Shown here: piece by piece, positions 1 to 39,764 of the stretch | Position numbering within the stretch: the first letter of the stretch is position 1 | How the letters are laid out: every line of letters begins with the position of its first letter | From: a virus | DNA length: 39,764 bases | Strand: one strand, 5' to 3' | UHGV virus genome: UHGV-0145637 | Notes under the pieces: generated by a model | Database searches by the model: none | The model's input: the letters and a program-made list of their open reading frames with translations, nothing else | What the model was told of the DNA's origin: nothing | Position numbers and translations under genes: made by a program

Positions 1-54
1 GGCATACGAGATCTAGTACGGTCGCGTGGGCTCGGAGATGTGTATAAGAGACAG
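1..54. other. Illumina Nextera index adapter plus Tn5 mosaic end (library artefact, not biological)
   Basis: Starts GGCATACGAGAT, then an 8-nt index-like block, then ...GGGCTCGG and AGATGTGTATAAGAGACAG (Tn5 mosaic end). Confidence 0.9.
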
Positions 55-101
55 GGTGAAATCACCTGTAAGATACTGAAATAAAACAGGTGATGTCTGG
101 A

Positions 102-185
102 TGAGCGCTTAAAGTCTATTTGATATCGATTGTGCAATAATTAATCGTTTATTCTAAAATCGGCAAAACTTTTGATACTGCGATC
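102..185. repeat. Left-end region with putative transposase-binding repeats (attL-like)
   Basis: TTTGATAT at 118-125 and TTTGATAC at 171-178 are the reverse complement of GTATCAAA motifs repeated three times at the right end. Confidence 0.45.
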
Positions 186-256
186 TCAACTTTTTAAAGC
201 GTTTAAAACTTCATTAAATCTATATGGCAACTAACATACGGGCCAGCCTCGCCAAA

Positions 257-787
257 CTAACCCGCTTTAGATTCTACCGGATTTGATTGCCTACTTGTCT
301 CGGTTTTTTCCAAAATCTCTCTGACGCAATCGTCTGGCATATCTACAATCATCAACGCAGCCAGGCGCTTCCTGCCTTCTAGTTGTAATAAATCTTGGTT
401 TTCTTTATTCAGCAGTGTCAGAACCGTCTCTACACCTTTGCGAGCAAGGAGATTGGTTAACTGTTCTCGTTCGTCTTTCGTAAGGAATGAAAGCATCTGT
501 GTAAGCTGATCTCCCTTATCACCAGAACAACCAAAATTACCATAAATACCAATATCGTTTGGTAATTCACCCTTGCCCTCTTTAAGCCACTCAAGACTAA
601 CGCCTTCACTTTCAGAAATTCGTATAAGGATACTTTCTCTGGGGGCTGGTTGTGTTTGTCCTCCCTTGAAATAGCTGTTTAATGTGTTGATATTGATTCC
701 CCACGCTCTGGCAGCTGCACTTCTTGAAGGGTAGCGCTTTGTAAGCATTCCAATACGTTCAATAACAGGTTCTTTTCCCTGCGACAT
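257..787 (-). CDS. Prophage repressor with HTH, in the position of Mu c
   Basis: Leftward ORF just left of ner. HTH-like stretch AAARAWGININTLNSYFKGG. Start taken at MSQGKEP with AAGAGG RBS upstream; the track ORF extends further but lacks an RBS. Confidence 0.6.
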   Translation of the reverse strand: MSQGKEPVIERIGMLTKRYPSRSAAARAWGININTLNSYFKGGQTQPAPRESILIRISESEGVSLEWLKEGKGELPNDIGIYGNFGCSGDKGDQLTQMLSFLTKDEREQLTNLLARKGVETVLTLLNKENQDLLQLEGRKRLAALMIVDMPDDCVREILEKTETSRQSNPVESKAG

Positions 788-977
788 AAAGATACCTCTT
801 GGTGCTTTTCTAAGGAAAGGTTTCTTTCTATTTATCCAATTGAAAAATAAGGATAAAAGCAAAAATTAGCCAAAATACCAAAAATACCTTGATTTGGTAT
901 TTTTGGTGATGCATTATTTACCCGTACAGATATCCGCACGAATATCCGCGCGGGTAACTTTTTAGAATAGAGGAAGT
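788..977. promoter_or_regulatory. Divergent repressor/early promoter-operator region
   Basis: AT-rich intergenic region with inverted repeat ACCAAAAATACC...GGTATTTTTGGT and tandem ATATCCGC repeats; position matches Mu Pe/Pc operators. Confidence 0.5.
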
Positions 978-1226
978 ATGAGTAGAAGAGAAGTTTCAGA
1001 TCACGATTGGCCGCCTGAAATCATCAAGGCGCGCTTACACATGGCTGGCTTATCACTGCGCTCTTTATCTTTAAAGGCTGGTTACAGCAGGGATTCGCTG
1101 AAAAGCGTATTACGTACTCCTTGCCGACCGTATCAGCAAATAATTGCTGATGCTCTTGGGGTATCACCTGAAGAAATCTGGCCCAGTCGATACCAGGTTA
1201 AGAGCTATATGAGAAAGGCGTCATGA
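978..1226 (+). CDS. ner: Ner-like DNA-binding early regulator (Ner/Nlp family)
   Basis: 82 aa; motifs ...LSLRSLSLKAGYS... and QQIIADALGVSPEEIWPSRYQ closely resemble Mu Ner as recalled; lies immediately upstream of the transposase gene. Confidence 0.85.
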   Translation: MSRREVSDHDWPPEIIKARLHMAGLSLRSLSLKAGYSRDSLKSVLRTPCRPYQQIIADALGVSPEEIWPSRYQVKSYMRKAS

Positions 1227-1227
1227 T

Positions 1228-3318
1228 ATGTATGTCATTGCAAAAGAACTGATTGGCGCGCCCGGAATGCCTGCTACAACAAAAGGTATTCGCCAGGCAT
1301 TACAACGTTACGTACAAGGGAAAAGCTGTTGTTCCCGTCGTCGCTCAGGCTCTAAAGCAACTGAATACAGCATCGACTGTTTACCTGAAGTGACGCAGCA
1401 GGCATTACGTGAACGCTACGCCCTGCAACTGATGACGCAAAAAGCCGATGAATCACCGGCTCCGGTGGTGACAAAGGCCAGACGCTCACCTGCCGTGGTT
1501 GATGCGGTGGAGGCATATCGCGGATCACCCCAACTGATGGTCGAACGCCTCAATGCCCTGACTGAAAACCAACGTAAAGTGGCAGAGGCACGAATAGCGA
1601 TCGTCAGCGAGGTGCTGAAAATCGCGCAACAACCCGGCTTTAGTTGCGCTAAGGCTATCCGGTTCCTCGTTAACAGCCTGGCACGATCACAACTGGACGA
1701 GCGCATTGTGGCAATGGTTGAGACGGCGAACGCCAAAAAGGGAAACAGCCGCGCGTTGAGTGAAATCACGCTGAAACGCTGGATTGCGGCCTTTAACAAG
1801 GCACAGAACGCCGCTGAACGCCTGCTTTTACTGGCACCGGGTAAACGCCAGGAAATAAAAGCCGAAGATATTAACTGGCTGCCCGAATTTCTGGCGCAGT
1901 ATCGCCAGTCAAACGGCCGACCAATGACCGAGGCTTACGAGGATTTTGTTGCTGAATGGCAGCACCGGCACGCTGATGAGCCTTATATGCTCGATATCAT
2001 GCCCTCTTATGACACCATTCGCCGCGCAATGAAGAAACTGCCGGAAGTGGTGAAACAAAAAGGCCGGGTAACTGGCAGTGAATACCGTCAGCTTGAGGGA
2101 TTCACGCGCCGCGACTGGTCCAGAATGCCGGTGAATTATGTCTGGATTGGTGACGGTCACGGCATGAAGCTGAAATGCGCGCACCCGGTTCACGGGCGGC
2201 CATTCGCACCGGAAGTGACCTTTGTTATCGACGGTGGCACGCGCTTTGTGGTGGGCTGGAGCCTTGACCTGGCTGAAAATGTTTTCGCCGTAGCCGGTGC
2301 CATACAGCACGGTATTCGCCATCATGGCAAACCGTTTCTGTATTACTCGGATAATGGCTCCGGGGAAACCGCCGACGTCCTGGATAAGGAGATTGTGGGG
2401 ATACTGCCACGACTGGGGATTAATCACCCGACAGGGATTGCCGGTAATCCGCAGGGACGGGGCATTATCGAACGGCTTAACCGCACATTACCGATGCGCA
2501 TAGCCCGTAAATACCGCACCTATTTCGGGAAAGGAGCAGATCGCGAGACGTTACGTAAAACCAACCGCGATTTACGCTCGGCATTCAGTGCCCTGCAACA
2601 GGGCAAACGGCTGAACGCCCGGCAGCAGTCAGCGATGCGTGATTTACCGTCCTGGTCTGAACTGATTGATGCCATTCGTGACGGTGTTGAGTGGTACAAC
2701 AACCGGCCGCACGATGAATTACCCATGAAGCCGAACGGTAAACATTACAGCCCGGCGGAGTTCAGAAAAAAACGCCTGGCGGAAGAGGACACGGAAATTG
2801 AATGGCTGTCCGATGTTGAACTGCGGGATATGTTCCGGCCGATGGTGGAGCGCCCTGTAAGACGCTGTGAAATACGCTGGCTGAATAATATTTACTACGC
2901 GCCCGAGCTGCGTGACGAGCATGGCCGTAAGGTACTTATCAGCTATGACATTCATGATGCCGAACGAATTACCGTGCGCCGCCCGGATGGCAGCGTGATT
3001 TGCGAGGCGGTATGGGACGGCAATAAACGCGAAGCCTTCCCTGTCAGCGCGGAATACTACAAACAGCAGCAGCGCCTTAAAGGCATGCGTAAACGCGCAG
3101 AGGAAAAAATCCGTGATGCCGAGGATGAGGTTGTCAACGTGCTGGAGCACAAGCCGCAGGAGCCCTGGCTGGAAAACATATACCGCCCTGTGGGTAATAC
3201 GGTGACCGTTCAGCAACCGGTCGCTGACGATGAACCTGATGAAGAATACGAGCGTAATTTCCAGCGGGGATTGCAACTGCTCGAAGCGAAATTAAAAGAA
3301 AGTGATCCGCTGGCCTGA
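1228..3318 (+). CDS. A: Mu-type DDE transposase A
   Basis: 696 aa (Mu A is 663 aa); position after ner and before the B ATPase; start overlaps ner stop. Confidence 0.85.
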   Translation: MYVIAKELIGAPGMPATTKGIRQALQRYVQGKSCCSRRRSGSKATEYSIDCLPEVTQQALRERYALQLMTQKADESPAPVVTKARRSPAVVDAVEAYRGSPQLMVERLNALTENQRKVAEARIAIVSEVLKIAQQPGFSCAKAIRFLVNSLARSQLDERIVAMVETANAKKGNSRALSEITLKRWIAAFNKAQNAAERLLLLAPGKRQEIKAEDINWLPEFLAQYRQSNGRPMTEAYEDFVAEWQHRHADEPYMLDIMPSYDTIRRAMKKLPEVVKQKGRVTGSEYRQLEGFTRRDWSRMPVNYVWIGDGHGMKLKCAHPVHGRPFAPEVTFVIDGGTRFVVGWSLDLAENVFAVAGAIQHGIRHHGKPFLYYSDNGSGETADVLDKEIVGILPRLGINHPTGIAGNPQGRGIIERLNRTLPMRIARKYRTYFGKGADRETLRKTNRDLRSAFSALQQGKRLNARQQSAMRDLPSWSELIDAIRDGVEWYNNRPHDELPMKPNGKHYSPAEFRKKRLAEEDTEIEWLSDVELRDMFRPMVERPVRRCEIRWLNNIYYAPELRDEHGRKVLISYDIHDAERITVRRPDGSVICEAVWDGNKREAFPVSAEYYKQQQRLKGMRKRAEEKIRDAEDEVVNVLEHKPQEPWLENIYRPVGNTVTVQQPVADDEPDEEYERNFQRGLQLLEAKLKESDPLA

Positions 3319-3400
3319 AATAAAAAAATAACCCGAGGGGTGACTCAGGTTATTTGAGGTTTCAGTCTCGGAGAATGCTGTCTCAAGCGAGGTGAATAAT

Positions 3401-4333
3401 ATGACCGATATTAACGATGTAATCAAGACCATTGATGAACTTATTGATGGCGGCGTACTGACGCAGTATGCCATCGCCAGAGAGGCGGGAATTTCCGACG
3501 GCACATTATCGGCTTTCCGTAAGGGAAAATATAAAGGCGATAACGCTGCTGTGGCTGCTTCCCTGCGCTCCTGGTATGAGAACTGGAATAAACAAAGCGC
3601 ACTGCCGGAACCGCCGCAGTTTGTGGAAACTCAGACAGTCCAGGAGCTGCGCGCACTGTTTCAGGCGGTTCGCCTGATGGGCTGTATTAACGTTATTGTG
3701 GGCGTACCGGGTGTGGGTAAAACGGCCACTGCCCGTAATTACTGCCAGGAGCAACCAAACACCTGGATGATCACCCTGTCACCCGCGCACTCCAGCGTCA
3801 CGGAGTGTCTGCTGGAGCTGGCCGATGCGCTGGGGATTGATTACACCCGCGCGAACAAAGGGGCATTATCCCGCGCCATCCGCCGTCGCCTGATGGGAAC
3901 GCGTGGACTGGTGATTGTGGATGAGGCGGATCATCTTGGTATTGACGGTCTGGAGCAACTCCGGGCAATTCAGGACGCCACGGGGATCGGGATGGTGCTT
4001 ATTGGTAACCCGCGCGGATTGTTTAAAGGTGGACGCCGCGCCTTTGATGATTTATCGCGCCTGTTCAGCCGTCTTGCCCGTACAAAACAACTTCGCAAGG
4101 CCAAAAAGGCGGATGTGCTGGCCATTGCCATGGCGTGGGGGATCAGTGGTGAGGCCGAGCTGGCCGTCATGCAGGCTATCGCTGAAAAGCCGGGAGCGTT
4201 ACGCGTTCTGACACATACGCTTAACCAGGCGTGGCTCACCGCCAGCGGTGAAGGCGCGGCGCTGACAGAAAAACATATTAATGCGGCCTTTAAAGAGGTT
4301 TATACCAACCCTGAATTACTCTCACAGGTGTGA
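3401..4333 (+). CDS. B: Transposition ATPase / target DNA activator B
   Basis: Walker A GVPGVGKT; N-terminal HTH; overall resemblance to MuB as recalled; GAGGTG RBS 7 nt before the ATG at 3401. Confidence 0.85.
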   Translation: MTDINDVIKTIDELIDGGVLTQYAIAREAGISDGTLSAFRKGKYKGDNAAVAASLRSWYENWNKQSALPEPPQFVETQTVQELRALFQAVRLMGCINVIVGVPGVGKTATARNYCQEQPNTWMITLSPAHSSVTECLLELADALGIDYTRANKGALSRAIRRRLMGTRGLVIVDEADHLGIDGLEQLRAIQDATGIGMVLIGNPRGLFKGGRRAFDDLSRLFSRLARTKQLRKAKKADVLAIAMAWGISGEAELAVMQAIAEKPGALRVLTHTLNQAWLTASGEGAALTEKHINAAFKEVYTNPELLSQV

Positions 4334-4335
4334 TT

Positions 4336-4557
4336 ATGGCGGTATTTAATATTCCTGATATTTACGGACGCTTTTACTTGGTTAATTTCGATAACGTGAA
4401 GGTGATTTCACTGGCCGAAAATAAAGAATGTGGCGATTTACTTTTTGAATTTAATGACCGCACACGAATGGTGATATCTGCCGGACTTGATCGCGAAGGT
4501 GCGACAGAAGTTTACAGCGGAATATGCCGTTCTGTTGGTGCGAAACAAGTCAGCTAA
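4336..4557 (+). CDS. Small early protein, 74 aa, in the position of Mu kil
   Basis: ORF directly after B, AGGTG RBS; function assigned by position only. Confidence 0.4.
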   Translation: MAVFNIPDIYGRFYLVNFDNVKVISLAENKECGDLLFEFNDRTRMVISAGLDREGATEVYSGICRSVGAKQVS

Positions 4558-4569
4558 ATGAGGTGTTAT

Positions 4570-4824
4570 ATGAATATGCAATCCTGCGGTAACAAAATGA
4601 ATTTATTCGACTCCCTGAACAGCGCGCGCCGTCTGACCGAACTTGCCGGTGCGGTACTGGAACGCAGTAAGCGCTATCCGCAACGTTTTGCACTGAAAAC
4701 CACGCCGCCGGTAGGCAACGTGCAGGGAACCGGTGAAATTGAAATCACCATACAGACCAACGGCCTGCGCCGCCGTGTGAAGGCCACCCGCATCAGCGGC
4801 TGCACGGTTTACTGGGAGGTGTGA
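4570..4824 (+). CDS. Hypothetical early protein
   Basis: ORF in early operon with RBS; no recognisable motif. Confidence 0.4.
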   Translation: MNMQSCGNKMNLFDSLNSARRLTELAGAVLERSKRYPQRFALKTTPPVGNVQGTGEIEITIQTNGLRRRVKATRISGCTVYWEV

Positions 4825-4825
4825 G

Positions 4826-5107
4826 GTGAAAAAAAATCTCATTGCATGGGCGTGGTCGAGTGGTCTTATTGAGTTTGGTTACGTCCTGCCGGAAGGTGCA
4901 TTGCCGATAGTTGCCGGAAAGCCTGCCACGGTACGGCATGTGATTGAGGTTATGGCGCGTCATGGACGTGATGAACAGGAGCAGTTACTGGTTCCGGGGA
5001 TACCGGAAGCGGTGACGGAGGAAGAAGCCTTTAATGCCATGATTCGGTTCTGCCGTGAGGTTAGACGCCGGGTCAGTTATCCAAACAGAACGAGGACCAG
5101 AGGATGA
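4826..5107 (+). CDS. Hypothetical early protein (GTG start)
   Basis: GGGAGGTG RBS before GTG; tightly packed with neighbours. Confidence 0.4.
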   Translation: MKKNLIAWAWSSGLIEFGYVLPEGALPIVAGKPATVRHVIEVMARHGRDEQEQLLVPGIPEAVTEEEAFNAMIRFCREVRRRVSYPNRTRTRG

Positions 5108-5376
5108 GTAAAGTCGTACGCATTATTTTCGAATACAAGGAAGATGTTATCTGCAAAAACTCTGATGGCAGCACGCACAGAGGGGTAAGTCTGGATATAC
5201 GTTCAACCGGAATAAAGAAGAAAGATAATGGACCCGCCATGATTTTTGGGGTGGTTATGCTGGCAGAAAGCAGAAACTTCGCAGAGTTTGTGGCAATGAA
5301 AGCCAGTGCATTCATGAAAGACAGAGGCATGGCTTCCGGGGTTATTAACGGTAATGAATTTAATCAACAGGGGTAA
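5104..5376 (+). CDS. Hypothetical early protein, paralogue 1
   Basis: Starts MSKVVRIIFEY; paralogous to the next gene (MSKVRVIFEF). Confidence 0.45.
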   Translation: MSKVVRIIFEYKEDVICKNSDGSTHRGVSLDIRSTGIKKKDNGPAMIFGVVMLAESRNFAEFVAMKASAFMKDRGMASGVINGNEFNQQG

Positions 5377-5380
5377 TTCC

Positions 5381-5674
5381 ATGAGCAAAGTACGCGTTAT
5401 TTTTGAATTTAATCATGTTTCGCATGACGAAAAGTTGGCAGGCAATGACTGTGTTGAAGTGCATGAAAAGATTGGAGTGGATGTGAAAACAGAACGTGAT
5501 ACGGATAACAGGCCGACGTCACTCTGTGACGTTTATGCAAGTATTCTCCAGTATCACAGTCCTGCAATTATTCAGTTTCTCTCAGCGGAATTTCAGGCAT
5601 CTGCACAGTCTTTTGGAGCGGATGCCATCATTAAACGCCACCGCGTGCATAAAGCATCAGGCACACTGCAATAA
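5381..5674 (+). CDS. Hypothetical early protein, paralogue 2
   Basis: Start taken at the internal MSKVRVIFEF, matching the N-terminus of the preceding paralogue. Confidence 0.45.
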   Translation: MSKVRVIFEFNHVSHDEKLAGNDCVEVHEKIGVDVKTERDTDNRPTSLCDVYASILQYHSPAIIQFLSAEFQASAQSFGADAIIKRHRVHKASGTLQ

Positions 5675-5685
5675 GGAAAAACAAA

Positions 5686-6216
5686 ATGGCTAAACGCGTT
5701 ACAAAATTAAAGGCCGCAGCCGAGGCGGCACCGCAGACCCGGGAAGAAGTCAGCCGTGATATCCGCACCCTGGGAGATATTCAGCGAGAGGCGCTGCGCC
5801 TGGAAACGGCGATGAATGACGAAGTGGCAGAAATCACCGCCCGTTATACGCCGCAGATTGAAAATCTTAAAAAGCAAATCAAAGTGCTTTTTAAAGGGAT
5901 TCAGGACTGGTGCAAAACCAACCGTGATGAGCTGACGAACGGCGGCAAAACCAAAACAGCCAATCTGACCACCGGAACGGTGTCATGGCGGCTGGGAACG
6001 CCATCATGCAGCGTCAGCCGTGATGTGGAAGGTGTGATTGAAATGCTGCGCCGTATGGGGCTTGAGCGTTTCATCCGCACGAAAGAGGAAGTGAACAAGG
6101 AAGCCGTCCTGGCGGAGCCGGATGCTGTGAAAGGCATTGCCGGTATCAAGGTGAATAAAGGCGCTGAAAGTTTTTATGTCGAGCCTTTTGAACAGGACGC
6201 CGGACTGAATAAATAA
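5686..6216 (+). CDS. gam: Gam-like host-nuclease inhibitor (DNA end-binding)
   Basis: 176 aa; conserved stretches RDELTNGGKTKTANLTTGTVSWR and LERFIRTKEEVNKEA match Mu Gam as recalled. Confidence 0.85.
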   Translation: MAKRVTKLKAAAEAAPQTREEVSRDIRTLGDIQREALRLETAMNDEVAEITARYTPQIENLKKQIKVLFKGIQDWCKTNRDELTNGGKTKTANLTTGTVSWRLGTPSCSVSRDVEGVIEMLRRMGLERFIRTKEEVNKEAVLAEPDAVKGIAGIKVNKGAESFYVEPFEQDAGLNK

Positions 6217-6361
6217 CACCACATTAATCAATTAAATATCACTTCATTTTAATTATGGCGCTCGCGTCAGGGGACTGCTTGCGCCTGAAAACAGAAAATA
6301 AGGGTTAAGAAATATGAAATACGTTTATATCGTCATTAATAATGTGGTGGGGAAATAAATC

Positions 6362-6895
6362 ATGATTGATGCAAAAGTGCTTGAAGGGGTTAAAAACTGG
6401 CTGTGTATTTATGGCCGCCTGACCTGCGGTGTACTGGCTGAAAAAATGAATATGCCGCCATCCTCCATGGTTTATTTTCTGCGTGATGCGGTTGATGCAG
6501 GCGTGCTGACGGAATGTAACGGTTTTTATGATATTCCGCGCCCCCGCCCGGTGCAGCCGGTTCGTCGCAAATGCAGCCAGGAATCTGCGGCTGATGATGT
6601 TCAGTGGTGCGGCTTCAGAAAATCCCTGCCATGGATTGAGGGGCATGATATTCCGTCGATGGCGTGGGAATTTGCTCAGGGCGTTCTGACCTGTGAAACC
6701 GTTTATGTGGTGGCTGAAGTTGATGAGCAGGCCATGAAAGAAGGCGTGCCCCAGTTTGTGATGGCGTATATCGACATACGCCTGGGCGTCATTATCTGCG
6801 GTTTAAGCGGCTGGAATATCACTGAACATGTTCTGCGCTACCTGATTGTTGACCGGACAGCAGCGCCTGCCGGGATATCTGCGGAGGTGGCGTAA
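6362..6895 (+). CDS. Hypothetical protein
   Basis: 177-aa ORF, co-directional; no motif recognised. Confidence 0.4.
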   Translation: MIDAKVLEGVKNWLCIYGRLTCGVLAEKMNMPPSSMVYFLRDAVDAGVLTECNGFYDIPRPRPVQPVRRKCSQESAADDVQWCGFRKSLPWIEGHDIPSMAWEFAQGVLTCETVYVVAEVDEQAMKEGVPQFVMAYIDIRLGVIICGLSGWNITEHVLRYLIVDRTAAPAGISAEVA

Positions 6896-7410
6896 TGTTC
6901 TTTAAAACATCAAACCCTTCCGCGCTGGCTGCGTGGCAAAAATACCAGCAGGACTGCCAGAAAGTTAAGGATGAGGCAAAACGCCTTGAGGCCGTGCTGA
7001 ATGTTGCGTGCCGGTCGGTATTTGTATCCGGTATCAGTGGATTTTACTTTAAGGGACTGCGTTTTACGGAGGACAAATATCCTTTTCATCGCGACTTATG
7101 GCGAAAACCGACTGCGTCGAATGGCTGGAGCTGCACACCGCGCACATCACGTATCCCTAAAACCCTGCGTGTTGCCTCTGATGAACTGAACAGTCTGTGG
7201 CGTGAATATTCGCCCGTCACGTATGCCAGAACCGATGCGCTGTTGTTCTGGTTGGGTATTGATTTCTCGGCAATCCTGTTTGGCCCTGTGAAGTGGTTCT
7301 GCGTTGACGATGTGATTTACCTTCAGTGCGGCGTAAAACCCGCAAAACAGAAAATGACCGAAATACTGTCTGATGAGTTTTATGCTGCTGAAAAGCGAGT
7401 CAGGGGGTGA
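6895..7410 (+). CDS. Hypothetical protein
   Basis: 171-aa ORF, start overlaps upstream stop. Confidence 0.4.
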   Translation: MFFKTSNPSALAAWQKYQQDCQKVKDEAKRLEAVLNVACRSVFVSGISGFYFKGLRFTEDKYPFHRDLWRKPTASNGWSCTPRTSRIPKTLRVASDELNSLWREYSPVTYARTDALLFWLGIDFSAILFGPVKWFCVDDVIYLQCGVKPAKQKMTEILSDEFYAAEKRVRG

Positions 7411-7413
7411 TGC

Positions 7414-7965
7414 ATGATGAAATTACAACCCATGGGACTAAAAGGTCGCGCCCCCGCTCATGTCCGTCCGTGGACACCTGAAGAAGATGCGCTGCTGATT
7501 GCGCTTTATTCATCCACCCCGGTTAAGGATATTGCTGCCAGAATAAAAAGAACTGTCTGGGCTGTATATAACCGGACTGGTGTATTGCGCAGTTCATACC
7601 CGGAGTTACTGAAATATAAACACCCAAGATTTACACCTGATGAAGATAAGTTTATTCGAAAAAATGCCAGAACAATGACCTGCCAGCAAATGGGAGAATA
7701 TCTCGGACGTAATAAAGATTCTGTCAGATGTCGGGCAGGAATGATTGGTGCTGGATTAACAAAGTGCGGAGAGTTACGCCCCGGCACGCACATATCTGAT
7801 GATGATGTACGTCTTATACGTGCGCTGCGTGATTCCGATTACCCACGCCGTCTGTCATTCCGGGAAATTGGCGAAAAGTTTGGAATATCTGAACATTCTG
7901 CTCACGCAGTTTATTACCGTCGCCGGACTGCCGAGGACGCTGTATTACGGGAGTTAACGCCATGA
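7414..7965 (+). CDS. Putative DNA-binding protein with two Myb/SANT-like repeats and a C-terminal HTH-like segment
   Basis: Repeats WTPEEDALLIALY...IAARIKRT and FTPDEDKFIRKNAR...LGRNKDSVRCR fit the Myb/SANT pattern. Confidence 0.45.
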   Translation: MMKLQPMGLKGRAPAHVRPWTPEEDALLIALYSSTPVKDIAARIKRTVWAVYNRTGVLRSSYPELLKYKHPRFTPDEDKFIRKNARTMTCQQMGEYLGRNKDSVRCRAGMIGAGLTKCGELRPGTHISDDDVRLIRALRDSDYPRRLSFREIGEKFGISEHSAHAVYYRRRTAEDAVLRELTP

Positions 7966-8291
7966 TAACGACCTTATTTGTTGAATCAGATGAACCTCTT
8001 GTGTGTGCCGCCGGAATGCCGCTCTGTGGCGGAACGCTGACCGGTGTTTATTTCGGGGATTTACGCGGTTATCCCTGGCATTCACTGAATGATGCTTTCC
8101 CACCTGATATGGAGGCTGCCGTGCTGATTGTTCAGTATGGTCACCGTCAGGAGCTGCGCATCGGCCATATGGGGTATGAAGGCTTTTTTGTTGATGAAGA
8201 AACCGGAGCCTGCCTTGAAGATGAAGACGGACAGGTGACGCACTGGTGTCATATTTCGGCTTTACCGGAATTACGGGAGGTGAATGCGTGA
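7962..8291 (+). CDS. Hypothetical protein
   Basis: 109-aa ORF, start overlaps upstream stop. Confidence 0.4.
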   Translation: MITTLFVESDEPLVCAAGMPLCGGTLTGVYFGDLRGYPWHSLNDAFPPDMEAAVLIVQYGHRQELRIGHMGYEGFFVDEETGACLEDEDGQVTHWCHISALPELREVNA

Positions 8292-8638
8292 GAAGTTATA
8301 TTGATAATGAAAAGCTGGAGACAATAAGCGACTGTCTTAGCTTGCTGGCAAAAATCAAAGAAACTATTGAAGAGATTAAATTTCAGCTTGAATACGCACC
8401 ATGTGGCGATGATGCATGGCGTAATGCTGCCAGAAAAGCACTGGCTGTCTTTCAGAAACAACGCCGGGCTGTTGAATACCGCCTTGCTGTATTGCGCCAG
8501 GAGGAAAAGGAAAGAAATATAAGACGTCATGAACGCGTTAATGATTTCCTTGTTCGTGAATTAAAAGAGCGCGTGCCGGAGTCGGTGTTTTTTGAATGTG
8601 AGGCTATAGCCCGTAGCAAAGCACTGGAAACAGATTAA
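8288..8638 (+). CDS. Hypothetical protein (GTG start)
   Basis: GGAGGTG RBS then GTG overlapping the upstream stop (GTGA); AT-rich relative to the backbone. Confidence 0.4.
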   Translation: MRSYIDNEKLETISDCLSLLAKIKETIEEIKFQLEYAPCGDDAWRNAARKALAVFQKQRRAVEYRLAVLRQEEKERNIRRHERVNDFLVRELKERVPESVFFECEAIARSKALETD

Positions 8639-8653
8639 GCAGGCAGGTGAATA

Positions 8654-8962
8654 ATGAGTATTGAATTAAGATCGTCTTATGAATATCGCAAAATCCTTAT
8701 CGCCGGAGGCATGAAACCGGAAGATGCAGAGAAATTCGTTTCTTTTATGGATAAAGAATGTGACAAGCGGGATATGCCAGAAATTATTATGGATGACATG
8801 ATTCTGGATTCAGCCGTGGCGTTAAGTCCGTTATGGATTGTGCATACTCTTGCGGAAATAGCTAAAAGAAGTGACAAGCAGGCGGCTGTCGCCGCCCTGC
8901 GATTACTGGCTGAATTAAGTTGTTCAGTCAATCCCAATACGTTCTTTGACGAACCTGGTTAA
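8654..8962 (+). CDS. Hypothetical protein
   Basis: 102-aa ORF; its 3' end overlaps the convergent antisense gene. Confidence 0.4.
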   Translation: MSIELRSSYEYRKILIAGGMKPEDAEKFVSFMDKECDKRDMPEIIMDDMILDSAVALSPLWIVHTLAEIAKRSDKQAAVAALRLLAELSCSVNPNTFFDEPG

Positions 8963-9334
8963 CATTGATTTGGTAACTTCTTTAATTAGATCAAATGGTG
9001 CGTCTGTAAACTCCTTTTTGATTCTTTCAAGGATTGGTTTTTTTCTCAGGGCGTTAGCTAAATCATGCCCCTGCTGGGTAAGCATAATGGGCGTGTTTCT
9101 GAAACCAACGCCCAGAGAATGGAAAAAGAAACCAATATATTTGGGTGTTTCTGACTGCATATCACCATTAACAATTGAGCCATTATCAGCGAGAAGCATA
9201 AGATGAAAAACTTTTTTATCCTTTTCCTCTCCTTCTGCCTCAGCCATGCCCAGATCCTGTAGTGTAAGGAAAGGTGTTTCAGCATCCTGAAAAGTTGTGA
9301 GAATACTTAATACTTCATCGTAATCTATTTTCAT
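8924..9334 (-). CDS. Hypothetical protein encoded antisense to the early operon (moron candidate)
   Basis: 136-aa ORF on the opposite strand, markedly AT-rich, acidic N-terminal half. Confidence 0.5.
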   Translation of the reverse strand: MKIDYDEVLSILTTFQDAETPFLTLQDLGMAEAEGEEKDKKVFHLMLLADNGSIVNGDMQSETPKYIGFFFHSLGVGFRNTPIMLTQQGHDLANALRKKPILERIKKEFTDAPFDLIKEVTKSMLTRFVKERIGID

Positions 9335-9398
9335 ATCGATACCTTTAGTTTTATCCGGGCGGCGTTGCCATGCCGCCTGTTGTTACGGAGACACGATA

Positions 9399-9911
9399 AT
9401 GAATCGCGCTTCCCTGATTACCTTAATACATGTCGCAAAACGCGATCTACAGCTTGACCATGAGACCTACACATCCGTACTACTGGCAGCCACCGGCAAA
9501 CCCAGTTGCCGGGATATGTCACCGGATGAGTTATCCCGCGTGCTGGATGTTTTCAAAAAACGCGGTTTTAAAGTGCGTCAGAAGCCGGTTAACCGGGCCT
9601 TAAAACCGGGTACGGTGACCGCCAAAATTCGCGCCATCTGGAAGGTGATGCACCGGCAGGGCTTTATCTCTGATGGCGGGGAAACAGCCCTTAACCGCTG
9701 GGTGAAATCGCAGACGGCCGCTCAGAACGGCGGCGAAGGTGTGGCTAACTGGCAGTGGCTGGAACAACACCCCGCGCTGGCCTCTGATGTGCTGGAGCGT
9801 CTCAAACGCTGGCACCGCCGCAAGATGCTGGATGTGCTGGGGATGCCAGCGCGTACAGTGATGAGTTATGAGCGCGTTTGCAGGCTGTATGAAGAATCCT
9901 CCCCCTTTTAA
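9399..9911 (+). CDS. gemA: GemA/gp16-like early regulatory protein
   Basis: 170 aa; N-terminal pattern LITLIHVAKRDLQLDHETYTSVLLAATGK typical of Mu gp16 family as recalled; position before the Mor/C-family gene. Confidence 0.65.
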   Translation: MNRASLITLIHVAKRDLQLDHETYTSVLLAATGKPSCRDMSPDELSRVLDVFKKRGFKVRQKPVNRALKPGTVTAKIRAIWKVMHRQGFISDGGETALNRWVKSQTAAQNGGEGVANWQWLEQHPALASDVLERLKRWHRRKMLDVLGMPARTVMSYERVCRLYEESSPF

Positions 9912-9919
9912 CCCCAAAC

Positions 9920-9946
9920 CCCGCCACAGCGCGGGATTTTTATTTT
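9920..9946 (+). terminator. Rho-independent terminator after gemA
   Basis: Stem CCCGC / GCGGG with 6-nt loop, followed by ATTTTTATTTT. Confidence 0.6.
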
Positions 9947-9981
9947 AAACTTGCCCTGTGTAATGATGACCGGAGGCGGGT

Positions 9982-10404
9982 ATGGCTGAAACACAGATGA
10001 GCATGTTTGGTGACAGCGAACAGCTGCACGCGCTGATTGACCGTCTGGATGATATTCCTGATGATGAGCTGAAAAAGAACTGGCCCGGCACGCTGCGGGA
10101 CCTGGTTGATGTGATCAGTGCTGAACTGCACCGTCAGGGGATTGAACCTGCTCAGGCGGGAATGCTTGCCCGTAAGGTTGCAGCCGCACAGGCCGGGTAC
10201 ATGGGCGGGCGTGGTTATTATCTCCCGGTCGGTGAATCCCTTTTCACCGAACTGCGCAATAATGAAATTTTTTCCCGCTGGAGCCAGGGCGAAAAAATTG
10301 AAACCCTGCGCCGCCACTACCAGATGTCAGAGACGCAGATTTACTCCGTTATCCGCAACCAGCGTCGCCTGCATCAGGAACGCACGCAGCCACGGCTTTT
10401 CTGA
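9982..10404 (+). CDS. Mor/C-family transcription activator (middle/late)
   Basis: 140 aa; C-terminal HTH-like region (...ETLRRHYQMSETQIYSVIRNQRRL) resembles the Mor/C family as recalled; only one family member in the window. Confidence 0.7.
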   Translation: MAETQMSMFGDSEQLHALIDRLDDIPDDELKKNWPGTLRDLVDVISAELHRQGIEPAQAGMLARKVAAAQAGYMGGRGYYLPVGESLFTELRNNEIFSRWSQGEKIETLRRHYQMSETQIYSVIRNQRRLHQERTQPRLF

Positions 10405-10475
10405 TATTCCGCAAATCCTGCCCACTTTTTCCCACGGTTACGCTGACTCAGAGAACACCATGAGACAGCGTAACA

Positions 10476-10976
10476 ATGCCAAAACTCCCCGCACCCCTGC
10501 GTAAAAAGCTGATTGCCCTTGTTCTGGCCGGAGCCGGGACGTTCACCATTGCCACGCACTACACCGGCTACTGGGAAGGGAAAGAAAACACCACGTACAT
10601 TGATCCCACCGGCACCCCCACCATCTGTTACGGCCATACCGGCCCGGATGTGAAACCGGGGATGACAAAAACTGATGAAGAGTGTCTGGAGCTGCTGGAA
10701 AAGGACATGAAATGGGCCTTTGCGGCTATCGATCGTCATGTTCAGGTGCCGCTTACCCGTGGTCAGACGGTGGCGCTGGCCTCCTGGATTTTCTGGGCCG
10801 GTGAAACGAACTTTCGCAACTCCACGCTCCTGTGCCTTATCAATGCCGGGCAGATGCCCGCGTCCTGTAAGCAGTATATCCGCTGGATTTATTCAAAGGG
10901 GGTAAAACTCCCCGGTCTTGAGGCCCGCCGTTCGGCGGATGAATGGTTATGTCGTTACGATTTGCCGAAAGTCTGA
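10476..10976 (+). CDS. Endolysin, phage lysozyme type with SAR-like N-terminal segment
   Basis: Gly/Ala-rich weakly hydrophobic N-terminus (LIALVLAGAGTFTIA) followed by E-x8-D-x5-T spacing (EGKENTTYIDPTGTPT). Confidence 0.7.
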   Translation: MPKLPAPLRKKLIALVLAGAGTFTIATHYTGYWEGKENTTYIDPTGTPTICYGHTGPDVKPGMTKTDEECLELLEKDMKWAFAAIDRHVQVPLTRGQTVALASWIFWAGETNFRNSTLLCLINAGQMPASCKQYIRWIYSKGVKLPGLEARRSADEWLCRYDLPKV

Positions 10977-11088
10977 ACCGCTTCTGGCGACCGCTCATGA
11001 TTGCGCTGCTGTGTGCCGTTGTGCTGCTGCGGGGTGTGCTGTGGCTGCGGTGAACAATCCCTTACCGGCCCTGATTGCCGGAGGCTGT

Positions 11089-11439
11089 ATGGCGGCGCTG
11101 GGGGTGATGAGCGTGCTGGCTGCCGTGGTATGGGGAATGCACCAGAAGACGCAGCGCCTTGAGGACAATAATCATGTGCTTGTGCGTGAACGGGACGAAG
11201 CCCGTCTGGTGCTGGCAAACCAGCAACGCACCCTGCAACTCATTTCACAAATCAGCAAGGCGGCCACGAATGAAAAACAGCAGAACATGCAGCACAGCGA
11301 GGAACAGCAGAGCATTGTCCGCCGGTCGCTGGCAACGGTGCCTGCGGCCTCTGTTCCTGTGCCTGATGATGTGGCTGACCGGGTGCGGCGGGCCGTCTGT
11401 GAAATACGTGCCGGTGAAGCCGGTGCCGATCCCCGCTGA
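11089..11439 (+). CDS. Putative i-spanin (N-terminal TM helix plus periplasmic coiled coil)
   Basis: MAALGVMSVLAAVVWGM TM segment then charged helical region; GGAGG 4 nt upstream of ATG 11089. Start uncertain (alternatives 10918, 11041). Confidence 0.45.
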   Translation: MAALGVMSVLAAVVWGMHQKTQRLEDNNHVLVRERDEARLVLANQQRTLQLISQISKAATNEKQQNMQHSEEQQSIVRRSLATVPAASVPVPDDVADRVRRAVCEIRAGEAGADPR

Positions 11440-11641
11440 ATGGCTGGCTGACTGTCTGGTCCCTCCTGTGCCGCAGCCGTTCACATTTGGCGCATCGGTC
11501 ACTTACAACCTGCAACTGCTGGCGGTGATTAAAAACTGCAACGTGGACAAGGCCAGCATCCGCCGTCTGGAGGCACAGCGACAGCATGAATTTACTGATA
11601 TGGCCGGAACGACTGCTGTTCCGGCAGGAAAGACGAAGTAA
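11270..11641 (+). CDS. Putative o-spanin lipoprotein, overlapping the i-spanin in the +1 frame
   Basis: Lipobox-like LTGC after hydrophobic PLFLCLMMW; proline-rich mature part (VPVKPVPIP, PPVPQP). Start uncertain. Confidence 0.45.
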   Translation: MKNSRTCSTARNSRALSAGRWQRCLRPLFLCLMMWLTGCGGPSVKYVPVKPVPIPAEWLADCLVPPVPQPFTFGASVTYNLQLLAVIKNCNVDKASIRRLEAQRQHEFTDMAGTTAVPAGKTK

Positions 11642-11651
11642 GGAAAAAGGT

Positions 11652-11879
11652 ATGGATGATTCAGATTGTGCTCAGGCAGTCGTGGAGCGGGCAACAGAAC
11701 GCGCCCTTTGTGACCGGCTGACACGTAAGCGCCGGGTGGCGGAGACACCGGGCAGGCGTGCATGCGCGGACTGCGGGGGTGACATTCCGGCCGCCCGTCT
11801 GGTTGCCGTGCCGGATGCCATCCGTTGTGTGAACTGCCAGAACATCATGGAGGCCGGTCATGTGGGTCAGTATCGTTAA
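11652..11879 (+). CDS. TraR/DksA-type C4 zinc-finger protein
   Basis: 75 aa with CADCGG ... CVNCQ cysteine pairs; start at MDDSD with AAGGAAAAAGG RBS. Confidence 0.6.
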   Translation: MDDSDCAQAVVERATERALCDRLTRKRRVAETPGRRACADCGGDIPAARLVAVPDAIRCVNCQNIMEAGHVGQYR

Positions 11880-12168
11880 AGATTATGTCGTGCCGATCCT
11901 GTCGGCCACGGCCACGGCCGGGGGGATCTTTATGGCGCTGATGCGCAAAACCTTTGTCCCCCGCGAGGCCTTTGAAAAACTCTCCGACCGGGTTGAGCGG
12001 GTGGAGAGCCGGATTTCCGGCCTGCCCACGCAGCAGGAGGTGAACAGACTCAATATCGAAATCACCACCCTGCGCGGTGAGCTTAAGGCCACCAATGCCA
12101 CCCTGAAATCCGTCTCCCACCAGAACGAACTGCTGCTGGAGCAGGCTGTAAGGAAAAAAACACAATGA
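11860..12168 (+). CDS. Membrane-anchored coiled-coil protein (possible lysis/morphogenesis accessory)
   Basis: N-terminal hydrophobic segment VVPILSATATAGGIFMALM then helical region. Confidence 0.4.
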   Translation: MWVSIVKDYVVPILSATATAGGIFMALMRKTFVPREAFEKLSDRVERVESRISGLPTQQEVNRLNIEITTLRGELKATNATLKSVSHQNELLLEQAVRKKTQ

Positions 12169-12455
12169 GTGATTTCATTACTGAAGATCAGCGTCTTGTC
12201 ATTCTGCGGTCGCTGGCGGATTACAACGGCGAACTGGGCGAATCCGTGCTTCAGGACTGCCTGGATGATTACGGCCACCGTGTGTCCCGCGACACCGTTC
12301 ACACCCACATTGCCTGGCTTGCCGAGCAGGGACTGGTGCGTAAGCGCACGCTTGTTAACGGTTATTTCATCGCTGAACTGACCGGCCGGGGTCAGGATGT
12401 GGCGGAAGGTCGTGCCACTGTTCCGGGTGTGAAGAAACCACGCGCAAGGGGGTAA
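12165..12455 (+). CDS. Hypothetical protein, possibly DNA-binding
   Basis: 96-aa ORF, start overlaps upstream stop. Confidence 0.4.
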   Translation: MSDFITEDQRLVILRSLADYNGELGESVLQDCLDDYGHRVSRDTVHTHIAWLAEQGLVRKRTLVNGYFIAELTGRGQDVAEGRATVPGVKKPRARG

Positions 12456-12457
12456 CG

Positions 12458-13039
12458 ATGGATAAGCCAACGCGTGGCCGTGTACGCAAGGTGGATTTGC
12501 TCCCCGACAGCATCCGTAAGCCGCTGCTGGAAATGCTGCGTGAAAAACGCCTGACGCAGGTCCAGATCCGCGAGGAAATCAACCGCCTGATCCGTGAGGC
12601 GGGTCTGCCGGAAGAGCAGCAGCTTTCACCGGCGGCCATCAGCCGGGAGGCCTCCCGTAATGAGCTGATTGCCCGTAACCTGCGTGATTTACGCGAGCAG
12701 ACAAAAGCCATGATGGCCGAACTGGGGGACAAGCCGACCGGTGAAACCACGGCACTGATTCTGGAAATGTCCCGCGCCCTGATGTACCGCCGTCTGCGTG
12801 CTGCCACCGAATCCCTGAACAGCGACAGCGATGTGGATATGCGCCTTATTAAGGACATCCTCCTGTCGGCACAGCGTGCGGAAAGTGCCGCCGAGCGCAG
12901 CATTAAGCGTGAAAAAGAAATCCGGGCCGCATTTGCTGAAGAGATGGCGAACGCCGTCACCGACGAGTTGCGCGGCGTGGATGGCATGAGCGAGCAGATA
13001 GAATTCCGTATCAGGCAGATGCTGCTTGGTAAGGCGTAG
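12458..13039 (+). CDS. Putative terminase small subunit / DNA-binding packaging protein (Mu gp27-like)
   Basis: 193 aa, basic N-terminus, lies just upstream of terminase large subunit. Confidence 0.5.
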   Translation: MDKPTRGRVRKVDLLPDSIRKPLLEMLREKRLTQVQIREEINRLIREAGLPEEQQLSPAAISREASRNELIARNLRDLREQTKAMMAELGDKPTGETTALILEMSRALMYRRLRAATESLNSDSDVDMRLIKDILLSAQRAESAAERSIKREKEIRAAFAEEMANAVTDELRGVDGMSEQIEFRIRQMLLGKA

Positions 13040-13049
13040 GAGGTGAATC

Positions 13050-13298
13050 GTGGTAACAGATAACCGCTCACTGATGAGTAGTGCTCATCAGAAGGCATTC
13101 AGTCTTGCAACACAGTTACCTCCTGAAACCATAAAAGCGTGTCGTGAGTTGACTGAACTCAGCATTGCCGGGGAAATATCCCTGGAACAACTGCATTCGC
13201 TGCTGGCAGAGGCTGTCACTGATGAGTTGAGTGGCGTGGACGTGATGACTGAAGAGCTTGAGTTCCGAATCAAAAGCATTCTGACAGGTAAAGCCTGA
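13050..13298 (+). CDS. Small protein whose C-terminal tail duplicates that of the upstream gp27-like protein
   Basis: C-terminus VTDELSGVDVMTEELEFRIKSILTGKA versus VTDELRGVDGMSEQIEFRIRQMLLGKA. Confidence 0.45.
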   Translation: MVTDNRSLMSSAHQKAFSLATQLPPETIKACRELTELSIAGEISLEQLHSLLAEAVTDELSGVDVMTEELEFRIKSILTGKA

Positions 13299-14962
13299 TG
13301 AACAAAGCCAAAGAAACGTCTCCTTCACTGATACAAATGACGCCTCCCCGCAAAATTGATCTGTCCGGTGAAAAAGCCCTGCTGGGCGTGGATGTGCCGG
13401 ACAGACTTGATTTGCCCGGTGATATGCCGGTGTTTCTGGATTATCAGGCCCGCTGGTTTGAGGATGAAAGTCAGGTCTGCATTGCGGAAAAATCCCGCCG
13501 CACCGGTCTTACCTGGGCGGAAGCCGGGCGTAACGTCATTACTGCTGCAAAACCGAAGCGTCGTGGTGGCCGCAATGTGTTTTATGTGGGATCAAAGCAG
13601 GAGATGGCGCTGGAATATATTTCTGCCTGCGCGCTGTTCTCCCGTGCCTTTAACCAGCTGGCAGATGCTGATGTGTATGAGCAGACATTCTGGGATCGGG
13701 ATAAAAAAGAAGAAATTTTGACCTACATGATCCGCTTTCCGAACAGTGGATTCAAAATTCAGGCATTGTCTTCCCGTCCGTCAAACCTGCGCGGCCTTCA
13801 GGGGGATGTGGTGATTGATGAAGCCGCGTTCCACGAGTCGCTGGATGAACTTCTCAAGGCGGCAATGGCGCTCACTATGTGGGGCGCGCGCGTGCGTATT
13901 ATCTCCACGCATAACGGCGTCGATAATCTGTTTAATCAGTACATTCAGGAAGCCCGCGAGGGGCGCAAGGATTACAGCGTCCACCGCATAACCCTGGATG
14001 ATGCCATTGCGGACGGGCTGTACCGTCGTATCTGTTACGTCACCGATCAGGAATGGTCACCGGAAAGCGAGCAGAAATGGCGTGATGATCTCTACAAAAA
14101 TGCCCCGACCCGTGAGGATGCCGACGAGGAATACGGCTGTATCCCGAAAAAATCCGGCGGTGCCTATATCCCCCACGCGCTTATTGAAATGGCGATGATC
14201 CGCGACATCCCGATTCTGACGTTTGAAGCCCCGGACAACTTCATCAGCCGTGCCGCATGGCTGCGTGAATCGGAAGTTTTAACCTGGTGTGAAGAACATT
14301 TAAAACCGCTTTTAGAGAAATTAAATCCCCGTTCCCGCTTCAGCTTCGGGGAAGACTTTGCCCGCACCGGTGACCTGTCCTGCTTTGTGCTGCTGGAAAT
14401 CACCGAATCCCTGGCAAAGCGCGAGGTGTTTCGCGTGGAGCTGCGCAACCTGCCGTATGCCCAGCAGGAACAGGTGATGATGTACATCCTGACCCGCGTT
14501 CCGGCGCTGGTCGGTGCGGCGTTCGACGCCACCGGTAACGGCGGCTATCTGGCAGAGGCCGCACTGCTGGCCTTTGGCCCGGACATCATCGACTGCGTGA
14601 TGTTGTCGCCGAAGTGGTACGGCGAGTGGATGCCAAAACTGAAAGCCGAGTTTGAAGATCAGAATATCCTCGTCGCCCGCCATCAGACCACGCTTGATGA
14701 TTTGCGCCATGTGAAGGTAGTGAATGGTATCCCGCAAATCGACAAGGGGCGCACGAAGGACCAGAACGCAACGGCTGCGAACGCCCGCCGCCATGGTGAT
14801 TTTGCCGTGGCGCTCTGTATGGCAAACCGGGCGTCATACATGGAGGGCTTCATCCTGGATGAATCAGCCTGTCAGGCGCTACCGGAGCGGTCGCGGGCAA
14901 TGGAGGGCGGTTATCGTGATGACGATGAGGCATATCATGAATTTGATCGGGGGGGCTGGTAG
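13298..14962 (+). CDS. Terminase large subunit (Mu gp28-like)
   Basis: 554 aa, position and size; start overlaps upstream stop. Confidence 0.8.
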   Translation: MNKAKETSPSLIQMTPPRKIDLSGEKALLGVDVPDRLDLPGDMPVFLDYQARWFEDESQVCIAEKSRRTGLTWAEAGRNVITAAKPKRRGGRNVFYVGSKQEMALEYISACALFSRAFNQLADADVYEQTFWDRDKKEEILTYMIRFPNSGFKIQALSSRPSNLRGLQGDVVIDEAAFHESLDELLKAAMALTMWGARVRIISTHNGVDNLFNQYIQEAREGRKDYSVHRITLDDAIADGLYRRICYVTDQEWSPESEQKWRDDLYKNAPTREDADEEYGCIPKKSGGAYIPHALIEMAMIRDIPILTFEAPDNFISRAAWLRESEVLTWCEEHLKPLLEKLNPRSRFSFGEDFARTGDLSCFVLLEITESLAKREVFRVELRNLPYAQQEQVMMYILTRVPALVGAAFDATGNGGYLAEAALLAFGPDIIDCVMLSPKWYGEWMPKLKAEFEDQNILVARHQTTLDDLRHVKVVNGIPQIDKGRTKDQNATAANARRHGDFAVALCMANRASYMEGFILDESACQALPERSRAMEGGYRDDDEAYHEFDRGGW

Positions 14963-16551
14963 TGGGACGCATCATTGATACTGACGGAAAACCTTTCTCC
15001 TTTGACCCGGAGATGCAGAGTGCCGCGCTGGATATTCCGCAGATTGCCAGCCGTTATATTGAACATCCGGCTTCGGGTATCACCCCGAACCGGGCGGCGC
15101 AGTGCCTTCGCGGGGCTGAACGTGGCGATCTGATTGCCCAGTCCGATCTGGCCGCTGATATTGAAGAAAAGGACACCCACCTTTTTGCGGAGCTGGGCAA
15201 GCGACGTCTTGCCATTCAGGGGGTGCCATGGAGTATTGAGCCGCCACCGAACGCCAGCGCGAATGAGAAAAAGGACGCGGAAATGCTCGACGAATATCTG
15301 CATTCCGCAGACTGGTTTGATGCCATGCTGTTTGACGCCACGGATGCCATCCTGAAGGGCTATTCCTGCATGGAAATTGAGCACGGGATGCTCGGTAAAA
15401 TGCACATCATCCGCGCCATCCGCTGGCGTGACAGCGGGCATTTCTGCCTTAACCCGGATGATTTGAGCGAACTGCGGCTGCGTGACGGCAGCCATTCCGG
15501 GGTGGCGTTTCAGCCCTTTGGCTGGATAGTGCATCAGTCGCGTTCACGCACCGGTTACGGTGGTGCAACCGGGCTTGTCCGGACGCTTATCTGGCCGTTC
15601 ATTTTCAAAAACTATTCCGTGCGCGATCTGGCGGAATTTCTGGAGGTGTACGGCCTGCCGATGAAGGTCGGGAAATACCCGTCCGGGGCAACACCGGAGC
15701 AGAAAAGTGCCCTGATGCGGGCGGTGATGGATATCGGGCGACGTACAGGCGGGATCATCCCGGCCGGGATGTCGCTGGAGTTTCAGGCGGCAGCGAACGG
15801 TCAGGCCGATCCGTTTGAAACCATGATTTCGTGGGGGGAGCGTTCCATCTCCAAAGCAATACTCGGCGGCACGCTGACCACGGAAGCCGGAGACAAAGGC
15901 GCGCGCTCACTGGGTGAGGTACATAACGAGGTGCGCCGGGAAATCAGGGATTCTGATTTACGACAGCTGGCTGCAACCCTGAACCGCGATCTGGTGTATC
16001 CGCTGTACGCCCTGAACACCACGCACACTATTGATATCCGCCGTCTGCCACGTATCTGCTTCCAGACAAAAGAACCAGGTGATATCACCAAAATCACCAG
16101 TGCGGTGATGCAGCTCAGTACGGGGATGGATATTTCTGATCCCTGGATACGTGAGCAGACCGGTATTCCGCAGCCCACGCCCGGTGAAGCCATATTCCGT
16201 GTCCGTCAGAGTGGCAATGAACCGGCTCAGACCGACAGGGAAACACCACCGGAAAAACAGGAAAAAACAGAGCAGACGGCGCTGTCAGCCAGACTGCCGG
16301 AAGCGAAAAGCACGCCGCGTGATGAACTGGATGATATGGGGGACGCGGTGCCTGCCCGCCGCTTACAGGAGGCCATCGACCCGGTACTGGAGCCGGTCAT
16401 TGATGCCATCAGAACGCGGGGGCTGGCGGATGCGCTGGCAGACCTGCCTGCCCTTTATCGTGAAATGGATGATTCCCGCCTGATGACGCTGCTCAGTGAT
16501 GCCATGTTTGCTGCGGAAATGAAGGGGATGCTGGATGACACAGGGGATTGA
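14962..16551 (+). CDS. Portal protein (Mu gp29-like)
   Basis: 529 aa immediately after terminase; GTG start overlapping the terminase stop. Confidence 0.8.
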   Translation: MGRIIDTDGKPFSFDPEMQSAALDIPQIASRYIEHPASGITPNRAAQCLRGAERGDLIAQSDLAADIEEKDTHLFAELGKRRLAIQGVPWSIEPPPNASANEKKDAEMLDEYLHSADWFDAMLFDATDAILKGYSCMEIEHGMLGKMHIIRAIRWRDSGHFCLNPDDLSELRLRDGSHSGVAFQPFGWIVHQSRSRTGYGGATGLVRTLIWPFIFKNYSVRDLAEFLEVYGLPMKVGKYPSGATPEQKSALMRAVMDIGRRTGGIIPAGMSLEFQAAANGQADPFETMISWGERSISKAILGGTLTTEAGDKGARSLGEVHNEVRREIRDSDLRQLAATLNRDLVYPLYALNTTHTIDIRRLPRICFQTKEPGDITKITSAVMQLSTGMDISDPWIREQTGIPQPTPGEAIFRVRQSGNEPAQTDRETPPEKQEKTEQTALSARLPEAKSTPRDELDDMGDAVPARRLQEAIDPVLEPVIDAIRTRGLADALADLPALYREMDDSRLMTLLSDAMFAAEMKGMLDDTGD

Positions 16552-17866
16552 TTTAGGTTATGCCGCCACGCTTCCCTCAAAAGAGGCGGTAGCATACTTC
16601 CGTGTCAAAGGGGCGCATATCAGCTGGAACTGGTTCGAAACAGCCGCGGATGTTCATGCCCGCTCATTCACGGCAGCAAAAGCGGCACGCCTGGATGTGG
16701 TGACCACGTTACAGGCCGAAGTGCAGCGGGCCATTGATGAGGGAATTTCACAGAAAGCATTTATCCGCACGCTGACGCCACGCCTGCAAAAGCTGGGATG
16801 GTGGGGAAAGCAGATTGTGGTGGACAGCGACGGTAACGCGGAAGAAGTGCAACTGGGCAGTCCCCGTCGTCTGGCGCTGATTTACAACGTGAACACCCGG
16901 GTGGCTTACAATGCCGGGCGTTACACGCAGATGATGAACAACACGGACACGCATCCGTTCTGGCAGTATGTGGCGGTCATGGACAGCCGTACCCGCCCGT
17001 CGCATTCCGCCCTTAACGGTCTGGTATTCCGCTATGACGATCCGTTCTGGAAAACACACTACCCACCTAATGGCTGGAACTGCCGCTGCCGTGTGCGGCC
17101 ATTGTCTCAGGCTCGTCTGGATGCAATGGGGTTATCCGTTTCATCCGGTGAGGATCATCTCTCCACCCGCAATGTTGAGGCTGGCGTGGATAAACAGACC
17201 GGAGAAGTCAGAGAAATGCCGGTGACCACATATTCAGATGGCACCAGAACCATGACACCGGATGTGGGCTGGTCATATAACCCCGGCTCGGCAGCGTTCG
17301 GCACAGACCAGGCGCTGATCCGCAAACTGATCGAGGTGAAAAGCCCGGCGTTACGGGAAATGGTGGTTCAGGAGATGAACAACAGCCCGGAGCGGCAGCT
17401 GGCGTTCCGCATCTGGGCAAAAAACATCATGCAGACCCGGCGAGGTGGTAACGATATCCGCACGCTGGGCTTTATGACTGAAAGCATTGCGCAGGCAGTG
17501 GAAAGCCGGACGGGAACGCCACCGGCCCGCCTGCTGGCGATGAGCGGTAAAAATGTGCTCCATGCAGACAGTGTGAAACATCAGAATGACGGCATCGCCC
17601 TGATGCCAGAGGACTTCGGGCGCTTACCGGCAATGCTGGCAAAGCCAAAAGCGGTGCTGTGGGACAAACGGCACAAAAATCTGATGTATATCGTGGAAAA
17701 TAAGGATGGCAGTGTGCAGATTGCCGTTAATGCACCGTACAGTCTGAAACGTCAGCCCGACAAACTGGATGTGATTGTGAATGCTTACCGGGTTATCAAT
17801 ATGGATAAGCTGAAATCGGATATCCGGGGCGGAATGCTTGAGGTGCTGGAAGGACAAATTGATTAA
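16535..17866 (+). CDS. Head morphogenesis protein (Mu F-like)
   Basis: 443 aa following portal, as in Mu. Confidence 0.7.
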   Translation: MTQGIDLGYAATLPSKEAVAYFRVKGAHISWNWFETAADVHARSFTAAKAARLDVVTTLQAEVQRAIDEGISQKAFIRTLTPRLQKLGWWGKQIVVDSDGNAEEVQLGSPRRLALIYNVNTRVAYNAGRYTQMMNNTDTHPFWQYVAVMDSRTRPSHSALNGLVFRYDDPFWKTHYPPNGWNCRCRVRPLSQARLDAMGLSVSSGEDHLSTRNVEAGVDKQTGEVREMPVTTYSDGTRTMTPDVGWSYNPGSAAFGTDQALIRKLIEVKSPALREMVVQEMNNSPERQLAFRIWAKNIMQTRRGGNDIRTLGFMTESIAQAVESRTGTPPARLLAMSGKNVLHADSVKHQNDGIALMPEDFGRLPAMLAKPKAVLWDKRHKNLMYIVENKDGSVQIAVNAPYSLKRQPDKLDVIVNAYRVINMDKLKSDIRGGMLEVLEGQID

Positions 17867-17987
17867 CGGTCAGTGGCGGGGGTCGAACCCGCATACATGA
17901 TCCACCCGGAGGCAGGCACCGACTTTACCAGTTAAGCGTACACTGACCGCCTGTTTATTTTATATTCATCCTTTATGCGGAGGCAAT

Positions 17988-18461
17988 ATGTCATCCATTG
18001 ATGCCGCTGTCGTTGTTGACGTTACGCGTCTCCAGCGGGTGTTTGCCCGGCTTCAGTTTGTGGGCGGCGGAAAAGACCTGGCCCGCAGTGTGGCGGAGAG
18101 TCTTCTGTCATCGTCAGAAATGGCGTTTGAACAGGAAAAAGAGCCGGACGGCGAACGCTGGCATGACTGGTCAGATCCTTACCGCAAGTGGCGTACCCGT
18201 AAGGGATACACGCCCGGCAAAATCCTGACACTGAACGGCGATCTGGCCCGCCGCCTGACCACGGATTATGGCGATACCTGGGCGCTGATTGGATCAAATG
18301 AACCTTATGCGGCCATTCATCAGTGGGGTGGCCTGCCTGGTATGCCACCGGGACCGGCGGCCATTGGCGCACGTCCGTATATGGGCTTTGATCAGGTGGC
18401 AGAACAGGAGATCATGGACGAAATCAGAAAACGCTTTAAAAAGGCCACAGAAACGCCGTAA
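17988..18461 (+). CDS. Virion morphogenesis protein (Mu G-like)
   Basis: 157 aa; position between F-like and I-like genes. Confidence 0.6.
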   Translation: MSSIDAAVVVDVTRLQRVFARLQFVGGGKDLARSVAESLLSSSEMAFEQEKEPDGERWHDWSDPYRKWRTRKGYTPGKILTLNGDLARRLTTDYGDTWALIGSNEPYAAIHQWGGLPGMPPGPAAIGARPYMGFDQVAEQEIMDEIRKRFKKATETP

Positions 18462-18638
18462 TGGTTTAAGGTATACAAACGCATTGCCTTACCCTCTTCA
18501 GGCGCGTGTCGTGATTTTCTAACCTGTATTTAACGGGCTTTAAAATCTGCGTGAAGCGCCTTTCTCATTTTTCCCCTGTCAGCACTTTCTGAAGTCCCGC
18601 AAAACCGGCCCCGAAAAACACCGGCTTATGCTGCCGGA
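18462..18638. other. Non-coding gap between G-like and I-like genes; candidate strong gyrase site
   Basis: 177-bp ORF-free gap in an otherwise tightly packed operon, near the genome centre, at the same gene junction where the Mu strong gyrase site lies. Confidence 0.4.
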
Positions 18639-19763
18639 ATGAAGACGAAAAACACGCCCAAACTTGCTTATGCCATTCTGAATGCCATCAGCCTGTCCGC
18701 AGACGGGGACGGTGACTGGTGTCAGATCATGCCAGCCGGTCGGGTAAAGGCCCGTGACGGTCGCCCGGAAAAACCGGCGGAAGGCTGGCTGATTAACCAT
18801 GCGGCCGTTGAGCGCATGGTATCCCGGGTTGTGGCGCTCAATCAGCCGGTAAAAATTGACTACAACCACCAGACCCTGATTAAGGGGCATCCGGCACCGG
18901 CTGCCGGTTTTGTCATGGCCTCACCGGAAAACTTCCGCTTCAGTGAAGAGCGGGGTTTTGAAGTGCGTCCGGACTGGAACCCTCCGGCCATTGAACACCT
19001 GCGCAATAACGAATTTCCCTGGTTTTCCCCGGTGATTGGTTATGACGAAATCACCGGTGAACCTGTTGAGCTTCGGATGCTGGCTATTACCGGTGACCCC
19101 GGTCTGACTGGCATGAATCCTGTCGCCGCACTGTCGGCGGATGACCTTTATAACGCCTTAAACCCTCCTTTAAAGGACACCTCCATGAATGAGCAATTAC
19201 GCCAGTTGCTGACGGCGCTCGGTCTGACCGTGGCCGACGGTGACGAATTTACACCGGAACTGGGCACGGCGGCGCTGTCTGCCCTTACCGGGATCAAAAC
19301 CCGTGCGGATGCGCACGACACCCTGAAAACGCAGGTTGCCAGCCTGTCGGCAGAGCTGGAAACCGCAAAAGGCACACCAACTGGCGGCACTATTGATCTG
19401 ACGAAATACGTGCCCGTTGAGACGTATAACGCCCTGCGTACCGAATATGTCGCGTTGTCGGCACAACACGGCAGCACCACGCTGGAGCAGTTGCTGGATA
19501 AGGCCGAGTCCGAAGGACGCATTTTCAAAAGCGAACGCGGATACATGGAAGGACTCGGACAACAGATTGGTGTTGCGGCACTTTCTGCACAGCTTGACGC
19601 CCGCCAGCCGGTTGCGGCTCTGACCACTCTTCAGACCGACACCGTAACCGTGCCGGATAAAAAGACCGCCACCGCTGCGCTGTCGGCTGAAGATATCGCC
19701 GCCGCCCATCTGCTGGGTAAAACCGAAGCCGAGTTCCTGAAAATGAAAGAGGAAATGCAATAA
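18639..19763 (+). CDS. Head protease/scaffold protein (Mu I-like)
   Basis: 374 aa directly upstream of the major head gene; Ala-rich C-terminal half typical of scaffold region. Confidence 0.7.
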   Translation: MKTKNTPKLAYAILNAISLSADGDGDWCQIMPAGRVKARDGRPEKPAEGWLINHAAVERMVSRVVALNQPVKIDYNHQTLIKGHPAPAAGFVMASPENFRFSEERGFEVRPDWNPPAIEHLRNNEFPWFSPVIGYDEITGEPVELRMLAITGDPGLTGMNPVAALSADDLYNALNPPLKDTSMNEQLRQLLTALGLTVADGDEFTPELGTAALSALTGIKTRADAHDTLKTQVASLSAELETAKGTPTGGTIDLTKYVPVETYNALRTEYVALSAQHGSTTLEQLLDKAESEGRIFKSERGYMEGLGQQIGVAALSAQLDARQPVAALTTLQTDTVTVPDKKTATAALSAEDIAAAHLLGKTEAEFLKMKEEMQ

Positions 19764-20710
19764 TGCCTACCCCGATCACACCGGCGATGATCACCGCCCT
19801 GATGACGGGCTACCGTTCTGATTTTCAGGCCGGGATGTCCATGGCTCCGTCTCAGTACCAGAAAATTGCGATGACCGTACCGTCCACGTCGAAATCCAAC
19901 ACCTACGGCTGGCTGGGGCAGTTCCCGCAGTTCCGTGAGTGGATCGGCTCCCGCGTCATCGAGAAGATGAAAGCCTATGGCTACGCCATCGTGAACAAAA
20001 CCTTTGAAGGCACCGTTGCCATTAGCCGCGATGACTTTGAAGACGACAATCTTGGCATCTACTCCCCGTTGTTCCAGGAGATGGGGCGCGCTGCGGCGGC
20101 ACAACCGGATGAACTGGTCTTTGCTGCACTGCGTGATGGTCTGAATGCGGCCTGCTATGACGGCCAGAACTTCTTTGATACCGAACACCCTGTTTACCCC
20201 AAAGTGGATGGCTCCGGTGATGCACAGATGGTCAGCAATATGTTTGTGGCAAAAACCGGCTCTGTCGGTGCACAGGCGGATTACAGCGGCCCGGCCTGGT
20301 ATCTGCTTGACTGCTCCCGCGCGGTAAAACCGCTGATTTATCAGGATCGCCGCAAGGCCGAACTGGTTGCCCAGACAAAAGTCGATGAAGGCCGTGCGTT
20401 TACTGATAACGAGTTTGTGTTCGGTGCTTCCGCCCGTCGCAATGTGGGCTACGGCTTCTGGCAGATGGCCTACATGATGCAGTCACCGCTGACGCTGGAT
20501 GCGCTGTGGCACGGCTGGTCAGCCATGCGTGACTTTAAGGCTGACGGTGGCCGCAAACTCGGCATCAAACCCACCCATATTGTTGTCCCCACCTCGCTGG
20601 AAAAACAGGCGGTGCAGCTGCTGGAGCGCGAGCTGTTCGCGGACGGTAACACCACCGTCTCTAACGAGATGAAGGGCAAGCTGGAGCTGGTTGTCGCGGA
20701 TTATCTGTAA
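19763..20710 (+). CDS. Major head (capsid) subunit (Mu T-like)
   Basis: 315 aa, position after I-like gene. Confidence 0.75.
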   Translation: MPTPITPAMITALMTGYRSDFQAGMSMAPSQYQKIAMTVPSTSKSNTYGWLGQFPQFREWIGSRVIEKMKAYGYAIVNKTFEGTVAISRDDFEDDNLGIYSPLFQEMGRAAAAQPDELVFAALRDGLNAACYDGQNFFDTEHPVYPKVDGSGDAQMVSNMFVAKTGSVGAQADYSGPAWYLLDCSRAVKPLIYQDRRKAELVAQTKVDEGRAFTDNEFVFGASARRNVGYGFWQMAYMMQSPLTLDALWHGWSAMRDFKADGGRKLGIKPTHIVVPTSLEKQAVQLLERELFADGNTTVSNEMKGKLELVVADYL

Positions 20711-20753
20711 ACGGTGAGCCGGGCTTACGGCCCGGCCCCTGCGGAGGGCAAAT

Positions 20754-21107
20754 ATGAATGAACATCACACTGTGGCAGCAACAGATGATTCAGGCCTTCA
20801 GGTCAGTGGTGACAGTCCTGTCACGGTACTGGCAGAAGTGCGTTGCAGTCGTGCGCAGTTTCGTCGTGCGGGGTTCCTGTTCATGCGGGGACGCCAGCAG
20901 GTTGACGTCACCCCGGAGCAGCTTGCCCGACTGGAAGCGGAGCCATGCCTCACTGTACGAATACTACAGACGCCTGGTGATGATGCGGGAGCCGTGGCGG
21001 GTGTGGTTCATGCAGAGACCGGTGCAGATTTAGCCGAAGCCGGACAGGATGCTCCCCGGAAAAAGACCGGCAATAACGCCAGACAGGCGAAAAAGGCTCG
21101 CGCATGA
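20754..21107 (+). CDS. Hypothetical head-region protein
   Basis: GGAGGG RBS; stop overlaps next start (ATGA). Confidence 0.45.
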   Translation: MNEHHTVAATDDSGLQVSGDSPVTVLAEVRCSRAQFRRAGFLFMRGRQQVDVTPEQLARLEAEPCLTVRILQTPGDDAGAVAGVVHAETGADLAEAGQDAPRKKTGNNARQAKKARA

Positions 21108-21523
21108 ATTACGCCACCGAAACCGATATGCGGGCACGTTACCGCGAGGATTTGCTCAGGCCATTACTGGCCGTGCCCCGTTCGGATGAGCCGGACACAC
21201 GCAAGCTGAACCGGGCACTGACGGACGCGTCTGCCCTTATCGACAGTTACCTGTCTGCCCGTTACACGCTGCCGCTGGCGGTGGTTCCGGCGGTCCTTGT
21301 TCAGCATTGCTGCACGATTGCCTTTTATTACCTGTGCGATCAGCGGGCATCCGATCAGGCGCGTGACCGTTACCGTGAGGCGCTGGCCTGGCTGAAAGAT
21401 GTCATGAACGGTAACGTGCCGGTCGGCGTGGATACAGACGGTGCGGCCCCTGAATCCGGGGATTTACCGCAGGTGCAGTCTGATGCGGCGGTGTTCGGGC
21501 GCAACCAGAAGGGCTTTATATGA
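21104..21523 (+). CDS. Head-tail joining protein (Mu gp36-like)
   Basis: 139 aa, position between capsid and sheath genes. Confidence 0.55.
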   Translation: MNYATETDMRARYREDLLRPLLAVPRSDEPDTRKLNRALTDASALIDSYLSARYTLPLAVVPAVLVQHCCTIAFYYLCDQRASDQARDRYREALAWLKDVMNGNVPVGVDTDGAAPESGDLPQVQSDAAVFGRNQKGFI

Positions 21524-22083
21524 TTACGGAAACCGAGCAAGCGTACATCGCCCGTATCCGTGAGTATTTCGGGAATGAACTGGTGTCTGTTGACACACAT
21601 CCCGGCGACTGGAGCGACAGCGTACTGCGTACCATGCTGATTAACGCCCCGGCTATCTATGTTGCCTGGCTGGGTGCCGGTGAAGGGCGTACCCGTGGGC
21701 GTCTGGTCAGTCACTGGGTGTTCTACGTCATCGGCGACATGCTCAATGGCCGTGAGGTCAGCCGTCCCGGGCTTTATCAGATTGTGGCCCGCCTGATTAC
21801 CTTGCTGGACGGCTTCAGAGCAGAAAAAACCTCACCGCTTTACTTTGAAAAGGCGGTCAACGGTTACACCGAAACGCAGGCAGGCAGCGGTGCCGTGATG
21901 TACGCCCTGTATTTCTCATGCGAGGAAATGATCGACCCGCTGACGGATATCAGCTCGCTGGATGATTTCCTGCGCCATTACGAAACCTTTACCGAACCGG
22001 AAGGCACGCCGGAGTTTAAGGCACACATCCGTCTGCCTGGTGCAACTGCCGCCGGTGAAAACGCCGGACCGTCAGAGGAATAA
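21520..22083 (+). CDS. Head-tail joining / tail completion protein (Mu gp37-like)
   Basis: 187 aa, position, translational coupling. Confidence 0.55.
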   Translation: MITETEQAYIARIREYFGNELVSVDTHPGDWSDSVLRTMLINAPAIYVAWLGAGEGRTRGRLVSHWVFYVIGDMLNGREVSRPGLYQIVARLITLLDGFRAEKTSPLYFEKAVNGYTETQAGSGAVMYALYFSCEEMIDPLTDISSLDDFLRHYETFTEPEGTPEFKAHIRLPGATAAGENAGPSEE

Positions 22084-22086
22084 CAG

Positions 22087-22365
22087 ATGACAACCATTTT
22101 TATTAAACCTGCGCCGGGATGCCTGATTCGCGATCCCGACACGATGACTCCGCTCTCACAGGACGGTGAAGAGAAACCCTTCACTCCGTTCTGGTGCCGC
22201 CGTCTTAATGATGGTGACGTCATTGTGGTGGATAAAACGGAGGAGCCTGCCCCGGCTGCCACAACAGGTAATACCGGCGCGGCGGCAAAACCAGCGGGAG
22301 CGGCAGCAGAAAAAACTGCGGCGGTGGCTGAAAAAACCGCAGCATCAGATAAGGGGACGTCCTGA
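22087..22365 (+). CDS. Small tail-region protein (Mu gp38-like)
   Basis: 92 aa, Ala/Pro-rich C-terminus, just upstream of sheath. Confidence 0.45.
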   Translation: MTTIFIKPAPGCLIRDPDTMTPLSQDGEEKPFTPFWCRRLNDGDVIVVDKTEEPAPAATTGNTGAAAKPAGAAAEKTAAVAEKTAASDKGTS

Positions 22366-23867
22366 TGATTAACTTTGATTATATCGGCGATAACAATCGC
22401 ATTCCGCTGGTACAGATTGAAATCAATAATTCAATGGCCGTGACCGGCACTCCACCACAGCGTCAGGCGGTACTGTTGTTTGGTCAGGCTGCAATGAAAG
22501 ACACCACCATTCAGGGGCGCGGTCAGCTTGATGTACCAGTACGTATTACCCGAGCTTCACAAGCAAGAGAACTCTGGGGGCGAGGTTCCATGATTGCACT
22601 GATGGTAGAGGAATTTATCGCCATTAACCCTGACACAGAGTTATATGCCATTGCACAGGGGGCTGGAACAGGTCAGTCCAGGGCATGCGTGATGAATATC
22701 ATTGGAACAGCATTGGCAGACGGGGTGTTAAGTGTTTACATCGGCGGTCGCCGTTACCTCCTGCCCGTCAGTAAGGGGAAAAAAGGTAAAGAGCTTGTGG
22801 AAGAGCTGGCTAAGGTCATTAACGCTGACACTGATGCGCCATTCACTGCTATCGCAGCTGAAGTCAGTGGTGATAATGCTGAAGGACTTAAAGGCAGCAT
22901 GGGGGTTAACGCCCGCTTTATCGGTGAATGCTCAGCTCATGATTTACGGGTGAACTATTATGACGGTGAAACTACACCGGCCGGTCTTACGCTGGAGCTC
23001 GTCGCGCCAACACAGAAGGCAACAAACCCCGATATCACCCGTAGCGTCTCAGGGATGGGGAATCGTCAGTACAACTACATCGTCATGCCCTATAAGGATG
23101 CGGCAAATCTCAAAATTCTGGCGGATGAACTGCTGAAACGCTGGGGACCGGTAAAAATGTCGGACGGTATGGTCTGGATGGCGCATACCGGCACCTTCGG
23201 TACGGCAACCAGTTTTGGTGAATCCCGTAATGACTTCCTGTTTACCTGCACTTCTATTCCTAAAGCACCAGAGCCGGATTATGTCTGGGCTGCCTCCATT
23301 TGTGCGGTCTGTGCGCCCTCCCTGTCAACGGATCCGGCCCGACCATTACAGACACTGGCGCTGCCTGCCCGTATGGCACCTGAAGCACCGGATCGTCTGA
23401 CGCGGGAAGAGCGAAACAGCCTGCTTTATACCGGCATGTCCACGGTGACCGTTGCGGCCGCTGATGTGGTGCAGATTGAACGTCAGGTGACGATGTACCG
23501 TCAGAATGCATACGGCGAAAGCGATCCCAGCTATCTGGATGTAGAAACCATCTACACCCTGTCATATCTGCGTTATTCCCTGCGCACCTTTATCACGCAG
23601 CGTTTCCCGCGCCACAAACTGGCCGATAACGGTACTCCCGTCCGGCCCGGTCAGAATATCGTGACGCCGGAGATTATGACGCTCCAGCTGATTGCACTGG
23701 GGGAAGAATGGGTGGAACTCGGGCTGGTCGAAAATCTGGACACCTTTAAAAAGAATCTGCTCGTGGAGCGCAACACAAAAGACCGTAACCGTCTGGATGT
23801 GATGTGTACACCGGATCTGGTTAACCAGTTCCGCTTCATGGCCGCGCAGATCCGTTTCATTTTGTGA
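22365..23867 (+). CDS. Tail sheath protein (Mu L-like)
   Basis: 500 aa followed by a tube-sized gene, then chaperone and tape measure. Confidence 0.8.
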   Translation: MINFDYIGDNNRIPLVQIEINNSMAVTGTPPQRQAVLLFGQAAMKDTTIQGRGQLDVPVRITRASQARELWGRGSMIALMVEEFIAINPDTELYAIAQGAGTGQSRACVMNIIGTALADGVLSVYIGGRRYLLPVSKGKKGKELVEELAKVINADTDAPFTAIAAEVSGDNAEGLKGSMGVNARFIGECSAHDLRVNYYDGETTPAGLTLELVAPTQKATNPDITRSVSGMGNRQYNYIVMPYKDAANLKILADELLKRWGPVKMSDGMVWMAHTGTFGTATSFGESRNDFLFTCTSIPKAPEPDYVWAASICAVCAPSLSTDPARPLQTLALPARMAPEAPDRLTREERNSLLYTGMSTVTVAAADVVQIERQVTMYRQNAYGESDPSYLDVETIYTLSYLRYSLRTFITQRFPRHKLADNGTPVRPGQNIVTPEIMTLQLIALGEEWVELGLVENLDTFKKNLLVERNTKDRNRLDVMCTPDLVNQFRFMAAQIRFIL

Positions 23868-23875
23868 GGTAAGGC

Positions 23876-24241
23876 ATGAGCGGAAAACAGCATCAGGGCA
23901 CGGCCACCATCCGTGTGAACGGACAGGAGTACGCCACCCTTGAGGGAGCCACGTTCTCCCCGTCCGGCTTTGAGCGTGAAGTGGTGAAAGGCGCGAAAGT
24001 CTATGGCTATCGTGAGAAACCCCGTGAGGCGACGCTGGACTGTAAATTTCCGGCAGGCGGAGAAGGTTCACCGGCTGCCGATGAAATCAACACCTGGACT
24101 GCGGTCACGATTGAGTTCGTGGCCGATACCGGTGAAGTCCACATGATGACGAAGGCCTGGAGCAGTGAACCGGCCTCGCTTGACGGTGGCGGTGATATCT
24201 CCGCGAAGTTCGCCAGCGCCACCAGTACCCGTGTCCAGTAA
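23876..24241 (+). CDS. Tail tube protein (Mu M-like)
   Basis: 121 aa directly after sheath. Confidence 0.75.
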   Translation: MSGKQHQGTATIRVNGQEYATLEGATFSPSGFEREVVKGAKVYGYREKPREATLDCKFPAGGEGSPAADEINTWTAVTIEFVADTGEVHMMTKAWSSEPASLDGGGDISAKFASATSTRVQ

Positions 24242-24255
24242 TCAGGAAAAATGCA

Positions 24256-24735
24256 ATGACCACACGTAAGAAAAAAACGGCGGTTTCTGACGAGGCCGTG
24301 ATGGAGGCTATCCGGGATGCACTTGAAGACGGCGATCCCCGCACCGCCGGGCTGGCTGAACAGCTGGCGAACGGCTATGTGGATCTGCTCGACGGTCTGC
24401 CGTTCGGGGAATCCCGTGAATACCGCGTCACCTTCCGCGAACTGACGGCGAAAGACAGCATTGACGCGGAAACCGAGGCCGAGCGTCTTATGGAAACCCG
24501 AAATGGCGGCCCGGTTCTGATAGCCTCGCCGGCACTGCGCGGCATTGCACTGCTGCGCCGTCAGATTGCCGCTGTTGGCCAGATTGAGGGGCCATTGTCT
24601 CCGCGTCAGATCGGACAGCTCAGCGAGCGCGATCTCTCCCGTCTGATGGCGGCGGTAAGCCTGCTTGATTCCGCGATGGCAGGAAAGCTGGTCGCTGAAC
24701 GGGGGCGACCAGATGCAGTGCCGGGATCAGATTGA
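24256..24735 (+). CDS. Tail assembly chaperone, with candidate frameshift extension to 24859
   Basis: 159-aa ORF between tube and tape measure; overlapping ORF 24665..24859 in the +1 (equivalently -2) frame ends 4 nt before the tape-measure start. Confidence 0.6.
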   Translation: MTTRKKKTAVSDEAVMEAIRDALEDGDPRTAGLAEQLANGYVDLLDGLPFGESREYRVTFRELTAKDSIDAETEAERLMETRNGGPVLIASPALRGIALLRRQIAAVGQIEGPLSPRQIGQLSERDLSRLMAAVSLLDSAMAGKLVAERGRPDAVPGSD

Positions 24736-24862
24736 AGAAGCCGCAATTGTGCTGGGGATGGTGACAAAAAGCGGCCCGGAGTGGGCGCTTAACCTCCCTT
24801 TATCGCAGCTTTACCGGCACTGCCGACAGACCGAAAAAATTCTCAGAACGAAGCAGTAACCC

Positions 24863-26920
24863 ATGGCAAAAAACCTGAAAGCCTCCCTGATTGTCGATTT
24901 ACTCGGCAATATTTCCGCCAAATCCCGCCAGTGGTCACAGGAGCTGGGGGCGTTCTCCCGTTCCGGCAGGACAGGCCTGGGTGGTCTTGGAAATGCAGCC
25001 CGCCGGGCCGGTCAGGAAACAGAACTTGTCGGCTCCCGTATGCAGCGAACGCTTGCCGGTGTTCGTGGCAGCATCCGCACGGTAACGTCAGATTTTGACC
25101 GCCTGCAGGGCAGCATTACCGGCACCATCGGGCGGATAAGCAACCTTTACGGGATGCTGGCGGGAGGGGCTGCGGTCTACGGTTTTAATAAAGCCTTTAT
25201 CCGCCCGGCCGCAGAGATGGAGAACTATATTCTGCGTCTCAACGCCATTAATCATGGCGATACGGCAAAAACGGAAGCAGTGAAAGCCTGGGCAGTACAG
25301 AACGCCAAAGACACCACCTGGGGGCTGGCGGGGGTTATGCAGGAATACGCCTCCAGTCGCGGGTTTGGCATGAGTGACAGGGAAGCCCGTCGCTTTATTA
25401 CCATGCTTCAGGATCAGGGCGGCTATCACGGCTGGTCACTGTCAGATGCACAGGGTGCGTCCCTGCAACTCAAACAGATGTTTGCCCGCCAGAGTATCCA
25501 GGCAGCGGACGCCAATATTCTGACCGGATACGGGATTAACGTTTACCAGTTACTGGCCGATAAGCTGGGCGTAAACCAGAAGATCATCCGTGAGAAAGGC
25601 GAAAAAGGAAAACTGGGGCCGGACAGCATTCGCCTGTTATTTCAGGTGATGGCCGAACAGGCAAAAGGTGCCCAGAAAAACGCCATGAATTCCTGGACGG
25701 GAATGACGTCCATGATGGGCGACGTCTGGGACGGATTTGCCCGCGAGGTGATGGCAAAGGGACCGTTTGACAGCCTGAAAAAGAGCCTGAAAGGCTTCCT
25801 GGATTATGCCGATGCGGCACAGAAAAGCGGCTTACAGGATAAGCTGGCCACACAGACGGCCTCAGCTCTGAATCAGGGATTTGAGTATGCCAGAGACGCT
25901 GCGACCGGCTTTTACCGGGTCATTCAGAAAGTCAGGGAAACGCTTCAGGCACTGCGCGACGCCGGTTATGGCGATGCGCTGGATCGCATTGGTCAGGGTG
26001 CGCAGACCGCCGCAAAGTACCTGATGTATATGTATCTCGCCTCCCGTGCGCTGAAGGTGCTCAGGTTTGCGGGGACGGGGGTATTACGTCTCGGCGCAAC
26101 CCCCTTACGCTATGGCATGGCGATGACCTCCGTGCTGACGTCGCCCTTCCGCAAACCGCAGACCACTGTACCGGGAACGCAGCCCGGACGCGCTGGCCGG
26201 TTCCTGAATTTCCTTACCGGGGTAAATCCGGCTGCCGTTCAGCCCGTGCTGGTCACCAACTGGCCTGCGGGTGGCCTGGCCTCAGGTGGCGGGGATGTGG
26301 TGGTCAGCGGTGACGGCAAAACCGTGCGCGGCCGTAAAAAACGCGGCCCCGGACGTGGACGGGGTGTCACGACCGTCGTGACTGCCGGTGAGCAACTGGC
26401 GGAGAGTGCCGGTAAACAGGGCTTCTTCGGTCGTATGATGAGCCGTGCCGGTGGTCTGCTAACGGCGGCCGGAAACCGCATGGGGCTGGGGCGTTTTGCC
26501 GGGCTGTTCCGTGGTGCCGGTCGGCTGGGTGGTGGTGCCCTGTGGGCCGGTGCCATGGCGGCTCCTGTACTGCTGGACAGCAGCGCCAGTGCAGCCGATA
26601 AAGCCGGTGCCGTGGGTTCCCTTGCCGGAAGTATCGCCGGTGGCGCGCTGGGGGCGGCTGCTGGTCCGGTCGGGGTTGCCATTGGTTCCACGGTGGGCAG
26701 CTATCTCGGTGATTATCTGGGGGGCTGGCTGACGCAGGCCTGGCAGAAACTGCGTGGCGGCAGTGACGAAAACGGCGGACAGGCCACCGCGAAAACCGCC
26801 GCACGGGTGGAGCTTGTGGCCCCTGAAGGCTGGCGGGCGCGCAGTATTGATGTGGATGATACCGCACAGCATGGCCTGGATGTGAACGTCTGGAACGGAG
26901 GGAACTATGGCCTCTACTGA
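24863..26920 (+). CDS. Tail tape measure protein
   Basis: 685 aa, largest tail ORF, Gly/Ala-rich C-terminal region. Confidence 0.8.
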   Translation: MAKNLKASLIVDLLGNISAKSRQWSQELGAFSRSGRTGLGGLGNAARRAGQETELVGSRMQRTLAGVRGSIRTVTSDFDRLQGSITGTIGRISNLYGMLAGGAAVYGFNKAFIRPAAEMENYILRLNAINHGDTAKTEAVKAWAVQNAKDTTWGLAGVMQEYASSRGFGMSDREARRFITMLQDQGGYHGWSLSDAQGASLQLKQMFARQSIQAADANILTGYGINVYQLLADKLGVNQKIIREKGEKGKLGPDSIRLLFQVMAEQAKGAQKNAMNSWTGMTSMMGDVWDGFAREVMAKGPFDSLKKSLKGFLDYADAAQKSGLQDKLATQTASALNQGFEYARDAATGFYRVIQKVRETLQALRDAGYGDALDRIGQGAQTAAKYLMYMYLASRALKVLRFAGTGVLRLGATPLRYGMAMTSVLTSPFRKPQTTVPGTQPGRAGRFLNFLTGVNPAAVQPVLVTNWPAGGLASGGGDVVVSGDGKTVRGRKKRGPGRGRGVTTVVTAGEQLAESAGKQGFFGRMMSRAGGLLTAAGNRMGLGRFAGLFRGAGRLGGGALWAGAMAAPVLLDSSASAADKAGAVGSLAGSIAGGALGAAAGPVGVAIGSTVGSYLGDYLGGWLTQAWQKLRGGSDENGGQATAKTAARVELVAPEGWRARSIDVDDTAQHGLDVNVWNGGNYGLY

Positions 26921-28265
26921 CACGCCGGGGCGTGGCTCCTTTCGTGGCGTACCGTTCCTGGTTTATCAGGAGCAGCGGGAACGGGGCGGACGTAACATTG
27001 TGCGCCGTGAATACCCACTGCGTGAAAGCGGCGGTGCGGATGATCTGGGGCCAAAACTCCCGGAGTTCACATTCACGGTTCTGGTTACCGGAGACGATCT
27101 TCAGACACAGCGAAGCCGCCTGCGTGATGCGCTGCGTGCACCCGGTGCCGGTGAACTGATGCACCCGGATTACGGCACGTTAAACGTGCTGATAAACAGC
27201 TTTGAAAGCCGTTATAACGCCAGCGAGCAGGGAACGGTTGAGTTCACGATCAACGTGATCCCCGCCAGTGACGATACCGCCCCTGCGGTGGCAGAAGATA
27301 CGGCAGCTGCGCTGGAGCAGAAAAGCGGCTCAGCAATGAATCAGCTGTTTAACACGCTTTCAGACGGCTGGACGGTGATTTCAGACGGTCTGCATGATGT
27401 ACAGGCCATGACCGACACCATCAGCGATAAGATTGATGCACTGGAGAATGCCGTTTCGGGGATGGGGATTGTGCAGGATATCAGTGCCTTTACGGCCAGT
27501 TTTACTGCCCTGAAAGGCAATGCCGCCGCCCTGATTAATGCGCCCCGTCGCATGGCTGAATCGCTGGCCGGAATGTTTGCCGTGCTGACCGGGCTGCCCG
27601 GCGATCCTTCCCTGTCTCTGACCGGAAAAGCCGGAACGCCGTCCGGCAGCCTGACCACAAACCGTGACAGCATGGCAGAGCAGGCCATGCCGCAGCTGTA
27701 CCGCACACTTTCCTCCCTGCGTTACACCCTCAGCGAACAGGATGATCCACAGCGCCTGATTGGCCTGACGCCTGCGGCACAGAAAAATATCCGTCTGCTG
27801 CGGAGCGTGATGCAGAGTGCAACCCTGGTGTCGCAGGCACAGACGCTCGGAAAACTGCTGGATCAGGTCATCCGGCAGAATACGACGCACGTTCAGGATA
27901 CTGACCGTTCGGGCGGACTGGCCTGGCTGGAAAGTTCTGCTGATGTGCAGCGTATCAACCGGGATTTGAGCGATGCCATGGAACAACAGGTGCTGGATCT
28001 GTCCGCACAGGGCTATACCGGGACTGCCCTTGCATTACGTGATGCAGGGCTTGCGCTGACAGAAGATTTAACCACACGGAGCGTGCATCTTCCCGGTGCT
28101 TTTCAGGTCATGGTTCGCACCACCGAACCGGCACTGGTCACGCTGTACCGTGCCACCGGCAACAGCAGTCGCTGGCAGTATTTTGTCCGCAGAAACAATA
28201 TCCCCGATCCGGTTTTTGTTCCGGGTGGCCGCAGCGTGGAGGTGATCAGTGAGCAGCAGGATTGA
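26907..28265 (+). CDS. Mu-like DNA circulation protein (gpP-like)
   Basis: 452 aa after tape measure, as in Mu. Confidence 0.6.
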   Translation: MASTDTPGRGSFRGVPFLVYQEQRERGGRNIVRREYPLRESGGADDLGPKLPEFTFTVLVTGDDLQTQRSRLRDALRAPGAGELMHPDYGTLNVLINSFESRYNASEQGTVEFTINVIPASDDTAPAVAEDTAAALEQKSGSAMNQLFNTLSDGWTVISDGLHDVQAMTDTISDKIDALENAVSGMGIVQDISAFTASFTALKGNAAALINAPRRMAESLAGMFAVLTGLPGDPSLSLTGKAGTPSGSLTTNRDSMAEQAMPQLYRTLSSLRYTLSEQDDPQRLIGLTPAAQKNIRLLRSVMQSATLVSQAQTLGKLLDQVIRQNTTHVQDTDRSGGLAWLESSADVQRINRDLSDAMEQQVLDLSAQGYTGTALALRDAGLALTEDLTTRSVHLPGAFQVMVRTTEPALVTLYRATGNSSRWQYFVRRNNIPDPVFVPGGRSVEVISEQQD

Positions 28266-29373
28266 ACTGTATATCGGTGGCAGTATTTTTTCCGGCTGGC
28301 TGACGGTCAGCGTCCGTCGCTCGCTGGAGCATCTGGCCGGGTCGTTTGAACTGGGGCTGATGCTGCCCGGTGAGCGCATCCCCTCAGCCCTGCGAACCGG
28401 TCAGTCCCTGACGCTCAGAATTAACGGGCAGACGGTCATCAGTGGCTGGCTGGATCAGGTCAGTCAGCGGATCAGTGCAACCCGTCATCAGATCAGCATC
28501 AGCGGTCGGGATAAAACCGGCGACCTGGTGGACTGTGCCGCCATCCATCCCGGCAGCCAGTGGCGCAACCGGACGCTGGCACAGATTGCCGCAGATTTAT
28601 GTGCGCCCTTCGGGATAGCCGTGCGCTGGCAGGTTAACGACGACACGGCTGCACGCCCCTTCAGCTCTTTTACGCTGGAAAACTCAGAAACCGTGGCGGA
28701 TGCGCTGACCCGTGCTGCCCGGCATCGCGGGGTGCTGGTGACCAGTAATGCTGACGGCGATCTGGTGTTCACCCAGGCAGGAAGCCAGCAGACGGACAGA
28801 CTGGTGCTGGGAGATAACCTGCTTGATGCCGATTACAACACGGACTGGCGAGGACGATACAGCGAATACCGTGTCCGGGGACACGGGCGCGGTGGTGGCA
28901 AACGGGGAGACAGCGAATCCGCCGCCCGTCTGGCAGCACCTGTGGGCGTCATCAGTGATGAGCAGATCGGCCGCTACCGGCCGAAAATCATCCTCGCCGA
29001 TCAACAGACAGACACCACCGGTGCACGGCAGCGTGCCCTGCGTGAAATGCGCCGTGCGATTGCCCGTTCAGAACGGTTTTCTGCCACCGTGCGTGGCTGG
29101 TTCCGGGATGATGGCCGGTTATGGGATGTCAATCTGCTGACCGGTGTTTCAGCCCTGCGTTTCGGTATAGAACAGACTGAACTGCTGGTCTGTCAGGTGG
29201 AGTTTTTACTTGATGAACATAACGGGGAAGTCACCCGGCTGGTACTGGCACCGCGTGACGGCTTTATCGTTCCGGCAGAGCCGGACAGTAAGGGCCGGGG
29301 TGGTTCCGGTGACGATGTTGATGCCTTTATTCGCCAGCAGATGAAAAAACAGGGGATCAGCTTTGATGAATGA
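28249..29373 (+). CDS. Baseplate hub / tail protein (P2 gpD-like)
   Basis: 374 aa; GTG start with GGAGGTG RBS. Confidence 0.6.
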   Translation: MSSRIELYIGGSIFSGWLTVSVRRSLEHLAGSFELGLMLPGERIPSALRTGQSLTLRINGQTVISGWLDQVSQRISATRHQISISGRDKTGDLVDCAAIHPGSQWRNRTLAQIAADLCAPFGIAVRWQVNDDTAARPFSSFTLENSETVADALTRAARHRGVLVTSNADGDLVFTQAGSQQTDRLVLGDNLLDADYNTDWRGRYSEYRVRGHGRGGGKRGDSESAARLAAPVGVISDEQIGRYRPKIILADQQTDTTGARQRALREMRRAIARSERFSATVRGWFRDDGRLWDVNLLTGVSALRFGIEQTELLVCQVEFLLDEHNGEVTRLVLAPRDGFIVPAEPDSKGRGGSGDDVDAFIRQQMKKQGISFDE

Positions 29374-29977
29374 TGAAGTGTTCAGTCGCCTGATTGCCCC
29401 GGTAACGCGCGGTATTCGCCTGTTGTTTGGCCGGGGCGTTCTGACCGGCACACATGACGAACTGAAAATGCAGAATGTGCAGCTCACCGGCATGGACGGC
29501 GAAACCTTTGATGATGTGGAGCGTCCCCAGCAGTACGGGCAGATCAGCGTTCCCCTGCCGGGTGCGGAAACCTTTTTTGCCTGTCTGGGCGGACAGCGGG
29601 ATCAGACTGTGGTGCTTGTGGTGGAAGACCGGCGCAGCCGCCCGACCGGACTCACAGCCGGAGATACGGGGGTGTATCACCATGAGGGGCACCGGATACG
29701 GTTAACAAAGGATGGTCGCATTATTGTGACATGCAAAATGCTGGAGATTTACGCCGATGAGGGGATGCGGGTGGATACGCCGGAGGCCACCTTTACGGGC
29801 AATGTGACGGTGGATAAAAACCTGCATGTTAAGGGTAATTTCGTGCTTGATGGTACAGGTAAATCAGACGGGCTGTTCACGATGTCTGATGCCGTTATTG
29901 CCGGGATCACCTATTCCGGCCATGTGCATCAGGATAACGGCAAAGGCAGTAAGACAGGAGCGCCGGAGAATGGCTGA
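29363..29977 (+). CDS. Baseplate assembly protein V (spike)
   Basis: 204 aa, position in baseplate block. Confidence 0.6.
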   Translation: MMNDEVFSRLIAPVTRGIRLLFGRGVLTGTHDELKMQNVQLTGMDGETFDDVERPQQYGQISVPLPGAETFFACLGGQRDQTVVLVVEDRRSRPTGLTAGDTGVYHHEGHRIRLTKDGRIIVTCKMLEIYADEGMRVDTPEATFTGNVTVDKNLHVKGNFVLDGTGKSDGLFTMSDAVIAGITYSGHVHQDNGKGSKTGAPENG

Positions 29978-30407
29978 TATTGCAATTGTATGGGATCAGG
30001 GGTGCGGTTCGCTGCAACTGAACGGTGCCGACCTGCTGACGGATGACAGTCTGCTGACGGCCGTTCTGATTTCGCTGTTTACTGACCGCCGGGCGCTGGC
30101 ATCGGATGAAATCCCTGACGGTACGCGTGACCGCCGGGGATGGTGGGGAGACAGTTTTCGCCCGCGTCCCATTGGCTCCCGTCTGTGGCTTCTCCGCCGG
30201 GAAAAAACGCTGGCCTCGGTGATAAGCCGTGCCCGTGCTTACGCGGATGAGGCGCTGGGCTGGCTCAGTCAGGATGGCGTGGCGTCATCCGTGGTCTGTC
30301 ATGCAGAACGTGTGGGACACGCGCGGCTGGCGCTTTCGGTGCGCATAACCCTGCCTGATGGTTCAGTGAGGCCCATGATTTTTTATGCTGATCTTAAGGG
30401 GGAGTAA
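29970..30407 (+). CDS. Baseplate protein (gpW / Mu gp46-like)
   Basis: Start taken at MADIAIVWDQ (ATG overlapping upstream stop, ATGGCTGA). Confidence 0.55.
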   Translation: MADIAIVWDQGCGSLQLNGADLLTDDSLLTAVLISLFTDRRALASDEIPDGTRDRRGWWGDSFRPRPIGSRLWLLRREKTLASVISRARAYADEALGWLSQDGVASSVVCHAERVGHARLALSVRITLPDGSVRPMIFYADLKGE

Positions 30408-31489
30408 TGCCTTATCAGCCTTTACCGCTGGCACAGTTAATCACGCAGACACAGCAGGATATCAGCCAGCGCCTGCCCGGCTCGCAGCCGGGTGTGAATG
30501 AAACCACCCTGAATGCCATTGCTTACGCTCAGGCAGGGTTATCTGCTCAGGAGCATGAGCATCTGGCCTGGATTGCGCGTCAGATCATCCCGACCGAAGC
30601 CGATGAAGCCGAACTGCTGAAACACTGTGCATTCTGGGGCGTCATGCGTAAGCCTGCCTCTCGGGGGGACGGGCCGGTTCAGCTGATGCTGACCACGGAT
30701 GCGGGGATCAAGGAAGGTGTGCTTCTCCAGCGAAGTGATGGCGTGGTTTACCGTATCACCACCTCCCTGACCGGTAAGGCCGGTACGCTGAATGTCAGTG
30801 TGGAAGCCGAAAGTGCCGGTCGTGCGGGGAATGCCCCGGCAGGGACAAAACTGACATTTATCACACCGCAGGCGGGGATCAACCAGACGGCCACGGTGAC
30901 CGGAACGGGGATCACCGGTGGTGCGGATGTGGAAACCGTGCCGGAGCTGCTTTCCCGTCTGGTTTTCCGGGTGCAGAATCCACCGTCCGGCGGCACGCAG
31001 TATGATTTTGAACGCTGGGCGCGTGAAGTGCCGGGCGTGACGCGGGCATGGTGCCGCCCGGAATGGCCGCAGGCGGGCAGCGTGGGGGTAACGTTTGTTC
31101 AGGATAATAACCCGGACATTTTCCCCGGTGACGGTGATGTTCAGCGGGTGGCGGATTATATCCGCAGTCATGATGATCCGGCGACCGGCCAGCCTGTCGG
31201 ACAGCCTCTGGGGCCGACGGTGACCGTGTTTAAACTGACCAATAAGCCGGTGCCCTTCAGCATCAGGATCATCCCGAAAACACCGGAGAATCAGGCGGCC
31301 GTAAAACAGGCGCTGACCGACCTGTTGTATAACGAATCCCGGCCCGGCGGTCTGGTTCTGCCGTCGTCTTTCTGGCGGGCGGTGGCAGGGGTGAAAAATC
31401 TGGAGGATTTTGAAGTGCGCAGTCCGCTGACGTCAGTTCAGGCGGGAGACAGTGAGCTGCTGACGGTAGGAGAAATCACATGGCTGTAA
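30407..31489 (+). CDS. Baseplate J-like protein (Mu gp47-like)
   Basis: 360 aa in conserved baseplate order. Confidence 0.65.
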   Translation: MPYQPLPLAQLITQTQQDISQRLPGSQPGVNETTLNAIAYAQAGLSAQEHEHLAWIARQIIPTEADEAELLKHCAFWGVMRKPASRGDGPVQLMLTTDAGIKEGVLLQRSDGVVYRITTSLTGKAGTLNVSVEAESAGRAGNAPAGTKLTFITPQAGINQTATVTGTGITGGADVETVPELLSRLVFRVQNPPSGGTQYDFERWAREVPGVTRAWCRPEWPQAGSVGVTFVQDNNPDIFPGDGDVQRVADYIRSHDDPATGQPVGQPLGPTVTVFKLTNKPVPFSIRIIPKTPENQAAVKQALTDLLYNESRPGGLVLPSSFWRAVAGVKNLEDFEVRSPLTSVQAGDSELLTVGEITWL

Positions 31490-32040
31490 CCCTGACCCCG
31501 CATCAGCGCGCCCTGTTGCAGTTACTGCCTGACGGGCTGGCATGGGACAAGCGTCCGTCATCCGTACTGGCATCATTATGTCTGGGCCTCAGTCATTCGA
31601 CAGCGCGTGTATCCTGGACGGGTAAACAGCTGCTTGCCGAGCGTTTCCCTGACACGTCGCGCCTGCTGCTGGAAGACTGGGAGCGTTATCTCGGGCTTCC
31701 CGAGTGTGATATGGCCGGAGCCACCCTCACGGAGCGACAGCGTTATGCCGGAAATAAATACCGGATGAAGCCCTCGCTGAACCGTGAATTTTATATCCGG
31801 TTTGCGGCGGAGTTTGGTTATCAGATTGACATTCAGCCCTCACCGGATTCGCAGTGGGTCAGTATTGTCACGATTAACAGTGAAACCGGCTACCGGAATA
31901 TGAATGTGCTGGATGATATTCTCACGCCGCTGCGTATTTATGAAGGCGGTGCGCTGGAATGTATTCTGAACCGTTATAAGCCTGCATGGCAGACGTTTAT
32001 TTACGTTTATGCAAACAGCCATGAAGAGGAGACTATTTAA
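31480..32040 (+). CDS. Tail protein (P2 gpI / Mu gp48-like)
   Basis: 186 aa immediately upstream of the tail fibre gene. Confidence 0.55.
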
Positions 32041-32921
32041 TGTTTCATGTTGATAATAATTCCGGCGTGGCGAATATGCCTGCGCTGGCACCGGCGCAGA
32101 GTAATACCACCACCTGGTTTACCGAAGGTGACGGACAAAAAGGTATCAGCTGGATTGGTCAGGACTGGCTGAATATTCTCCAGGCCGAACTGCTGAATAT
32201 TCTGGCTGAAGCCAGTATTCAGCCGGATAAGGCGCAGTTAAACCAGCTTACGCTGTCCATTAAAGCCATTATCGCTGCGAATGCCTTTTCCCGGAAAAAT
32301 AACCTGAAAGAAATTGCTGATGCCGGTGCGGAGGCCCAGCGTCTGGCCCGTGGTTATCTTGGTCTGGGGACGCTTGCCACAAAAAACAGTCTTGGTCCCG
32401 CTGACGTTAATGCCCTGGCGAAGGATCAGAATCTCGCCGACCTGGAGAATAAGGGAACCGCCCGTAATAATCTGGATGTTTACAGCAAAAGCGAAGGTGA
32501 TAACCGTTACCTGCGCAGGGAGCAGAACGGCGCAGACATTCCGGATAAAGGGGCTTTTATCGATAACGTCGGTTTACGGGAAACGGTAAACAGGGCGGCG
32601 AATGCCCTGCCATCGGACGGCACCGCCGTTGCCGCGAACAGGCTGGCAAATGCCCACACAATTAATGGTGTTCCCTTTGACGGGACGCAGGATATCACTA
32701 TCTCATCAGGAACAGTAACCGCCATAAGACTGGGGTCGGTGACCGCACATATGCCCGGAACATGGGAAAGCTGGGATCTGAATCTGGGGGGCGGCAATGT
32801 TCTTACCGGAATTAAAGTACAGGATGTCGGTAAGAATACGGCAGATAACGTCGGCGGCGTGTATTACCGGCCGTTGCAGTATCTGTTAAATGGAGCATGG
32901 GTGACGGCTGCAAGTATATAA
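32040..32921 (+). CDS. Tail fibre protein (Mu S-like), C-terminus inside the invertible segment
   Basis: N-terminus [20 protein letters not shown]...WFTEG resembles Mu/P1 S as recalled; the crossover site lies inside the gene. Confidence 0.8.
32557..32700. repeat. Left inverted repeat of the invertible segment, with gix/hix-like 26-bp crossover site at 32557..32582
   Basis: Site TTATCGATAACG-TC-GGTTTACGGGAA; the following ~70 bp are near-identical to the reverse complement of 33815..33885, with weaker similarity to ~32700. Confidence 0.75.
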
Positions 32922-32930
32922 TGATATTCA

Positions 32931-32954
32931 GAAGGCCTTCCGGCCTTCTTTATT
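32931..32954 (+). terminator. Rho-independent terminator after the tail fibre gene
   Basis: 7-bp stem GAAGGCC / GGCCTTC, loop TTCC, followed by TTTATT; overlaps the stop of the convergent tfa gene. Confidence 0.6.
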
Positions 32955-33474
32955 ACTGTGGCTGCTCAGGCCATTTAATGGCGTTAAATTCAGCTTCTGT
33001 TTTAATGGCGGGTAGTTCCATTTTCTTCACCTGACTGATGTATGCCATCCATTGGGTAAGTGCTGCTCTGTCTTCATCGCTGATGGTGCCCAGTTGTAGC
33101 TCCGTTCTCCAGTCATTAATTTTTTCATATGCCTGATTAAGATATGACTGGCGCATTGCTTCCAGTTTTCTTGCGTAGTTAACCGGAATACGGGAGATTA
33201 TGCCATTATCAAACTTCCAGTTTCCTGAAATATCCGTGCCTTCAGGGAGTTCATCGACCTCAACCACAGAAAACCCCGCAGGATACAGCGCCGAGGCGTC
33301 CTGTGATATTGAGCAGATAACGCCGCTGTCAGGTGTTATGCAAAGTTTATATTTTTTGGTGAATAATGGCAGGGATTCGTAGAAATCCTTACCATCTTCA
33401 CTCTGGAAATACTGAACATTATTACCATATGGCATATTTTCAGGATAATAACGGGTTATATTTTTTAGTTCCAT
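32953..33474 (-). CDS. Tail fibre assembly chaperone (Tfa / U-like), inside the invertible segment
   Basis: 173 aa on the minus strand with AGGAGG RBS, directly downstream of the alternative fibre C-terminus; C-terminal ...AIKWPEQPQ resembles Tfa endings. Confidence 0.7.
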   Translation of the reverse strand: MELKNITRYYPENMPYGNNVQYFQSEDGKDFYESLPLFTKKYKLCITPDSGVICSISQDASALYPAGFSVVEVDELPEGTDISGNWKFDNGIISRIPVNYARKLEAMRQSYLNQAYEKINDWRTELQLGTISDEDRAALTQWMAYISQVKKMELPAIKTEAEFNAIKWPEQPQ

Positions 33475-33525
33475 AAAATCCTCCTGGAAATAAATCTGTT
33501 TTAAAATATATTATTTACTGACTAT

Positions 33526-33885
33526 TTATAACTGAGATACCGTAATCCATGTACCTCCGACTAATTTTTGCAGGGGTCTGAATGCTATAAAATCGTTTGA
33601 AGCATCAACTTTACTGTCAATCTGCAGGCCTGCCATAACATTACCGTACGCAGAGTAATATGCCCCACCGTACATTACCTGCCTGTTCTCTGCTCCCAGC
33701 CTGATATCCTGGATATATCGGGAATCCGCATCCTGCTGTGTTATACCAGAAGTGATGTTTATGTCCTGCGTCCCGTCAAAGGGAACCCCATTAATATTTC
33801 TTGGGGTGGCGAGTCTATTCGCGGCAACGGCGGTGCCGTCCGATGGCAGAGCATTCGCCGCCCTGTTTACCGTTTCCCGTAAACC
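33526..33885 (-). other. Alternative tail-fibre C-terminal cassette (S'v), start-codon-less
   Basis: Minus-strand frame is open for 119 codons from the crossover site ([17 protein letters not shown]... to ...GGTWITVSQL stop), in register with the fibre frame. Confidence 0.7.
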
Positions 33886-33899
33886 GAGGTTTTCAGGAA
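33760..33899. repeat. Right inverted repeat, with gix/hix-like crossover site at 33874..33899
   Basis: Reverse complement reads TTCCTGAAAACC-TC-GGTTTACGGGAA, sharing the half-site GGTTTACGGGAA and central TC with the left site. Confidence 0.75.
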
Positions 33900-33964
33900 A
33901 GCCAGGATTAACTCTGTTTTATTCCTCATGCGACAATTCCGGCTTTTTATAATAAGGAAATCGT

Positions 33965-34537
33965 ATGCTGATTGGGTATATCAGGGTGTCAACAAATGAC
34001 CAGAATACGGCGCTACAAAGAAATGCGCTGGAATGTGCAGGATGTGAGCTGTTTTTCGAAGACAGAATAAGCGGTAAGACAAGGGAGCGTCCCGGACTTA
34101 AACGCGCATTAAAGCGACTCCGGCCAGGGGATACCCTGCTGGTCTGGAAACTGGATCGCCTTGGACGCAGTATGCAGCACCTTGTCCTTTTAACAGAAGA
34201 ACTCCGGCAACGCGGCGTTAACTTCCGCAGCATTACGGACAATATTGATACATCCACTCCCATGGGACGTTTCTTTTTCCATATAATGGGCGCGCTGGCG
34301 GAAATGGAGCGGGAACTCATTATTGAACGTACACGCGCGGGTCTTGCTGCTGCCCGTGCTCAGGGGCGTCATGGCGGCAGACCTCAGAAACTGACAGAGA
34401 AAGAGCGGGAGCAAATCGCCCGTTTGCTGGCTAATGGCGAGTCCCGTAAACAAATCGCACTGATATTTGATATTGGCCTTTCCACCCTTTATCGTTATTT
34501 TCCTGCCTCACCAGCTCCGTCACCAAAAGTACCGTGA
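33965..34537 (+). CDS. gin: Serine recombinase DNA invertase (Gin/Hin/Cin/Pin family)
   Basis: MLIGYIRVSTNDQNTALQRNAL... with catalytic-serine motif and C-terminal HTH; near-colinear with Mu Gin as recalled. Confidence 0.9.
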   Translation: MLIGYIRVSTNDQNTALQRNALECAGCELFFEDRISGKTRERPGLKRALKRLRPGDTLLVWKLDRLGRSMQHLVLLTEELRQRGVNFRSITDNIDTSTPMGRFFFHIMGALAEMERELIIERTRAGLAAARAQGRHGGRPQKLTEKEREQIARLLANGESRKQIALIFDIGLSTLYRYFPASPAPSPKVP

Positions 34538-34622
34538 CGCTTTTTTGAATTTCCGCAAAACACATATTTTTCAGCGGTCGCTATTCTGACTCTGTTTAAT
34601 TCAGAAACAGGCAGAAAAGACG

Positions 34623-36677
34623 ATGTCAGACTCCAAGTGGAAAATGCTCTCCGCCATGCCCGGAGAGTTTTCAGTCAAGGTTGCCGGTGGCACGGTGGCA
34701 TTTATTGAAAGCCCTTTCCGCCCTTCGGGTAATAAAGGGGGGATCACCTTCGCAGACTGCGTGATCCGCTTCAGCACGAAAGAGCCATTATGGGTAATGC
34801 CGGTATCCGGTAATCCCAGTGCAGAAATCACCAGTTCAGGCGTGACTGGCATCATTCCAATCACATCTGACGTGGCCGGAACGCTCACGCCCTCCGACTG
34901 GAATGCACCGGATAACGCCGGGCCTTCCGGTAGCACGAATGGCAGCAGTTCAGAGCCGGAATATTACTTTGTTGTCATTCTCGCGGGTCAGTCAAATGGC
35001 ATGGCCTACGGCGAGGGGCTGCCGTTACCGGATTCGTTTGACCGCCCGGACCCACGCATTAAGCAACTGGCACGCCGCAGTACGGTAACGCCCAACGGTA
35101 CGTCGTGTACATACAACGACATCATTCCGGCAGACCACTGCCTGCATGATGTTCAGGATATGAGCGGGATAAACCACCCGAAAGCTGATCTGGCAAAAGG
35201 CCAGTACGGGACTGTCGGTCAGGGGTTGCATATTGCCAAAAAACTGCTTCCCTATATCCCACAGAATGCCGGGATACTTCTGGTGCCCTGTTGTCGTGGC
35301 GGGTCAGCATTCACCACTGGAGCCGACGGCTCATTCAGTGAGGCCAGCGGTGCTTCCGCTGATTCTTCACGCTGGGGGGCCGGTAAACCTCTGTATCAGG
35401 ACCTGGTAAGCCGCACCAAAGTCGCGCTGGCGAAAAACCCGAAAAACAAACTTCTGGCTGTGGTCTGGATGCAGGGAGAGGCAGACCTTGCCTCAGGAAG
35501 CCAGCAGCATAATAGTTTATTCACGGCCATGGTTCAGCAGTTCAGAACTGACCTGGCTCCGCTTGCTGCGCAGTGCGTGAGTGGAAATGCCACCACGGTG
35601 CCGTGGATTTGCGGTGATACCACGTATTACTGGAAAAACGCTGGCACCGATAAATATGAGGCAGTATACGGTGGCTACAAAGGCAAGGAAGCACAGAAAA
35701 TTTTCTTTGTACCGTTCCTGACGGATGAGAATGGACAGAGCACGCCAACGAATGCTCCGGCGGAAGACCCGGATATTGTGGCTGTCGGGTATTACGGTGC
35801 AGCATCCCGAACCCAGGGCAGTTTTGTTTCGACACAGCGTGACAGCCATTTCAGCTCATGGGCACGCAGGGGCGTCATTTCAGACCGTCTGGCCTCAGCT
35901 ATTATGCTCCATGCAGGGCGCACGGCTGAACTGATGCGCGGGCAGACCGTGACACCACCGGATGAGAAGCCGTCACCTGATACACCATCAAAACCGTCCA
36001 CGCCACCCGCAGACACCACGACGATGAGTACGCTATTTGCTTACCGGGCATCTGAGTCTGAAGGACGGTTGACACCACAGGGTTGGGCTGCCGGAGGTGG
36101 CAAGGCTCAAATCGTGGATGATGCCGGAGCCAGCGGGGGTAAGGCAATGAAACTGACCAAGGAAACAGGAAGAGCCCCCTGGTACCTTGAGCATGATGCT
36201 GGTAATGGTGCGGACCTGCTGGGTAAAGGTGGTCTTGTCAGTTGTCGTTTTAAACTCGATGGCGCGCTTACGGCTAATCAGTACGCACTGGCGCTGTACT
36301 GGCCGGTTTCTGCCCTGCCGCAAGGGGTTACTCTGGAAGGAAATGCCGGTCATAACCTGCTGGCATCGTTCTACGTACAGAGCGATGCCACAGACCTTAA
36401 CGTGATGTATCACAAAGGAAACACGGCGCAGAACACGAAGCTGGGGTCATTCGGCGCATTTAATAACGAATGGCATACGCTGGGCTTCCGTTTTGCCGGT
36501 AACAACAGTATTGAGGTGACACCGGTCATTGATGGTAAGGACGGGACACCATTCATGCTGTCGCAGTCTCCGGTCGGCACGTTTACGGCAGACAAGTTGC
36601 GCGTGACCGATATCACTAAAAATGCGACTTACCCGGTACTGATTGACAGTATCGTGGTGGAAGTGAATAACGCGTAA
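34623..36677 (+). CDS. SGNH-type (sialate-O-acetylesterase-like) esterase domain protein with Pro/Thr linker and C-terminal beta-rich domain
   Basis: Motifs VILAGQSNGMAYGEG and VVWMQGEAD; linker PPDEKPSPDTPSKPSTPPADTTT; about 210-aa C-terminal domain; no N-terminal signal peptide. Confidence 0.5.
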   Translation: MSDSKWKMLSAMPGEFSVKVAGGTVAFIESPFRPSGNKGGITFADCVIRFSTKEPLWVMPVSGNPSAEITSSGVTGIIPITSDVAGTLTPSDWNAPDNAGPSGSTNGSSSEPEYYFVVILAGQSNGMAYGEGLPLPDSFDRPDPRIKQLARRSTVTPNGTSCTYNDIIPADHCLHDVQDMSGINHPKADLAKGQYGTVGQGLHIAKKLLPYIPQNAGILLVPCCRGGSAFTTGADGSFSEASGASADSSRWGAGKPLYQDLVSRTKVALAKNPKNKLLAVVWMQGEADLASGSQQHNSLFTAMVQQFRTDLAPLAAQCVSGNATTVPWICGDTTYYWKNAGTDKYEAVYGGYKGKEAQKIFFVPFLTDENGQSTPTNAPAEDPDIVAVGYYGAASRTQGSFVSTQRDSHFSSWARRGVISDRLASAIMLHAGRTAELMRGQTVTPPDEKPSPDTPSKPSTPPADTTTMSTLFAYRASESEGRLTPQGWAAGGGKAQIVDDAGASGGKAMKLTKETGRAPWYLEHDAGNGADLLGKGGLVSCRFKLDGALTANQYALALYWPVSALPQGVTLEGNAGHNLLASFYVQSDATDLNVMYHKGNTAQNTKLGSFGAFNNEWHTLGFRFAGNNSIEVTPVIDGKDGTPFMLSQSPVGTFTADKLRVTDITKNATYPVLIDSIVVEVNNA

Positions 36678-36821
36678 GCAGGATAAAAAAATGCCGCCGG
36701 TAAGGGAAAACAAGAAACCGGCGGCAAAAAGATCGTTATATCCAAAGCAAAAAATGCAGTGCACCTTTTTACCTAACAGATATTACCGGTGTCAACACCA
36801 TGTCAATAATTGGGAGGGATA

Positions 36822-37004
36822 ATGACATTTTTACAGCTTATTTTATTGTATTTCTGCACGGCAGTATGTGCGTTATATCTGGTGAGTGGTGGTTATAAGG
36901 CCATCAGAAATTATGTTCGCCGCAAAATTGAGGACGCAGCAGCTGAAAAACTCAGTAAAACAGCGCAGGTAACTCCGCTCCCAAAAGACCCGACCCAGCC
37001 CTGA
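36822..37004 (+). CDS. Small membrane protein, 60 aa
   Basis: GGGAGGG RBS 5 nt before ATG; MTFLQLILLYFCTAVCALYLV hydrophobic helix then charged tail. Confidence 0.45.
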   Translation: MTFLQLILLYFCTAVCALYLVSGGYKAIRNYVRRKIEDAAAEKLSKTAQVTPLPKDPTQP

Positions 37005-37039
37005 TTGCAGGGCTTTATTCCCGCATAAGGAGGATATAC

Positions 37040-37294
37040 ATGCCAGAAATTAAAGGCACCGTCACTGAAGACCTGGTAAAACAGGCACTGTATTCCGGTG
37101 AAGTAAATAAGTTGCTGAAAGCGCAGGTCCGCAAGGATTTTGAGGCACAAATCGACACTTACGTTGATGAAGTGCTGGCAAAACTTATTGGGCCAGCAGT
37201 TGCGGCCAGTGATGCTGATAATGAGCCGAAAACCGACGCGCAGCCAGAGCAACCAGACCCGGCTCAGCCCGGAACTGACAGTACCATGATGTAA
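37040..37294 (+). CDS. Small acidic hypothetical protein, 84 aa
   Basis: Strong AAGGAGG RBS; acidic Pro-rich C-terminus; hairpin AAACCGG...CCGGTTT downstream. Confidence 0.5.
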   Translation: MPEIKGTVTEDLVKQALYSGEVNKLLKAQVRKDFEAQIDTYVDEVLAKLIGPAVAASDADNEPKTDAQPEQPDPAQPGTDSTMM

Positions 37295-37461
37295 CAATAC
37301 AAACCGGTGGTGTCCTCTGCCGGTTTGACACTAATGAAAACATCTTTGCCGCTATCCAGCCATATGTAATCGCTGGATAGTATTTCGTATTCAGAAATAT
37401 AGCTGCTTATGGAGCAGTCAATCCTGCTTCCCCATCCGGGCAGGCAAATGAACCGGTATCA

Positions 37462-37755
37462 TTAGTCCGATTCACGCTTTTGTAGAATCGTTCCCAGAAT
37501 GCTATACAGCTCATTAGCCTGTTGCTCCATCATTGAGACGGAGGCTATACGGTGCAAAGTGATTTCAGGAGGTGGCACACCTCCATCTTCTTGCTGTGGA
37601 GGAAAAACATAAGATTTAATAAAAAAGTTGAAGCATATGAACTCTCCCGCACTCGAACTGTATTTGCAGGCATCTGAATAATCGGAAAAATAATCATTAT
37701 AGATTTCCGCATTTTCAATCATTTTTCGATTTCTCGTCGTTACATGATTGTCCAT
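37462..37755 (-). CDS. Hypothetical protein, 97 aa, antisense to neighbours
   Basis: TAAGAGG RBS, AT-rich, divergent from com-mom across a 255-bp AT-rich region. Confidence 0.45.
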   Translation of the reverse strand: MDNHVTTRNRKMIENAEIYNDYFSDYSDACKYSSSAGEFICFNFFIKSYVFPPQQEDGGVPPPEITLHRIASVSMMEQQANELYSILGTILQKRESD

Positions 37756-37877
37756 AGCAGCCTCTTACGCTGGCAATTAACCAATTGACTTCTATAAATT
37801 AGTTGATTTGTTTGCTTTGCGGTATTCAAATGTACAATCATTCAGCACTTATGCGTTACAGCACCGTTTAAAATTAG

Positions 37878-37964
37878 TGATCAAACTCATAAATTTTCGC
37901 TAATGACATTTCGTGTTATTTGTTGTATCAATTAAATAAATCAAATCGATCGTTTTTGTCGATC
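37878..37964. promoter_or_regulatory. GATC cluster with inverted repeat upstream of com-mom
   Basis: GATC at 37878, 37948 and 37961; the last two lie in the palindrome AATCGATCG-TTTTTGT-CGATCGATT, about 50 bp before the com start. Confidence 0.5.
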
Positions 37965-38011
37965 GATTGAGTGATAAAGATATCAACAACAAAGCAGGAG
38001 GTTATGCGGCC

Positions 38012-38212
38012 ATGTATCGAAACATACGGTGCCGACATTGTAACAAGCTACTGGCACGAGCCAGCTTCAGTTATCTGGAAGTTAAATGTCCGCGCTGTAA
38101 AACCCTCAATCAAATCACATCTCAGAGCGCCACAGAGCACCCCACATACACAAGGAAATCCTGTCGTGGGGAACAGAAAGCAAGTTACATCCCGTATCAT
38201 CAGCACGCCTGA
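38012..38212 (+). CDS. com: Com zinc-finger translational activator of mom
   Basis: [10 protein letters not shown]...EVKCPRCK matches the Mu Com zinc finger as recalled (IRCKNCNKLL...IRCPRCK); GCAGGAGG RBS; start at the internal Met of the track ORF. Confidence 0.8.
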
Positions 38213-38903
38213 ACTTATTCACTATAACGACAATATCGTCGGTTATGGCTCCCGTGAGTTACGGGTTGAGACAATAAGTTGCTGGCTGGCCCGGCTGGTC
38301 GTCGTCAATAAACATTACAGCCATCGTTTCGTAAATAATTCCTACCTTCATCTGGGCATATTTTCAGAACGGGAGCTGGTTGGCGTAATGCAATGGGGTT
38401 ATGCCCTTAATCCAAACAATGGTGCACGCGTCGTAACTGGCACGCAGAACCGCGAATATATGGAGCTTAACCGGTTATGGCTGCATGACTGTATGCCGAG
38501 AAACTCCGAATCAAGGGCAATCAGTTACGCGCTCAAACTAATCAGACAACTTTATCCGCAGGTGCAGTGGGTTCAGTCGTTTGCAGATGAGCGTTGTGGC
38601 TGTCTTGGTGTCGTGTACCAGGCAAGCAATTTTGATTATGTAGGCAGTCATGAAACAACATTCTATGAACTTGATGGCGAGTGGTATCACGAGATTTGCA
38701 AGAATGCAATCAAACGAGGAGGACAGCGAGGTGAACATCTGCGGGCTAATATCGACAGAGCCAGTGTTCATAAATTCCGTCAGTTTCGTTACATCCGGTT
38801 TCTGGACAAGAGAGCCAGAAAACGCCTTAACACAAAGCTATTCAAAGTCCAGCCTTACCCAAAACCACAAACAGTTAAAACTGGTTTGAAAGAGAGTGAA
38901 TGA
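38166..38903 (+). CDS. mom: Mom-like DNA modification protein
   Basis: 246-aa frame beginning inside the 3' end of com (GTG at 38166 with AGGAAA upstream), as in Mu; assigned by position and size only. Confidence 0.55.
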
Positions 38904-38944
38904 ACGCTTAAAAACTCATTCTAAAACTCAAAAGAAAAGCGCCG

Positions 38945-39036
38945 ATTTAGTATCAAATAAGTTGCGTATCGGCGTTTTTCAGCGGTATCAAATGAAATGC
39001 AAATCGGTATCAAAAAAATCGCCGCGCTATAATACA
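38945..39036. repeat. Right-end region with three GTATCAAA repeats (attR-like) and putative terminus ...TAATACA
   Basis: GTATCAAA at 38950, 38985 and 39007; reverse complement of the terminus begins TGTATTATAGCG. Confidence 0.5.
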
Positions 39037-39735
39037 TGCGCTTGCTTGCGCACTCCAGCGCCAGCTGTTTGATGTCGTAGTTCGGATCGCCTTTTTTATG
39101 GTTCAGACCATCGCGAATCGCAAACACCAGTTTCGGGAACACCGCAGTTTTACGGTTTTTACCGAGGCCTGCGATACGGTTACGCAGGATAGATTCCTGA
39201 ATCAGGCGCGACTCCCAGCTGGTGCCCAGACCAAAACCAAAGGTTACAAACGGCGTCTGACCGTTGGCGGTGTGCAGGGTGTTTACTTCGTACTCCAGCG
39301 ACTGGAAGGCATCGTAGCACTCTTTAATGGTACGAGAGTTAGCGTAGCCTTCGGCGTCCGGGATGTTCCACTCTTCTGCGGTCTTGCGATGTTTGTTGTA
39401 GCTGGCGGTAACAAACGGCGCCAGCACTTCATCGATACGGTTAATGGTGGTGCCGCCATAAATATGGCTGGCGACCTGAGCAATAATCTGCGCAGTTACC
39501 GCGGTTGCCGTAGAGATCGACTTCGGCGGTTCAATCTCGGCGTTCCCCATCTTAAAGCCCTGGGTCAGCATGCCTTTCAGGTCGATCAACATGCAGTTGA
39601 ACATCGGGAAGAACGGCGAGTAATCGAGATCGTGATAGTGAATATCGCCACGCTCATGTGCCTGCACCACGTCACGCGGCAGCAGGTGCTGACGTGCATA
39701 GTGTTTAGCCACGATCCCGGCCAGCAGGTCGCGCT
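39037..39735 (-). CDS. nrdD: Host anaerobic ribonucleoside-triphosphate reductase, 5'-partial and interrupted at the phage junction
   Basis: Minus-strand translation AKHYARQHLLPRDVVQAHERGDIHYHDLDYSPFFPMFNCMLIDLKG... resembles enterobacterial NrdD as recalled; the frame runs out of the contig and degenerates on entering phage DNA after ...ECASKRMY. Confidence 0.6.
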
Positions 39736-39764
39736 CTGTCTCTTATACACATCTGACGCTGCCG
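39736..39764. other. Nextera adapter read-through (library artefact)
   Basis: CTGTCTCTTATACACATCT (reverse complement of the Tn5 mosaic end) followed by GACGCTGCCG. Confidence 0.9.

Follow-up and report, generated by a model that had tools for sequence, protein, structure and literature searches.

The phage-encoded sialate O-acetylesterases known as NanS-p have so far been treated as accessories of Stx and other lambdoid prophages that feed EHEC on mucin sialic acid. In published enzymology, the characterised members of the family de-O-acetylate Neu5,9Ac2 and mucin sialoglycans. NanS-p proteins of lambdoid Stx and non-Stx prophages, including those of 933W (L0105/z1466) and phi24B (vb_24B_21, that is gp84; PDB 6YP6), combine SASA and DUF6645 domains with a DUF1737 domain. 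A 2026 preprint reports that gp84 of phi24B decorates the capsid and is held there by DUF1737, which forms a hexamer that plugs the capsid hexons and whose fold is described as a helix and three strands.

Two other kinds of relative are known. E. coli NanS (YjhS; PDB 3PT5) is a chromosomal 9-O-acetyl-N-acetylneuraminate esterase of about 326 aa, encoded in the nanCMS sialic-acid operon; it consists of a single domain, without an N-terminal module, linker or lectin domain. P2-like phages (Peduoviridae, e.g. vB_EcoM-569R5) carry a homologous esterase as an accessory gene of a temperate myophage. Further afield, phage G7C gp63.1, influenza C HEF and coronavirus HE display on the virion an SGNH-type O-acetylesterase together with a lectin-type module, and both HEF and HE act on 9-O-acetyl sialic acid. 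These SGNH tailspikes, HEF and HE are proven receptor-binding or receptor-destroying spikes, whereas for the protein described here a place on the virion is a possibility, and its relation to them is at the level of the superfamily.

A NanS-p cassette between gin and com-mom

The window, the whole stretch of 39,764 nucleotides that was analysed (UHGV-0145637), is a complete Mu-type prophage in which an ORF of 684 aa with an ATG start, encoded on the plus strand, sits between gin and com-mom (Table 1). The same ATG is the RefSeq start of this ORF in identical prophages. The ORF is clearly a real gene and no chance reading frame, judging from its match to PHROG 143 (E 1.7e-296), and dN/dS values of 0.02-0.13 in its folded domains. 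A first-pass annotation had noted a large gene at this place, unlike phage Mu, and this was borne out: from the gin stop to the com start there are 94 bp in Mu, which contain Pmom, versus 3,474 bp here. The insert had been taken for one gene, however, and it proved to comprise the esterase gene, those for DUF1378 and DUF826 and an orphan ORF on the minus strand. DUF1378 is found beside the esterase in every Mu-type locus reaching that far and also in the lambdoid loci. The orphan ORF had no family match in Pfam, PHROG or further searches.

Table 1 Features of the gin to mom region (positions in the window).
Feature	Position	Strand	Evidence
gin-type serine invertase, left neighbour	33965..34537	+	Pfam Resolvase E 1.6e-51 and HTH_7; 74% identity to Mu Gin
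Weak hairpin and U6 across the gin stop codon, which may act as a leaky terminator ahead of the esterase gene	34518..34546	+	-6.6 kcal/mol, z -1.7, alone not significant
NanS-p-family sialate O-acetylesterase, Mu-type variant, 684 aa	34623..36677	+	Pfam, PHROG and PDB matches; alignment
N-terminal module, aa 1-80, small domain predicted all-β, in place of DUF1737	34623..34862	+	AF2, dN/dS, searches
Linker 1, aa 81-111, predicted disordered, Ser/Gly/Pro-rich	34863..34955	+	pLDDT below 50
SGNH/SASA catalytic domain, NanS-like, aa 112-436	34956..35930	+	3PT5 match, Pfam SASA, invariant columns
Linker 2, aa 437-468, Pro/Thr/Ser-rich	35931..36026	+	Sequence
C-terminal lectin-like jelly-roll domain (DUF6645), putative carbohydrate-binding module, aa 469-684 (216 aa), and stop codon	36027..36677	+	6YP6, Pfam
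Strong GC hairpin directly 3' of the esterase stop; U7 tract on the minus strand	36692..36726	.	-20 kcal/mol, z -4.1 (+ strand), -4.9 (- strand)
DUF1378 small protein, N-terminal hydrophobic helix, travels with nanS-p	36822..37004	+	Pfam E 1.2e-31; KD(19) 2.27
DUF826 small protein, travels with nanS-p	37040..37294	+	Pfam E 6.4e-16; synteny
Orphan ORF, AT-rich variable slot outside the conserved cassette	37462..37722	-	GC 36-43%; missing from several related loci
com, right neighbour	38012-38212	+	Pfam Zn_ribbon_Com; RefSeq annotation
mom, right neighbour	38166-38903	+	Pfam Mom; RefSeq annotation

Signals for expression were then sought around the gene. The other Mu sub-lineage has a hairpin of different sequence at the equivalent place after gin. 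A late-promoter box of the kind that depends on Mu C (TTAT-N6-ATAA, present in Mu Pmom) was not found upstream of the esterase gene. The single match to this box, at 37015-37028, lies too near the start of the DUF826 gene and is not significant, at least one match being found in 29% of shuffled sequences. Since the Pmom region of the window phage differs from that of Mu, the box is not definable for this phage. The ribosome-binding site of the esterase gene looks weak, and no promoter was found upstream of it. The gene could thus be expressed either late or constitutively together with gin. Because the gene is located between gin and Pmom in a transposable myophage, and not between Q/stx and the lysis genes as in lambdoid phages, it is not under Q antitermination.

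The enzyme is a member of the NanS-p family

The gene had been annotated at first pass as an SGNH esterase of the sialate-O-acetylesterase type from its GQSN (aa 122-125) and WMQGEAD (aa 282-288) motifs, and profile searches against Pfam and PDB support this identity. Significant matches were obtained to Pfam SASA (PF03629; E 1.5e-13, 51.3 bits against a cut-off of 24.8) and to E. coli NanS, the latter end to end, with aa 110-428 aligned to residues 16-331 of 3PT5 (E 1.8e-117) and the Ser of GQSN and the His of RxSH in common. In an alignment of 13 diverse homologues S124, N125, G226, N275, Q284, E286 and H409 are invariant, among them the candidate SGNH block residues S124, G226, N275 and H409, and the QGE at 284-286 is conserved. 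A Ser-His-Asp triad had been expected, of which Ser124 and His409 stood and the Asp did not. The RDSH block that contains His409 reads RSSH or RASH in NanS and NanS-p, and at the position of D407 both 933W and the other Mu-type allele have Ala; no Asp is therefore invariant, the block V Asp being variable as in NanS. This pattern suggests a Ser-His dyad.

The enzyme part is 85-91% identical to its nearest non-Stx lambdoid alleles and 62-66% identical to the NanS-p alleles of Stx phages, the group with the characterised enzymes, and the lambdoid proteins have the same catalytic and sugar-site residues. On these comparisons the ORF is almost certainly a sialate 9-O-acetylesterase of the NanS-p family, in both descent and chemistry, and the enzyme is as such not new in kind but a member of a well-studied family. 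From the same identities and the published work on the family, it would be expected to act on Neu5,9Ac2 and O-acetylated mucin sialoglycans. O-antigen or capsule had been proposed as the substrate at first pass; nothing points there.

Similarly, the layout of an enzyme followed by a Pro/Thr linker and a binding module was upheld. The C-terminal domain (aa 469-683) matches the lectin-like C-terminal domain of NanS-p in 6YP6 (E 7e-98) as well as Pfam DUF6645 (PF20350; E 7e-68), and the four sugar-site aromatics are kept, with Y554, Y559, Y584 and F654 corresponding to Y510, Y515, Y540 and F611 of vb_24B_21. The lectin-like jelly-roll domain is thought to keep the enzyme on sialoglycans. Linkers 1 and 2 are the two segments that diverge most between lineages (32-35% identity across sub-lineages), and the SSP motifs proposed for autoprocessing of the phi24B protein are absent from the Mu-type sequence. 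The highest hydropathy over 19 residues (Kyte-Doolittle) anywhere in the protein is 1.03, so that it has no signal peptide, as had been stated before, and no transmembrane segment; lambdoid NanS-p likewise has no signal peptide. The missing signal peptide had also been used as an argument for virion association, which does not follow, given that the alignment of cellular NanS likewise begins at its residue ~5, with no leader ahead of it.

The enzyme and lectin portion is exchanged with lambdoid prophages

Homology to lambdoid prophages begins inside the ORF. Positions 34955..36956 (plus strand) share 87% DNA identity with nanS-p and DUF1378 sequence from non-Stx lambdoid prophages (blastn against the loci L060 and L061), and the left boundary, at 34955, falls at codon 111, the 3' end of linker 1. 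The gene order in lambdoid prophages, 933W included, is Q ... DUF1737-SASA-DUF6645, DUF1378, DUF826, holin, lysozyme and Rz. The genes for NanS-p, DUF1378 and DUF826 form a three-gene block common to both kinds of prophage. In lambdoid prophages it follows Q (or stx) and precedes the holin gene; in a lineage of enterobacterial Mu-type transposable phages it fills the gap between gin and Pmom.

In a neighbour-joining tree of the enzyme part, Mu-type and DUF1737-type alleles are interleaved. The nearest relative of the allele P0011, for example, is of the DUF1737 type (95.4% identity, versus 92.7% for the nearest Mu type). By the alignments and this tree, homologous recombination continues to swap the enzyme and lectin portion with that of lambdoid alleles, and the first ~110 residues stay out of this exchange. 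We considered the interleaved tree as proof that selection ties the module to Mu-type phages and rejected it, the pattern being expected anyway. Because gene conversion acts only on the homologous part, retention of the module in Mu-type genes is partly trivial, and the independent evidence that the module is constrained comes from dN/dS and not from the tree. A gene-by-gene comparison with the other sub-lineage showed the whole region from the fibre gene to the DUF826 gene to be one divergent mosaic block. Against this background, co-divergence of the module with any single structural gene would hardly stand out between the window phage and that sub-lineage, and none was seen.

A constrained small domain takes the place of DUF1737

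Alignment with homologues shows that the DUF1737 domain of lambdoid NanS-p, its capsid anchor, is replaced in the Mu-type protein by an unrelated, predicted all-β domain of ~80 aa and a longer linker. No Pfam match to DUF1737 (PF08410) was found in the esterase, and the module itself has no Pfam or PHROG match. The possibility that it is a diverged DUF1737 was rejected: hhalign aligned only the shared EPEYYYV, the first residues of the SASA domain, and the all-β AF2 model of the module differs from the helix and three strands of DUF1737. An exhaustive HMMER search of 1.84e9 proteins returned only fragments of the module itself and one Salmonella relative. Word-indexed homology searches gave fragments only with aa 1-113 as the query and only the query itself with the Salmonella copy, and a profile search of genome contigs with the module alignment found nothing. 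AF2 with a six-row alignment gave a moderately confident all-β model (pLDDT 70-88 for aa 1-80); the alignment behind it comprises six sequences, and there are wide differences among the five models (mean pLDDT 33-66). With aa 1-133 as a single sequence, AF2 reached a pLDDT of only 39.

The module dN/dS is 0.02-0.04 (dS 0.19-0.37) compared with 0.09-0.13 for the SASA domain. By this measure the module is under strong purifying selection and is more constrained than the catalytic domain. The left homology breakpoint inside the ORF, the weak-looking ribosome-binding site and the lack of a promoter found upstream could all be read as signs of a decaying passenger, that is, an artefact of fusion between a lambdoid cassette and a Mu-like prophage in which the first ~110 codons are former non-coding or unrelated sequence. 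Such an origin is extremely improbable and is effectively refuted by the selection analysis. The module is kept in frame across lineages at identities of 97-100%, about 60% and 30%, its folded model is moderately confident and the catalytic residues are intact. The gene is also full length in most of the genomes that carry it, with few truncated copies (L011, L025, L033 and L049).

What is new here, as far as the comparison of genes reaches, is the exchange of DUF1737 for a constrained small domain that is found only in Mu-type phages. The assignment to the NanS-p family with its chemistry and this description of the N-terminal swap, taken jointly, are very probably correct.

Virion display, release at lysis or receptor modification

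Virion association of NanS-p-type proteins in general has become plausible, by analogy, because phi24B NanS-p has been reported as a capsid decoration protein. DUF1737, the anchoring domain in phi24B, is exactly the part that is missing here. Reasoning from that analogy, the N-terminal module may serve as a virion anchor on the Mu-type particle, a reading that we hold tentatively. The broader model is that aa 1-80 form a Mu-type docking domain, that virions display esterase and lectin, and that NanS-p is a system of anchor, enzyme and lectin whose anchor suits the architecture of each phage and whose cassette passes among unrelated prophages within one cell; we consider it rather unlikely as a whole. 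The P2-like myophages carry the DUF1737 type, which is not limited to one particle architecture, and the idea that the particle requires the anchor to be swapped is weakened because these myophages keep DUF1737. Their gene also follows the lysis genes, unlike the Mu-type gene. The replacement of DUF1737 by a lineage-specific domain bears on whether NanS-p proteins are virion-displayed mucus modules with interchangeable anchors. If aa 1-80 are such a docking domain, Mu-like phages infecting E. coli, Shigella and Salmonella would have on their surface an esterase and lectin pair that parallels the haemagglutinin-esterases known from influenza C and coronaviruses, and the displayed pair would let virions bind to, be released from and move through O-acetylated gut mucus.

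We envisage that the cell would synthesise the protein in its cytoplasm in the course of lytic growth and set it free at lysis. O-acetyl groups would then be removed from host mucin sialic acids, opening these to sialidases and to catabolism through the NanA pathway by surviving lysogens. Should the module dock on the Mu-type particle in the way that DUF1737 docks on phi24B, the virion would in addition bind to mucus or move through it.

The first steps of this scheme would be sufficient if the protein were purely an enzyme of lysogenic conversion (a 'moron'), released at lysis or leaking from lysogens, serving bacterial nutrition only and never entering the virion, with a module that is non-structural and acts in oligomerisation, solubility or regulation. 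The chance of this is not far from even. It agrees with the view of NanS-p established in the literature before 2026, in which the enzyme lets lysogens grow on Neu5,9Ac2 and strips O-acetyl groups from mucin glycans. The gene belongs to neither the head nor the tail operon and has the accessory genes gin and mom as neighbours, and no resemblance between the module and a structural protein was detected. On the other hand, a direct homologue from a lambdoid phage is, according to the preprint, abundant in the capsid. A soluble enzyme has no obvious need for a separate domain constrained beyond the catalytic one, and cellular NanS works without an N-terminal module.

The first-pass annotation had favoured a second receptor-binding or receptor-modifying protein. 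Such a tail protein would deacetylate O-antigen or capsule for adsorption, like the SGNH-esterase tailspikes of some coliphages, and the layout of an esterase with a lectin-like module fits it, as does the position of the gene just downstream of the fibre and invertase region. O-acetylated sialic acid is present in some E. coli surface polysaccharides (K1 capsule, O104 antigen), which also counts in its favour. Deacetylation of O-antigen by NanS-p is treated as an open possibility in a review. Even so, we regard this role as very improbable. The catalytic domain matches the sialate-specific NanS over aa 110-428, and the enzyme part passes freely to and from lambdoid phages with different receptors. 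When aa 1-110 were searched with phmmer against all ORFs of the window, there was no match but the query itself; the N-terminus resembles no tail, fibre, baseplate or other protein of the phage, and the gene, downstream of gin, lies outside the tail and fibre operon. The only homologue that has been located in a virion is on the capsid and not on the tail. Moreover, the prophage is found in many serotypes, most of them not known as sialylated.

Mu-type NanS-p genes are common in E. coli

A Mu-type phage carrying such an enzyme had been expected to be unusual. Copies are in fact present in about 233 of the 5,426 complete E. coli genomes (~4%), in two E. coli/Shigella lineages, which means that a Mu-type transposable prophage gives these genomes one more NanS-p copy. 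Carriers of the Mu-type gene include O157:H7 and O111:H8 STEC, and strains 23CRST047 and JKHS016 as well as Sp18-type O157 strains are examples of lysogens with this prophage. Since RefSeq labels the protein in complete E. coli genomes only as 'DUF6645 domain-containing protein', the number of nanS-p alleles in a given strain may have been underestimated. Scans of viral and metagenome sequences with the module returned only the same two E. coli/Shigella lineages, and a third lineage of the module is represented by the 30%-identical copy downstream of gin in a Salmonella Mu-like prophage.

Neighbouring genes were checked in the 34 module-bearing IMG/VR loci, while the 17 metagenome loci count for presence of the module alone. 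All 34 have Mu-type neighbours except two: the downstream flank is lambdoid in L008 and rearranged in L013. The enzyme and lectin part moves between lambdoid and Mu-type prophages by recombination, and the homology on which this relies can also fuse a prophage of one kind with one of the other, as in these two loci, offering a possible route of genome rearrangement.

A predicted NanS-p-family esterase between gin and com-mom

The window holds a complete Mu-type prophage, in which transposase A and B, the Mu portal, gpF, gpI, the major head protein gpT and the sheath were all found. In phage Mu, only 94 bp separate the gin stop from the com start and contain Pmom, whereas the corresponding gap in the window spans 3,474 bp and contains four ORFs, encoding the esterase, a DUF1378 protein, a DUF826 protein and an orphan protein on the minus strand. 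The first-pass annotation was therefore right that coding sequence intervenes between gin and com-mom, but this is four ORFs and not one gene. RefSeq gives identical coordinates for the esterase gene in identical prophages. The orphan ORF had no match in Pfam, PHROGs, NCBIfam or PADLOC; it lies in an AT-rich variable slot (37300-37960, 36-43% GC) separating DUF826 from com, and is absent from several otherwise similar loci.

Features of the gin-com region of the window
Feature	Position	Location	Basis or remark
gin-type invertase	33965-34537	left neighbour of esterase	Pfam Resolvase, E 1.6e-51
esterase	34623-36677	plus strand	ORF listing; ATG start, 684 aa
DUF1378 gene	36822-37004	between esterase and DUF826	
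DUF826 gene	37040-37294	3' of DUF1378	
orphan ORF	37462-37722	minus strand	86 aa (RefSeq), 97 aa to first possible start
com	38012-38212	right neighbour of esterase cassette	Pfam and RefSeq annotation
mom	38166-38903	right neighbour of esterase cassette	Pfam and RefSeq annotation

A search of solved structures matched aa 110-428 to E. coli NanS/YjhS (3PT5, E 1.8e-117), the 9-O-acetyl-N-acetylneuraminate esterase, and aa 469-683 to 6YP6, a chain deposited as 'NanS-p' (E 7e-98). Pfam returned SASA (PF03629) and DUF6645 (PF20350), and PHROG 143 was matched with E 1.7e-296. These profile searches bear out the earlier SGNH/sialate-O-acetylesterase assignment, made from the GQSN (aa 122-125) and WMQGEAD (aa 282-288) motifs, both of which are present. 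The proposed layout of an enzyme and a binding module also holds, with a Pro/Thr/Ser-rich linker at ~aa 437-468 and a C-terminal domain of 216 aa (~210 aa in the annotation). As annotated, the protein has no signal peptide; no hydrophobic stretch was detected either, with 19-residue hydropathy peaking at 1.03.

Alignment of 13 diverse homologues showed that S124, N125, G226, N275, Q284, E286 and H409 are invariant; at the position of D407, both 933W and the other Mu-type allele have Ala. The anticipated Ser-His-Asp triad is thus conserved in its Ser and His but not in its Asp and, since this is also the case in NanS, a Ser-His dyad is suggested. The four aromatic sugar-site residues (Y554, Y559, Y584, F654) are kept; the 6YP6 domain, whose proposed site contains four aromatic residues, has been described as a lectin-like jelly-roll that probably serves in carbohydrate binding as a module of that kind.

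NanS-p is the prophage-borne sialate O-acetylesterase of Stx and other lambdoid prophages in EHEC. Family members are active on Neu5,9Ac2 and enable lysogens to grow on it, and relatives de-O-acetylate mucin sialoglycans. Judged from its sequence, the window protein belongs to this already characterised family: the SASA domain, the catalytic residues and the DUF6645 lectin domain are present, and DUF1737 and the lambdoid late-region location are absent. It would be expected to work like NanS-p, as a variant of that family and not a new system; the enzyme itself is ordinary.

The N-terminal module in place of DUF1737

The first ~55 residues of lambdoid NanS-p form DUF1737, whereas the first ~110 residues of the window protein are completely different, and alignment showed them to be wholly replaced relative to the lambdoid proteins. 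Pfam found no DUF1737 in the window protein, and profile-profile comparison of the module with a DUF1737 N-terminus aligned only 'EPEYYYV', the opening of the SASA domain. The module is all but an orphan: when 1.84 billion representatives were searched exhaustively with HMMER, only its own fragments and one 30%-identical relative were recovered; nothing was found in PHROGs, NCBIfam or PADLOC, and no other window ORF resembles it, fibre and baseplate genes included. This relative comes from Salmonella enterica (L006, GCA_037428405.1, 6792-8461), where a distant Mu-like prophage, its baseplate J about 30% identical, carries gin, two small orphan ORFs and then the 5' part of a further 'module + GQSN esterase' gene. 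The module there represents a third lineage, and the esterase fused to it is truncated at the contig end.

Scans recovered 34 module loci in IMG/VR and 17 in metagenomes, falling into two groups whose modules are 97-100% and about 61% identical to that of the window. Gene neighbourhoods were inspected for the 34 IMG/VR loci and showed a Mu-type context (baseplate J, gp48, fibre, fibre-assembly gene, (gin), esterase, DUF1378, DUF826, com, mom) with two exceptions, L008 and L013, in the downstream flank. Of 5,426 complete E. coli genomes, 28 carry the window-type module and 205 the other type, this second group taking in O157:H7 and O111:H8 strains; a genome may have up to 3-4 copies.

Within the window-type lineage, dN/dS of the module is 0.02-0.04 (at dS 0.19-0.37), lower than that of the catalytic (0.09-0.13) and lectin (0.12-0.13) domains, and it is on this result that the claim of constraint rests. 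AlphaFold2, run on a six-sequence alignment, predicted an all-β fold for aa 1-80 with moderate confidence (pLDDT 70-88), beyond which a disordered linker extends to ~aa 112. The module is a real, constrained domain.

A cassette shared and exchanged with lambdoid prophages

The nearest DUF1737-type relatives are 85-91% identical over aa ~95-684 and reside in ordinary lambdoid prophages, in the order Q, DUF1737-SASA-DUF6645, DUF1378, DUF826, P21-type holin, lysozyme and Rz (in 933W: stx2AB, L0105, lysis genes). The window and the lambdoid loci share 87% DNA identity over 34955-36956, from esterase codon 111 to the middle of the DUF1378 gene, and the left edge of this homology coincides exactly with the start of the catalytic domain. 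Together with the common gene order, this indicates that the esterase-DUF1378-DUF826 block is common to two unrelated phage types, with an in-frame domain boundary as the junction.

When the enzyme-plus-lectin part was placed in a neighbour-joining tree, the Mu-type alleles were split into at least six runs interleaved with DUF1737-type alleles, which argues that this part is repeatedly, and still, exchanged between the prophage types. The closest allele to the Mu-type P0011 is of DUF1737 type (95.4%, versus 92.7% for the nearest Mu-type allele), and the window allele shares 91% identity with a lambdoid allele versus only about 70% with the other Mu-type lineage. The N-terminal module keeps to the Mu backbone, in part for the trivial reason that conversion acts on homologous segments alone, and this pattern is not the basis for the claim of constraint.

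In L008 (IMGVR_UViG_2617270951_000022, 96-8236), a Mu-type gin, a module-bearing esterase and DUF1378 are followed directly by a lambdoid P21-type holin, Rz and terminase Nu1; L013 is likewise a hybrid locus with a rearranged downstream flank. Unless these two are assembly chimeras, Mu-like and lambdoid prophages appear to recombine with each other through the shared cassette. Elsewhere in the genome (18639-23867), most genes are 90-99% identical between the window and L062, representing two E. coli Mu-type sub-lineages, with divergent mosaic patches at gpI (74%), the 117-aa protein after gpT (81%), a 92-aa protein (63%) and the sheath (71%).

Possible roles of the protein

Lacking a leader, the protein would be made in the cytoplasm; it could then exit the cell at lysis and deacetylate host sialoglycans. 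Its NanS-p relatives bring a growth benefit to lysogens. The first-pass annotation instead favoured a virion-associated protein, a second one that would bind or deacetylate receptors and act on O-antigen or capsule, and took the missing signal peptide as a sign of virion association, an argument that carries no weight since NanS also lacks one. Such a role on the tail is not supported: NanS, to which the catalytic domain matches, is sialate-specific, the N-terminus bears no resemblance to tail adaptors, the only homologue placed in a virion sits on the capsid, and the enzyme part is common to phages with other receptors. Receptor deacetylation would be possible for hosts with surface O-acetylated sialic acid, which occurs in E. 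coli in the K1 capsule and the O104 antigen. A review lists O-antigen deacetylation by NanS-p as a possibility.

Whether the window protein rides on the particle depends on the role of the new module, and we consider it possible, though less likely than not. According to a 2026 preprint, the phi24B NanS-p (gp84) is among the most abundant virion proteins, its DUF1737 forming a hexamer in the middle of capsid hexons, with later cleavage removing the enzyme and lectin parts. Besides this precedent, the retention of a separate, highly constrained N-terminal domain, while cellular NanS needs none, argues for particle association. Against it, the module has no similarity to any structural protein, and no single structural gene diverges in step with it, the entire region from fibre to DUF826 being one divergent mosaic block; P2-like myophages keep the DUF1737 type, and the window protein lacks the SSP motifs to which processing has been ascribed.

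RefSeq names the protein 'DUF6645 domain-containing protein' in the complete E. coli genomes examined, and homologues in some other NCBI records are named 'sialate O-acetylesterase'. The searchable literature yielded no account of the module or of a NanS-p in Mu-like phages, and the Sp18 and SfMu papers mention neither. What is new is the replacement of the anchor domain, which, set beside the capsid-decoration result, lends itself to a clear-cut and inexpensive test. A group of nanS-p alleles that had been overlooked in STEC genomes is added as well.

Expression signals and prophage surroundings

Downstream of gin, the scanner predicted no terminator ahead of the esterase; overlapping the gin stop is a weak hairpin followed by U6. 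No Mu C-box-like element was found upstream of the esterase. The sole exact window match to the Mu C-protein box TTAT-N6-ATAA (37015-37028) lies after DUF1378, 12 bp before the DUF826 start, and is not significant (at least one match in 29% of shuffles). A strong 10-bp GC-rich hairpin (36692-36726; -20 kcal/mol, z -4.1 and -4.9) stands directly 3' of the esterase stop. Owing to an A7 tract upstream, it is followed by U7 on the minus strand, and it looks like an antisense-transcription terminator or a 3' stabiliser. Three clustered GATC sites (37945-37968) immediately upstream of com resemble the Dam-methylation/OxyR control region of Mu Pmom, although the remaining promoter region is unlike Mu.

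Inverted repeats of 86 nt (32562-32647 and 33809-33894, 93% complementary), with a further pair at 32661-32710 and 33746-33795, bound a G-like invertible segment whose sole content is a tail-fibre-assembly gene (32953-33474, minus strand). Both orientations were seen among related loci (e.g. L016, L021, L023, L036), and gin and the alternative fibre end are lost in several relatives (strains M3 and CI5; L012, L020, L026-L028).

Illumina Nextera adapter occupies both window ends (1-54, a P7 fragment with index CTAGTACG and mosaic end AGATGTGTATAAGAGACAG; 39736-39764, minus-strand mosaic end), which means that untrimmed adapters bound the contig. The biological sequence covers ~55-39735, with only ~12 nt before the putative phage left end. 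At ~38990-39735 the Mu-type right end (...ATAATACA, ~39037) adjoins an nrdD fragment (ORF 38921-39712, minus strand), so the gene for anaerobic ribonucleotide reductase is interrupted by the prophage. In other strains, identical or near-identical prophages occupy ydcF, flgL and xdhA. Varied chromosomal sites are expected of a phage that integrates by transposition, and the differing sites, with up to 3-4 copies per genome, are consistent with recent transposition.

Follow-up and report, generated by a model that had tools for sequence, protein, structure and literature searches.

The region downstream of a NanS-p-type esterase gene in a Mu-like transposable prophage (UHGV virus genome UHGV-0145637) contains three small genes of mixed orientation, located between gin and com-mom, and raises the question of whether these genes belong together and what they do. 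The original prediction, which covered the same DNA, read them as one AT-rich block flanked by two hairpins, and proposed a small membrane protein with a small soluble partner, of the kind found in superinfection exclusion, toxin-antitoxin or abortive infection. The window analysed here is the whole stretch of DNA, 39,764 nucleotides long. We conclude that positions 36678-37902 are probably a composite of two modules, the 3' part of a portable esterase module (36678-37328) and a swap-prone cargo slot (37329-37902), and that the hairpin at 37300-37327 divides the region into two independently inherited modules. The features involved are the following:

34623-36677, plus strand, NanS-p-type sialate O-acetylesterase (Pfam SASA and DUF6645)
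36822-37004, plus strand, ORF A, DUF1378 protein of 60 aa (Pfam PF07125), Shine-Dalgarno sequence GGGAGGG at 36812-18
37040-37294, plus strand, ORF B, DUF826 protein of 84 aa, pI 4.2 (Pfam PF05696), Shine-Dalgarno sequence AAGGAGG at 37027-33
37300-37327, plus strand, terminator-type hairpin closing the esterase-A-B unit and forming the left boundary of the slot (dG -16.7, z -4.1)
37329-37902, no strand, hypervariable cargo slot, delimited by pairwise blastn of slot variants
37462-37755, minus strand, ORF C, acidic orphan of 97 aa (or 86 aa), pI 4.7, Shine-Dalgarno sequence AAGAGG at 37766-61
37903-38011, plus strand, conserved com/mom upstream region forming the right boundary of the slot, 88.6-91.9% identical to every slot variant

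The three open reading frames are present as originally described, A with one helix, B acidic and C on the minus strand, and so are the strong ribosome-binding sites of A and B. The AT-richness is also borne out, with a GC content of 0.47 at 36678-37328 and 0.40 at 37329-37902, against 0.55 in the esterase gene and prophage body. The statement that none of the proteins has a recognisable domain, however, proved wrong, as the profile searches that had been suggested placed A and B in Pfam and PHROG families, and homology searches for C returned only its own family. ORF A matches DUF1378 with 109.4 bits (cut-off 25, E-value 9.4e-32), residues 1-58 aligning with positions 1-58 of the 59 of the model, and belongs to PHROG 494, for which PHROGs annotates no function. 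It has a single hydrophobic helix (residues 3-21), no charged residue in positions 1-24 and five Lys/Arg in positions 25-36, and is thus predicted to be a single-pass membrane protein, N-out/C-in, with a basic cytoplasmic tail; the family shares the invariant motif LYFCT.V..LYL.SGGY..R. ORF B matches DUF826 over residues 1-57 with 58.7 bits (cut-off 25, E-value 6.4e-16) and PHROG 311 (E-value 4.9e-28), also without an annotated function, and a PDB profile search gave no match. It is predicted to be an acidic soluble protein with helices at residues 10-17 and 20-50, followed by a disordered Pro/Glu-rich tail. Its AF2 model has a pLDDT of 82-94 for residues 11-50, drops below 55 from residue 51 onward, and is essentially one long helix, uninformative for a fold search. 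In the spacer between A and B a hairpin (36997-37014) is present in some variants only, and its reading as an attenuator was set aside for this reason.

The esterase at the head of the module matches NanS (PDB 3pt5, aa 110-428, E-value 1.8e-117) and the C-domain of NanS-p (PDB 6yp6, aa 469-683, E-value 7e-98). Its N-terminal stretch of ~110 aa has neither DUF1737 nor any other Pfam match, in contrast to phi24B, where DUF1737 is the capsid-binding domain and the esterase is reported to decorate the capsid (2026 preprint). Nothing paralogous to A, B, C or the N-terminal part of the esterase was found elsewhere in the prophage. Both A and B are under purifying selection (dN/dS 0.09-0.30), with dN/dS values of 0.14-0.30 for A and 0.085-0.16 for B, and of 0.10-0.14 for the esterase.

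We defined the module as a DUF1378 gene lying directly between a SASA/DUF6645 esterase gene (upstream) and a DUF826 gene (downstream) on the same strand, and this is the arrangement found in the window. In a sample of 80 IMG/VR loci with DUF1378, 51 are lambdoid, where S follows, and 28 are Mu-like. The esterase lies upstream in all 70 loci with enough upstream sequence (in three of them displaced from A, probably by an interruption), and DUF826 lies downstream in 69/69 loci with enough downstream sequence. All Mu-like loci that show both flanks have the order (gin)-esterase-A-B-slot-com-mom. The esterase is found in 347 phage records, DUF1378 in 309 and DUF826 in 306+2, with matching organism breakdowns. 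The only esterase-less exceptions that emerged were a Cedecea neteri prophage with a DUF1378-like ORF and an E. ruysiae remnant with traces of A, B, S and R, and a DUF1378 search of genome contigs yielded two loci only, with little taxonomic breadth. In the other direction, the esterases of the JLK-2012 type and of EPEC PP2 are found without A and B, and thus the esterase does not need them; the linkage of A and B to the esterase could stem from adjacency alone. We know of no earlier study of the DUF1378 and DUF826 genes, which nearly always follow the esterase.

The same gene order is present in the nanS-p-to-S interval of 933W, VT2-Sakai, Stx2a_F451 and PhiR12_4, which also shares with the window a run of A residues and a GC-rich hairpin after the esterase stop codon, and a terminator after DUF826. 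The Stx/lambdoid proteins share with those of the window an amino acid identity of about 55-66% in the esterase and about 52% in A, and the lambdoid and Mu-like B proteins have diverged too far for tblastn to connect them. The genomic context is different: in lambdoid phages A and B belong to the Q-dependent late operon, with the holin gene S directly downstream, and nanS-p is a late gene induced along with stx (PMC8065619), whereas in the window the module lies between gin and com/mom, with no Q-dependent late operon and no neighbouring holin or endolysin. It is outside the lysis region, B being followed by the cargo slot and com/mom, and the endolysin-like gene is at 10476-10976. The lambdoid placement upstream of S-R-Rz is therefore replaced in the window by a variant placement, which is common to the 28 Mu-like IMG/VR loci. 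The genes gin, com and mom have the order and orientation of phage Mu, and GATC sites are found upstream of com, as in Mu. In Mu itself gin and com are close together, parted by a short spacer only, in contrast to this prophage, where ~3.4 kb of extra DNA, comprising the esterase module and the cargo slot, separate the two genes.

What A and B do can be approached by weighing the two functions that their features bring to mind. The proposed cassette, with A as the putative effector and B as its soluble counterpart in superinfection exclusion, a toxin-antitoxin pair or abortive infection, alone or together with C, draws on the adjacency of a small membrane protein and a small acidic soluble one, both with strong ribosome-binding sites, and on the AT-richness and prophage-end position of the genes. 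However, no PADLOC-DB 2.0 model matches A or the esterase, B has only a chance-level match to PbeC (E-value 0.0076, 12.9 bits), and neither A nor B contains a toxin or antitoxin domain of Pfam or NCBIfam. In lambdoid phages the pair sits in the late operon, with the esterase on one side and the holin S on the other, a placement that does not fit an exclusion or toxin-antitoxin function expressed in the lysogen. A and B were almost never found apart from the esterase, they are plasmid-borne in just 1 of 378 places in E. coli, and C is inherited independently of them. We thus consider such a cassette very improbable, and identify A and B as the DUF1378-DUF826 pair that accompanies NanS-p-type esterases; the part of the original idea that stands is the accessory nature of ORF C, and not a free-standing cassette of membrane peptide and partner.

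A role of A and B as lysis accessories, such as modulation of the pinholin/SAR-endolysin system, with their presence in the Mu-like phage due only to adjacency to the esterase, is also unlikely, though less so. B is directly followed by an S21-type pinholin and a SAR endolysin in 51/51 lambdoid loci, A is built like small lysis regulators, its N-terminal transmembrane helix and charged tail being features that would also be looked for in a holin or antiholin, and the Mu-like host phage apparently also has a SAR-type endolysin, as read from the N-terminal sequence of the 10476-10976 product. Nevertheless, no endolysin gene adjoins A in the window, and in lambdoid phages B, a terminator and the true holin gene stand between A and R. 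An intrinsic terminator follows B in both phage types, parting it from the next gene; 3' of the lambdoid DUF826 this is a different hairpin with a T-run. The S21-type pinholin is found in 427 phage records, against 309 for DUF1378, showing that it exists without A and B in about 120 of them (e.g. 434, cdtI and JLK-2012), and the Mu-like A and B genes are ~26 kb from the lysis gene and yet under purifying selection as strong as that of the esterase. We favour a reading in which the esterase, A and B would be transcribed rightward as a single unit ending at the 37300-37327 hairpin, and in which A, in the inner membrane, and B, in the cytoplasm, may cooperate at the membrane during late infection, in some function linked to the esterase and not to lysis or defence.

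Both hairpins that had been taken as the flanks of the block are real folds, the second located at 37300-37327 and not exactly at 37309-37334, but they do not delimit a single block: the second divides the two modules, and the first belongs to a putative minus-strand transcription unit inside the spacer between the esterase and A, with these elements:

36685-36760, minus strand, predicted Hfq-type sRNA of ~76 nt, with an inferred 5' end and a 3' end at the U7 run
36766-36795, minus strand, promoter-like site of the predicted sRNA (-35 TTGACA at 36795-36790, 18-nt spacer, -10-like TAAAAA at 36771-36766)
36692-36726, minus strand, intrinsic terminator hairpin of the predicted sRNA (stem 36726-36718 / 36700-36692, then U7 at 36691-36685)

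The hairpin at 36692-36726 folds with a dG of -19.7 on the plus strand (z -4.4) and of -22.8 on the minus strand (z -5.1), and only the minus strand has a U-run. An 80-nt minus-strand transcript folds with a dG of -23.6 (z -4.1), and the predicted sRNA consists of a single-stranded U-rich body that leads into a terminator stem of 10 bp and U7. Both strands of the 39.8-kb window together hold a single copy of the pattern TTGAC-N19-TAAAAA, against 0.01 copies expected by chance, and a second TTGACA lies close to it, at 36806-36801. Of 34 distinct esterase-DUF1378 spacers, 31 keep this layout antisense to the esterase, with the -35 element, a spacing of 17-18 nt, the -10-like hexamer, a body of 72-103 nt, a GC-rich hairpin and U5-8. 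At least five types of body sequence are found among them, and the stem shows compensatory changes across the variants. Four or five loci (L029-L033, L035) have an esterase-A spacer of only 70-75 nt without the RNA unit, which is therefore dispensable.

The closest known arrangement is that of PasA of EPEC E2348/69, an RNA of 85 nt encoded on the minus strand (743499-743415), where it is flanked by the esterase gene E2348C_0688 and the gene that comes after it (PMC8550237, Table S6). This sRNA depends on Hfq; both Northern blotting and RIL-seq have detected it, and the esterase mRNA is among its RIL-seq partners (PMC8550237). EcOnc51/52 are the homologues of PasA/PasC in EHEC. The unit in the window has the layout of PasA/PasC, lying antisense to the esterase in the spacer beyond its 3' end, with its own promoter-like site containing a TTGACA -35, a length within 70-100 nt, and a GC-rich terminator with U7. 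Its direct counterpart in E2348/69 is the esterase-proximal promoter/terminator unit, whose terminator abuts the esterase stop codon and where a 236-nt minor form of PasA ends, PasA itself lying ~150 bp further from the esterase. The PasA loci differ from the window in having no DUF1378 or DUF826, and the RNA body in the window has no clear sequence similarity to PasA/PasC (compared by eye with PasA). A search of the E2348/69 pasA locus against Rfam matched no Pas family. In the window (36683-36765, minus strand) Rfam gives a weak full-length match to Esr41 (RF02676), which reaches 22.2 bits where the gathering score is 102, and the lambdoid locus L007 gives 20.5 bits; membership of Esr41 was rejected because of the sub-threshold score, and the true Esr41 locus is SpLE1.

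These features make it likely that the first hairpin is the terminator of a minus-strand sRNA gene of ~76 nt, as judged from sequence patterns and their conservation. A purely structural hairpin, which would stabilise the 3' end of the mRNA or stop antisense transcription to protect the esterase, with no sRNA gene, is somewhat improbable. It would agree with the non-canonical -10-like hexamer, which misses the customary final T, with the sub-threshold scores of the Rfam matches, and with the variants that have no RNA unit. However, it does not explain why a -35 element and an invariant TAAAAA, 17-18 nt apart, are found 72-103 nt upstream of the hairpin across otherwise unalignable spacers, nor the single, chance-unlikely occurrence of the promoter pattern in the window, and PasA was detected experimentally from the same strand of the EPEC spacer downstream of the esterase. 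The putative sRNA would thus be transcribed leftward from TTGACA-18-TAAAAA and terminate at U7, behind the 36692-36726 hairpin, at a distance of 8 nt from the esterase stop codon. Its complementarity to the mRNA at the esterase-A junction is complete, and by analogy with PasA it may be an Hfq-dependent regulator.

All Mu-like variants have kept the 37300-37327 hairpin, which has a poor U-tract in the window and in most of them precedes TTTTATTTT. In pairwise blastn the slot variants cease to be homologous at 37326-37328 and align again from 37903, in the conserved com/mom upstream region, whose GATC sites are at 37948 and 37961. Between these points, related Mu-like prophages carry at least four unrelated sets of contents, and no PADLOC, Pfam or PHROG family matches the alternative cargoes. 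ORF C is accessory cargo of this slot, whose content varies among near-identical Mu-like prophages; it lies in the most AT-rich part of the region and has its own orientation. It resembles in this a moron (Juhala et al. 2000, as cited in PMC4104026), as the insert made up of ORF C and its flanks is AT-rich (GC 0.40 against 0.55), has sharp breakpoints (37326-37328 and 37903), is present, absent or replaced in near-identical phages and is oriented against its neighbours. The promoter and terminator of ORF C are, unlike those of a moron, not clearly identifiable: a sigma-70 scan gave no convincing promoter, and a third hairpin (37351-37381), absent from the original prediction, was rejected as its terminator since the orthologous cassette of CI5 does not have it. 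ORF C occupies the same slot in all six contigs examined, which hold prophages at different chromosomal insertion sites. The lysogens JE86-ST05 and DLI.5a are identical to this genome over 36600-38000. Homologues are restricted to Escherichia/Shigella (14 clusters when 5.8 billion proteins were searched with a word index), the only sequences that phmmer retrieved from 1.84 billion representatives belong to the family of ORF C itself, tblastn of phage records found no homologue, and Pfam, PHROGs, NCBIfam, PADLOC and PDB profiles gave nothing.

An orphan as narrow as this, with an AF2 model from a shallow alignment at pLDDT 51, whose fold is unreliable, could be a chance open frame in AT-rich spacer DNA. 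The frame would stay open after 39 random substitutions with a probability of 0.17, so that openness alone is weak evidence for a gene. Relative to the CI5 orthologue, however, 15 of the 39 substitutions are synonymous, against 20% expected (binomial p 0.006; dN/dS 0.36), a good Shine-Dalgarno sequence precedes the ATG by 5 nt, and the residues that extend the 86-aa version annotated by PGAP (start 37722) at its N-terminus are conserved in frame. Hence a chance frame is quite unlikely, and we treat ORF C as a gene. It is possible, although not the reading we would favour, that it acts in phage-phage conflict, in defence of the lysogen or in anti-defence with Mom, in which case the slot would be a hotspot like the cargo hotspots of P2/P4-like elements. 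At least four unrelated sets of small genes occupy the slot on near-identical backbones, most of these genes are on the strand opposite the late genes, the slot adjoins mom, an anti-restriction DNA-modification gene (Pfam Mom), and the C protein is acidic. Against this, neither C nor the alternative cargoes have PADLOC, Pfam or PHROG homology, the structure model of C is unreliable, its promoter is not clearly predicted and its dN/dS indicates moderate selection. As accessory cargo, ORF C would be the orphan gene that the second module, adjoining the com/mom control region, holds in the present lineage, with its own signals.

A broader scenario, which we regard as doubtful, would unite these elements: the esterase, antisense sRNA, DUF1378 and DUF826 would be one unit moved intact between lambdoid and Mu-like phages, with only the virion-binding N-terminal domain of the esterase changed to fit the new particle; A and B would handle the esterase, which has no signal sequence, at the inner membrane (holding, virion delivery or release), the sRNA would tune host and module expression, and the ORF C slot would be a new conflict-gene hotspot beside mom.

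NanS-p esterases aid the growth of pathogenic E. coli on the O-acetylated sialic acids of mucus. The fact that A, B and the PasA-like RNA unit travel with the esterase into an unrelated type of phage, whereas the lysis genes stay behind, suggests that the role of A and B should be sought with the esterase and not in lysis or defence. The niche for sRNAs beside the esterase, until now known from lambdoid prophages, would extend to Mu-like prophages, and the site beside mom where small genes are swapped may be a place to screen for defence and anti-defence activities.

The window contains a complete Mu-like transposable prophage, in which the interval between gin and com is filled by a 684-aa esterase and three small ORFs, here called A, B and C:

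Left part of the prophage: repressor and transposase genes
33965-34537, right part: gin
34623-36677, plus strand: NanS-p-type esterase
36822-37004, plus strand: ORF A, 60 aa
37040-37294, plus strand: ORF B, 84 aa
37462-37755, minus strand: ORF C, 97 aa
38012-38212, right part: com
End at 38903, right part: mom

The region 36600-38000 is found with 100% identity in 14 complete E. coli genomes. JE86-ST05, identical over this region, differs in com, which is annotated as frameshifted in that strain (5413-5612 of locus L001) and is intact in the window (38012-38212). Related prophage copies occupy many other chromosomal sites. A minus-strand ORF (38921-39712), whose translation we take to be NrdD, the anaerobic ribonucleotide reductase, abuts the right end of the prophage, with the junction near 39030-39040; since its C-terminal residues come from phage-end DNA, the insertion appears to interrupt this host gene. 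The window terminates (39736-39764) in CTGTCTCTTATACACATCT followed by GACGCTGCCG, presumably a Nextera transposase adapter, pointing to a read end left untrimmed at the edge of the contig.

The original prediction was right about the three ORFs with their orientations and Shine-Dalgarno sequences, about the relative AT-richness of the block (GC of 0.47 in 36678-37328 and 0.40 in 37329-37902, versus 0.55 in the esterase and the prophage body) and about the presence of hairpins, but wrong in finding no recognisable domain in any of the proteins. Homology searches placed A in Pfam DUF1378 (109 bits, E 9e-32; PHROG 494) and B in Pfam DUF826 (59 bits, E 6e-16; PHROG 311), families of unknown function, and only C was left with no match beyond its own family. 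RefSeq uses the same labels for A and B in all 14 identical genomes, and the two proteins are ordinary members of these known families. A has a single hydrophobic helix (residues 3-21) and a pI of 9.3, with no charge in the first 24 residues and five K/R in residues 25-36. B is acidic (pI 4.2, net charge -8.5), and its AF2 model comprises a short helix, a long helix (residues 20-50, pLDDT 82-94) and a disordered Pro/Glu-rich tail. The DUF1378 transmembrane helix is unusually conserved, with LYFCT.V..LYL.SGGY..R invariant, which suggests that it makes a specific intramembrane contact. The dN/dS values in the Mu-like lineage (0.14-0.30 for A, 0.085-0.16 for B and 0.10-0.14 for the esterase) point to purifying selection on both small proteins, comparable with that on the esterase.

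In lambdoid phages, both Stx and non-Stx, the gene order is Q ... esterase, DUF1378, DUF826, holin S, endolysin R, Rz, and the only paper we found to mention the two families treats the pair, located between nanS-p and S, as unknown ORFs (PMC10462455). The module formed by the esterase, A and B is a variant placement of this known interval, lying instead at the Mu-like right end with no adjacent lysis cassette; the lysis gene is about 26 kb away, and A and B are nevertheless under the selection described above. Gene counts were taken over 50,697 phage records:

Esterase: 347 records
DUF1378: 309 records
DUF826, lambdoid type: 306 records
DUF826, Mu type: 2 records
S21-type pinholin: 427 records

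Broken down by organism, the esterase, DUF1378 and DUF826 records match, and we therefore read them as nested sets. Together with the counts, this indicates that the S21-type pinholin works without A and B, as in 434, cdtI and JLK-2012; in JLK-2012, S directly follows the esterase. In a second, independent sample of 80 IMG/VR loci carrying DUF1378 (51 lambdoid and 28 Mu-like), the esterase lies upstream in 70/70 loci with enough upstream sequence, displaced from A in three of these and there probably interrupted, and DUF826 is present in 69/69 with enough downstream sequence. From both sets of counts we infer that A and B depend on the esterase and not on the holin, the esterase being independent of them. 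Exceptions to the linkage are rare, namely a Cedecea neteri prophage and a decayed A/B/S/R remnant in E. ruysiae. At the Cedecea locus (L044), a tail-fibre-like gene and a DNA adenine methylase flank a 52-aa DUF1378-like ORF (4797-4952; 71% identity over 38 aa); neither an esterase nor DUF826 is nearby, and this alone is a clear instance of DUF1378 occurring apart from the esterase module. The suspicion that A and B form a toxin-antitoxin, exclusion or abortive-infection cassette does not fit the esterase linkage, the selection or the helix conservation, and PADLOC and NCBIfam searches returned nothing meaningful. In Stx phages, the neighbouring nanS-p is among the late genes, and its induction accompanies that of stx (PMC8065619).

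The esterase itself is a true NanS-p relative, with Pfam SASA and DUF6645 domains and matches to PDB 3pt5 NanS (residues 110-428, E 1.8e-117) and to the NanS-p C-domain of PDB 6yp6 (residues 469-683, E 7e-98). Its N-terminal ~110 aa (34623-34950) contain no DUF1737 or other Pfam match and have no paralogue within the prophage. They differ from the DUF1737 N-terminus of the phi24B esterase, which binds capsid hexons (2026 preprint), and may constitute a different virion-attachment domain, re-targeted to another virion. Among Mu-like variants the esterase ranges from 53% to 100% amino-acid identity. Upstream, a hairpin with T6 (34518-34546) overlaps the gin stop, and a 19-nt element with the inverted repeat CTGTTT/AAACAG, CTGTTTAATTCAGAAACAG (34592-34610), precedes the esterase start by 12 nt. 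The repeat and its surroundings are kept even in the Sp18-like lineage, despite an esterase of only 67% identity, and in variants without gin, and the element is a candidate site for control of the esterase unit. Variants lacking gin include E. coli CI5, M3 and M18 (loci L002, L003 and L004, about 1700-2010), in which only the last ~29 gin codons remain upstream of the esterase.

Both hairpins of the block fold far better than shuffled controls, although the second had been misplaced (it lies at 37300-37327, not 37309-37334). The A-runs that flank the first (36692-36726; -19.7 kcal/mol, z -4.4) on the plus strand rule out a terminator in that direction. Read on the minus strand, the hairpin is a 10-bp GC-rich stem followed by U7, and is probably the terminator of a small RNA whose predicted gene comprises, on that strand:

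36795-36790, minus strand: -35 box TTGACA
Between the boxes, minus strand: 18-nt spacer
36771-36766, minus strand: -10-like box TAAAAA, missing the usual final T
Between TAAAAA and the hairpin, minus strand: U-rich stretch of about 40 nt
End 8 nt from the esterase stop codon, minus strand: terminator hairpin and U7

TTGAC-N19-TAAAAA occurs once in the 39.8-kb window, against 0.01 expected, and the predicted 80-nt RNA (modelled at -23.6 kcal/mol, z -4.1) would have a typical Hfq-sRNA layout. Comparison of 109 loci gave 34 distinct esterase-DUF1378 spacers, 31 of which conserve, opposite the esterase strand, TTGAC[A/T/G], 17-18 nt, TAAAAA, a body of 72-103 nt, a GC hairpin and U5-8. At least five types of body, not alignable with one another, are represented, and compensatory changes preserve pairing in the terminator stem. 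A plus-strand TGTCAA, invariant in all variants shortly before the start of DUF1378, would be the -35 box of the small RNA. A few variants, with spacers of 70-75 nt, do not have the unit. We consider the existence of the sRNA gene likely; its product would be an antisense RNA perfectly complementary to the mRNA across the esterase-A junction. In an Rfam scan the minus strand matched Esr41 weakly but over its full length (22.2 bits versus a gathering score of 102), and membership of that family was rejected. Three IMG/VR loci (L012, L015 and L016) have an esterase 100% and B 99-100% identical to those of the window, A only 87-88% identical and, in the esterase-A spacer, a different sRNA body type, so that the sRNA and DUF1378 together can be exchanged as a sub-unit.

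A similarly placed RNA is known from EPEC E2348/69, where the Hfq-dependent sRNA PasA (minus strand, 743499-743415) has the esterase gene E2348C_0688 on one side and the following gene on the other, in the orientation '> < >', and gives RIL-seq chimeras with the esterase mRNA (Pearl Mizrahi et al., PMC8550237, Table S6). Two minus-strand units stand in tandem in the E2348/69 spacer; both have a TTGACA box, a -10-like box rich in A, and a GC hairpin followed by U7. The unit nearer the esterase, found besides PasA (locus L126, 2470-2580, minus strand), reads TTGACA-18-GAAAAA ... AGCCAGCG/CGCTGGCT and U7 and directly adjoins the esterase stop, just like its counterpart in the window. Its position agrees with the end point of the 236-nt 'minor' PasA form, and it may represent an sRNA gene distinct from PasA. 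The RNA body of the window shows no clear similarity to that of PasA, and by position and architecture the unit is a predicted new member of the PasA/PasC-type class of esterase-adjacent sRNAs.

The second hairpin (-16.7 kcal/mol, z -4.1) is kept in all Mu-like variants and followed in most by TTTTATTTT, making a plus-strand intrinsic terminator, whereas lambdoid phages have a different hairpin and T-run at the same place. It closes the module and borders a cargo slot: homology among Mu-like variants stops at 37326-37328 and restarts at 37903, in the conserved region upstream of com. Related prophages have one of these contents in the slot:

ORF C
175-aa zinc-ribbon/membrane protein, in strain M18
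64-aa CxxC...CxxC protein, in a Mu-like insertion in O157 Stx phages
Convergent ORF pair, 66-78 aa ('MDKNKKQPDTKGLE...', plus strand) and 68-76 aa ('MDKLTTDQKLQAARIAAD...', minus strand), in L019, L021, L025, L031, L034 and L035

The alternative contents have no Pfam match beyond zinc ribbons and no PADLOC match. Among these six loci a further minus-strand ORF ('MIQGGDYLLKENE...'), also without Pfam or PADLOC match, begins inside the conserved region upstream of com. These breakpoints and contents, the constancy of com and mom (94-100% amino-acid identity) and the variability of the esterase show the right end to be a mosaic that includes a swap site with sharp boundaries.

ORF C is acidic (pI 4.7). 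Only Escherichia and Shigella have homologues (14 clusters, down to 79% identity); phmmer against 1.84 billion representatives retrieved only its own family, and there is no homologue among phage records. Compared with the CI5 orthologue (86.6% nucleotide identity, dN/dS 0.36), 15/39 substitutions are synonymous versus 20% expected (p 0.006). Survival of the open frame through these substitutions has a probability of 0.17 by chance, weak evidence alone. C occupies the same slot in six prophage copies, each at a different chromosomal site, and is probably a real cargo gene. The 97-aa version has a better Shine-Dalgarno sequence than the 86-aa PGAP alternative, and its N-terminal extension is in frame in CI5; the AF2 model is unusable (pLDDT 51). 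C is an orphan moron that, to judge from its location, may act in defence or anti-defence.

The value of these results lies in a correct reassignment of the parts of this block and in two testable leads, A and B as partners of the esterase, and a PasA-like sRNA in Mu-like prophages.

Follow-up and report, generated by a model that had tools for sequence, protein, structure and literature searches.

The com-mom operon and its prophage

The window, by which is meant the whole stretch of 39,764 nt that was analysed, is almost wholly one Mu-like transposable prophage of the Sp18/Mu-like type found in E. coli, and the overlapping genes com and mom are the last transcription unit before its right end. 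The two genes and the com ribosome-binding site lie as follows.

37996-38001, plus strand: Shine-Dalgarno sequence of com (AGGAGG), 10 nt 5' of the ATG at 38012, kept in the lineage
38012-38212, plus strand: com, 66 aa, CCCC zinc-finger translational activator (RefSeq WP_014334043.1)
38166 (GTG) to 38903 (stop), plus strand: mom, 245 aa, GNAT fold (RefSeq WP_000528246.1)

The Com protein matches Pfam family PF10122 (Zn_ribbon_Com) with an E value of 7.5e-13 (48.2 bits, cut-off 22.9) and is 45% identical to Mu Com, and its Cys7, 10, 26 and 29 align with Cys6, 9, 26 and 29, the zinc-binding cysteines of the Mu protein (PMC3299994), so the zinc finger that a preliminary description of this DNA had called clear is borne out. 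Mom is 78% identical to Mu Mom, and it matches Pfam PF25680 over profile positions 1-202 of 202 (E 7.8e-78, 261 bits, cut-off 27.1), PHROG 1384 ('Mom-like DNA modification protein'; E 2.8e-83) and the crystal structure of Mu Mom (PDB 8BV8; E 2.4e-123). The alignment to Mu com and mom which that description had proposed as a check on its reading thus returned both proteins as homologues, and the similarity to Mom on which its naming of the downstream frame depended is present. On identical DNA, RefSeq uses the names 'Com family ...' and 'tRNA(Gly)-dependent adenine aminoacyltransferase Mom', though neither protein had a match in the copy of NCBIfam searched here.

The mom gene starts with GTG, as it does in Mu, and overlaps com by 47 nt, compared with 50 nt in Mu. 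The Mu-like overlap of a downstream frame with the 3' end of com, as first described, therefore stands, and the length given for that frame, 246 aa, is corrected to 245 aa. A 310-aa extended Mom, in which the mom frame runs through all of com (37971-38903, with an ATG at 38004 just past the Shine-Dalgarno sequence), was rejected because a stop that lies 27 codons upstream closes this frame in the O157 type, which is 97% identical; in other lineages the frame is closed at varying points.

The surrounding prophage contains the following landmarks.

257-862, minus strand: c-like repressor ORF, assigned by position and size only, Pfam match absent
Left part of the prophage, between the c-like repressor ORF and MuA: Ner
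1228-3318: MuA (Pfam Mu-transpos_C and HTH_Tnp_Mu_1)
3392-4333: MuB (Pfam Phage-MuB_C)
9982-10404: Mor/C-family activator, single copy, just before the lysozyme gene
33965-34537: gin-type invertase
37755-37462, minus strand: divergent orphan ORF, 97 aa
38904-39031: prophage right end (attR), carrying TATCAAA three times, at 38951, 38986 and 39008

GemA is also encoded, and the features of a Mu-like transposable phage (MuA, MuB, c and ner at the left, mom at the right and many insertion sites) were all found. The three TATCAAA repeats in attR are presumably transposase-binding sites. The boundary was placed at 39031 because four independent insertions share the sequence up to ...GCGCTATA and diverge beyond it; after this junction the host gene nrdD forms the right flank. 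Copies of the prophage are inserted in nrdD, beside tcyL, in a gene of the xdh region and beside garL, as expected since the phage transposes, and the variety of these sites across genomes speaks for an element that is active and against a relic.

The Mu operon (AF083977, Mu_52/Mu_53) has the same gene order and overlap and is likewise the last operon before attR. In Mu, gin lies directly upstream of com-mom, abutting the mom promoter, whereas a 3.4-kb cargo block and the divergent orphan gene lie between them here, so the preliminary description was correct that the neighbouring divergent gene departs from Mu. After gin come a late promoter, a gene for a DUF6645 protein of 684 aa that has a sialate-O-acetylesterase domain, and DUF1378 and DUF826 genes. 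The divergent ORF (37462-37755) had no family match in family-profile searches, and its homologues are confined to E. coli and Shigella prophages. Relatives carry other content in this slot, namely a different, frameshifted gene in the O157 type and small minus-strand ORFs in the L050 lineage. The difference from Mu at the divergent gene thus reflects a variable cargo slot, and the gin-com interval is a hotspot for such genes. In the L052 lineage, the slot holds an ORF that resembles an acyltransferase by its N-terminal sequence.

Mu-like phages, Sp18 of E. coli O157 among them, are known to encode Mom and its regulator at the same position (PMC3299994). In Sp18-type prophages of E. coli O157 and other strains, com, mom, the operator and the ribosome-binding region are identical or 95-97% identical to those of the window, and the same cargo cassette lies upstream; the O157 type differs in its divergent gene, in the DNA 5' of 37903, in carrying another version of a 15-nt segment upstream of com and in lacking the GATC at 37879. 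The identity of the module as Mu-type com-mom is supported by the protein families, the gene order, the overlap, the position at the prophage's right end and the elements of translational control, and judged from its sequence the operon is very probably functional.

GATC sites and a predicted OxyR-type operator

Three GATC sites lie upstream of com, at 37879, 37948 and 37961, and the last two are contained in a palindrome, as had been noted before. The features of this region are as follows.

37927-37963: predicted OxyR-type operator, holding GATC 37948-37951 and with GATC 37961-37964 at its end
37944-37968: inverted repeat AATCGATCG-N7-CGATCGATT, with 9-bp arms and a 7-nt spacer, carrying GATC 37948 and GATC 37961
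37969-37983, plus strand: hypervariable segment of 15 nt that separates the operator from the ribosome-binding region of com

In number the GATC sites are unremarkable (the window has 120 where about 150 are expected, and further local clusters exist), but the arrangement upstream of com goes beyond chance, as 37948/37961 is the only pair in the window with a spacing of 13 bp. Similarity to OxyR sites was scored as a simple and crude count of matches, over 20 positions, to the tetramer consensus ATAGnTnnnAnCTAT-N7-ATAGnTnnnAnCTAT. On this scale 37927-37963 scores 13 of 20, the window maximum, a score that 4 of about 39,700 positions attain. In registers spaced by 9 bp the scores run 12, 13 and 12, and the same series, with the same offset to GATC II, is found in the OxyR region of Mu that is known from experiment (at 2648, 2657 and 2666 of L002, the Mu sequence used here).

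DNA homology to Mu extends without gaps from ATCAATTAAA (37927) to GATCGATT (37968). The Mu GATC sites I, II and III are at 2660, 2678 and 2691 of L002, or -87, -69 and -56 when +1 is placed at 2747 from the published oligonucleotide spanning -58 to +20 (PMC4461284/PMC3378877) and the Mu sequence. GATC 37948 and GATC 37961 are the positional homologues of Mu sites II and III, and the spacing of 13 bp, the flanks, the inverted repeat and the OxyR-consensus register are all shared; in Mu the repeat reads AATCGATC-N9-GATCGATT. Mu site I has no counterpart in the window, where its position, 18 bp 5' of site II, reads CAAT in a right-anchored ungapped comparison by eye. The GATC at 37879 lies 69 bp 5' of the next one, in DNA without homology to Mu, and is present in the window and CI5 types only, so it is probably outside the control system. 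The proposed parallel with the Dam- and OxyR-controlled Mu promoter is consequently supported for the 37948/37961 pair and probably does not extend to 37879, and the statement that GATC spacing differs from that of Mu was mistaken, as Mu has the same palindrome and a spacing of 13 bp as well.

The inverted repeat appears to correspond to one OxyR dimer half-site between Dam sites. A GATC pair 13 bp apart would in this arrangement flank one half-site of a 37-bp OxyR-like operator, and its methylation would block binding of the repressor. A similar layout is known from the Dam/OxyR epigenetic switches P22 gtr and E. coli agn43; in P22 gtr, GATC pairs 13 bp apart surround an OxyR half-site (PMC2909390). 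By analogy with Mu, Dam and OxyR most probably gate the transcription of com-mom.

Comparisons among relatives point to the operator as the constrained part of this region. In 12 distinct upstream variants of the prophage lineage, the block that runs from TATTTGTTG through GATCGATT shows hardly any change. The segment at 37969-37983 has nearly invariant sequence on both sides, yet five or more unrelated versions of it exist in relatives that share 95-100% identity in com and mom; among lineage relatives it holds no conserved -10 hexamer, and RNAalifold found in it neither a conserved RNA hairpin nor covariation. A scan of 37300-39100 against Rfam gave nothing near threshold. In distant com-mom operons of diverse enterobacterial lineages, with upstream regions that are otherwise unalignable, GATC pairs or triplets recur at spacings of 13, 18 or 31 bp.

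The promoter region of com-mom

In Mu, the operator lies upstream of a C-activated promoter. The distance from GATCGATT to the com ATG is 43 nt in the window and 70 nt in Mu, which brings the operator 27 nt closer to com, and the 27 nt that in Mu carry the C site, the T6 run and the -35 and -10 elements of Pmom have no counterpart here: the C-binding box (AATAACC), the T-run and the TAAGAT -10 of Mu all fall within the missing stretch. The activator of this phage, its one Mor/C-family protein, is 40% identical to Mu C, and the late box reads CCGCAAA here and ATAACC in Mu. Three nearly identical late promoters of the form TTTcTGAnnTtCCGCAAA-N22/23-TA(C/T)(G/T)CTGaC are present.

10395: before the lysozyme gene
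18583: before the head-region operon that starts at 18639; we take it to match the I promoter of Mu, by position
34539 (34539-34603): before the gene after gin

A profile built from these sites, which themselves score 48-53, gave 36 or less at all window positions apart from shifted copies of the three. Neither an exact search for the box nor the profile scan found a fourth late promoter upstream of com, where the best score was 29, a background value of rank 133. The arrangement of a late-activator (C) site over a weak -35 element, followed by a -10 element, is thus missing between the Dam sites and com. A consensus scan for sigma-70-like sites on the plus strand upstream of com returned none that passed. 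For the stretch from the GATC pair to com, a sigma-70 promoter was considered and rejected, as its -10 element was unconvincing and the candidates were not conserved in close relatives.

Com-mom operons can be divided by the distance of the last GATC from the com ATG into a 'far' arrangement (71-81 nt; Mu, L019, L053 and L055) and a 'near' arrangement (51-54 nt; the lineage of this prophage, L050, L051, L052 and L007). Among the near-type lineages, L050, L051 and L052 have a good -10 element (TATACT or TATAGT) and L007 a weaker one (TAGATT), in each case ending 35-36 nt before the ATG; therefore, the GATC pair in these lineages would lie over the -35 element and the spacer. The corresponding position in the window reads GTGATA, and it varies among close relatives.

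With its shorter distance to com, and in the absence of the late-promoter signature, the operator should have one of two placements: over the core promoter, the geometry of P22 gtr, or in a transcribed leader, the geometry of agn43. If the com leader were as long as that of Mu, the GATC pair would be at about -42/-29, near the -46/-33 of the promoter-proximal pair of P22 gtr (PMC2909390). These systems differ from com-mom in their targets, as P22 gtr and agn43 phase-vary surface structures in growing cells, whereas the target in the window is a toxic late phage gene. A second OxyR site arrangement, like the A, B and C sites of gtr, was not found in the window, and we know of no phase variation for mom.

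The agn43-like geometry, with a promoter 5' of the GATC pair and the palindrome in the transcribed 5' leader (as the term 'leader' in the preliminary description implies), is possible but doubtful. One candidate for such a promoter is ATGACA-17-TATCAA (37903-37931), which follows a degenerate activator box, TTTTCGCTAA. The pattern ATGAC[AT]-17-TATCAA is kept in all lineage variants, the homology to the O157 type starts exactly there, and TCGCTAA-N22-TATCAA mimics the late-promoter spacing CCGCAAA-N22/23-TAnnCT; a leader would also tolerate the variable 15-nt segment. However, the last T, which is nearly invariant in -10 hexamers, is missing from TATCAA, the match to the activator box is at background (rank 133), and the O157 type has TTGTTGA in its place. 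The other candidate is TTTAAA-17-TAAATT (37867-37895), which scores best among the sigma-70-like sites of the intergenic region; it is missing in the O157 type, however, and AT-rich DNA often yields matches of this kind.

We offer more tentatively, and as something rather unlikely, the proposal that near-type com-mom operons, in this widespread E. coli lineage and in several other enterobacterial Mu-like phages, have lost the C-activated promoter, with the Dam/OxyR operator placed right on the core promoter or within the leader, so that transcription of the toxic anti-restriction gene would be gated mainly by the methylation of two GATC sites. If this were true, com-mom would be under an epigenetic switch like those of gtr and agn43, outside the late cascade, and its state could be heritable or phase-variable in lysogens.

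It is unlikely that com-mom lacks its own promoter and depends on read-through of transcripts that start at the late promoter (34539-34603) and pass via the DUF6645, DUF1378 and DUF826 genes, with OxyR at the unmethylated GATC pair acting as a roadblock. This would accommodate the clear late promoter just 3' of gin, which is the position of Pmom in Mu, and the lack of both a late signature and a good sigma-70 promoter beside com. Transcription would, however, have to pass an opposing gene (37755-37462) and hairpins at 37305-37330, after DUF826, and at 37568-37584, the latter terminator-like on the plus strand, and the operator block is still kept in relatives with quite different genes in the slot.

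Even less probable is that the palindrome and its GATC pair survive as an inherited relic, or have another role (such as a bidirectional insulator hairpin, or SeqA or Fis binding), while mom is controlled by Com and timing only. One of the three Mu GATC sites has indeed been lost, and the palindrome together with the TGATTTATTT that comes after it was called terminator-like on the minus strand, but no gene reads into that 'terminator'. The near invariance of the operator block beside a hypervariable segment also speaks against a relic, as does the recurrence of GATC pairs at 13 or 18 bp upstream of com in distant lineages.

Predicted translational control of mom

The elements predicted to control translation of mom lie within com and across the start of mom.

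38125-38141, plus strand: putative Com RNA target GAGCGCCACAGAGCACC, with a 4-bp hairpin (38127-38130/38137-38140) and a 6-nt loop containing CC(N3)GAG
38140-38171, plus strand: predicted translation inhibition structure, in which the stem CCCCAC/GUGGGG pairs the mom GUG and the loop holds AAGGA (38152-38156), the Shine-Dalgarno sequence of mom

In Mu, Com binds a short hairpin beside a translation inhibition structure that holds the mom GUG in its stem, and in vitro selection with Mu Com yielded the motif NGAGNNCC(N)2-3GAGNNCCNN, with a six-residue loop CC(N)2-3GAG (PMC6483171). When this motif was searched as GAGNNCC(N2-3)GAGNNCC on both strands of the whole window, the only match was at 38125-38141, 25 nt 5' of the mom GUG, where about 0.24 matches would be expected by chance.

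Both structures are retained in other com-mom operons. In an alignment of 11 com-mom lineages with Mom proteins 73-100% identical, all four stem pairs of the Com hairpin covary, with changes on both sides, and 93% of the cells are paired; the hairpin of the window has one C.A mismatch, which is a U-A pair in the sister copy L029. The inhibitory stem is part of the predicted minimum-energy fold in the window, in Mu and in three other lineages, and five of its pairs (CCCAC/GUGGG) are invariant in the 11 lineages, while the sixth is C-G in the window and U-A in Mu. Mu thus shares the CCCAC/GUGGG stem on the mom GUG as well as a Com hairpin whose 6-nt loop contains CC(N3)GAG, and the arrangement that defines targets of the Com family, a CC(N2-3)GAG hairpin adjoining a stem-loop that sequesters the start codon, is found here. 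Base 38140 is both the last of the Com hairpin and the first of the inhibitory stem, which fits the accepted model, drawn from Mu, that binding of Com destabilises this stem.

The elements of the switch are intact by sequence, and their action is inferred from Mu. On the basis of Mu biochemistry, Com would be translated first, late in lytic growth, and would then bind the hairpin and melt the inhibitory stem, so that Mom could be translated.

Mom and the predicted DNA modification

The chemistry, which the preliminary description gave as a conversion of adenine to N6-carbamoylmethyl-adenine, has since been worked out more finely: Mu Mom moves glycine from Gly-tRNA(Gly) onto adenine N6, giving a product that then rearranges into the carbamoylmethyl adduct (PMC13219725). 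By homology, the Mom of this prophage is likewise a Gly-tRNA(Gly)-dependent adenine N6 aminoacyltransferase. The residues needed for activity of Mu Mom (W48, H58, Y59, R111, S124, D149, R151, Y159 and W181 in the numbering of the 241-aa protein; PMC13219725) are all identical in a global alignment, and the helix-turn-helix-like insertion (175-209) aligns with that of Mu Mom without gaps. If the protein acts as in Mu, it would add glycine to adenine N6 in double-stranded DNA, the glycine adduct would rearrange to N6-carbamoylmethyl-adenine, and the packaged DNA would be shielded from many restriction enzymes.

That this Mom is inactive or makes a different modification, as might be supposed for an allele that differs from Mu Mom in 22% of its residues, is very improbable given that it keeps every residue found to be important by mutagenesis, has a gap-free helix-turn-helix-like insertion and is encoded by an intact ORF that is identical in many genomes.

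Distribution and implications

Ten or more complete E. coli genomes match the 1.6 kb around com-mom at 100% identity, strains DLI.5a and AST46 carry copies that are likewise 100% identical, and the same DNA is found in part or at full length, at 90% identity or more, in 233 of 5426 complete E. coli genomes. The com-mom operon described here is therefore an already known and annotated system, ordinary and common in E. coli, and its discovery value is small, as the operon, its proteins, the translational switch and the chemistry are established for Mu. As far as the literature consulted shows, the sole feature without prior description is the shortened promoter region that lacks the late-activator signature, a putative and modest regulatory variant whose mode of action may differ from that in Mu.

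It is useful nonetheless to consider the consequences for work with lysogens and for views of how this family is regulated. Packaged DNA of this prophage is expected to contain N6-carbamoylmethyl-adenine, which would affect restriction digests, transduction across restriction barriers and the calling of modified bases from long reads. In addition, the promoter known from textbook accounts of Mu is one of at least two arrangements in natural com-mom operons, and the GATC pair is their conserved core.

Late promoters and cargo genes

Three nearly identical late-promoter-like sites in the Mu-like prophage share the consensus TTTcTGAnnTtCCGCAAA-N22/23-TAnnCTGaC. The three sites lie far over background, and their box is unlike the ATAACC box of Mu. 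These sites are presumably targets of a single Mor/C-family activator (9982-10404), the sole one in this phage, which is 40% identical to Mu C and 28% identical to Mor.

10395-10460, late-promoter-like site
18583-18648, late-promoter-like site
34539-34603, late-promoter-like site
34623-37294, cargo cassette between the invertase gene gin and com, with its own late promoter
37462-37755, minus strand, divergent orphan open reading frame (97 aa) with a good Shine-Dalgarno sequence

The cargo cassette is absent from Mu; its first gene codes for a protein of 684 aa that combines a SASA (sialate O-acetylesterase) domain with a DUF6645 domain, and is followed by a DUF1378 gene and a DUF826 gene. The 97-aa product of the divergent reading frame had no family match, its homologues are confined to Mu-like prophages of E. 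coli and Shigella, and a CCGCAAA box (37822-37816) is found on the same strand. Since unrelated genes take the position of this reading frame in related prophages, the site looks like a variable cargo slot. Variation is also found upstream of com, where a 15-nt segment (37969-37983) is wholly different between prophages that share 95-100% identity in the flanking operator (the OxyR-like, GATC-bearing block), com and mom; a 6-nt CAACAA expansion is present in addition in one relative.

Prophage ends and insertion site

Both ends of the window (1-54 and 39736-39764) consist of Illumina Nextera adapter sequence (left, ...GGCATACGAGAT-CTAGTACG-GTCGCGTGGGCTCGGAGATGTGTATAAGAGACAG; right, CTGTCTCTTATACACATCTGACGCTGCCG), so the contig was assembled from untrimmed reads. 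The 47 nt directly after the left adapter (55-101) are prophage DNA and not host flank, and they are found in 209 E. coli genomes at up to four copies per genome. The prophage of strain E2865 extends ~45 nt farther left (TGTAACCAGGTGAATCATTTGATACC...; window 55-101 compared with 370-447 of locus L105), so the window lacks the true left end and any left host junction.

The right terminus, ...GCGCTATA (39018-39031), is common to four independent insertions, so this end lacks the terminal CA dinucleotide of the right end of Mu. The three TATCAAA repeats at this end mirror the TTTGATA repeats at the left.

119 and 171, TTTGATA repeats, left end
38951, 38986 and 39008, TATCAAA repeats, right end
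39032-39735, host flank (junction after 39031), nrdD, anaerobic ribonucleotide reductase gene

The prophage disrupts nrdD after the codons for ...ECASKRMY; in other genomes the same prophage lies beside tcyL, within an xdh-region gene, or beside garL.

Com and Mom in other loci

RefSeq names the product of com (38012-38212, WP_014334043.1) a 'Com family DNA-binding transcriptional regulator', which is misleading because Mu Com binds RNA and activates translation. Many Mom homologues (~68-70% identity) lie mid-way in long viral contigs (loci L071-L104, with L014-L017 from genomes), and a scripted scan of these loci for open reading frames detected no com-like zinc-finger frame upstream of mom. 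Mom appears to be used without the Com switch in these loci.
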